From: Promethearchaeota archaeon
GTDB lineage: Archaea > Asgardarchaeota > Lokiarchaeia > Sigyniarchaeales > SOKP01
DNA length: 26,809 nt
Reading direction: 5' to 3'
NCBI GenBank assembly: GCA_048941015.1
Contig: JBHLNZ010000043.1
Coordinates: 1-26,809 of the forward strand
In this document: piece by piece, positions 1 to 26,809 of the stretch
How positions within the stretch are numbered: the first letter of the stretch is position 1
How the letters are laid out: each line of letters begins with the position of its first letter
Notes under the pieces: model-generated
Seen by the model: only the letters and a program-made list of their open reading frames with translations
Told to the model about the DNA's origin: nothing
Database searches by the model: none
Position numbers and translations under genes: made by a program

Positions 1-1817
1 TCTCTTGCCAATTTTTCTGCTCTATCTACCAAATCAGTTATTTCTTTCTGAAATAATTTATCTTCTTTTTTCTGTATTTCAATTGATTTTAATTTCTCAA
101 AATCAATTCCCGGACTTTCTTTGATTTTTAAAGTTTTTTCAAATTCTTGTTTTTCTTCAGCTTTCTTTGCTTCTATTTCCCTTACATTTTTTTCTTTTTC
201 AAGTAAATCACTAAACCTTTTAATCTGACTAGTATAAATTGCCACTTCTTGACTCCAACCTTTTTCAATTGCTATGTTCTTTGCTTGAGTGTAAAAATCA
301 ATGATTATTGGGAATTTTGATTCTAAACTGAGATCTCCCATCTTTATAGCTTTTTTAAAAGCGATTTCATACTCTCTAGCCATTTTTTCTGCAGAATTGA
401 TTAATTCTTCAATTTGCTTTCTATAATCTCTTTCGGAAGAATCTTCTTTTAGTTCTTTTTTTACAAATATCTCTCCAGGTACTACTTGTTGGGCCTTTGC
501 TTTTAGCATTTCTTCATACTCTTTATCTTTTTCAGCTTTTTGAGCTTCAATCTCTCTTAATCTTATATCTTTTTCTAATAAATCTTTATAATGGATGATT
601 TGTTGATTGTATATTACAACTTCATTCTGCCATCCTCTTTCATTTACTTTGTCTCTTACCTCTTCATATATTTTAATAACATCGGGATAAACACATTTAG
701 ATACCAACAGGTTATTTCTAATCTCTTTTTTTAATTTTAAATCATACTCTCTAGCCATTTTTTCTACTTTATTAACAATATCAGTGATTTGTTTTTTAAA
801 CTCTTCTTCTTCTCTACGTTTTTCTGAAAGTTCTCTAATCTTTTTTGCTTCAGCTTGTAACTTGACTTGCTCTTCCATTCTTGCTTTTTCTAAAAATTCC
901 TTTTCTTTGTGCTCATAAGTCTTTTCTTGGATTTCCGTCTCCTTTTCAATTAACTCTAACTCTCTTAAATAGCTCTCTTTTTCTACTTTTACTTTTTCTA
1001 TAGTATTAAGAATCCTTTTAGCCTCATTGATCCAATTTATTTCTTGAAATAACCTAGCTCCTTGTTCGTATAACTGTAAAGCTTCATCATATTGATGAAT
1101 TTTTACAAGATCCGTGGCACGTCCAACTATTTCAAGTGCTTGTTCAGAAGTCTCACTTTCTTTTATTTTTGCTTCTTCAAATGCTTTTAGCTTTTCAACT
1201 TTTATTTTCTCCTCAGAAGGAGCTGTTTGAGATTCCAATTCTGCTTTTTTTGTGGTTCTTAAGAATTCTGCTTTTTTATTATAACAATCTTCAATTAGTT
1301 TATCAATAACTTTAATTTCAGCATGCTCATTTATACTTCGATAGATTTTTATTGCTTCATCGTACTTATCTAAAGCAGCTTCAAAATCTCCTGTTTCAAC
1401 TAATTGACTCGCTTCTAATACCTTGCTTTTCGCTTGATTAGATAAATTTTTTTCCTCTAATTCAATAGACCGAACATCATCTAGAGATGTTAATCCAAAT
1501 TCAGATTCTATTTCATGCTCCTTAAATAAGTTTTCTTTTAATACATAAATCTCAGAAATCTTTCGATATAAAGCCTCAACTTCTGCTTTTCTATTTATTT
1601 GTTCATATAATCCTATTGCTTGACGTAAAATTTCAATACTATCATCATAAAACTGGGATTCTATCAATGAAAGTGCATGAGCTACTAATTCATATGCTTC
1701 AGAAGCAATTTCATCTTCCATCCCTCCTAAATCAGAAAAGAATGCTTCCTTCGTAGGATCGTAGTTATTATTATTAAAATCTTTATTATTGTCTTTTTCC
1801 TCGTTTGAATCATTCAT
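1..1817 (-). CDS. Large helical-repeat/coiled-coil protein (TPR/MIT-like N-terminal units followed by ~125-aa repeats); 3'-partial, runs off the window
   Basis: Manual translation from ATG at 1817 (MNDSNEEKDNNKDF...) stays open for 605 codons to the window edge (...ITDLVDRAEKLAR). It is E/K-rich, with upstream AGGT as a possible RBS. Absent from the ORF track because no stop codon lies in the window. Confidence 0.85.
   Translation of the reverse strand, partial: MNDSNEEKDNNKDFNNNNYDPTKEAFFSDLGGMEDEIASEAYELVAHALSLIESQFYDDSIEILRQAIGLYEQINRKAEVEALYRKISEIYVLKENLFKEHEIESEFGLTSLDDVRSIELEEKNLSNQAKSKVLEASQLVETGDFEAALDKYDEAIKIYRSINEHAEIKVIDKLIEDCYNKKAEFLRTTKKAELESQTAPSEEKIKVEKLKAFEEAKIKESETSEQALEIVGRATDLVKIHQYDEALQLYEQGARLFQEINWINEAKRILNTIEKVKVEKESYLRELELIEKETEIQEKTYEHKEKEFLEKARMEEQVKLQAEAKKIRELSEKRREEEEFKKQITDIVNKVEKMAREYDLKLKKEIRNNLLVSKCVYPDVIKIYEEVRDKVNERGWQNEVVIYNQQIIHYKDLLEKDIRLREIEAQKAEKDKEYEEMLKAKAQQVVPGEIFVKKELKEDSSERDYRKQIEELINSAEKMAREYEIAFKKAIKMGDLSLESKFPIIIDFYTQAKNIAIEKGWSQEVAIYTSQIKRFSDLLEKEKNVREIEAKKAEEKQEFEKTLKIKESPGIDFEKLKSIEIQKKEDKLFQKEITDLVDRAEKLAR
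367..765. repeat. Intragenic direct repeat: identical 24-mer tcatactctctagccattttttct at 367-390 and 742-765; third degenerate copy at 1-20
   Basis: Read directly. Spacings of 375 and 372 nt equal 125 and 124 codons. The repeat encodes EKMAREY / EKLAR. Confidence 0.85.
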
Positions 1818-1968
1818 CTTAATTACCTAATCTCAAAAATATTAAAACGGGACTTTTAAAGCTAAAAATTTTCTATAATCTAAATATAATAACTAAATTA
1901 TTATTTAAAAATTCATATTAAAACAAAATAAAAATCTATATCTCTTATGATATTAATATAATAAGTGT

Positions 1969-2364
1969 TTATAATCCGATTTTTTCAAGATTCTTGTTAA
2001 GATAGTCATCACAAACCCTTCCGCCTTCATTAGTTAAAATCCATCCATTATGTTCCTTTTTTACTAAACCTAGTTTTTTTACATTAGTTAAATTTGCTTC
2101 AATTTCTTCTTCTGATTTATTAATATTGAAATCTACCCGTAAACTAAATACAATCTCATCGATTGGAACAGGACCTCCAAGTTCATCTTCCATAACACCT
2201 AAAGCTGCAACAATATATTGTTCCTCTTCCATAATCTCATCCATTTCAGTTGAAACTTCATTTAGCAACCATGGATTTTTCTCTAGCATCTTTTTAATTT
2301 TTTTCTCATTTCCAGTCTTGAAAATTTCATCAAATTCTTCACGAATCTTTTTTTTTTTAGCCAT
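1969..2364 (-). CDS. Small hypothetical protein with probable C-terminal winged-helix domain
   Basis: ATG at 2364 (MAKKKK) is preceded by RBS-like GTGAGTGA. The C-terminus PVPIDEIVFSL...EEEIEANLTNVKKLGLV...GWILTNEG fits a wHTH pattern (helix-turn-helix, GLV, wing, LTxxG). Confidence 0.65.
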   Translation of the reverse strand: MAKKKKIREEFDEIFKTGNEKKIKKMLEKNPWLLNEVSTEMDEIMEEEQYIVAALGVMEDELGGPVPIDEIVFSLRVDFNINKSEEEIEANLTNVKKLGLVKKEHNGWILTNEGGRVCDDYLNKNLEKIGL

Positions 2365-2519
2365 CTTCACTCACATTAATTTCTATAAGAGAAATAAATA
2401 ATAATAGTAATGTTCTTTTTTATTAAAGCATTTAATATTCATTAATGTTCTTTAAAATCTTAAAGAAGTTAAAATTTTTAATTTTAAGTAAAATTTTCAA
2501 ATAAAGCCAATGTGATTTT

Positions 2520-5500
2520 ATGCCAGATGATAATGAAGATTGGAAGAGAAAAATTACATCAAGTCCAGTACGCTTCAAATATAGGGAAAAAAGTAAAAAA
2601 GTTCTATTAAAACGTTACCTTCTCTATATCATTCCAATAGTTATAATAGTCTCTATATTAGCAATTGTTTGGTGGTGGCCTGCCTGGTATGCAAATATTA
2701 ACCTGCAATCTCAGTTGTATTACAACAAAGCAGATGCACTTAATTTTATTCAATTTAACTTTCTAAATTTCTGGTCGACCAATTTTATATTTAATAAAAC
2801 AGCACTAATTGGAGCTTTTACTGGTTCGATTCTTATGAGTTTACCTCCTGATAGAACGCTTTTAACTATAATTGGAACAAAACTGAGGTTTGGAAAGCCG
2901 TCTTATTTAAAAGCGTTAATATTTTGGTGGACTTTTGGATTTATTTTGTTTTATTTTGTTGGTTTTATACTCAATTCAAATGGAGCATTTGCATGGACAT
3001 CATACCTAATAGAACAAGGAGAACTTACATTATCTCCTAATATCATTATAGAAGCTTTTAATGTTCTATTTGATCCATCAAATACAGATTATAATACCAT
3101 TTTTGTATACTCTAACCTAGTCTTGCCAATAACATCCCTTATTATTGGAGTTTTGATATTTAGATTAATACTTAATATAGCAAAAAATTACTACTTAAGG
3201 AGAAACTATTTTTATGTTTTAGCGAATAGTATCCTAATAATTGGTTTCCTTTTTGCTTTAGGTTTTCTCTCTACGCCCGTTCTTGCGTTAAATGGAATCA
3301 ATTTAATCCAAATATGGTCAATTATTATAGGAGCTGTAAGTTTAATTGCATTTGGACTCTTTATATACCTTTATGGCAAAATAGCATACTCACGTGATCC
3401 CACAAGATATAAATTAACAAAGGTAACTCGAAAAAGAACAATTATAGCCGGAATTATAATTTTTATTATTATAATTATTCCATTAATTTCAAGTGTTGGA
3501 CCAGCTTTAGGAATTACAGATGAAGCAGTTTGGAATGAACAAATGTGGAGCAAGAAGTTTCAAAGAGAGATTGAATGGACAAGAGCTTGTGCAGGATTAA
3601 ATATGTTCAAAGAACGTGAAATTAGTAATTTTACCTTATCATCAAATCCAGATGATGACAACGAAACAATTGTGCAAATAAGACAGTATGATCAAGATTA
3701 TGCAGTCCAGTCTATTGCCGCTATATTAGGAACTACTTTCGAAGGATTAGCTGATTCTGATATTGTGTATATAAATGGAACAGAATATTGGGTTGCCCCA
3801 AAAACTATCAGAATTTCTCAATTTGCGGGAGATGCTGTTAAGATACATACAGAATTATATGATCATGTAGAAGGTTTTAGAGCAATCGAAACATCTACCG
3901 GGGAAATGGTTAACGTGAGTGATGAATCGAAATTTAATATTACAGAGGACTATCCACTATTTTTTGGTGAATCAGAAAGTGAAAGATTTTTACGACAACA
4001 AAATCTTGCAACAGAAGGTAGACTAGGAGGTTATGATTCAGATATATTGCTTGATACAGGATGGGAAGGTGGGATTGAAAAGAATAATTATGTATATACT
4101 GGTACTCCTGATGGAGAACTCAAGGGATTAGAAGCATTTTGGAAGACTGCAAGTTTCAATTTATGGGGATATTTGCTTAGAGGGGAATCGCAATATTTAA
4201 TTAATAGAAATATAAAAACGAGAGTACAAGATATTCTTCTTCCTAATTTAAAAATTGATGATGATCCTTATCTCGTTTTCGATGTTGAAAGAGGTAAGAT
4301 GTACTATGCTGTTTCAATTTTTACTTCGATATTGATTGGTTCTTATTCGAAATCTCCCATATTAAGATTTTTAGGTATTTGCTTAGTTGATGTAGTTGAC
4401 GGTACTATGAACTTTTTCAAAAATCCACGTTTAAATACTAATAATGATCCTACATATCCTATCTGGAAATATTATATCGATCAATATCCTTGGAAAGATA
4501 TTGATTCTGATGCACCTTGGTTGAAGTACCAATTAAGATATCCTGAAACTTTATTTGAACTTCAATTGGAAGCAAATTACATATACCATGTTCAAGATTC
4601 AAAAACTTGGAAACGAGGTGATGATTTTCAAGAAAGACCTGAAGGTGGAGATCTTTTCTATATCGAATCAAACTTAGGTGATGGAATCGAATTTCTTGGA
4701 TTAGATTTAGTTGAGTATCAAGGATTACAAGCAAGAACTTTAGCTGGGATGTATGTGGTTAGACATGGGAATAATTTTGGAGATGCGATATTTTACCATA
4801 CGAGAAATTCAACTTTAAATTTAATTGGACCTAAAACTGCGAGAGATACTTATTTATCGGAAGCAACGCAAGAAATAACACTCATCGCTGGTGCTAGAAG
4901 TGGTAATACATTGTTATATCCCCTTGGAGGATCCGCTTATTATTATATTCCAACCTATAGTACTGTAGGAGGATTACAACAACTGAAATTGGCCGGATTT
5001 GTTGAAGCATTTACTAGAAAAGTTGCTTATGGAGTTGATGCAGAGAATGCTTATAACAATCTTGAAAACTTTAAACCAGGCTCTTTTAATTTAACTTCTG
5101 ATGCAGGAAATCCTGATACAGATGGTTCTTTTATATTAAATTGGTCTACATCTACATTTGCAGATAGTTATTCGATATTTCTCTATGATTCACCTATTAC
5201 AGAAATAAATTCAAGTCTTACAATAATTGCTGAAAACCTTCCAGGTTCACAAAATGCTTATGAGATTTCAAATATTGCTAATGGAACACATTACATAATT
5301 ATTCAAGCTACTAATGATTTTGGAACTACACTTTCTAATTATCTTAAGATTGATGTCAATTTGATCCCAATTTCTTATGAATTTGAAATGGAGTCTTCAT
5401 TTATATTTCCTTCTGAACTCGGTAGTTTCAGAGTTTTGCTAGAAAACTTTAATGATACTATTACAGCACCAGGTTATGATGTTCAAGTTAATTTGTCTCT

Positions 5501-5780
5501 CTATACTACTAATCCCTTTTTGAACTTCTCGATCTTTGTTCCACCAAGTTATTCTCCAATTGTTAATAGCTCATTTAATTTTACTGATGGTGTAAATAAT
5601 CTTTACGGAGTAAATTACACTTTAATTAATACAACGCTTTTTTCAGGAGAAGGTTTAATTTTAAATGGCTATTTAAACTGTACACAAGGATTAGTTAAAA
5701 TTCCATTCAAATGGATTTTAATCGTTAATAGTATTCAAGTATATGTTTCAGAAGAAGAGTATATTGATATTTTAATATAA
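2520..5780 (+). CDS. UPF0182 (COG1615) family membrane protein with C-terminal FN3-like/extracellular extension
   Basis: About 8-9 N-terminal TM segments, then a large soluble domain with family-like motifs (EIEWTRACAGL, YPLFFGE, RNIKTRV..ILLP.L.IDDDPYLV, LRYPETLFELQ...YHVQD). An FN3-like segment lies at about 5076-5357. Confidence 0.8.
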   Translation: MPDDNEDWKRKITSSPVRFKYREKSKKVLLKRYLLYIIPIVIIVSILAIVWWWPAWYANINLQSQLYYNKADALNFIQFNFLNFWSTNFIFNKTALIGAFTGSILMSLPPDRTLLTIIGTKLRFGKPSYLKALIFWWTFGFILFYFVGFILNSNGAFAWTSYLIEQGELTLSPNIIIEAFNVLFDPSNTDYNTIFVYSNLVLPITSLIIGVLIFRLILNIAKNYYLRRNYFYVLANSILIIGFLFALGFLSTPVLALNGINLIQIWSIIIGAVSLIAFGLFIYLYGKIAYSRDPTRYKLTKVTRKRTIIAGIIIFIIIIIPLISSVGPALGITDEAVWNEQMWSKKFQREIEWTRACAGLNMFKEREISNFTLSSNPDDDNETIVQIRQYDQDYAVQSIAAILGTTFEGLADSDIVYINGTEYWVAPKTIRISQFAGDAVKIHTELYDHVEGFRAIETSTGEMVNVSDESKFNITEDYPLFFGESESERFLRQQNLATEGRLGGYDSDILLDTGWEGGIEKNNYVYTGTPDGELKGLEAFWKTASFNLWGYLLRGESQYLINRNIKTRVQDILLPNLKIDDDPYLVFDVERGKMYYAVSIFTSILIGSYSKSPILRFLGICLVDVVDGTMNFFKNPRLNTNNDPTYPIWKYYIDQYPWKDIDSDAPWLKYQLRYPETLFELQLEANYIYHVQDSKTWKRGDDFQERPEGGDLFYIESNLGDGIEFLGLDLVEYQGLQARTLAGMYVVRHGNNFGDAIFYHTRNSTLNLIGPKTARDTYLSEATQEITLIAGARSGNTLLYPLGGSAYYYIPTYSTVGGLQQLKLAGFVEAFTRKVAYGVDAENAYNNLENFKPGSFNLTSDAGNPDTDGSFILNWSTSTFADSYSIFLYDSPITEINSSLTIIAENLPGSQNAYEISNIANGTHYIIIQATNDFGTTLSNYLKIDVNLIPISYEFEMESSFIFPSELGSFRVLLENFNDTITAPGYDVQVNLSLYTTNPFLNFSIFVPPSYSPIVNSSFNFTDGVNNLYGVNYTLINTTLFSGEGLILNGYLNCTQGLVKIPFKWILIVNSIQVYVSEEEYIDILI

Positions 5781-5782
5781 TC

Positions 5783-5793
5783 TTTTTTTTTTT
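5783..5793 (+). terminator. Oligo-T (T11) archaeal terminator candidate
   Basis: T11 run starts 3 nt after the UPF0182 stop, in the gap before the convergent psmA. Confidence 0.55.
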
Positions 5794-5829
5794 AAAATTT
5801 AATTATAAACCATTAAAAAGAATCTTAAT

Positions 5830-6546
5830 TTACTTTAATGTATTTAAAAATTGTTCTATTTCGTCTTTTGAAGCCATAACAAATTTTTTATCAACAGATT
5901 TTATATATGATAATCGGATATTATCCTTTGTTGCTTCTTCATCAATAGATTCTTTTAATGCATTTAACACTAATTTTACTAAAGAATCAAAGTCTAAATC
6001 CGGTTTGTAATTACTCTTTAAGTAATCTCTAGCGGTTGCTTCTCCACTTCCTAATGCATAAGATTTGAATGATCGATAAATACCACTTGGAGATGTTGTA
6101 TAAATCTGTGGCCCTGAGGCATCAATTGCAATAAAAAATAATGCACATCCAAAAGGTCTAATACCCCCGAATTGAGTGTAATTCTGACAAATATCAGCCA
6201 ATGTTTTTACCAACATATTAAGGCGAACTGGTTCATCATAAGTTAATCGAAAAGATTGCGCTTGGACACGAGCATAATTTATTAACATTCTCGAATCAGC
6301 ATGTAACCCTGAAATCGCTACACCAATGTGCTCATCAACTTGAAAAAGTTTATCAATTGAATCCGCATCCATTAATTTTGAAGGAACTTTAATCTGAGCT
6401 GCTAAAACTACATTATCTTTAGATTTTGCAGCAACTGCTAATGTTCCACGCCTTACGGCTTCTAAAGCATATTCTACTTGATACAATCTCCCTTCAGGAG
6501 AAAATACTGTAAGTGCGCGATCGTATTTAGGAGCTCCACCAAACAT
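5830..6546 (-). CDS. psmA: 20S proteasome alpha subunit
   Basis: N-terminal signature YDRALTVFSPEGRLYQVEYALEAVRRG; also SGLHADSR, YTQFGGIRPFG and PSG. Confidence 0.97.
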   Translation of the reverse strand: MFGGAPKYDRALTVFSPEGRLYQVEYALEAVRRGTLAVAAKSKDNVVLAAQIKVPSKLMDADSIDKLFQVDEHIGVAISGLHADSRMLINYARVQAQSFRLTYDEPVRLNMLVKTLADICQNYTQFGGIRPFGCALFFIAIDASGPQIYTTSPSGIYRSFKSYALGSGEATARDYLKSNYKPDLDFDSLVKLVLNALKESIDEEATKDNIRLSYIKSVDKKFVMASKDEIEQFLNTLK

Positions 6547-6629
6547 TTAATTTACCTAGGATATTATGAATTTAATATTTTAAAAAATATGATAATGAAT
6601 TTTAATTTAATGTTTATACAATATTAAAC

Positions 6630-7175
6630 CTAAATTTTTCCAGAGGTTTTTAGGATCTCTAAAGTTAACAATTTAAAAACCTCCTCTACAGAATCACCCT
6701 CTTTTGCACTTGTTTCAAAATATTTGGATGCATTTAATTCTCCTTTGAAAGATTCACCATCCTGTTCCGCAATTTCTCTTTTACCTTCCCTAGCTAAATC
6801 AATTTTATTTCCGACCAATATAGAAGGTTTCTGTCCTATTACTTTTTCCACTTCAATTTGCCATTCACTTAAATCTGCAAATGAAGAACGCCGTGTTAAG
6901 TCAAAAACATATATAATTCCAGTTGCTCCCCGATAAAATGGAGGTCGAACAAAAGAAAAATGTTTTTGTCCAGCAAGATCCCATATCTGAAGTTTTACTT
7001 GAAATTGCGGAAGATCTGGTAATTCTACTGTTTTTGTTGAAAAATTTGAGCCAATAGTCATAATATAATTCTCTTTGAAACTATTTTCACAGTATCTTAG
7101 TACCATCGAAGTTTTTCCAACGCCACCATTTCCAACAACGCATATTTTATAGATATATGATTTAAGTGCAGACAT
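6630..7175 (-). CDS. Rab-like small GTPase (Ras superfamily; eukaryotic signature protein)
   Basis: G1 GNGGVGKT, G2 TIG, G3 WDLAGQ, G4 NKID, G5 ETSAK. RabF-like motifs IGSNF, KLQIW, FYRGA, YVFDLT. No C-terminal prenylation Cys. Confidence 0.93.
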   Translation of the reverse strand: MSALKSYIYKICVVGNGGVGKTSMVLRYCENSFKENYIMTIGSNFSTKTVELPDLPQFQVKLQIWDLAGQKHFSFVRPPFYRGATGIIYVFDLTRRSSFADLSEWQIEVEKVIGQKPSILVGNKIDLAREGKREIAEQDGESFKGELNASKYFETSAKEGDSVEEVFKLLTLEILKTSGKI

Positions 7176-7311
7176 AGTGATTCAATATTCTTAATATTTC
7201 AATAATTAAATTATAATTTTATATTATAATCAATAAATAAAAATAATAATATTAAATATTTTTTCTAGTTTCTCTAATACAATTCAAAAATAATTGGGAG
7301 AATTTTAACAC

Positions 7312-8088
7312 TTGAATGATTTAGAAAGAAAGATTCAACAATTTGCGCAATTAATCATTGAATCAAAAAATATTGTGGTTCTTACGGGTGCTGGGATGAG
7401 TACAGAATCTGGAATTGCCGATTTCAGGAGTCCAGGAACAGGTTTATGGGAAAAAGTTAATCCAAATGAATTTGCTTCAATTCACTCTTATGTTTCTGAT
7501 ACTCAGAAAAATTTAAAATTTATGTTAGAGATGGGAATGAATATTTTCAAAGCAAGACCGAATAAAGGTCATAAAATGTTGACAAAACTCCAAAAGTTAG
7601 GAAAATTGAAGGGAATTCTCACCCAAAATATAGATGGCCTACATCAGAAAGCCCACACTAATAACATTGTTGAACTTCATGGTACAGCGAATGAATGTAT
7701 TTGCATGCGATGTAAAAAAATATATTCCATAACAACAATGATCAATCAAGTTCTTAAAGGTAAGTACTCACCTTCCTGCGAAGTCTGTAATGGTTTATTA
7801 AAGCCAAATGCTATCTTTTTTGGAGAACCACTCCATTCTGATAAATTAAGATTAGCAGATGAAATGTTGATGGATTGTGATTTATTAATTGTATTAGGAA
7901 GCTCACTATTAGTATATCCTGTTGCATTTTATCCACAAAAAGCGCTTGGTTTAGGCGCTAAGCTAGCGATTATTAACATTCAAGAAACAGATATGGATCG
8001 CTATGCTGAAGTTGTAATCCATGATAAAATTGGAGATATTTTCCCAAAAATAGTAGAATTAGTCGAAAAAAATATGGCGAATGCATGA
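7312..8088 (+). CDS. cobB: Sir2/CobB family NAD-dependent protein deacylase
   Basis: GAGMSTESGIADFRS, TQNIDGLH, catalytic HG, CMRC...CEVC zinc site, FFGE, GSSL.VYP. TTG start with upstream GGGAG. Confidence 0.93.
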   Translation: MNDLERKIQQFAQLIIESKNIVVLTGAGMSTESGIADFRSPGTGLWEKVNPNEFASIHSYVSDTQKNLKFMLEMGMNIFKARPNKGHKMLTKLQKLGKLKGILTQNIDGLHQKAHTNNIVELHGTANECICMRCKKIYSITTMINQVLKGKYSPSCEVCNGLLKPNAIFFGEPLHSDKLRLADEMLMDCDLLIVLGSSLLVYPVAFYPQKALGLGAKLAIINIQETDMDRYAEVVIHDKIGDIFPKIVELVEKNMANA

Positions 8089-8621
8089 TAAATCAAAAAA
8101 AGAGTAATTTTGAAAAAGAAAACAATCAAAAGCCGTTTTTATCAAAAAAAGTTTTCAAACAACTAATTTTAGCTCATCATCCTAATTGCGATAAATTCAA
8201 GAATCATACTTTTAAAATTGGAAGATATCATTTCTGTATTGGTTGTTTTATTGGTTATCCAACAGCAATAATCGGTATCATTGTAATAAGAATGCTAAAT
8301 TTACCAAACCTTCTTGATTCAATATATTTCATAATTATTGCATTATCTTTAATAGCAACTTTCATTTTGAGTCCATTGAATTTAACTAAATCAAAAATTA
8401 TAAAAATTATTCAAAAATTCTTAATTGGATTAGGATCGTCATTTCTTTTTTGGTGGATCTGGATTTTACCGAATCCGCTTCATATTAATATTATAATCTT
8501 CTTTCTTATTTTTGGCCCGTTAATGATGCTTTTGAATGCATACCATGCATATGGATTTTATAAAGCATGCAAAAAATGTGAATATACTATGAACTGGAAT
8601 TCATGTCCAGGTTTCAAATAA
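8085..8621 (+). CDS. Small 4-TM membrane protein with His/Cys metal-binding motifs (DUF2085-like)
   Basis: HHPNC...HT...FCIGC, four hydrophobic segments, C-terminal CKKC...C. ATGA overlap with the sirtuin stop indicates translational coupling. Confidence 0.65.
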   Translation: MINQKKSNFEKENNQKPFLSKKVFKQLILAHHPNCDKFKNHTFKIGRYHFCIGCFIGYPTAIIGIIVIRMLNLPNLLDSIYFIIIALSLIATFILSPLNLTKSKIIKIIQKFLIGLGSSFLFWWIWILPNPLHINIIIFFLIFGPLMMLLNAYHAYGFYKACKKCEYTMNWNSCPGFK

Positions 8622-8657
8622 CAATAGTAAAAAAATCAAATTAAAAAAAAAAGAAAT

Positions 8658-10370
8658 TTATTTTCTTAGAACTTTTTTATCAATTTTTCCTACTGCAGTT
8701 AGAGGTAATTCTGTCGTAATGTGAATTTTTTTTGGAACTTCATAAGGTGCACAATTTTCCTGTGCAAATGAGATTATTTCCTCCTTTAATTTCTCTTCGT
8801 TACCATCGTATTCATAATCTGGATCAAGTTGAATATAAGCATTAACAATTTCAGATCCGGGGCGATCTGGATTAGGTACTCCAATAAGGGCTATCATACC
8901 AATGGCAGGATGTTTAGCCAAAGTATCCTCAACTTTTGCTGAGAACACTTTAAATCCTCCAACAATAATCATATCTTTCGTACGATCTACAATGCGAAGA
9001 TAACCATCCTCAGCCATTATTCCAACATCGCCGCTATGCATATACCCATCTTTATCAATCGCTTTAGCCGTTTCTTCTGGTTTTAGGTAATATCCCTGCA
9101 TAACTAAAGGACCCCTAGCACAAATTTCGCCAGGTTCTCCCAATGGTACAACTTCTCCACTATCAGGATCAACAAGTTTAAGCTCTACATTTTGAATTGG
9201 TAATCCAACAGTTCCTAACTGTTTTTTACCTATAGAAGGATTCATTGTTGCTACAGGTGATAATTCAGTCATACCATAAAGTTCTAATAATTTTCCTTCA
9301 CCTACTATACTTTCTAAAGCAATTTGAGATTCTTTTGGAAATGGAGATGCAGCTGAAACACACATTCTTATTTTTGAGTGATCTAACCTTTTAAACTTGC
9401 GGAAACTAATTAAAATCTGATATAATGAAGGGACATTTACTAGTACCGTTGGTTCATATTTTTTCATTTCATTACAGATATGTTGAGCATCACGAGGATT
9501 TGCAATTAATATTTGACTCCAACCTAAAGCAATTGCACTTTCACATACAGTTAAACCTGCAATGTGAAATATAGGAAATCCTGATAATAAAATACCCTTT
9601 CCCTCCTCCCATTGCAGCCATGCTTGAATTGATTTCATATTCGAGACACAGTTTCTATGACTTAACATCGCCCCTTTTGGCGGACCTGTTGTACCACCAG
9701 TGTATTGTATCCAACCAATATCATCCGGAGAAATATCTACTTTAGGCGGATCAGTAGAAAATTTCGTTAAAACATCATCTTGGAAGTCATAAACAGTTTT
9801 TCCCTCTATAGGAGTAACTATACCTGATGGAATTTCTGTAACTGCTTTTATTTTTTCACGAGACTCTTTATCAAAAGATCCTATGACACTTGTTGCAACT
9901 ACAACTTTAAGCTGAGGTAATTTATCAGCAATTTTTTTTAATCTGTGTTCGAAAATAGCATCAAGGGTGACTAAAGCAACTTTTTTGCCTCCTTTGCCAA
10001 GATCATCTAATTGATAATGCATTTGAACATCTGACATTAATGGGCTAACACCTGAAACAATACATCCTGCTTTAAGTGTACCTAAGACTGAATAAACATA
10101 TTCGGGGATATTTGCTAGATTTATTCCCACTACATCCCCCTTTTTAAACCCATTTTCAATCAGCATATTAGCAAATTGATTTGAATATCTATCTACTTCA
10201 CTGAAACTAATTTCTAAACCTTGATATGCAAGAGCCATAACATCAGGATACTTATCGAAAACTGGTTTTACCCAATCGGGATAAGTGGTTTCAAATTCTT
10301 TAGGATCGATGTCAGAGACGTTAGGATCCCAGTTTTTACGCCAAAATCTCGTTTCATAAGGATTTGACAT
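8658..10370 (-). CDS. fadD: Long-chain-fatty-acid--CoA ligase (AMP-forming acyl-CoA synthetase), paralog 1, 570 aa
   Basis: YTGGTTGPPKG, YGMTE, SGDVG...DRTKDMI, PLTAVGK. ATG at 10370 aligns with the start of paralog 2. Confidence 0.9.
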   Translation of the reverse strand: MSNPYETRFWRKNWDPNVSDIDPKEFETTYPDWVKPVFDKYPDVMALAYQGLEISFSEVDRYSNQFANMLIENGFKKGDVVGINLANIPEYVYSVLGTLKAGCIVSGVSPLMSDVQMHYQLDDLGKGGKKVALVTLDAIFEHRLKKIADKLPQLKVVVATSVIGSFDKESREKIKAVTEIPSGIVTPIEGKTVYDFQDDVLTKFSTDPPKVDISPDDIGWIQYTGGTTGPPKGAMLSHRNCVSNMKSIQAWLQWEEGKGILLSGFPIFHIAGLTVCESAIALGWSQILIANPRDAQHICNEMKKYEPTVLVNVPSLYQILISFRKFKRLDHSKIRMCVSAASPFPKESQIALESIVGEGKLLELYGMTELSPVATMNPSIGKKQLGTVGLPIQNVELKLVDPDSGEVVPLGEPGEICARGPLVMQGYYLKPEETAKAIDKDGYMHSGDVGIMAEDGYLRIVDRTKDMIIVGGFKVFSAKVEDTLAKHPAIGMIALIGVPNPDRPGSEIVNAYIQLDPDYEYDGNEEKLKEEIISFAQENCAPYEVPKKIHITTELPLTAVGKIDKKVLRK

Positions 10371-10441
10371 TTTCAAAATTCACTTCAAATAATTGATTTT
10401 CAATAATGTAAAATTGTAATAATAAATATGATAAGTATAGT

Positions 10442-10456
10442 TAAAAAACTTTAGAG
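10442..10456 (-). promoter_or_regulatory. Putative BRE/TATA promoter of acyl-CoA ligase 1
   Basis: Minus strand reads ctctaaagtttttta about 70-85 nt upstream of ATG. It resembles the element upstream of ligase 2 (tctaaaggtttttatc). Confidence 0.4.
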
Positions 10457-10516
10457 TTTTTTATCAAAAAATTAAAAAAAAAAAGTATTATATTAAAAAA
10501 AAGAATTCTATGAAAA

Positions 10517-12229
10517 TTATTTTCTAAGAACTTTTTTATCAATTTTACCTACAGCAGTTAGTGGCAATTCTTCCATAATGTGAATCTTCTTTGGAACTTC
10601 GTAAGGTGCACAATTTTCTTTTGCAAACTCACTTATATTTTCCTTTAATTTCTCTTCATTGCCATCATATTCGTAGTCTGGATCAAGTTGAATATAAGCG
10701 TTAACAATTTCAGAGCCTGGGCGATCTGGATTAGGCTCTCCAATAAGGGCAATCATGCCTATTGCAGGATGTTTTGCTAAAGTATCTTCTACCTTGGCGG
10801 AAAATACTTTATAGCCACCAACAATTAACATATCTTTTGTACGATCAACTATTCTTATGTAACCATCTTCAGCCATTATTCCAACATCGCCACTATGCAT
10901 ATACCCATCTTTATCAATTGCTTTAGCTGTTTCTTCAGGTTTATTATAATATCCCTGCATTACAAGTGGCCCTCTAGCACAAATTTCACCAGGCTCCCCA
11001 AGGGGAACTTCGTTACCTGTTTCAGGATCAACAAGTTTAAGCTCTACATTTTGAATTGGTAATCCAACAGTTCCTAACTGTTTTTTACCTAATGAGGGAT
11101 TCATTGTGGCTACAGGTGACAATTCTGTCATCCCGTAAAGTTCTAATAATTTTCCTTCACCGATAATATTTTCCAATTCAACTTGAGACTCTTTTGGGAA
11201 TGGAGATGCTGCTGAAACGCATGTACCTAGTTCAGAATGGTCCAGCTCTTTAAACTTAGGATTCTTTATAAGCAGTTGATATAATGAAGGTACATTAACT
11301 AAATTTGTTGCTTTATATTTATCCATTACTTTAACAATATGATCTGTATCTCTGGGATTCGGAATGACTAACTGACCAAATCCTGCATAAAGAGCACTTT
11401 CACATACTGTTAAACCTGCAATATGAAAATAAGGAAATCCACTGCACAGAATTCCTTTTCCCCACTCCCACTGAAGCCATGCAATTATAGCTTTCATGTT
11501 AGAAACACAGTTTCTATGACTTAACATGGCTCCCTTAGGTGGTCCAGTTGTACCTCCAGTATATTGAATCCAACCAATGTCATCCGGAGTCAAATCAACA
11601 CTAACAGGATTCGTGGGATATTTTCCAATTACATCTTTTTTAAAATCAATAACGGTCTTTCCTGGCAGAGGGGATACTTTTCCTTTTGGAACCTTTCCTA
11701 ATGCTTTACCTAACACTTGTTTAATTTTTGGTAGGAAATCAGCTACATTTGTAGCAATTACAAGTTTTAATTGAGGCATCGCTTCAGCGATTTTTACGAT
11801 ATGTCCTGCAAAGATTGCATCAAGAGTGATAAGAGCAACCTGTTTTCCTCCTGATCCTAGATCGTTAATTTGATATTGTATTTGAACTGCTGAAAGGAGA
11901 GGAGATACACCTGATACAATACATCCAGCTTTTAATGTCCCAACCACAGCAATTACATACTGGGGTGAATTTGGTAGATTTATTCCTACCACATCTCCTT
12001 TTTTAAAACCATTATCAATTAGCATATGGGCAAACTGATTCGAATATTCATCAATTTCCTTAAATGTGATTTCAACACCTAAATATTCTAATGCCATTTT
12101 ATCGGGAAAATCTTTAAAAGTTTCTTTAATCATCTTGGGGTAAGTGGTCTCAAATTCCTTAGGATCGAGATCTTCTACTCCTGAATCCCAATTTTTTTTC
12201 CAAAATCTACTTGAATACGGACTTGACAT
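10517..12229 (-). CDS. fadD: Long-chain-fatty-acid--CoA ligase (AMP-forming acyl-CoA synthetase), paralog 2, 570 aa
   Basis: Same ANL-superfamily motifs as paralog 1; RBS-like GTGAGA upstream of ATG. Confidence 0.9.
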   Translation of the reverse strand: MSSPYSSRFWKKNWDSGVEDLDPKEFETTYPKMIKETFKDFPDKMALEYLGVEITFKEIDEYSNQFAHMLIDNGFKKGDVVGINLPNSPQYVIAVVGTLKAGCIVSGVSPLLSAVQIQYQINDLGSGGKQVALITLDAIFAGHIVKIAEAMPQLKLVIATNVADFLPKIKQVLGKALGKVPKGKVSPLPGKTVIDFKKDVIGKYPTNPVSVDLTPDDIGWIQYTGGTTGPPKGAMLSHRNCVSNMKAIIAWLQWEWGKGILCSGFPYFHIAGLTVCESALYAGFGQLVIPNPRDTDHIVKVMDKYKATNLVNVPSLYQLLIKNPKFKELDHSELGTCVSAASPFPKESQVELENIIGEGKLLELYGMTELSPVATMNPSLGKKQLGTVGLPIQNVELKLVDPETGNEVPLGEPGEICARGPLVMQGYYNKPEETAKAIDKDGYMHSGDVGIMAEDGYIRIVDRTKDMLIVGGYKVFSAKVEDTLAKHPAIGMIALIGEPNPDRPGSEIVNAYIQLDPDYEYDGNEEKLKENISEFAKENCAPYEVPKKIHIMEELPLTAVGKIDKKVLRK

Positions 12230-12284
12230 TTTTATCTCACGTATTTATTATTCTGGTTTCAGATTCTTACTTTATTTTATCGTT

Positions 12285-12300
12285 GATAAAAACCTTTAGA
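12285..12300 (-). promoter_or_regulatory. Putative BRE/TATA promoter of acyl-CoA ligase 2
   Basis: Minus strand tctaaaggtttttatc: purine-rich BRE followed by a T/A box, about 55-70 nt upstream of ATG. Confidence 0.4.
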
Positions 12301-12608
12301 TTTCAACTTTTCATAAGAAAAATTGCTAATATTTACTAGTGATATGATCAGTTATAAAGTTTTAATATTGTTAAGGATAATTGACATTTTGTTCAATCGC
12401 ATTCATTCTAATTTGGCAATATTTTTTAAATTTTTTTAATTTTATTTGCAATGACCTCTCTCTCTGTCTATAAAATAATCTTCCTTTTAAATGGAATATT
12501 CTTTCTTTAAAAACACAGTTCTAATTTCTTCTTTTATACAAAAGGATAGAATTTAGAAAATCGTCGGTGTATTACTGTTTTAGTTCCAGCAAATCATCAA
12601 TTTTTGTG

Positions 12609-13373
12609 ATGACGTTTGATTCGGGGTTCAGGGTCTATAAGAAATACAATGATATTCCACCCATTTCAAGTGGAGACACAACGCTAGATGAACTATTGGG
12701 AGGAGGAGGTTTCCATAAAGATTTAGTATATCTTTTATATGGAGACAAAGAAACCAAAAGAAGGATTACAAACGTTTTGCTTACAACTGCCGTAAATGCA
12801 CAAAAATCTTTTGTTAATGGAGGATTTGGAGATAGAATTAAGGTTGCGTTTGTCGATGCCAACAACCATTTTAACCCGTATAATGTAGGGAAATATGCTG
12901 TTTCACAGCATCTATCTCCTAAGCAAGTATTAGAGAATATTCAAGTCGCTCGAGCGTTTACTTGGGATCAAATGGTCGAACTTTTGGAAAACAAACTCTC
13001 GAAGTTAGAGCACATTAAAGTAGTATTAATCTCGGGGATTACTACTTTATTTCACGGTTATGAAAAACAAACATTTGAGGATTTGTTGAAAGCAATAAGT
13101 GGAATCAAAAAAATACTTGAAAGAACAAACCCTCTGATTGTCATAACTGCGCCTCTGAATGAATACAGTTCATTTAGGCCCAAAGGGGGAAAGATCCTTT
13201 CTCATTTTGGAAATGTTCTGATACTAATCAGAGAAGGAAAAAGAAATGTAGAATATCACCTCGTTCAGCATCCATATTTAGCAGAAAACAGCTTGCTAAA
13301 ATGGAAACCCAAGGAACCTAAGATGAATCTCTCAAAAGCCTTGAAAAACACCACACTAGATTACTGGATTTAA
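12609..13373 (+). CDS. Inactivated RadA/Rad51-family ATPase paralog with C-terminal PIP-like box
   Basis: RadA core motifs ISSGDTTLDELLGGG, AFVDANNHFNP, LENIQVARAFT, GGKILSH. Walker A is replaced by GDKETKRRIT and Walker B reads VVLISG (Asp lost). No N-terminal HhH domain. ATG 12609 is preferred over the GTG at 12567. Ends KNTTLDYWI. Confidence 0.85.
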   Translation: MTFDSGFRVYKKYNDIPPISSGDTTLDELLGGGGFHKDLVYLLYGDKETKRRITNVLLTTAVNAQKSFVNGGFGDRIKVAFVDANNHFNPYNVGKYAVSQHLSPKQVLENIQVARAFTWDQMVELLENKLSKLEHIKVVLISGITTLFHGYEKQTFEDLLKAISGIKKILERTNPLIVITAPLNEYSSFRPKGGKILSHFGNVLILIREGKRNVEYHLVQHPYLAENSLLKWKPKEPKMNLSKALKNTTLDYWI

Positions 13374-13452
13374 ATTGTATTTGATATTACCTTTTTGGGA
13401 GATTTATAGAGAATCTAAATACTTCTTAATTTACCCATAATAAGGCATAATC

Positions 13453-13466
13453 CTAAGGTTTAAAAA
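13453..13466 (+). promoter_or_regulatory. Putative BRE/TATA promoter of the KAP microprotein gene
   Basis: ctaagg-TTTAAAAA, with the TATA box at 13459-13466, about 72 nt upstream of ATG 13538. Confidence 0.5.
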
Positions 13467-13537
13467 TGAAAACAATAATTATAACCAGTAACAAAAGGAA
13501 ATTAAATTAAATTAAAAAAGAAGAGATGTAAACCACT

Positions 13538-13651
13538 ATGGCTAAAAAGAAAGCACCCGCTAAAAAAAAGCCAGCACCAAAAAAGGCTCCTAAGAAAAAG
13601 GCTCCTGCAAAAAAGGCTCCTAAGAAGAAAGCCGCTCCAAAGAAGAAATAA
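13538..13651 (+). CDS. 37-aa Lys/Ala/Pro-only basic microprotein (histone H1 C-terminal-tail-like)
   Basis: MAKKKAPAKKKPAPKKAPKKKAPAKKAPKKKAAPKKK* (19 K, 10 A, 7 P, 1 M). Synonymous codons vary among repeats. Upstream GAGATG RBS-like element and TATA box; T-rich tract downstream. Below the ORF-track cutoff. Confidence 0.85.
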   Translation: MAKKKAPAKKKPAPKKAPKKKAPAKKAPKKKAAPKKK

Positions 13652-13736
13652 AAAATGATATCAAGAAGTATGTTAATAATTAAAAATGATTTTTTTCTAA
13701 CGTTTACTTTTTTATAAATTTATTACTTTTATAATC

Positions 13737-14162
13737 TTATCTTTTTTTGTAGATATTAGGATCCTTTTTTTCAAGAGTCAAAGAATCACCGCCATATCTA
13801 ATTTTTCTTCCTTTATAGTATAGATCTGACTTTTCTTCACAAATTTCATTCCACTTTGCAATACCGAATTTTTTAATCATTAAAAGGTTGTAAATTTTTG
13901 AGTTATGAGGCATAAAGATTTCAAAATTTACAATTGGTTGTAGCTTTTCACAGGGAAACTCATTACACTCATAGCAAAAATTATAACCTCTACTTGTTAC
14001 GCATTCGTAAGTTTTACATACAGGAAAATCTTTTATTTGCCCCTTGTGTTCTCGACACCCTTTACAATTATAAACTTTTACGCCAGGGCATCGTTTACAA
14101 TAAATTCCACATGGTGCGTGATCATTAAAATATAAACTCATAAAGCAATACCTATTACTCAT
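13737..14162 (-). CDS. DUF3795-like Cys-rich metal-binding protein
   Basis: APCGIYCKRCP...CKGCR...C..YEC...FCYECNEFPCEKL cysteine pattern. Confidence 0.8.
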   Translation of the reverse strand: MSNRYCFMSLYFNDHAPCGIYCKRCPGVKVYNCKGCREHKGQIKDFPVCKTYECVTSRGYNFCYECNEFPCEKLQPIVNFEIFMPHNSKIYNLLMIKKFGIAKWNEICEEKSDLYYKGRKIRYGGDSLTLEKKDPNIYKKR

Positions 14163-14230
14163 TTTTAAGATATATTATGATAATTCTTCTTTTTTATAAA
14201 GATTATTCTTATGGAGGATAATAGTTTCTT

Positions 14231-15202
14231 TTATTTAATACCTAGGAGTTTAGCAGCATTATCATAAAGCCACTTTTTCTTTACACTTTCTTTTAATGGC
14301 AAATTCATAACTTCATCAGCTAATTGTTTAATTGACATTCCCATAAACAGCCATGTTGATCCAAAAAGGATTTTATCCTGTAACACTGAGTTTCCATAAT
14401 GGATTAAGGTTTCCCAGCCCGTTCCTTCCATTCCTATATATTTAGGAAGGTAAGAAGCAAAATCTATATAGATATTTGAATTTTTCCAAGCAACTCCTAC
14501 TAATTCATTTACCCAAGGCCATCCTCCATGTCCTGCTATCATCTTCAACTCTGGAAAATCTTGAGCCACAATATCTAAATAGATTGGTCTTTCAACTTCC
14601 ATTGTATTTGTTGAGTGATTGATTGAGAGATGGAACCATATAGGTATATCAAGTTCAACGCACTTTGAGTAAATAGGGTACATTTTAGCATGATGAGGAG
14701 GAATACCAAACATGAATGGTCTAATTGCTATTCCTCTTAGTCCTAAATCATAAGATCTATTAATTTCTCTTATCGCTTCCATTTTTTTAAGAGGATCAAT
14801 GCCAGCAAATCCAATAAATTTATCAGGATAATTTTGAACAATATTGGCATAATAGTCATTAGGAAGGCCAGCAATACCGCTTGGAGTTTCTTCATCAAGA
14901 TTGAAAATTATTGCTTTTTCTACACCCATTTTATTAAGCTGGTCAACAAATTCATTTACGCTCATCGTCAAATTTCTTATTTTCGGCAAATATGGCTCGA
15001 TAGCATTTTTTAACTCAGTTGAACTCATGGATATTTTCATCTCATATAGTTCATTGGCAGTAATTCCTATTAAAGGCGCAACTCTTGGGCCAAAAACATC
15101 TCTAAGATATTTCGACATTTGAGGTGGTAATGATACTAAAAGATCAATAAAAACTTCTTCTGTAGGGACATAACATAAGGTATCAATGATTCTATAATCC
15201 AT
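14231..15202 (-). CDS. Amidohydrolase superfamily (Amidohydro_2-like) protein with degenerate metal site
   Basis: NDYYA..V..YPDKFIGFAGIDP, LGLRGI, YPIYSKCVELDIP.WFH, IAGHGGWPW, LFGSTW, LYDNAAKLL. ATG at 15202 chosen over the upstream GTG. Confidence 0.85.
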   Translation of the reverse strand: MDYRIIDTLCYVPTEEVFIDLLVSLPPQMSKYLRDVFGPRVAPLIGITANELYEMKISMSSTELKNAIEPYLPKIRNLTMSVNEFVDQLNKMGVEKAIIFNLDEETPSGIAGLPNDYYANIVQNYPDKFIGFAGIDPLKKMEAIREINRSYDLGLRGIAIRPFMFGIPPHHAKMYPIYSKCVELDIPIWFHLSINHSTNTMEVERPIYLDIVAQDFPELKMIAGHGGWPWVNELVGVAWKNSNIYIDFASYLPKYIGMEGTGWETLIHYGNSVLQDKILFGSTWLFMGMSIKQLADEVMNLPLKESVKKKWLYDNAAKLLGIK

Positions 15203-15363
15203 CTTATTCACTTTGAAAAAATATCTATAATCTTACAATGTTAAAGCAATATATTAATTCTTCTAAGTATTTTTTTCATAACAAAAAAAAATTCAAAAAT
15301 CAAAAAATTCGCAACGTATTTTTTTTTTAATTCTATAGGCAACTCTTCTTCTTGGTTATTATT

Positions 15364-15636
15364 ATGGGTAGAACGGTACCTTCTTTTAGACCTGCGTTAG
15401 AGCATGAGATTGAGAGTTGGAAGGATTTTAAAAGAGCACTTAGACCTGAAGAACAAAAGATCTTTGACAGATTAATGAATTTTGCCCGAATCCACGCTGA
15501 TGCGGGTAGCTTAGGTGCACGCCCTATGCTCTCAGAAGTTCTCTTTATCTCTTTTGCAATTGAACAAGAAAAAAAAATTACATCCTTAGAAAAGAAACTT
15601 GATGAATTAGAAAATTTGGTTAAAGGGAATGATTAA
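15364..15636 (+). CDS. PolB2-associated small helical protein (arCOG07300-like)
   Basis: MGRTVPSFR...W..FKRALR.EEQ..FDRL...AR.HA.A signature, lying directly upstream of polB2 (3-nt gap). Confidence 0.8.
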   Translation: MGRTVPSFRPALEHEIESWKDFKRALRPEEQKIFDRLMNFARIHADAGSLGARPMLSEVLFISFAIEQEKKITSLEKKLDELENLVKGND

Positions 15637-15639
15637 AAA

Positions 15640-18042
15640 TTGGATTTGCAGAATAATTTTGATGGATGGCTTTTAGACATTTCTCTTTATAGGAATGGTG
15701 TAATTCTTTGGGTAAAAGATTTAAAAGAAAAGGTAGTTCGAAAAATCTACCAAAAATATTGTCCGGAATTTTTTGCCGTTCCAAAACCTAGTGCTGGAAA
15801 TGATGTAAAGAGGTTAAAGTACATTCTACAACAAAATTCCAATATTTCCCGAATAAGAGTGTGTGAGAAATATGTAAAATTAGAGGATCACAAAAAAAGT
15901 AAAGTTTTTGGATTATCTGTTTCAAAACCTTCATTATTCAAGAAAATTATTAAAGAAATTGATGAAATTGGCCTCTTTACACTGTATAATACAGATCTTC
16001 CTATTACTCAAATGTACTTCTATGAAAATGATTTATTTCCAATGGCTCTCTGCAATTTTAGGGTAAAGATCGAAAGAAACAAGCAAAAAGGAAAGACAAT
16101 GCATCTTACTTCTTTAGAACTTAAAGATAACAACGAGCTTCTCTTCTATGATCTACCGCCTTTGAAGGCTGTATGGTTGGATGTAAAAATTCAACAGAGA
16201 GGCATAAGATATTATTACAATGACCCTCTTAATTACGCTCTTATTAGTATTGTAGAAAATGATGAGGAAAATGTTCCACGGGCTGATGGGTACACAAAAC
16301 GTACGATTCTAATTGACGAAGCTGACGAAGCTGAAACACTGAAAAAGATTAGTAAAGCAATTGAAAAGCTTGATCCTGATATTATTCTCACTCACCACGG
16401 AGATGAATTTATGTTTCCCTATTTGGCTGCTCGAGCATCAATAAATCACGTATCAAAAGACTTATACTTCTCACGAAACAAAAAGTCTTTAAAAAATTGT
16501 TTTTTCAACCTTTCAGGAAATTCTGATCACTATATGTCTTATGGTATAATACGACGTCGTTCGAGGACACAAGTATATTTCACTGGCAGAATTCATCTGG
16601 ATACAGCAACTTATGCTAGCCTTCATTTTACAGAAGGTAATATTCCCGGAGTCATTGAAGTGGCACGTATTTCAAGAATCCCTATGCAGAGACTCTGTAG
16701 AGTGACTATCGGGGGTGCACTCCAGTCTATCCAATATTATAATGCTTATAAACTCGATCATCTCATTCCTCCCTTTAAAAAGAGTCCTGAAGACTTTCGT
16801 TCTGGGATGGACCTAATTAAAAGCGATCGCGGAGGCCACATTTTTGAGCCCCTGATTGGAGTTTTTCATCATGTAGTTGAATTAGATTTTTCTTCAATGT
16901 ACCCCTCTCTAATGGCAACATACAATATTTCTTCAGAAACTATAAACTGCCAATGTTGTAAGGATGATGGTACCGGAATAAAAGTACCAGGATTAAATTA
17001 TCATATTTGCTCAAAGAGACAAGGGATAATTTCAAAATCAATTAGTCTCCCTTTAATAAAGCGACTAAAGTGTAAAGAATATGTACGAAAAACAAATAGT
17101 ATTCGCTATAAATTTACTGATACTGCACTAAAATGGGTTCTTGTTGTAAGTTTTGGTTATCTAGGGTTTAAAAATGCTCGTTTTGGAAAAATCGAGGCGC
17201 ATCAAACGGTTTGTGCTTTTGCTCGTGATCTTCTTATGCGTTCTGTAGAAATTGCAGAAAGTTATGACTGTGAAATAATTCATGGAATTGTAGATTCGAT
17301 GTGGCTTAAAGACAAGAAACGTAGAACAATAGAGGAATTTGAAGAAATTACTAAACAGATTGCAAAAGAAATAACTGAGCATACAAAAATACCTATGAGC
17401 TGGGATGGTAGATTTGACGTCATATCGTTCCTTCCATCAAGAGCAGAACCCGATATCCCCGCCCTAAGTCATTACTGGGGTATCAAAAGTAGCGGCGAAC
17501 TAAAGGTAAGAGGTATAGATGTTAGACGCAGAGATGTGCCAAAAATAGTGAAAGAAGCTCAATATGCATTTATCAATGTATTCAAAGGAGCAAAAACACA
17601 AAAGGAATTCATGGAAAGAATGCCTGAAGTTAAAAAGAAACTTTTGCAATATGCCAATAGGATTCAAAATGGGAGCGTTTCTAGAGATGAGCTTACAATT
17701 CGTCAAAGAATCTCAAGGAGACCATCACATTATAAGGTTAATTCTTACCAAGCCGTTGCTGCCAAACAGCTAGAACGTTCTGGTGCCATAGCATCGCCTG
17801 GAAAGAATGTAAGATATATCATTCTCAATGCTGATGCTGATCCAAATTTTCCAGAGAAGAAAGTAATACTTTCTGACTTATATGACAGTAATAAACATGA
17901 ATATGATAAAAAAAAGTATATAGAACTTCTGAAAAGGGCATTTGAAAATCTTTTTCCTTTTGAATTTCCTGAACTTGAGGCGTTATTGAAATTAGATTTC
18001 AGTAAGAAACTTAATCAAAAAGATTTATCTTGCTTCACTTAA
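15640..18042 (+). CDS. polB2: Family B DNA polymerase, PolB2 (Dpo2) subfamily, proofreading-deficient
   Basis: Motif A ELDFSSMYPS followed by NISSETINCQCC; motif B ALKWVLVVSFGYLG; PolB2-type motif C HGIVDS instead of YGDTDS. Degenerate exonuclease motifs (WLDVKI, HHGDEFMFPYL). C-terminal QKDLSCF. Confidence 0.92.
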   Translation: MDLQNNFDGWLLDISLYRNGVILWVKDLKEKVVRKIYQKYCPEFFAVPKPSAGNDVKRLKYILQQNSNISRIRVCEKYVKLEDHKKSKVFGLSVSKPSLFKKIIKEIDEIGLFTLYNTDLPITQMYFYENDLFPMALCNFRVKIERNKQKGKTMHLTSLELKDNNELLFYDLPPLKAVWLDVKIQQRGIRYYYNDPLNYALISIVENDEENVPRADGYTKRTILIDEADEAETLKKISKAIEKLDPDIILTHHGDEFMFPYLAARASINHVSKDLYFSRNKKSLKNCFFNLSGNSDHYMSYGIIRRRSRTQVYFTGRIHLDTATYASLHFTEGNIPGVIEVARISRIPMQRLCRVTIGGALQSIQYYNAYKLDHLIPPFKKSPEDFRSGMDLIKSDRGGHIFEPLIGVFHHVVELDFSSMYPSLMATYNISSETINCQCCKDDGTGIKVPGLNYHICSKRQGIISKSISLPLIKRLKCKEYVRKTNSIRYKFTDTALKWVLVVSFGYLGFKNARFGKIEAHQTVCAFARDLLMRSVEIAESYDCEIIHGIVDSMWLKDKKRRTIEEFEEITKQIAKEITEHTKIPMSWDGRFDVISFLPSRAEPDIPALSHYWGIKSSGELKVRGIDVRRRDVPKIVKEAQYAFINVFKGAKTQKEFMERMPEVKKKLLQYANRIQNGSVSRDELTIRQRISRRPSHYKVNSYQAVAAKQLERSGAIASPGKNVRYIILNADADPNFPEKKVILSDLYDSNKHEYDKKKYIELLKRAFENLFPFEFPELEALLKLDFSKKLNQKDLSCFT

Positions 18043-18134
18043 TTAAAGGCTGTAATTGATTTTAATTTGTTATATTTAATTTAGAAAATTTTCACTCTGT
18101 ATATCTTTTTTTTGGACTAAATTAATTTTCAATT

Positions 18135-18305
18135 ATGTCATCAGATTCAATATCATATTATGATTGGTCATTAAGTTTTAAGAAAGATGATGGCAGTCAT
18201 AACTCTTTTGTAAAACATACAAGATCGAGAAGTATGAATTCAATTGGTCTTCCTGATGATGAATTTAAGGATTATTTAAAAAAGTGGAAAGAAGAACACC
18301 TTTAG
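18135..18305 (+). CDS. 56-aa hypothetical protein (not in ORF track)
   Basis: MSSDSISYYDWSLSFKKDDGSHNSFVKHTRSRSMNSIGLPDDEFKDYLKKWKEEHL*. It fills the gap between polB2 and the giant gene, is less AT-rich than its flanks and ends in an amphipathic helix. Confidence 0.55.
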   Translation: MSSDSISYYDWSLSFKKDDGSHNSFVKHTRSRSMNSIGLPDDEFKDYLKKWKEEHL

Positions 18306-18369
18306 GAATAGATTATTATTTTTATCATGTTTATTAGATTCTATTAGTACTTTCTTAAAATATTCAAAC

Positions 18370-21300
18370 TTAAATTCTAACTTCGAAGAAATACCAAACT
18401 ATTAATACAATTATCCAAATTATAAACAATGTAATAGATATAAATGTTGTATAAAACCTCCACTTAATAGATATCTTTTCTTTCTTTTCTTTTCGATAAA
18501 TAAATATTAGTGTTATTGCCCCAAGGCCTAAAATCGGGGGTAAAATTAATACAAATTGATATAATACTGATTTAATGTAAGGTAATATTAAAGCAAATAT
18601 AAAACCAGTCATGCCCAACCATGCTGTAATAAATCTTTTCATTTTCTCCTCAAAAATTTCATCAGGTTCTTTTGCTCTCTTTGAGGGAATTAAACCAAAA
18701 AATATTCCAAAGACTGCTACTGCTAATAAATAAGGATAATACGAATGTAGTAGACCAAGCATTATATCAGAGAAAAGAATTCCTGTGAAAATTCCTAAAG
18801 CCATACAAATTATAATCCGAATATATTTAAAATTTGCTTCCAAGAAATTAATAAGAGTATAATAAGCTGATATTATTGCATTCTTTAATTTAATATAAAG
18901 AGCATTTAAATAATCCATGAAATGATTAATTAACTCCTTTAAGTCTTCTAACATAAAAATAAAAGGATAAATTAGAATTCCTATAATTAAAAATGACCAA
19001 CTCCAGTTAGAGGTTGAAAAGAAGTAAAAAATAAAACTTAATAACAAGAAAATTAGTGCCCAATAGAGAAATGAAATCAATCTGTGTCTTTTAAATGGTT
19101 TAAGTAAAACTCCCATGAATATTGTGAAAATTAGAGAAGAAATTGATGAATTTAACATTAGGTTGGGAAAATTATACTCTAAAACAAAAAAAGTATCTAT
19201 AGATAGAAGAACGCCAAAAATTATTAAACTATAAGAAAGTATCTTCTTTCTGAAATCATTTTTAATTGCTTTCACAGAATAGTCTACTAGAGAAAATAAG
19301 AGTACTAACCCAGAAGAAAATAAAAAAAGATGCAAATTATTCAGTAAACTATAGCTTAAATAATAGAGTGGCCACATAATAATATCAAGATAAAAAATTA
19401 TTATTAATACTTTTTTAATCATCATTTTCCTTACTTCTACAGATTTCCAGAATTCTAGCATCTTAAATAGATAAGTCAATTCAAATAATAATAATAAAAT
19501 GATAATTGGTATAATTGGAGTTGAAAAAAGAGATATCCAGCTCATAAAATATAGAACCGAAAAGCCTAGAATGAATAACAGCGAGAAAATAACGAAATAA
19601 TTCGAGATTTTTCCCAGAAACTTTACTACTTTTTTATCAATTAACATTAGGATATGAATCGTAATACTTAAAGTTAGTAATATTAGTTGTGCCTCTATAT
19701 TTGTTTGAATTAAAAGTTGTGAAATTAAATTCAGCAAACTAATATAAAAAGCAATGCCGATAATTCTTTTCCTATAAGTCATCCATTTTTTAAAAATAAC
19801 TTCTTTTTCTGTTTTAAATTTAGTTCGAATTTTATAATAAGTATAATTGGTATAGAATTGCAGTAAAATAAACAGAATAAATGAGGAGTTATATAAAATT
19901 AAATTTAATAATGAAAATTGTAATAAAATCATTAATAGAGCCCATGTGAAATTAAAATAGCTTATGAAATGTACCAGAAGCATATATTTATTAGGTAATT
20001 TCTTTACTAATACTATCTCTAATGAACTAATACACAATAAGATTATTTGTGAACCTAAAAAGCTTTCAAATATTCCAAAATAAAGATTTAAAAATCCGTA
20101 AAAAAATATTGTGATTTCTAAATATACTACGAATATTAGAATAGAAAATATTCTATTAATTACATTAATATTAATTCTATCCGAATATTGGTTTTTGATT
20201 GAGTAGATATGGTAAAAGATTAATACCGTCTCAATTATAGTAATCAACATAACACTGAAAATATTAAAAAAGTATAACGATAGAAATAAATTCAACCAAA
20301 ATAGTAAGAGATTAAGTTGAAGTACAGCAAAAATTATTAGATGGATTGGGATAATTAATTTCTTATTAACGCGTTTTGCAATGTAAATATCAAATAATGT
20401 TAGAATAAATAAAATGCAACAAGATGTTAAGATACTTTCAATAAGATCAAGACTAATAACCTCGACTATTAATCCAAATGTTACATAAAAAATTTCAAAA
20501 TAGAGTGTAATTCCAATAAAGGAATTAATTTTGTTGATTTTTGTTTCTAAATTCTTAATATCAATTTCTACGCCAGATGTTTTAATATACCTCAAACTAA
20601 ATAAAATTAGGATAGACCAAATTATGAGAAATTCAAATATTCTTAGTAAAATTGAAAATACGCTAAGTAAAGAAACTATTAAAGAGAAATACGTTGAATT
20701 TAAGATAAAACATATTAAATTTAGTATTTTAATTTGATTTTTATCACTAAAAAAGCTCTTAATCTCATTATCTTCACGTTGATTCGATATTTCAATAGGC
20801 TTATTATAAATGTTAATTAAAATTTGAAAGATAACTGTATATGCCAAAAATCCTAATAAAGTCAAGATTATAATTGGTTTAAATAATGGAAATACAGAAA
20901 AGACTTGTAAACTTAAAAGGGCAATAGGAATAGGATATAAATACCACATTATATATCTATATCTCCTGATAATCGAATAGACAAAAGTAATATTAATTGC
21001 GGTTAAAAGTGTTAAAGCAATATAGAGGAAATTTGGAAATGCGTTAAATATTAAAAAGAATAAAGAAAATGAAACTCCAATTGATAAAAACACTACTGGA
21101 ATTATTTTTTTAATAGGAGTTATCATTTTAAAACGATTAAAAACATAAAAGCTTCCTCCAAAAACAGCTATAGCGATAAAAGTAGCTAATACTTGATTTT
21201 TTGGGATTAAATTGAAAGTAAAAAATGTAAAGAGTGAAAAACTTGTAGTTAAAATAATAGAAATCAAAAAATTTATGATTTTTTGATTTAATTTGAAGAT

Positions 21301-24300
21301 TCTAGAAGAAAAAAGACTTAAACCAATTATCATGAAAGCTAAGTTAATAGAGATAGGGGTATTTAAGATAATTCTATTAATTAAATTAAAAATGATTAAA
21401 TAAATACCTGTAAGAGCTACGAAATAAGATCCAATCAAAATAACACCCTTTTGTGCTTTTAAGTTAGGGAAAAACGATAATATTATGAAGTGAAATCCCA
21501 AAGTAAAAAGAGTCAATGAAAAATTAACATCAAAAGGGATTTGAACTATTTCTAAAAGAATGAAAAGGAATGTGACATTTATCAGGCTGGAAATTATCCA
21601 AAATATCATTAATAATTTCCAAAATTTCAATTTATATAAAATTGGCATCAAAAGTAATACTGCAAAAACACTAAAAAGGAAATTAGTTAATAAAAGACTT
21701 TCCACGAAAATATTTTGACAAAACCAGTATATAAGAAATAAACTCAAACCCCATACTGAAAATAACACCAAAGCGAAATTCTTTTTAACCCAAGTATACC
21801 AAAACGGTAATGAAAGTAGGACTGATATTATAAGAGTTATCAGAAATGATCCGTTTATCTCTAGTATTCCAAATAAAGTTAAAGCATTAGTATATATATC
21901 TAAACCAGAAATACTTTCGTATATTATAAGAAAATTTATTATTGGAAAGAATATCCAAACCCTCCATCCCACTTTCCAAATAGCCCAAGAGATCTTCCAT
22001 TGATAAATTCCAATTGAAAGATAATATAGGAATATAGCTATATTTAATGATATGATAAATATAATTGGATTCCATATAGATAAGGAGGTTACTGCAATCA
22101 AGAAAAAATAGACGAATACTGGAAAAGCTATAGTTATTAAGGGAAGAACAAGATAAAAAGATCTTTTCCTAAACACTGGAGTGCTTTTATTATAAACCGA
22201 AACAAAAGCTAATCCTGTGATTGTTAAGGTTAGAGTGAAACTCAGAATAGGATTATATTCACTAAAAAGAATATTTTTAAAGAATACCCCATAGGATAAA
22301 TAACTAATAAGATCAAAAATGAATAATAGAATACATGGCTTAATAAACCATTTATATCTTTCATCTCGTTTACTATAAAAAAAGTTCCCTGTTAAGCCAA
22401 GAAAAACTAAACATGCTATTGTTGTATTATAGAAAATCGGAATAACAGGATAATAAGTTAAGATAGATACAAAAATTAAGGCAGATACTGTACTATAAAG
22501 TGAAAGTTTCTCAATTATGTTGATTCTCCTTATATTCAGAATAATTGATGAAAATAAAATTGAACTTATTGTTATTAATAGTAAACATATGTAAAATCCA
22601 AAAGGGAGAAATATACCTAAAGTGCCTATTAATAAAATTAAATTCAAATAAATCACAAAACTTAGCACAATATAAGCGATTGACCGTAATATAAAATTTC
22701 TGTTTCGCCTGATGAGAATTACTATATATGCGATGACCATAAATAAAGGGAAGAATATTGAGAGAAAGAAAGAAAATGCTAAAACAAGTATGAAATAAAT
22801 TAGGAAAAGTTGATAAATTTTGAATTCAGAGCTATCTTCACCTATTTCATTAAATCGAAGTACATAAGAATTAGCCAATAAAAATATTATAGAAAGAATT
22901 AGCATTAATATTAAATATTGATTTTCATAGAAGAGAGGGTGAATTAACAAAGAATTCCAATAGATTTCAATAAAAATACAAATTAAAGAGATAAAGAATA
23001 TTAACACAGTGATTTTAATCAATCGTTCTTTTGAAATTTCTAAAATTACGAATCTCTGTTTAAAAAAGTATATTGTTATAGGACTTAAAATCGCAAAGAT
23101 TAATGTAGTTAATAAAATATGATTTATAATCGAAAGTCCAAGAGGATATAATGCTATTATTGAAATTATTATAATTTTAATGGTAAGCCATAATAGCAAT
23201 TCTATGTTTTCCACTAATCTTTCAAATTCAATTTTAATAAGGCTCTTAAAAATTATTAAAAGTAGTAGATTTATGAGCAAAAATAGTCCTGAATTATAAA
23301 GTACTATTAATATATTATAATCCACTGGAAAAAGTAAAGAAGTGAGATTAATTGGTTGAACTAACGTGAAAAGAATAATTGAAATGGATAAGATTATCCC
23401 TAAAATGCTAAGATTCTTATTATATTCGAATATTTTATAGATTTTATAAAAATCAAATCTTGATTTTCTAGATTCAAATGTCCTTTGTTTTAAATCTTCG
23501 ATTTGGAATAGATTAAAAAGGTTTAGAATAAAAAATACTAAGCAAGAAATTCCAATTATTAAAATCTTAAACCATAAATCAGATGTATTTAGTATGTACA
23601 TACATAACTTCCAAAAAACTAAAATACAAATAAAAAACCAACTAAATATTTGTAAAATTTTAAGATTAATTAGAAAAGTTTCTTTCATCTTTATATACTC
23701 AGAAATCCTACTTAAAAATTTAAGAAAACCAAGCACAAGTAGCATTGTAATAATAAATATTATTAAAAGATCGATAGAAAATCCTAACTTGGTAAATTCA
23801 AGAGCGAAAACGGATGGAATTAATATAATACAACCCCATATAAAAAAAGTATTAATGAATAGAATTTTTCTTACCAAATTTGGGATGAAGAAACCTTTTT
23901 TATAAGAGAAAAATAAAGGAATAAATAGAAATCCAGATGCCGCCATTGAAGGGAACAATAATGCATAAAAACTACCAGTCAATAATCTGTATGGGTAATA
24001 AAATATGACAGTACCAGTTATCAGAAATTCAATGATAGTCTGAATTTTCAAAAATAAATTGATATTCTTAACTTTAATAATGAAATTCTTCACTAGCATA
24101 TATATGAATCCTAAAATTCCATATAAAATGAATAATGTAAAGTTTATTATCGTAATTATATCAATGCTAATTCCTAACTTAATTAACTCCAAACTAATTA
24201 TTGTTGGAATTAATAGTAATGAAATTGATAGAATCAAACTGTTGATTATTAATATATTTTTAAAAATCTTTGGCAATTTGATTTTATTTTTAATGTAAAG

Positions 24301-26529
24301 TATTGGAATGTAAAAAAATAGACTTGAAAATATAATTGGAAGTATTAATGTGTAATAAGTATTAATAGAGTAAATATACAGAAAATAATATATTAAAAAT
24401 GTCGTAAATAATAGAGAAATCATATTTAACAGAAAGCATGACGATTTAGAGATTAATCTATCCTTAAGAAAAATATTGCTTGATAAGCTAAAAATAATTA
24501 AAGAAGAATATGCGGAAATAATGATATTGTTGATAAGAGGTAATGAACTAAGCAAGTTAAAAAATAAGAAAAATAATAATCCAAAAAATTCTAAAAAGAT
24601 CAAATATGAATTAATATTAGTGAAAATTCTCATTACAGATTCCTTTACTTTTCCTATTTTTAGTCCAAATTTTAATGTAATATGAGAAAATATTGAGAGA
24701 AATAACAAACCTAATAAAATAACTACACTACTATAATAGAAATTAATAACAATAGAAAGAAATATGAAAAATACTAAAAACCAACATGAATAATAGCTAT
24801 ATAATTTACTTTCCCTTACTGAGATTACTCTAATGAGATAATTTATAAAAATGAATATTAAAAAAGAAGTTGGGAATAAAATTAGCAGAGTTGTAACATT
24901 TCCTAGAGAATTTAGGAAACCAAAAGTGAAAAACTGTTTAAAAACAATTAATACATAAGAACTAAATATAATTAAAACGAAATTTAAACTTAAAATTCTC
25001 CGAAAATTTTTCCAAGGTTTTTTGATAAAATAGACAGCATATAAATAATAAAAAGAAACTAAAAGAATACTTAGAATAAAAACAGAATGTAGAATTATAT
25101 TGGAAATTGAGATAAAAAAAGGATCTGTTGTAAATGTGATATAATCAGAAATAACTATCGGGAAGAAAGAATATGCAATAACAAAAAACAAAGAAACGGC
25201 AAGAATGTGTTGAATAATAATTATATTCTCTTTGATGAAATATCCTTTCTTTACAAAGATTTGTAGAATTATGAATAAAAATATGTTAAAAGTAATTATT
25301 TGAATGTTTAAGCTCATTAAATAAATAACGTCTGGTAATATCCAGAATGCTATAGAAGCAAAGATTGCTATACAATTTATTAAAAGAATATACTTACTAT
25401 ATTTTTTTGGACAGTAATCTGCCTTCTGTTCAAATAGAGTTATTATAATAATAATTGGTAATATAAAGAGAATAACTAATGGTTGATTAATTAGGATGGA
25501 GAATAAAATAGTGAAAACTATGAATAAAAAAGAGATTGACGCATTATACTTTTGATATTTAATATCTAATAATTGTTGACTGTCCTCTTCATTAGTTCTC
25601 TCTAATCTCATATAAAATTTTTTAAAATTAATAAGCATATATATTCTAAATTTTAGGTAAAATAACATCAAAATAATTGATAATAATGAAGCTCCGAAAA
25701 GACCTGAATATGAACTACTTAATCCTATAAAATTGTAAATGATAATGATTACGTATGGAATTTGAATCAATAAAACGAAAATTAAACTAAATATAGAAGA
25801 CGCAAACTTGTGTTTATATTCCGCTAAATCTACTAAAAATGGTTTTCCTTCATGGATTGCTTTATCAATCCTTTTTCGAGATTTATTAGTAGATATTAAA
25901 GTATTTAAATAAAAAATGAGATTTGTAATAAGAGCGAAAAGCCATGAATAGCCTGTATAGAATGTATAGGATAAAAAAAATACCTGCCCAACAAAATTTA
26001 AGATAATAATCAAATTATAAAATTGTCTTATTGTTAAATTGAAGCTCATAGCATGCTTAAATTCACTTTTATTAATATCAAAAAAATCAATGGGTTGAAA
26101 GTAATAATAATAATAAACAATATTGTAAAGAATACAAAATGATATCAATGGCAGTAATTCAAATCTGTACCCTTCGGGGGTAACTACTGTAAAAATAGGA
26201 GTAACAATTAAAGATAACAGAGTTATAAAAAACAGGATATGAATTCTAGCAATAGGATTATTTATTTTATTCTTGAAGAAAGGCTCTTTTCTATATTTAT
26301 CGTACGATTTATAGAAAAAGAGTAATGAAAACATAAATGCAAGTATAGTAAATCCAATCGATAAGATTACATCTTTTATAATAAAATTAAATATAAAAAA
26401 CCAGATTACAGAAATAATTGCAGGAACAATTATTAAATAAAAACAAAACCACCATATCTTCCAGAGTAATTCTGTTGCTTTTTCAATTCTTTGCCCTGAT
26501 TTTTGATTCACATGAGATTCCATGTTCAT
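18370..26529 (-). CDS. Giant (2719 aa) polytopic integral membrane protein of unknown function with internal repeats
   Basis: Uninterrupted 8.16-kb ORF made almost entirely of I/L/F-rich hydrophobic segments separated by short K/R-rich loops; no recognisable catalytic domain. Start may be 26523. Confidence 0.85.
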   Translation of the reverse strand: MNMESHVNQKSGQRIEKATELLWKIWWFCFYLIIVPAIISVIWFFIFNFIIKDVILSIGFTILAFMFSLLFFYKSYDKYRKEPFFKNKINNPIARIHILFFITLLSLIVTPIFTVVTPEGYRFELLPLISFCILYNIVYYYYYFQPIDFFDINKSEFKHAMSFNLTIRQFYNLIIILNFVGQVFFLSYTFYTGYSWLFALITNLIFYLNTLISTNKSRKRIDKAIHEGKPFLVDLAEYKHKFASSIFSLIFVLLIQIPYVIIIIYNFIGLSSSYSGLFGASLLSIILMLFYLKFRIYMLINFKKFYMRLERTNEEDSQQLLDIKYQKYNASISFLFIVFTILFSILINQPLVILFILPIIIIITLFEQKADYCPKKYSKYILLINCIAIFASIAFWILPDVIYLMSLNIQIITFNIFLFIILQIFVKKGYFIKENIIIIQHILAVSLFFVIAYSFFPIVISDYITFTTDPFFISISNIILHSVFILSILLVSFYYLYAVYFIKKPWKNFRRILSLNFVLIIFSSYVLIVFKQFFTFGFLNSLGNVTTLLILFPTSFLIFIFINYLIRVISVRESKLYSYYSCWFLVFFIFLSIVINFYYSSVVILLGLLFLSIFSHITLKFGLKIGKVKESVMRIFTNINSYLIFLEFFGLLFFLFFNLLSSLPLINNIIISAYSSLIIFSLSSNIFLKDRLISKSSCFLLNMISLLFTTFLIYYFLYIYSINTYYTLILPIIFSSLFFYIPILYIKNKIKLPKIFKNILIINSLILSISLLLIPTIISLELIKLGISIDIITIINFTLFILYGILGFIYMLVKNFIIKVKNINLFLKIQTIIEFLITGTVIFYYPYRLLTGSFYALLFPSMAASGFLFIPLFFSYKKGFFIPNLVRKILFINTFFIWGCIILIPSVFALEFTKLGFSIDLLIIFIITMLLVLGFLKFLSRISEYIKMKETFLINLKILQIFSWFFICILVFWKLCMYILNTSDLWFKILIIGISCLVFFILNLFNLFQIEDLKQRTFESRKSRFDFYKIYKIFEYNKNLSILGIILSISIILFTLVQPINLTSLLFPVDYNILIVLYNSGLFLLINLLLLIIFKSLIKIEFERLVENIELLLWLTIKIIIISIIALYPLGLSIINHILLTTLIFAILSPITIYFFKQRFVILEISKERLIKITVLIFFISLICIFIEIYWNSLLIHPLFYENQYLILMLILSIIFLLANSYVLRFNEIGEDSSEFKIYQLFLIYFILVLAFSFFLSIFFPLFMVIAYIVILIRRNRNFILRSIAYIVLSFVIYLNLILLIGTLGIFLPFGFYICLLLITISSILFSSIILNIRRINIIEKLSLYSTVSALIFVSILTYYPVIPIFYNTTIACLVFLGLTGNFFYSKRDERYKWFIKPCILLFIFDLISYLSYGVFFKNILFSEYNPILSFTLTLTITGLAFVSVYNKSTPVFRKRSFYLVLPLITIAFPVFVYFFLIAVTSLSIWNPIIFIISLNIAIFLYYLSIGIYQWKISWAIWKVGWRVWIFFPIINFLIIYESISGLDIYTNALTLFGILEINGSFLITLIISVLLSLPFWYTWVKKNFALVLFSVWGLSLFLIYWFCQNIFVESLLLTNFLFSVFAVLLLMPILYKLKFWKLLMIFWIISSLINVTFLFILLEIVQIPFDVNFSLTLFTLGFHFIILSFFPNLKAQKGVILIGSYFVALTGIYLIIFNLINRIILNTPISINLAFMIIGLSLFSSRIFKLNQKIINFLISIILTTSFSLFTFFTFNLIPKNQVLATFIAIAVFGGSFYVFNRFKMITPIKKIIPVVFLSIGVSFSLFFLIFNAFPNFLYIALTLLTAINITFVYSIIRRYRYIMWYLYPIPIALLSLQVFSVFPLFKPIIILTLLGFLAYTVIFQILINIYNKPIEISNQREDNEIKSFFSDKNQIKILNLICFILNSTYFSLIVSLLSVFSILLRIFEFLIIWSILILFSLRYIKTSGVEIDIKNLETKINKINSFIGITLYFEIFYVTFGLIVEVISLDLIESILTSCCILFILTLFDIYIAKRVNKKLIIPIHLIIFAVLQLNLLLFWLNLFLSLYFFNIFSVMLITIIETVLIFYHIYSIKNQYSDRININVINRIFSILIFVVYLEITIFFYGFLNLYFGIFESFLGSQIILLCISSLEIVLVKKLPNKYMLLVHFISYFNFTWALLMILLQFSLLNLILYNSSFILFILLQFYTNYTYYKIRTKFKTEKEVIFKKWMTYRKRIIGIAFYISLLNLISQLLIQTNIEAQLILLTLSITIHILMLIDKKVVKFLGKISNYFVIFSLLFILGFSVLYFMSWISLFSTPIIPIIILLLLFELTYLFKMLEFWKSVEVRKMMIKKVLIIIFYLDIIMWPLYYLSYSLLNNLHLFLFSSGLVLLFSLVDYSVKAIKNDFRKKILSYSLIIFGVLLSIDTFFVLEYNFPNLMLNSSISSLIFTIFMGVLLKPFKRHRLISFLYWALIFLLLSFIFYFFSTSNWSWSFLIIGILIYPFIFMLEDLKELINHFMDYLNALYIKLKNAIISAYYTLINFLEANFKYIRIIICMALGIFTGILFSDIMLGLLHSYYPYLLAVAVFGIFFGLIPSKRAKEPDEIFEEKMKRFITAWLGMTGFIFALILPYIKSVLYQFVLILPPILGLGAITLIFIYRKEKKEKISIKWRFYTTFISITLFIIWIIVLIVWYFFEVRI

Positions 26530-26743
26530 ACATAAGTATATCTACTTAAAAAAATGTTATGCAATTTTCTCAGAATTTTCAGCAGCAAATTTAGGAAAAA
26601 TACTAGTAAAAAAACTATTTTAGTGGTAAAATTTATAATTCACTAGTAATAATAAAAGAGCTAGATAAAATAATATATAGAAAAGAAGAGATAATTATGA
26701 TTTAATTACTCAACTGAATTGAATACTCAATTAAAAATTGTTA

Positions 26744-26809
26744 TTATTTAAACTTTGGTAAATAATCCTTCTGAAGTTCCACCATTTTACTAAAGATATT
26801 TTCAGCCAT
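26744..26809 (-). CDS. 3' end of an upstream gene (partial); possibly a family 4 glycoside hydrolase C-terminus
   Basis: ...MAENIFSKMVELQKDYLPKFK followed by tandem TAA TAA. Resembles the 'A..i..e...ah..yLP.F' tail of GH4 enzymes, but only 21 residues are visible. Confidence 0.35.
   Translation of the reverse strand: MAENIFSKMVELQKDYLPKFK

Follow-up and report, generated by a model that had tools for sequence, protein, structure and literature searches.

A split PolB2 mutasome module with two conserved PIP-like tails and a shared promoter box in an Asgard archaeon

The window analysed here, a 26,809-nucleotide stretch of Asgard archaeal DNA, contains a Lokiarchaeia-type copy of the published archaeal error-prone PolB2 mutasome. 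Three co-oriented genes at 12609-18042 encode iRadA, PPB2 (arCOG07300) and PolB2 (Table 1). The PolB2 operon was described by Makarova, Krupovic and Koonin (2014; PMC4104785), and the mutasome, consisting of PolB2, iRadA and a PPB2 trimer, by Timinskas, Timinskas and Venclovas (2025; PMC11791011), whose survey included Lokiarchaeota. A sequence-only reading of this DNA had named all three genes and identified the module correctly, but the system was already published and is not new. The core finding repeats that work and would by itself be just another Asgard example; what is added here is the family-wide double tails, the split as the norm, and a shared promoter box together with a 56-aa protein, small56. 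We consider it probable that the window carries a PolB2 mutasome copy with split, co-regulated units, two PCNA tethers, a damage trigger and small56 as an accessory or regulator.

Table 1. Features of the module and its surroundings (window coordinates)
Feature	Position	Strand	Description
iRadA promoter box	12551-12588	+	TTTAGAAAATCGTCGG.GTA, then a T-rich TATA-like stretch; ATG 58 nt past box start
iRadA	12609-13373	+	254 aa; RadA/Rad51 core without N-terminal domain, Walker A and B destroyed
iRadA PIP-like motif	13347-13370	+	NTTLDYWI, C-terminus; N replaces canonical Q
Lys/Ala/Pro ORF	13538-13651	+	37 codons; between iRadA and PPB2, outside the module
DUF3795 gene	13737-14162	-	Cys-rich; Pfam PF12675; no sign of module membership
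Amidohydro_2 gene	14231-15211	-	Pfam PF04909; no sign of module membership
PPB2-PolB2 promoter box	15298-15335	+	A-rich box, GTAT, T-rich; layout as at iRadA
PPB2	15364-15636	+	90 aa; arCOG07300, Pfam DUF8156; N-terminal MGRTVPSFRPALE arm
PolB2	15640-18042	+	800 aa; DNA_pol_B and exo1; motif C IVD, exonuclease motifs eroded
PolB2 PIP-like motif	18016-18039	+	QKDLSCFT, C-terminus
small56 promoter box	18079-18116	+	Second-best site in genome
small56	18135-18305	+	56 aa; N-terminal SYYDW.L.F, variable basic linker, C-terminal NSIG...WK..NL helix

iRadA matched Pfam Rad51 with 61 bits (1e-16), and an HMMER alignment placed it against residues 103-336 of the RadA structure 1pzn. In this alignment the P-loop was lost, with GDKETKRR at the Walker A position instead of the GEFGSGKT of RadA, and Ser stood in place of the Asp of Walker B. 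The protein is thus a RadA core in which the N-terminal domain is absent and both Walker motifs are inactivated, as described for mutasome iRadA, and the ATPase-dead RadA paralog proposed from the sequence was confirmed. Orthologues were present in 67 of 68 family genomes.

PPB2 was taken to start at the ATG of MGRTVP (15364), with a TTG located upstream at 15352. From 15364 it reads MGRTVPSFRPALE, carrying the MGRT arm, Arg3 and Arg9 that define PPB2 in PMC11791011, and this N-terminus was kept in all family loci compared. Its orthologues carry PF26485; the window protein itself gave no match in a Pfam search. PPB2 would be a small helical, trimer-forming subunit, whose MGRT arm is thought to insert between iRadA and PolB2.

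Conserved PIP-like tails on iRadA and PolB2

Both large proteins end in the motifs that had been pointed out from the sequence, which resemble the PIP type Qxx[LIM]xx[FYW][FYWLI] of flexible termini: iRadA in KNTTLDYWI-stop and PolB2 in NQKDLSCFT-stop. The iRadA tail, N..[LIM][DEN].[WFY][FLIVW], was found in 119 of the 120 nearest database homologues and in 28/32 family loci, and its [LI]D.W[FL] part was kept in 32/32 loci. For PolB2, the pattern Q..[LIMV]..[FWY] was present in 118/119 database homologues and 31/32 family loci; the last residue of the window motif is T, against I in the majority of orthologues. The two tails occurred together in 27/32 loci by the strict patterns, and in 31/32 when position 1 of the iRadA motif was relaxed. 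Entropy was 0.1-0.2 at N, D and W of the iRadA tail versus up to 3.1 in the linker, and 0.0 at Q793 of PolB2 versus 1.1-2.4 in its linker. Tail conservation had been named beforehand as a point on which the idea could fail, and it held in the family loci and the database homologues alike.

The genome contains one PCNA gene, and its clamp clients have comparable tails: FEN1 (QVSLDSFF), RNase HII (KKITEFF), the other PolB (KKMDAFF) and a Y-family polymerase (QTSLIKFV). A loose C-terminal PIP pattern was found in only 34 of 2799 ORFs of the genome (1.2%), so two such tails in one module are unlikely to arise by chance. Published modelling of homologues docks motifs of this kind, from iRadA and from PolB2, into the pocket of PCNA (PMC11791011). 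With a conserved PIP-like tail on each of the two proteins, the complex probably has two attachment points on the PCNA trimer; the proposal of a PCNA-tethered damage-tolerance complex was right in this respect, with PCNA binding predicted from the motifs.

Alternatively, the tails may not bind PCNA but act as latches within the complex or as handles for another partner such as the 56-aa protein, RPA or RadA. In iRadA the canonical Q is missing and the invariant N/D/W pattern has a higher specificity than a general PIP motif, and the loose pattern also matched unrelated C-terminal helices, such as those of six alpha/beta-hydrolase paralogues in the genome. We nevertheless regard this alternative as improbable: both motifs are arranged as in the clamp clients encoded by this genome, lying at the extreme C-terminus behind variable linkers; that of PolB2 lines up with the C-terminal end of the second PolB of the genome; and the published models include a Lokiarchaeota PCNA:iRadA pair. 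Moreover, orphan iRadA paralogues situated away from PolB2 still carry this tail, in keeping with a partner of a generic kind such as PCNA. iRadA was also modelled with AlphaFold2 on the basis of a shallow alignment; the result was poor (mean pLDDT 54.9, below 50 at residues 185-254) and uninformative on the tail.

Active site of PolB2

Motif C of PolB2 is HGIVDS, aligned with YGDTDS of other PolBs (Pfu PolB and the genome's other PolB), and the Lokiarchaeota PolB2 entry in the table of PMC11791011 likewise has IVD. Compared with the same two polymerases, motif A is intact (LDFSSMYPS); motif B departs from KxxxNSxYG. The HMMER alignment placed HGDEFM at Exo II, where other PolBs have NGDSFD; changes of Exo I from DxE to DVK and of Exo III from YxxxD to YxxxH were judged only by eye. 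The loss of proofreading residues agrees with the proofreading-deficient PolB2 of the sequence-only reading. A search found 1498 homologues, the nearest 120 being 74-88% identical.

The first Asp of motif C is replaced by Ile and motif B is aberrant, and Makarova, Krupovic and Koonin (PMC4104785) predicted inactivation. On this view, the first one put forward for the PolB2 group, PolB2 would be a catalytically inactive scaffold or regulator instead of a working polymerase. We find this very unlikely, because Sulfolobus Dpo2, with the same IxD change, is a robust polymerase and mismatch extender, because neither the Asp of motif A nor the second Asp of motif C varies among 32 aligned homologues, and because the conservation of that alignment is very high (87% mean column identity). 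PolB2 would thus be a proofreading-less family-B 'extender' translesion polymerase.

Split layout, shared promoter box and small56

In 35 of 36 family loci, which are related and not independent samples, no more than 10 kb separated iRadA from PPB2-PolB2, despite variable insertions and inversions; co-location, too, had been named in advance as a possible refutation, and it held. The co-oriented order iRadA, PPB2, PolB2 was seen in 32 of the 35 linked loci. Between iRadA and PPB2, a DUF3795 gene was present with or without an amidohydrolase gene in 26/35 loci, and Amidohydro_2 was interposed in 11/35. The split module is the family norm. 'Three unrelated interposed genes' had been proposed for the window; DUF3795 and Amidohydro_2 are solid, and a third exists only if the 37-codon Lys/Ala/Pro ORF is counted, which has a counterpart solely in the closest relative. 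It was an overstatement that operon searches would miss the link, as splitting is normal in the family and the survey of PMC11791011 already lists interspersed operons. For operon-based surveys, the split means that the linkage is under-counted.

Additional orphan iRadA paralogues exist apart from PolB2; among the neighbours of two of them (L045, L046), no PPB2- or PolB2-like genes were found.

A TYAGAAAAY..GTA..TATA box was identified upstream of iRadA, of PPB2-PolB2 and of the 56-aa ORF, and the iRadA copy was kept in 35/35 family loci. The three window boxes were the top three sites in the 3.6-Mb genome (iRadA 28.1, 56-aa gene 27.8, PPB2-PolB2 22.4 bits); the ranking matrix was built without the window's own sites but from orthologous promoters, so only cross-class ranks are independent. 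These ranks ran from 3 to 500 of 7.16 million positions. With a matrix made from iRadA sites of other genomes only, the PPB2-PolB2 box ranked 46th of 7.16 million positions and the 56-aa gene box 3rd; the latter ranked 20th by the PPB2-only matrix. PPB2 copies of the box are without the TGTCGG core. Beyond the module, six matches exceeded 18 bits, versus one in a reversed-sequence control; none of them had a properly spaced downstream gene, and no convincing further members of a regulon were found in the genome. The promoters of RadA, other Rad51 paralogues, PCNA and the Y-family polymerase had low box scores.

The module would normally be expressed in this family from separate transcription units, each under its own promoter bearing this box, and since the box is common to all of them, the genes are probably switched on together by a regulator. 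That the operon split has uncoupled iRadA from PolB2, leaving it to work elsewhere (for example as a RadA mediator) with the linkage as leftover synteny, is hardly credible. In its favour are an iRadA-PPB2 gap that varies between 43 nt and about 10 kb, the separate promoter of iRadA and the existence of orphan paralogues. Against it, the linkage outlasts many different insertions and one inversion type, the iRadA and PPB2-PolB2 promoters share a box otherwise essentially unique in the genome, and published models assign iRadA a specific PolB2-binding site.

small56 was present in 58 of 71 family genomes, though in none of the 5 genomes of genus g4, and 23 of the 35 surveyed loci had it no more than 4.3 kb away from PolB2/PPB2. 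The box could be located for 23 copies, and for 19 of these it stood 54-57 nt ahead of the ATG. A word-indexed search returned only 3 proteins, and a profile search, used instead, returned 186 cluster representatives. Three divergent members lie on contigs too short to inform on gene context. small56 had no Pfam match, the ESM Atlas returned nothing for it, and its structure model showed a single confident helix (residues 41-55). The restriction of small56 to the family and its possession of the same promoter box suggest that it is likely an accessory or regulator of the module. More tentatively, the box may delimit, within this one family, a compact three-unit regulon made up of iRadA, PPB2-PolB2 and the undescribed small56 family with its two short conserved ends, in which small56 would be a lineage-specific regulator or adaptor of a doubly PCNA-tethered mutasome. 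If so, a directly testable SOS-like switch would exist in close archaeal relatives of eukaryotes. The box and small56 also provide handles for finding an Asgard damage-response regulator, as DNA bait and as three transcripts to follow.

Comparison with known systems

Dpo2 of Sulfolobus/Saccharolobus belongs to the PolB2 type and shares the active-site variant of the window PolB2. It is an active extender polymerase and is damage-induced through Orc1-2 (PMC8764526, PMC6061795). By analogy, DNA damage is the likely trigger of the module described here. Like the element of the Orc1-2/DDRE (ANTTTC) regulon, the box is short, conserved, located just upstream of the core promoter and common to functionally linked repair genes, and its 5' half, TTTYAGAA, resembles the DDRE core TTTCRGWD. 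The box reads TTTYAGAAAAY, and the ANTTTC-defining C occurred in 18/35 iRadA, 21/32 PPB2 and 2/23 small56 sites; no conserved ANTTTCRG was found further upstream of the box. The genome has three Orc1/Cdc6 paralogues, none adjacent to the module. A match to the Sulfolobus DDRE, GGTTTCAGATTC, located 354 nt upstream of iRadA, had no counterpart at any of the orthologous loci and was put down to chance.

Bacterial ImuA-ImuB-DnaE2 and Pol V (UmuD'2C-RecA) follow an analogous logic, combining an error-prone polymerase, a RecA-fold partner and clamp tethering. Their polymerases, C-family DnaE2 and Y-family UmuC, are unrelated to PolB2, and the ImuB clamp adaptor is a dead Y-family polymerase. The module polymerase belongs to family B and no ImuB-like gene is present in the module, so the comparison drawn in the sequence-only reading holds as analogy, not homology, and goes no further. 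Eukaryotic Pol zeta (Rev3-Rev7 plus accessory subunits) resembles the proposed complex as a B-family, proofreading-less, damage-linked multisubunit extender on PCNA; its accessory subunits differ, and orthology of the modules would be hypothetical.

With the published archaeal/bacterial PolB2 mutasome, the window module shares a PolB2 with motif C IxD and a dead exonuclease, a PPB2 whose MGRT arm includes Arg3 and Arg9, an iRadA that is a RadA core without N-domain and Walker motifs, the order iRadA-PPB2-PolB2 (group 1a, interspersed type) and putative clamp-binding motifs at the C-termini. It differs in four respects. Clamp motifs were reported on iRadA or PolB2, 'rarely both' (PMC11791011), whereas here they occur on both proteins family-wide, which is relevant to the placement of a heteropentameric translesion polymerase on trimeric PCNA. 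Published operons are 'only rarely interspersed', whereas opposite-strand genes splitting the module are the norm here. Each unit has its own promoter with the shared box, and a lineage-specific linked 56-aa gene carries the same box.

Module genes and their split arrangement

The three module genes, which encode an ATPase-dead RadA core (iRadA), a small arCOG07300 protein (PPB2) and a family-B polymerase (PolB2), all lie on the plus strand within 12609-18042, as the sequence-only reading had it, and show all the defining sequence features of the PolB2 mutasome family. iRadA scored far below the cut-offs of the RadA and RadB models. Its alignment to Pyrococcus RadA (1pzn) was limited to 1pzn residues 103-336, indicating that the N-terminal domain is absent; its P-loop reads GDKETKRR instead of GEFGSGKT and its Walker B Asp has become Ser, bearing out the claim of a dead ATPase. 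PF26485/DUF8156 is present in PPB2 orthologues. PolB2 has an intact motif A, and its motif C is HGIVDS, compared with YGDTDS in the genome's other PolB and in Pfu PolB. The claimed proofreading deficiency agrees with Exo II, in which HGDEFM replaces NGDSFD; Exo I (DVK) and Exo III (YxxxH) appeared to be eroded too, as read by eye.

Features of the module region in the window
Feature	Position	Strand	Description
iRadA	12609-13373	+	254 aa; Pfam Rad51, 61 bits
iRadA tail	within 13344-13373	+	KNTTLDYWI-stop (translation)
37-codon ORF	13538-13651	+	immediately follows iRadA; after Met, codes for Lys, Ala and Pro only
DUF3795 gene	between iRadA and PPB2	-	Pfam
Amidohydro_2 gene	between iRadA and PPB2	-	Pfam
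PPB2	ATG at 15364	+	90 aa; N-terminus MGRTVPSFRPALE
PolB2	15640-18042	+	800 aa; family-B polymerase
PolB2 tail	motif from 18016, end 18042	+	NQKDLSCFT-stop (translation)
56-aa gene	18135-18305	+	conserved near PolB2

Three interposed genes had been reported. The DUF3795 and Amidohydro_2 genes are two of them; the third is presumably the 37-codon ORF, which was found elsewhere only in the closest relative. iRadA orthologues occur in 67 of the 68 genomes of the family. When about 19 kb around 36 of these orthologues was surveyed, PPB2-PolB2 lay within 10 kb of iRadA in 35 loci, and a contig edge cut off the other one; the two are thus co-located in related genomes. The gap was as short as 43 nt and as long as about 10 kb, and in these 35 loci it held DUF3795 alone (15), DUF3795 plus the amidohydrolase (11) or nothing recognised (6), indicating that the split is the usual state in the family. 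PolB2-PPB2 was inverted relative to iRadA in three loci. The iRadA/PPB2 junction tolerates insertions while the linkage is retained, and neither the window nor the surveyed family loci gave evidence that the interposed genes are module members. At one locus of sister family f2 (L054, genome G285), the iRadA frame extends almost to PolB2 and no separate PPB2 was detected, which may reflect an iRadA-PPB2 fusion or PPB2 loss.

C-terminal tails of iRadA and PolB2

Both large proteins end in the PIP-like, putative PCNA-docking motifs ascribed to them, and alignments confirmed their conservation. Among the nearest 120 database homologues per protein (69-88% identical; labelled Lokiarchaeota, Promethearchaeota and similar), the iRadA pattern N..[LIM][DEN].[WFY][FLIVW] was present in 119/120 and the PolB2 pattern Q..[LIMV]..[FWY] in 118/119. 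In the 32 family loci with both genes complete, the strict iRadA pattern was found in 28 and [LI]D.W[FL] in all, the PolB2 pattern in 31, and both strict patterns together in 27. Column entropy was 0.1-0.2 at iRadA N247, D251 and W253 (preceding linker, up to 3.1), and 0.0 at PolB2 Q793 and 0.2 at D795 and C798 (preceding linker, 1.1-2.4). In one locus (L016, G071:C14), the PolB2 end diverges from the family motif straight after Q (STQRNRRYGNDKD), for which a terminal frameshift or sequencing error is the probable cause.

Clamp clients of the same genome have ends of the same style: FEN1 (QVSLDSFF), a second FEN1-like protein (QKSLLSF), RNase HII (KKITEFF), the Y-family polymerase (QTSLIKFV) and the other PolB (KKMDAFF), with whose tail the PolB2 motif aligns. 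A loose C-terminal PIP pattern matched 1.2% of the genome's ORFs, partly as false positives in alpha/beta-hydrolase terminal helices. Six paralogues of this genome with alpha/beta-hydrolase-like N-termini by eye, five of them in tandem (C50:93426-97782, minus strand; C123:52115-52933, plus strand), fit the loose pattern with their C-terminal helices and illustrate this false-positive rate. In the family's single PCNA (L001:1066-1872, minus strand; L080-L108), the C-terminus is extended by a conserved, strongly acidic stretch whose last residues are MDEF, or LEEY in genus g4.

Sister family f2 keeps both tails in two genomes (L047, L054), and more distant Asgard families (L048-L050, L067) retain the iRadA motif and have lost that of PolB2. 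Together with the family-wide counts, this distribution indicates that the two-tail state is a clade trait and no one-off. Five family genomes (L045, L046, L068-L070) have a second, orphan iRadA paralogue (43-53% identical) that still ends in [LI]D.W[FLI], with no PPB2 or PolB2 nearby. Another Asgard family, f9 (L055-L066), encodes RadA-like proteins that measure about 260 aa, share 25-32% identity with iRadA and have no PolB2 encoded within 9 kb. Close to the C-terminus they conserve a TTLPLS[HY]FL motif, possibly a further case of a clamp-type tail in a RadA paralogue.

A shared promoter box and a linked 56-aa gene

iRadA, PPB2-PolB2 and the 56-aa gene share an upstream promoter element. The iRadA box, 57-58 nt before the ATG in most loci, reads TTTYAGAAAATTGTCGG.GTA and leads into a TTTTATTTT-like stretch. 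PPB2 has its own box (AATYAGAAAAT..N..GTAT..T-rich) in every arrangement that sets it apart from iRadA, and a degenerate copy is kept even in some adjacent arrangements. The box is also present at L054 (20.7 bits at 60 nt), and the orphan iRadA copy of L045 has a weak version at 58 nt.

We scanned the 3.59-Mb genome (7.16 million positions) with a matrix built from other genomes' sites only. The window's three sites ranked 1, 2 and 3 (28.1, 27.8 and 22.4 bits); the next-best site scored 19.7 bits, and the reversed-sequence control gave none above 20. Because orthologous promoters are expected to score high anyway, scoring was also done across classes over the same positions. The sites' ranks were 3 (56-aa gene) and 46 (PPB2) with the iRadA-only matrix, 20 (56-aa gene) and 500 (iRadA) with the PPB2-only matrix, and 191 (iRadA) and 489 (PPB2) with the 56-aa gene matrix. 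No further convincing regulon members were found in this genome. A gene with a DUF72-like N-terminus by eye (C138:6436-7305, minus strand), DUF72 being a family reported to be enriched beside polB2, has a borderline box-like site 186 nt upstream (17.0 bits, inside the control-hit range).

The 56-aa gene was found in 58/71 family genomes, in 0/5 genomes of genus g4 and in 0/10 module-bearing genomes outside the family; its best copy is commonly on the iRadA contig. It lies immediately or 1-4 kb downstream of PolB2, as a tandem duplicate, or divergent from PPB2 in inverted loci. A profile search returned 186 cluster representatives; among the 150 listed, most were 44-70 aa and about a dozen were longer. 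Its invariant residues are confined to two ends, SYYDW.L.F at the N-terminus and the helix NS[IL]G...WK..NL at the C-terminus, with a variable basic linker joining them; the structural model was confident for the C-terminal helix only, and Pfam and Atlas gave no match. One metagenomic homologue (P0374, 234 aa) has about 180 extra residues inside the linker, suggesting that the two conserved ends act as separate modules. The window's own genome also has a second, diverged paralogue (C43:21554-21709, minus strand), likewise preceded at 57 nt by a sequence that weakly resembles the box (8.2 bits). Given the common promoter and persistent linkage, our best guess is that the protein works together with the mutasome.

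Proposed mechanism and comparison with known systems

We propose that a regulator acting through the box would switch on iRadA, PPB2-PolB2 and the 56-aa gene together; the Sulfolobus case, taken as an analogy, would have this follow DNA damage. The proteins would assemble into the heteropentamer modelled for homologues, both tails would dock on PCNA protomers, and PolB2 would extend termini opposite lesions without proofreading, insertion perhaps having been made by the genome's single Y-family polymerase. What has been demonstrated of this scheme is confined to its sequence-level steps.

Sulfolobus Dpo2, which has an IxD motif as in the window's PolB2, is an active mismatch and lesion extender without proofreading, and its induction is mediated by Orc1-2 (PMC8764526, PMC6061795). 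The 5' half of the box resembles the Sulfolobus DDRE core; the DDRE-defining C is variable among box sites, and no conserved ANTTTCRG was found upstream of the box. Three Orc1/Cdc6 paralogues are located elsewhere in the genome.

The earlier reading of an Asgard damage-tolerance complex was right in kind but already published. Makarova et al. (2014; PMC4104785) described the PolB2/arCOG07300/inactivated-RadA operon and proposed a complex. Timinskas et al. (2025; PMC11791011) named PolB2, PPB2 and iRadA and modelled a heteropentamer of PolB2, iRadA and a PPB2 trimer, in which the MGRT arm, with its Arg3 and Arg9, makes the key contact and iRadA binds PolB2's Rad51-type oligomerisation-like motif; Lokiarchaeota appears in their tables both with IVD operons and with a modelled PCNA:iRadA pair. 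PCNA/beta-clamp motifs were reported there more often for iRadA than for PolB2, and "rarely in both". To this known system, the present analysis makes modest additions: the clade-wide two-tail state, the split two-promoter layout and the linked small gene.

Follow-up and report, generated by a model that had tools for sequence, protein, structure and literature searches.

We show here that a 26,809-nucleotide stretch of a Lokiarchaeial contig (hereafter the window, meaning the whole stretch of DNA that was analysed) carries a microgene for a 37-residue peptide that consists, after its initiator methionine, of nothing but lysine, alanine and proline (the KAP peptide). Judged by the pattern of codon changes among its relatives, the gene is protein-coding and selected at the protein level in its sense frame, and we are highly confident that it is real. 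Its predicted product is in effect a tail of the lineage's own tailed histone that lacks the histone fold and has been extended by (K)KKAP(A) units in tandem.

An ORF made of lysine, alanine and proline codons

The KAP ORF runs from ATG to TAA at 13538-13651 on the plus strand, stop codon included, and its 37 codons read MAKKKAPAKKKPAPKKAPKKKAPAKKAPKKKAAPKKK (K19, A10, P7 and M1, or 51% Lys, 27% Ala and 19% Pro). Synonymous codons are mixed for all three amino acids: GCT 6, GCA 3 and GCC 1 for alanine; CCT 3, CCA 3 and CCC 1 for proline; AAA 9 and AAG 10 for lysine. AAG therefore supplies 10 of the 19 lysine codons (53%) compared with 21% genome-wide, a usage that interrupts the runs of A, and in no member of the KAP family is the longest such run more than 10 A. 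Such an ORF is most unusual in its host, whose assembly (Promethearchaeota, Lokiarchaeia) has 3.59 Mb at 29.4% GC. In a six-frame translation of these 3.59 Mb, only the KAP ORF contains 20 consecutive residues with nothing but K, A and P; these three residues make up 17% of the host proteome, and the ORF has 41% GC as against 14-22% in its flanks. Taken together, these values exclude a chance origin.

Within the ORF, imperfect tandem 15-nt units encoding K-K-A-P-x extend over 13580-13644 on the plus strand (TRF: period 15, 4.1 copies, 80% match), and this imperfection indicates that the repeat is not a clean microsatellite. An earlier note on the window, made from the sequence alone, had given exactly these coordinates and this composition, had drawn attention to the varied synonymous codons, and had argued for selection on a protein and against a DNA microsatellite. 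The codon counts bear out the second point, while the imperfect repeat and the synonymous excess among orthologues described below agree with the third. The only other K/A/P-enriched stretch in the host genome (G000) is found on the minus strand of contig C107, in an ORF that is hydrophobic in its N-terminal part and then continues into a stretch rich in K, P, A and E, KPAKKEPAKKKPAKKQPVKAKPTEEKPAEE.

A predicted single-gene transcription unit

By the signals that surround it, the KAP ORF is a single-gene transcription unit with its own putative promoter, ribosome-binding site and terminator, all on the plus strand. A BRE/TATA-like box, cctaaggTTTAAAAA, occupies 13452-13466; its TATA element, TTTAAAAA, lies at 13459-13466 and starts 79 nt before the ATG, and the box is conserved in orthologues. 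Given the usual archaeal distance from TATA box to start site, the transcript would begin with a 5' untranslated leader of about 50 nt (13490-13537). An SD-like GAGATG at 13523-13528 stands 9 nt upstream of the ATG, at the same position as in the orthologues, and is conserved in L228, a near-orthologue of 36 residues from an independent metagenome. Downstream of the ORF, a run of seven T (13690-13696), likely an archaeal terminator, is conserved both in L228 and in the family, and a second T-run follows at 13708-13713.

The same arrangement recurs in the 32 distinct orthologous genes that we collected. Nearly all of them have a TTTAAA or TTTATA box at -79 to -86 (consensus agaaatcTTTAAAaa), most have an SD-like element about 9-10 nt ahead of the ATG, and all 32 have a run of 6-12 T located 18-62 nt past the stop codon; the start ATG itself is kept at 33 of 33 KAP loci. 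Two promoter subgroups can be told apart. In the larger one, to which the window gene belongs, the SD reads GGAGACG, GGAGAGG, GGAGATG or GAGGTG, and in the second the SD-like element is GGGAAAAGGGAA; the 16S rRNA of the host has the 3' end GGATCACCTCC. The promoter that had been proposed from the window alone (at 13453-13466), the GAGATG and the T-rich tract each correspond to a conserved element of the orthologues at the same distance.

Two other readings of the transcript were rejected. The putative transcript (13488-13700) has no match in Rfam and no significant RNA structure, folding no better than shuffled sequence (z +0.93), which speaks against a structured RNA. A lysine-sensing leader peptide or upstream ORF was dismissed because the terminator lies directly 3' of the ORF and the next gene in the window is convergent.

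Selection on the protein

Comparative evidence for translation in this frame comes from eight orthologues of 37 residues each. Pairwise comparison of their codons gives 323 synonymous and 56 nonsynonymous differences, as against a neutral expectation of 22% synonymous for single-base changes, and the nucleotide differences fall on codon positions 1, 2 and 3 in the ratio 14/49/344. Twenty-seven of the 37 codon columns vary in nucleotides, and only 6 vary in amino acid. L228 differs from the window gene by about nine synonymous changes and one replacement, with a stop one codon earlier; between the two loci the promoter box is almost identical, the SD, the coding sequence and the terminator region are conserved, and the middle of the leader has diverged. 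All 32 distinct KAP genes read as intact ORFs of 27-37 residues, so that the length differences among them keep the frame.

These data bear directly on the alternative that the ORF or repeat is recent and effectively neutral, an A-rich stretch of low complexity that would be open by luck and encode a peptide without a role. The patchy occurrence of the gene and its variable length through gain and loss of repeats would be in keeping with such an origin, as would the ease with which lysine-rich extensions are born from AT-rich DNA according to a review (PMC10919886). We nevertheless regard it as very unlikely in view of the strong excess of synonymous changes, the retention of GC-rich alanine and proline codons in a 29% GC genome, the conservation of start codon, SD, promoter and terminator over three genera, and the fact that every length change is in frame and lengths stay confined to 27-37 residues. 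A gene on the opposite strand, encoding a hydrophobic F/L/G/A-rich peptide, was rejected and deserves next to no weight: the antisense frames are largely stop-free owing to the low complexity of the sequence, and one of them has a synonymous excess too (277 vs 108) owing to wobble positions common to that frame and the sense frame, but a covering start codon is found at only 7 of the 33 loci (mostly TTG) and is missing from 18, the window has no antisense ORF of at least 25 residues, and promoter, SD and terminator are all positioned for the plus strand.

A patchily distributed gene family

To define the family, we searched 400 Asgard genomes with a DNA pattern for MAKKKAP and used the reversed pattern as a control. 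The pattern matched in 83 of the 400 genomes, 78 of these among the 134 genomes of the family to which the window belongs; the reversed control matched in none. When the 109 matches were read, 51 proved to be histones, 33 were stand-alone ORFs and 25 belonged to other proteins. The stand-alone ORFs have 27-37 residues of K, A and P, in which G, S, T or V are rare. A profile (A1) built from 31 distinct KAP peptides added six more genomes with a match; in these the match lies in a short open frame (33-49 aa) that was counted as stand-alone without being read. With these included, a stand-alone KAP gene occurs in 38 of 135 genomes (about 28%) of one Lokiarchaeial family, in three genera and as one copy each. 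In addition, a search pattern that spans the SD-like site and the start codon retrieved 14 contigs from JGI metagenomes, 13 of which, L228 among them, have a K/A/P ORF of 27-37 residues. It is worth noting that a protein search of 41 relatives' genomes missed most KAP copies because of their low complexity, and that the DNA patterns did better.

From these loci we describe the Lokiarchaeial stand-alone K/A/P microprotein family as having 27-38 residues, at least 90% K/A/P, a MAKKKAP start, a TATA box at about -80, an SD-like site, an oligo-T run and one copy per genome, and the window ORF shows every one of these features. The gene is absent from all other Asgard families sampled and from several genera of the same family, and two broader patterns found no such ORF in five congeneric genomes that are 99-100% complete. 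Its absence from these five and from most of the family indicates that the gene is dispensable. No cultured organism carries it. A viral or mobile origin was also considered and dropped, as IMG/VR contigs hold no stand-alone copy.

From the protein catalogues searched, the peptides are missing. An exact look-up of eight KAP peptides among 15 billion predicted proteins found none of them, and a profile search across 1.84 billion representatives yielded no short protein, only five long, high-GC proteins with PAKKA repeats; neither Pfam nor the PDB holds a family or a relative of the KAP peptide. The nearest neighbours by features in the ESM Atlas are unnamed clusters of 32-38 residues (scores 0.96-0.97, with low recognition, hence a lead only), which suggests that some metagenome callers do predict such peptides. 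The earlier note had foreseen that gene callers would miss the peptide, in agreement with its absence from the catalogues searched, and had listed, among the outcomes that would tell against it, a lack of homologous short ORFs in relatives and an origin as a piece broken off the tail of a longer gene. The 38 family genomes and 13 metagenome contigs answer the first, and KAP is a self-standing gene. One congener without a 27-37-residue gene has, on a short contig (L214, G017:C64), a stand-alone ORF of 80 residues rich in K, P, T and R (MAKKTTVRKRPPAKKRPPAKKKPTTPKK...), and its upstream region differs from that of the KAP genes.

Likeness to the tailed histone

The closest relatives of the KAP peptide in sequence are the tails of histones from the same lineage. 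The 51 histones among the matches are HMf-type proteins of the same family, 77-94 residues long, whose N-terminal tail reads MAKKKAPAKK(K)SEGYIAKAPIRRLMKKEGA..., and residues 1 to 7-10 of the KAP peptide, MAKKKAP(A)KK, are identical to this N-terminus. A MAKKKAP match in a 6.0-Mb genome of a neighbouring family ends in ...RKRVTAADVIAAE, the immunogen of the anti-HLoB.1 antibody (Lokiarchaeum ossiferum), and this correspondence identifies histones with a MAKKKAP start as HLoB-type. Tailed HLoB histones are abundant, and their tail lysines acetylated, in cultured Lokiarchaeia (preprint 10.64898/2026.07.02.735847); the same preprint makes no mention of a stand-alone or small protein, a linker histone or a protamine. 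The host genome itself has five histone genes, one of which (contig C137) starts MAKKKPAPKKKAETYIAKAPIRRL, and the N-terminus of the host's own tailed histone is MAKKKPAPKKK.

KAP peptide and HLoB tail thus have in common their first residues, their K/A/P composition, their predicted disorder and the organisms that host them, and the genes on both sides are monocistronic with a strong TATA box and SD. Examined as a candidate HLoB histone, the KAP peptide has the lysine-rich MAKKKAP start but not the histone fold (PF00808): it has no Pfam match and, at 37 residues, is too short for the fold, and the stop codon and terminator directly follow the KAP repeats. It also differs from the HLoB tail in being two to three times as long as the family's usual tail of 10-13 residues, on account of its tandem units, and from the HLoB histones in its promoter sequence and in being confined to about 28% of genomes in the family.

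The difference in regulatory sequence is consistent. Histone genes have their own conserved promoter, cataacaTTTATATAatagaaatgtgtag, and SD, GTGGAGGAAT, distinct from those of the KAP genes, and we therefore rejected the possibility that the KAP gene is a recent copy of the 5' end of a histone gene; given the differing promoters, common descent with the histone tail is likewise unproven. Nor is there any sign that the peptide compensates for short tails, since the mean histone tail has 14.3 residues in genomes with a KAP gene and 14.8 in genomes without one.

K/A/P sequence on other proteins

Beyond the window's family, every occurrence of PAKKKAPAKK is in the tail of a larger protein from another Asgard family, namely Alba, RNA polymerase subunit D, aIF2-gamma, an S25e-like protein, a ClpP-like protein and HLoB (K/A/P-tailed loci L196, L197-L199, L200-L203, L211 and L213). 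Inside the same Lokiarchaeial family, a MAKKKAP cap is also seen on RadA (L085, L129, L135), on RpoL (L159, L180), an L-like subunit of RNA polymerase that carries an acidic extension, and on a MoxR-type AAA_5 ATPase of 420-449 residues with a long K/P-rich N-terminus (L086, L089, L132, L150). MAKKKAP gives the impression of a basic N-terminal motif that proteins handling nucleic acids have in common.

Two further groups of small proteins came to light. A second conserved small protein of 44 residues (MAKKKAPATGAEKALQEQFEKETGKKAIHCGNMTKAYKEWKANQ), without a Pfam family, is found at L115, L122, L133, L134, L137 and L155, and its C-terminal module also terminates a 338-residue protein that has a K/A/P-rich linker (L205). 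Proteins of 65-67 residues with a MAKKKAP start, from other Asgard families (L152, L153, L189), give weak, below-cut-off matches to the histone fold.

Proposed function

We favour, with moderate confidence, a reading in which the KAP peptide would act as a disordered polycation, attaching by charge to DNA or histone-wrapped chromatin and promoting compaction or bridging, on the analogy of known lysine-rich proteins. That DNA or chromatin is its main target we would rate as roughly an even bet, and compaction or phase separation of chromatin is plausible from composition alone. The peptide is predicted to be intrinsically disordered and would carry a charge of about +19 over its 37 residues, which should suffice to offset the charge of roughly 10 bp of DNA. 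It would be held to a polyanion by charge, the likeliest being AT-rich genomic DNA or histone-wrapped chromatin, and neutralisation of the phosphate charge would then lead to compaction or bridging, as it does with the H1 C-terminal domain, kinetoplastid H1 and bacterial PAKKA-type tails. Since its N-terminus is the same as that of the histone tail, its lysines may also be substrates of the histone-tail acetyltransferases and deacetylases, and its charge would in that case be tunable. The assumption of polyanion binding draws on analogy, given that the PAKKKAPAKK-tailed proteins Alba, RNA polymerase subunit D, aIF2-gamma, the S25e-like protein and the histones are all nucleic-acid binders.

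Charge alone does not distinguish DNA from RNA, ribosomes or polyphosphate. A general polyanion binder off chromatin, which would coat one of these and serve as a charge buffer, chaperone or condensate organiser, is a possible though unlikely alternative. K/A/P tails are also present on aIF2-gamma and on the S25e-like ribosomal protein of other Asgard families, and the bacterial H1-like protein AlgP associates with polyphosphate granules and spaces them (PMC9239181). However, the N-terminal motif is closest to the histone tail, also heading RadA and RpoL in the same family, and no ribosomal or translation genes lie near the KAP locus.

Somewhat more doubtful is a role as a mimic or decoy of the histone tail, in which the peptide would compete for tail acetyltransferases, sirtuin deacetylases or readers and would tune histone modification without binding DNA. 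The first 7-10 residues are those of the tailed histone, and LoHAT2, which a model places in contact with Lys3 of the HLoB tail, has a broad range as an acetyltransferase of lysine-rich tails (preprint 10.64898/2026.07.02.735847). Yet the N-terminal motif would suffice for such competition and the charge pattern is conserved over the full 27-37 residues; moreover, the KAP locus has no linked gene for a writer or eraser, and a +19 peptide would bind DNA regardless.

Binding to DNA or chromatin by charge is the reading that we prefer. As a more speculative extension, to which we give a low probability, the KAP peptide could be a diffusible, trans-acting free histone tail on hypernucleosomal chromatin, written and erased by the enzymes of the HLoB tail, and could thereby provide a tunable, linker-histone-like compaction that arose independently of H1. 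Asgard chromatin is studied as the prokaryotic model closest to the beginnings of eukaryotic chromatin, and modifiable tailed histones have only recently been described there. A conserved gene for the tail only would be a component invisible to present proteome-based surveys, which are blind to it because the peptide is absent from the catalogues searched and because trypsin would destroy it. If it does bind chromatin, the KAP peptide would give archaea their first analogue of a charge neutraliser of the linker-histone or protamine type, and would be a simple system for learning what a histone tail does apart from the nucleosome.

Linker histone H1 and bacterial H1-like proteins

The C-terminal domain of linker histone H1 is a K/A/P-rich disordered polycation, and kinetoplastid H1 consists of this tail only, without a globular domain. 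The KAP peptide resembles both in these properties and, by analogy, in the charge neutralisation of DNA that would be expected of it, and it shares with kinetoplastid H1 the missing globular domain. In contrast to the H1 C-terminal domain, it has only one third to one half of the length and no S/TPKK phosphorylation motifs, and in contrast to H1 as a whole, it has no winged-helix domain to go with it in the host genome, no detectable homology, and a narrow and patchy range. Neither the KAP peptide nor 30 of its relatives match the linker histone family PF00538 at E values up to 10, and no PF00538 match in the whole host genome exceeds the cut-off, the best E of 0.115 being no better than in control genomes. 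The lysine-, alanine- and proline-rich character of the C-terminal domain is the one H1 feature that the peptide has, as a resemblance of composition only. The H1-tail-like identity proposed in the earlier note accordingly stands for composition but not for the closest sequence relative, which is the lineage's own tailed-histone tail and not H1. According to a review, no H1 homologues have been found in archaea (PMC6136690); among the structural clusters that a recent preprint gives for Asgard is an H1-like one (10.64898/2026.10.28.762692).

A relationship by descent between the KAP peptide and the eukaryotic H1 C-terminal domain is extremely unlikely. What speaks for it is the composition (K 51%, A 27%, P 19%), but the gene is limited to part of one Lokiarchaeial family, the host genome lacks the H1 globular domain, the peptide has no Pfam or PDB match, and low-complexity K/A/P tails repeatedly arise on unrelated proteins. 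The suggested relevance to the origin of the H1 tail was not upheld, the gene being present in about 28% of one family's genomes and in no other Asgard family sampled; its narrow, patchy range and the ease with which such tails originate (PMC10919886) make any bearing on that origin unlikely. A lineage-restricted and dispensable KAP gene fits with an easy, repeated origin of K/A/P tails and tells little of H1 ancestry.

Among bacterial proteins, Chlamydia Hc2, Pseudomonas AlgP and mycobacterial HupB/MDP1 and Ku with their PAKKA repeats (PMC2848022, PMC9239181, PMC5676037, PMC3553676) likewise contain lysine-rich penta- or hexapeptide units in tandem, gained or lost through slippage that keeps the frame. 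They bind DNA or another polyanion by charge, as we would expect of the KAP peptide. In HupB and Ku, it is the PAKKA/KAAK tails that bind DNA (PMC5676037, PMC3553676). The differences are that the bacterial proteins have 165-380 residues or carry the units as tails on folded domains, while the KAP peptides are free, archaeal and 27-37 residues long. None of 31 KAP peptides matches the HC2 family (PF07382) at E values up to 10; six of the 31 have a weak Pfam match to DUF1388 (E 0.12), and an HC2-bearing cluster in the ESM Atlas (score 0.91) is a lead only. By analogy with the known lysine-rich, charge-neutralising nucleoid proteins, a free Asgard peptide of 27-37 residues would be a new member of their number.

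Genomic surroundings

In the window, the KAP gene is preceded by a RadB/Rad51-family gene (12609-13373) and followed by a DUF3795 gene and an amidohydrolase gene on the minus strand, beyond which lie a small ORF of 94 residues (15352-15636) and a family-B DNA polymerase gene (15640-18042). The relatives of the RadB-like neighbour all come from Promethearchaeota/Lokiarchaeia MAGs, in agreement with the Asgard origin that had been guessed from the letters of the window. The KAP gene is present at only 1 of 80 loci that hold this neighbour. The order RadB-like, KAP, DUF3795 is common to the window and one genome of another genus, which argues for vertical descent there. Elsewhere, the KAP gene is flanked by genes for nitroreductases, ferredoxin/flavodoxin proteins and a PLP decarboxylase, which vary between subclades. 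As these neighbours are metabolic and not conserved, they give no functional hint, and a functional link through synteny was rejected on the strength of the single occurrence among 80 RadB-like loci and the unrelated metabolic neighbours at other loci.

Some minor features of these loci may be recorded. The KAP, DUF3795 and amidohydrolase genes part the RadB/Rad51-family gene from the 94-residue ORF and the family-B DNA polymerase. At the other-genus locus (L015:3777-4239, minus strand), two ORFs of 62 and 63 residues stand between the RadB-like and KAP genes and may be a toxin-antitoxin pair. Further along the window, 18370-26529 on the minus strand is a single ORF of 2719 residues, in a stretch with 21-26% GC, below that of the rest of the window.

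What the first reader, a model, noticed from the sequence alone, without database searches (positions are those of the whole stretch)
18370..26529. Giant 2719-aa membrane protein that is almost all transmembrane helices
Seen: hydrophobic stretches of about 20 aa alternate with short basic loops over the whole length, by eye on the order of 70-80 segments (not computed). Only a few polar linkers occur (e.g. ERTNEEDSQQLLD, EDLKQRTFESRKSRFD, EISNQREDNEIK). There is a Trp-rich central patch (YQWKISWAIWKVGWRVW) and a long amphipathic helix near the C-terminus. Known: Piezo, one of the most TM-rich characterised proteins, has 38 TMs per subunit. Inference: an uncharacterised membrane-shaping scaffold, mechanosensor or large conduit, notable given the protrusive morphology of cultured Asgard cells.
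Basis: partly seen in the sequence, partly recalled or inferred. Interest (0 to 1): 0.7.

Follow-up and report, generated by a model that had tools for sequence, protein, structure and literature searches.

The report
Giant 85-helix Lokiarchaeal membrane protein
This is a real, conserved gene of a Loki-type Asgard archaeon whose 2,719-residue protein crosses the membrane about 85 times (more than twice the 38 of Piezo), shows almost nothing outside the cell and matches no known family or fold, so its job, most likely an in-membrane scaffold, is still untested.

Summary
I count 85 membrane helices (81-90 under all settings tried), arranged as about 42 tight hairpins. K+R alternates strictly: 187 in the 43 inner loops, 11 in the 43 outer loops. 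No outer loop exceeds 16 aa.

The gene is single-copy and under purifying selection (dN/dS 0.11). It belongs to an orphan family found in 116 of 400 Asgard genomes, all in the window's own order. Cultured members include L. ossiferum (3,146 and 4,905 aa) and P. syntrophicum (3,940 aa).

Its parts are:
- an 8-helix N-terminal module, a separate overlapping gene in many relatives;
- an N-arm with ~130-aa four-helix tandem repeats;
- a unique central core, which includes the Trp patch and is the most conserved part;
- a C-arm with ~125-aa four-helix repeats;
- a cap with an amphipathic helix.

Pfam, NCBIfam, PADLOC, PDB sequences, Foldseek and VIA-align give no credible match. A profile search of 1.84 billion proteins finds only 57 relatives.

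Function is unknown. My best guess (about 0.4) is a two-armed scaffold within the bilayer, analogous to Piezo blades but not homologous. This scan had already found the same family in other genomes.

The parts
18370..26529 (-). Whole ORF: 2,719 aa plus stop, about 85 TM helices, N-terminus predicted in the cytoplasm
   Evidence: single copy in the genome
25600..26529 (-). N-terminal module D0 (aa 1-310, 8 helices). It is fused here. In many relatives it is a separate ~313-aa gene that overlaps the start of the main gene.
   Evidence: present in only about 56% of full-length members
23482..24621 (-). N-arm tandem repeats of four-helix units (aa 637-1016, period ~130 aa)
   Evidence: hhalign of family sub-profiles: aa 691-818 vs 825-945 at 99.4% probability, E 2e-21; neighbouring windows at 96.6-98.4%
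20800..22482 (-). Unique central core (aa 1350-1910). It is the most conserved region, has no internal repeats, and has invariant Trp, Pro, Asn and Gly residues.
   Evidence: dN/dS 0.11 against the nearest genome
21934..22005 (-). Trp-rich patch plus broken helix (aa 1509-1532), family signature W..G...W...P..N. It lies at the cytoplasmic interface.
   Evidence: Highest-conservation bin; invariant across both families f1 and f3; AlphaFold2 shows short broken helices and its lowest confidence here
19084..20736 (-). C-arm tandem repeats of four-helix units (aa 1932-2482, period ~125 aa). Each unit has a conserved Tyr (Y2136, Y2262, Y2380). Two units end their second helix in a conserved Asp (D2298, D2416).
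   Evidence: hhalign 96.9%, 96.3% and 92.2% for adjacent units; weaker in-register matches for the rest; conservation
18826..18948 (-). 41-aa amphipathic helix (aa 2528-2568) on the cytoplasmic side
   Evidence: Hydrophobic moment 0.36, reached by 0.2% of shuffles; AlphaFold2 helix of low confidence
18373..18825 (-). Conserved C-terminal cap (aa 2569-2719, 5 helices; E2681, K2689 and R2691 nearly invariant)
26530..26743 (-). 214-bp AT-rich spacer upstream of the gene, with a T/A-rich box 16-25 nt before the ATG. It probably holds the gene's own promoter (inference).
26744..26809 (-). Last 21 codons plus stop of a family-4 glycosidase (GH4) gene, cut by the contig end. This is the conserved upstream neighbour.
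   Evidence: GH4 identified in relatives; adjacency in 10 of 10 same-family loci

Best explanation
Descriptive part (near certain). This is a genuine gene for an integral membrane protein of about 85 helices. It belongs to an undescribed family confined to one order of Asgard archaea (Lokiarchaeia-type, including cultured species). The chain starts in the cytoplasm and runs as about 42 tight helical hairpins. The outer turns are mostly 2-4 residues. The cytoplasmic loops are 5-41 residues and basic. About 65% of residues lie in the bilayer, 27% face the cytoplasm and 7% face outside.

The protein has a hub-and-arms plan. A unique, strongly conserved central core (aa ~1350-1910) is flanked by two arms built partly from tandem four-helix units. 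A detachable 8-helix module sits at the N-terminus and a conserved cap with an amphipathic helix at the C-terminus.

Mechanism (inferred, about 0.4). The protein acts from within the bilayer as a long structural scaffold. The arms are rows of four-helix bundles whose number differs between species. The much larger and more conserved cytoplasmic face, with its Trp/Tyr belt, basic loops and interfacial helices, would make the array wedge-shaped. It could therefore stiffen, bend or sense the single, wall-less membrane of these cells. This works like the blades of Piezo without being related to them. The conserved core may be an assembly hub or a small conduit.
For: - Real gene: open frame; dN/dS 0.11; GC3 0.21, the same as its neighbours, so the low GC comes from amino-acid content; 89 full-size homologue clusters.
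- Topology: 85 helices and strict K+R alternation, 187 vs 11. AlphaFold2 models of aa 1037-1937 (pLDDT 79, pTM 0.64) and aa 1933-2719 (pLDDT 82, pTM 0.52) reproduce the called helices.
- Arms made of repeats. No repeats in the core.
- Arm lengths differ between members in discrete classes, while the core motif always sits mid-chain. Per-sequence helix counts range from 76 to 145.
- Most conserved polar and aromatic residues lie in cytoplasmic loops or the inner third of helices, including 13 of 15 conserved Trp.
- The only (insignificant) Foldseek neighbours are HEAT/TPR solenoids and designed repeat toroids. This fits a row of stacked hairpins rather than a compact transporter bundle.
- No enzyme-like or transporter family match.
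Against: - No experiment exists and no expression data were reachable.
- Model coordinates could not be inspected, so the overall shape (linear, curved or compact) is not shown.
- pTM of 0.52-0.64 leaves the packing between units uncertain.
- The core is the best conserved part and contains a broken helix with invariant Pro and Asn. That pattern is more typical of a binding or conduction site than of a passive scaffold.
- Conserved charged residues lie inside helices (E647, K1118, E2138, H2292), which could mean ion or lipid handling.
- The gene was not found in 34 of 134 genomes of its own family. One genus has it in only 1 of 10 genomes. So it may be dispensable.
Confidence: 0.4

Rival explanations
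1. Channel or transporter. The conserved central core forms a conduit for ions, lipids or another small molecule, and the repeat arms only anchor or gate it. In the gated form this would be a true Piezo-like mechanosensor.
For: - The core is the most conserved part, with invariant W, P, N and G, a broken helix at P1529/N1532 and a short extended segment at aa 1550-1558.
- Conserved intramembrane E647, K1118, E2138 and H2292.
Against: - No transporter or channel family matches by sequence.
- There is no extracellular vestibule or cap, since no outer loop exceeds 16 aa.
- AlphaFold2 confidence is lowest exactly in the core.
Confidence: 0.2
2. Lipid-handling 'sponge'. This would resemble bacterial Arc3A (DUF2339, 35 helices), which protects against phospholipase toxins by preventing lysophospholipid build-up. 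The dense helix array would bind or sequester particular lipids.
For: - Same style of protein: very many closely packed helices and no enzyme-like residues (PMC8926400, read).
- A conserved Tyr recurs in each C-arm four-helix unit, and two units end in a conserved Asp (D2298, D2416). This would suit one binding site per unit.
- The nearest named clusters in the ESM Atlas are DUF2339 (0.82) and DUF2157 (0.80).
Against: - The PF10101 model finds nothing in this protein at E<=1 or in the whole genome at E<=10.
- In 201 Asgard genomes it gives only 3 hits below the cut-off, none at this gene.
- Atlas scores under 0.9 are stated to be chance-level leads.
- No phospholipase-related or defence genes lie nearby.
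Confidence: 0.15
3. The single 2,719-aa frame is an assembly or sequencing artefact at one point. In the living cell there would be two overlapping genes, as in the nearest relatives: a ~313-aa 8-helix protein plus a ~2,410-aa protein. This would change the per-chain helix count to 8 + 77, but not the nature of the complex.
For: - The closest D0 relatives (81-82% identical) are stand-alone proteins of 310-314 aa, and at least 146 such clusters exist.
- The closest full-size relative (71% identical) starts just after the junction.
- A one-base shift at the junction would separate the frames.
Against: - Fused forms with the same junction region occur in many other members, for example the 2,836- and 2,839-aa proteins.
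- About 56% of aligned members carry D0 in the same chain.
- No reads were available to check.
Confidence: 0.2
4. Not a real gene: a chance open frame in AT-rich, low-complexity DNA, or a chimera of several genes.
For: Extreme composition (46% I+L+F) and the lowest GC in the window.
Against: - Chance of a stop-free frame about 1e-111.
- Collinear full-length homologues in 116 genomes, including closed ones.
- 232 positions at least 85% identical across 79 members.
- dN/dS 0.11.
Confidence: 0.01

Closest known systems
PIEZO1/PIEZO2 mechanosensitive channels (eukaryotes)
   Same: A very large polytopic protein. Long membrane-embedded arms are built from repeated four-helix units, amphipathic helices lie on the cytoplasmic face, and there is a distinct conserved non-repeat module.
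   Different: - No sequence match to any Piezo Pfam model, and Piezo is not among the listed structure matches (top 50 rows).
- About 85 helices against 38.
- The conserved module sits mid-chain, not at the C-terminus.
- There is no extracellular cap; the largest outer loop is 16 aa.
- Oligomeric state is unknown.
- Analogy only.
Arc3A / DUF2339 (PF10101), e.g. P. aeruginosa PA5114 (PMC8926400)
   Same: An unusually dense array of helices (35 in Arc3A), no catalytic-looking residues, and helix numbers that vary between species.
   Different: PF10101 does not match this protein or genome. Arc3A is bacterial and pairs with Arc3B. This family is archaeal, 2-4 times larger, and has a unique Trp-rich core.
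Uncharacterised orthologues in cultured Lokiarchaeia: L. ossiferum NEF87_002906 (3,146 aa) and NEF87_003094 (4,905 aa), P. syntrophicum DSAG12_00898 (3,940 aa), Ca. Harpocratesius repetitus MCF2139232.1 (4,296 aa)
   Same: True homologues. They have the same core motif W..G...W...P..N mid-chain and the same hairpin architecture.
   Different: Only 23-26% identical in the core. Their arms are longer (97-145 predicted helices). All are annotated 'hypothetical protein', and no paper in the library mentions the L. ossiferum NEF87_002906 or P. syntrophicum DSAG12_00898 entries (the other two were not searched).
Soluble alpha-solenoids (HEAT/TPR repeat proteins such as Kap121, Ski3)
   Same: Top, but insignificant, Foldseek rows for both models. 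They share the stacked helix-turn-helix repeat geometry.
   Different: E values of 0.005-0.04 and TM-scores of about 0.1. Those proteins are water-soluble. This protein would be a solenoid-like array lying within a bilayer.

Membership tests
Piezo | Sequence match to Piezo Pfam domains | tested here: not met
   hmmscan of the whole protein against Pfam-A gave 0 families at E<=1.
Piezo | Blade of tandem four-helix units (THUs) | tested here: inconclusive
   Tandem four-helix repeats were detected by profile-profile comparison in both arms. Whether a unit has the THU fold could not be tested, because no single-unit model could be made.
Piezo | C-terminal pore module with a large extracellular cap | tested here: not met
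   The largest outer loop is 16 aa. The conserved module is central, at aa 1350-1910.
Piezo | Trimeric propeller that gives mechanically gated currents | not testable with these tools
   Needs a structure of the assembly and electrophysiology.
DUF2339 / Arc3A (PF10101) | Match to the PF10101 model above its cut-off | tested here: not met
   No hit in the protein at E<=1 or in the six-frame genome at E<=10. The control genomes did give hits.
DUF2339 / Arc3A (PF10101) | Dense polytopic architecture without catalytic motifs | tested here: met
   85 helices. The invariant residues are mostly W, P, N, G and Y.
DUF2157 (PF09925) | Match to the Pfam model | tested here: not met
   The only link is an ESM Atlas score of 0.80, which is chance level.
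Fused transporters (MFS, ABC, RND, Mrp/complex-I antiporter-like) | Sequence or fold match to a transporter domain | tested here: inconclusive
GT-C glycosyltransferases / O-antigen-ligase-like polytopic enzymes | Large extracytoplasmic loop carrying an acidic catalytic motif | tested here: not met
   No outer loop longer than 16 aa. No Pfam match.
Orphan Lokiarchaeial giant hairpin-array family (unnamed) | Central core with invariant W..G...W...P..N flanked by two multi-helix arms | tested here: met
   The motif is at aa 1518-1532, with 1,517 aa before it and 1,202 from it to the end. The core aligns with 14 relatives from two families. The profile search gives E down to 1e-210.

The most novel reading that the evidence does not exclude
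This family is a prokaryotic analogue of Piezo, invented independently. It would be a two-armed, 85-145-helix device within the membrane that bends or senses the wall-less membrane of Lokiarchaeia. It would help build or control their protrusions, and its conserved Trp-rich hub would act as a gated conduit or as the docking site for the cytoskeleton.
Probability: 0.15. Interest if true: 0.9.

Novelty: categorically new. Interest (0 to 1): 0.72.

Why it matters
If the helix count is right, this family holds by far the largest number of membrane spans known in one polypeptide: 85 here and up to about 145 in L. ossiferum, against 38 in Piezo. It does so with almost no exposed domains, an architecture with no described precedent.

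The family is conserved and under selection. It is present in the few cultured Asgard archaea, organisms studied for their complex, wall-less, protrusion-forming cells. That makes it directly testable by proteomics, cryo-tomography and reconstitution.

It also raises basic questions. How is such a chain inserted and folded? How can arms grow by adding four-helix units? How can a module be either fused or a separate subunit?

It is specific to the Loki lineage, so it says little about the origin of eukaryotes as such.

Tried and rejected
- Self-BLAST of the protein found no internal repeat at E<=1e-3. Comparing the four large regions as wholes found nothing either, best 34% probability. Repeats appeared only with two-hairpin windows of the family profile.
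- Pfam, NCBIfam and PADLOC gave 0 families at E<=1. A Pfam scan of 15 core sequences gave only single chance hits.
- A full-length profile against PDB sequences gave 0 hits at E<=1.
- Foldseek against the PDB gave nothing at E<=1e-3 for either model.
- The ESM Atlas gave only unnamed clusters at 0.90 and chance-level DUF2339/DUF2157.
- Foreign origin is rejected: GC3 equals that of the neighbours.
- An assembly chimera is rejected: homologues are collinear.
- An operon with the GH4 gene is not supported beyond synteny. The genes are 108-484 bp apart, the pairing is absent from the more distant family f3, and a second GH4 lies elsewhere in the genome.
- Literature: no paper mentions the locus tags, general searches found nothing relevant, and the supplements of PMC11284389 are not held.
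- Model coordinates are not exposed, so overall shape and curvature could not be measured.
Residues 1-1036 were not modelled.

Full report
**The observation**

The window has one open frame at 18370-26529 on the minus strand, 2,719 codons long. The DNA there is 21-26% GC. At that composition, a stop-free frame of this length has a chance of about 1e-111. The protein is 46% Ile+Leu+Phe.

A dynamic-programming segmentation of hydropathy gives 81-90 helices of 17-26 residues under all twenty-four settings tried. It gives 84 when hydropathy is averaged over 79 homologues. Printing the loops shows that K+R alternates strictly, 2-10 in one loop and 0-1 in the next, along the whole chain. There is one phase slip near aa 1225-1282. 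AlphaFold2 resolves that stretch into two helices. That gives 85 helices and restores a single consistent topology.

In that topology there are 43 inner loops (747 aa) with 187 K+R, and 43 outer loops (192 aa) with 11 K+R. Outer loops are at most 16 aa, and half of them are 2 aa. The mean helix length is 20.9 residues.

Over aa 1037-2719 the AlphaFold2 helices match the 55 called helices; one 76-aa modelled helix spans two of them plus the amphipathic segment. The amphipathic helix has a hydrophobic moment of 0.36, reached by 0.2% of shuffles.

**Is the gene real?**

It is single-copy in its 3.59-Mb genome. Its GC3 (0.21) equals that of its neighbours (0.18-0.26). The low overall GC comes from codon positions 1 and 2, that is, from amino-acid content.

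A word-indexed search found 89 homologue clusters, all 1,500-3,750 aa, none with a Pfam domain and all named 'hypothetical'. Across 79 full-size members, 232 positions are at least 85% identical. dN/dS in the core against the nearest genome is 0.11.

**Distribution**

The core region matches 116 of 400 genomes searched in the phylum. All 116 lie in the window's own order: family f1 100/134, f2 1/1, f3 12/14, f4 2/4. None of the roughly 246 genomes from the remaining families of the phylum matched.

Exact look-ups identify members in cultured or closed genomes:
- L. ossiferum NEF87_002906, 3,146 aa
- L. ossiferum NEF87_003094, 4,905 aa
- P. syntrophicum DSAG12_00898, 3,940 aa
- Ca. Harpocratesius repetitus, 4,296 aa

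A profile of the core was scored against all 1.84 billion representative proteins. It finds only 57 proteins, 53 of them below 1e-30, with no tail of distant relatives. Some depositor labels (Hodarchaeota, Thorarchaeota, one Nanopelagicaceae) disagree with the taxonomy-based survey. They probably reflect loose naming or binning.

**Anatomy**

Conservation is highest at aa 1350-1900 and peaks at the Trp patch. Y1509, W1511, S1514, W1515, W1518, G1521, W1525, P1529 and N1532 are 89-100% identical. Most of these stay invariant even in the distant f3 family.

A scan of all two-hairpin windows of the family profile against each other shows two tandem-repeat arrays:
- aa 637-1016, period ~130 aa, up to 99.4% probability
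- aa 1932-2482, period ~125 aa, up to 96.9% probability

The scan finds no repeats in the core.

The signature W..G...W...P..N lies mid-chain in every member. The lengths before and after it fall into discrete classes, and predicted helix counts range from 76 to 145. This member has the shortest C-arm class.

The first 310 aa (8 helices) are a separate ORF of about 313 aa that overlaps the main gene by 8-14 nt in relatives L014 and L020. They are stand-alone in at least 146 clusters, including the closest relatives at 81-82% identity. Here the two parts are in one frame, as in many other members. A one-base assembly error cannot be excluded.

Conserved polar and aromatic residues lie mainly on the cytoplasmic side.

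**Structure and known families**

The two models have usable confidence: pLDDT 79 and 82, pTM 0.64 and 0.52. The weakest region is the conserved core, where a helix is broken at P1529/N1532.

- Foldseek finds no PDB match at E<=1e-3. The best rows are HEAT/TPR solenoids and designed repeat toroids, with TM-scores of about 0.1.
- Pfam, NCBIfam, PADLOC and PDB sequences give nothing.
Its model fails against both the protein and the genome.

**Context**

The last 66 bases of the window encode the C-terminus of a family-4 glycosidase. This is the same upstream neighbour seen in 10 of 10 loci from the same family. A 214-bp AT-rich spacer separates the two genes here, and the pairing is absent from family f3. 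I therefore read it as inherited synteny, not as proof of a shared function. Downstream lies the convergent PolB2 module.

**Interpretation**

What is shown:
- The gene is real and belongs to an orphan family.
- The protein has about 85 helices arranged as tight hairpins.
- It has a hub-and-two-arms plan, with arms built from four-helix units whose number varies between species.
- It has a detachable N-terminal module.
- Its conserved face is cytoplasmic.

What is inferred: the protein works from inside the bilayer as a scaffold that stiffens, bends or senses the membrane. In that sense it works like Piezo blades, but it is not a Piezo (see the membership tests). I give this about 0.4. The rivals are a conduit in the core (0.2) and an Arc3A-like lipid sponge (0.15). 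These readings are not mutually exclusive.

**Earlier findings of this scan**

This scan had already met the same family in other genomes. My independent tests agree with those notes on helix number, orphan status, split forms and arm modularity.

**Data I could not reach**

A public L. ossiferum proteome exists (PXD074767, from PMC13716822), but I could not read it.

Noticed in passing
window 26744-26809 (-): The contig ends inside a family-4 glycosidase gene, and only its last 21 codons are present. Aminotransferase, GH4 and the giant gene lie in that order in 9 of the 10 same-family loci examined (GH4 next to the giant gene in all 10). A second GH4 copy lies on contig C120 of the same genome.
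   Followed up: partly
window 25590-25620 (-), aa ~305-315 of the giant protein: This is the junction where relatives have two overlapping genes (an 8-helix ~313-aa protein plus the main protein). Here they are in one frame. The fused and split states seem to have switched repeatedly in the family.
   Followed up: partly
L027 (G138:C1:3662000-3681900), 4779-19505 (+): L. ossiferum carries a second, much larger paralogue (4,905-4,908 aa, about 145 predicted helices, NEF87_003094). Most genomes have one copy.
   Followed up: partly
window 2520-5780 (+): A 1,086-aa protein with only a partial match to UPF0182 (aa 555-708, E 7e-11). It is another large uncharacterised protein in the same window.
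   Followed up: no
window 8085-8621 (+): A 178-aa ORF with no Pfam match and unusually low GC at codon position 1 (0.28). This suggests a small hydrophobic or Lys/Asn-rich protein.
   Followed up: no
L028 (G158:C198:3161-7741), 1501-3081 (+): A 975-aa open frame in a genome of the same family gives a DUF2339 match below the cut-off (28.3 bits, E 5.5e-7). It is a different gene from the giant one.
   Followed up: no
P0076 and P0215 (database proteins): Two family members are labelled 'Candidatus Nanopelagicaceae bacterium' by their depositor. At 42-54% identity to this archaeal protein, they are probably mis-binned Asgard contigs.
   Followed up: no
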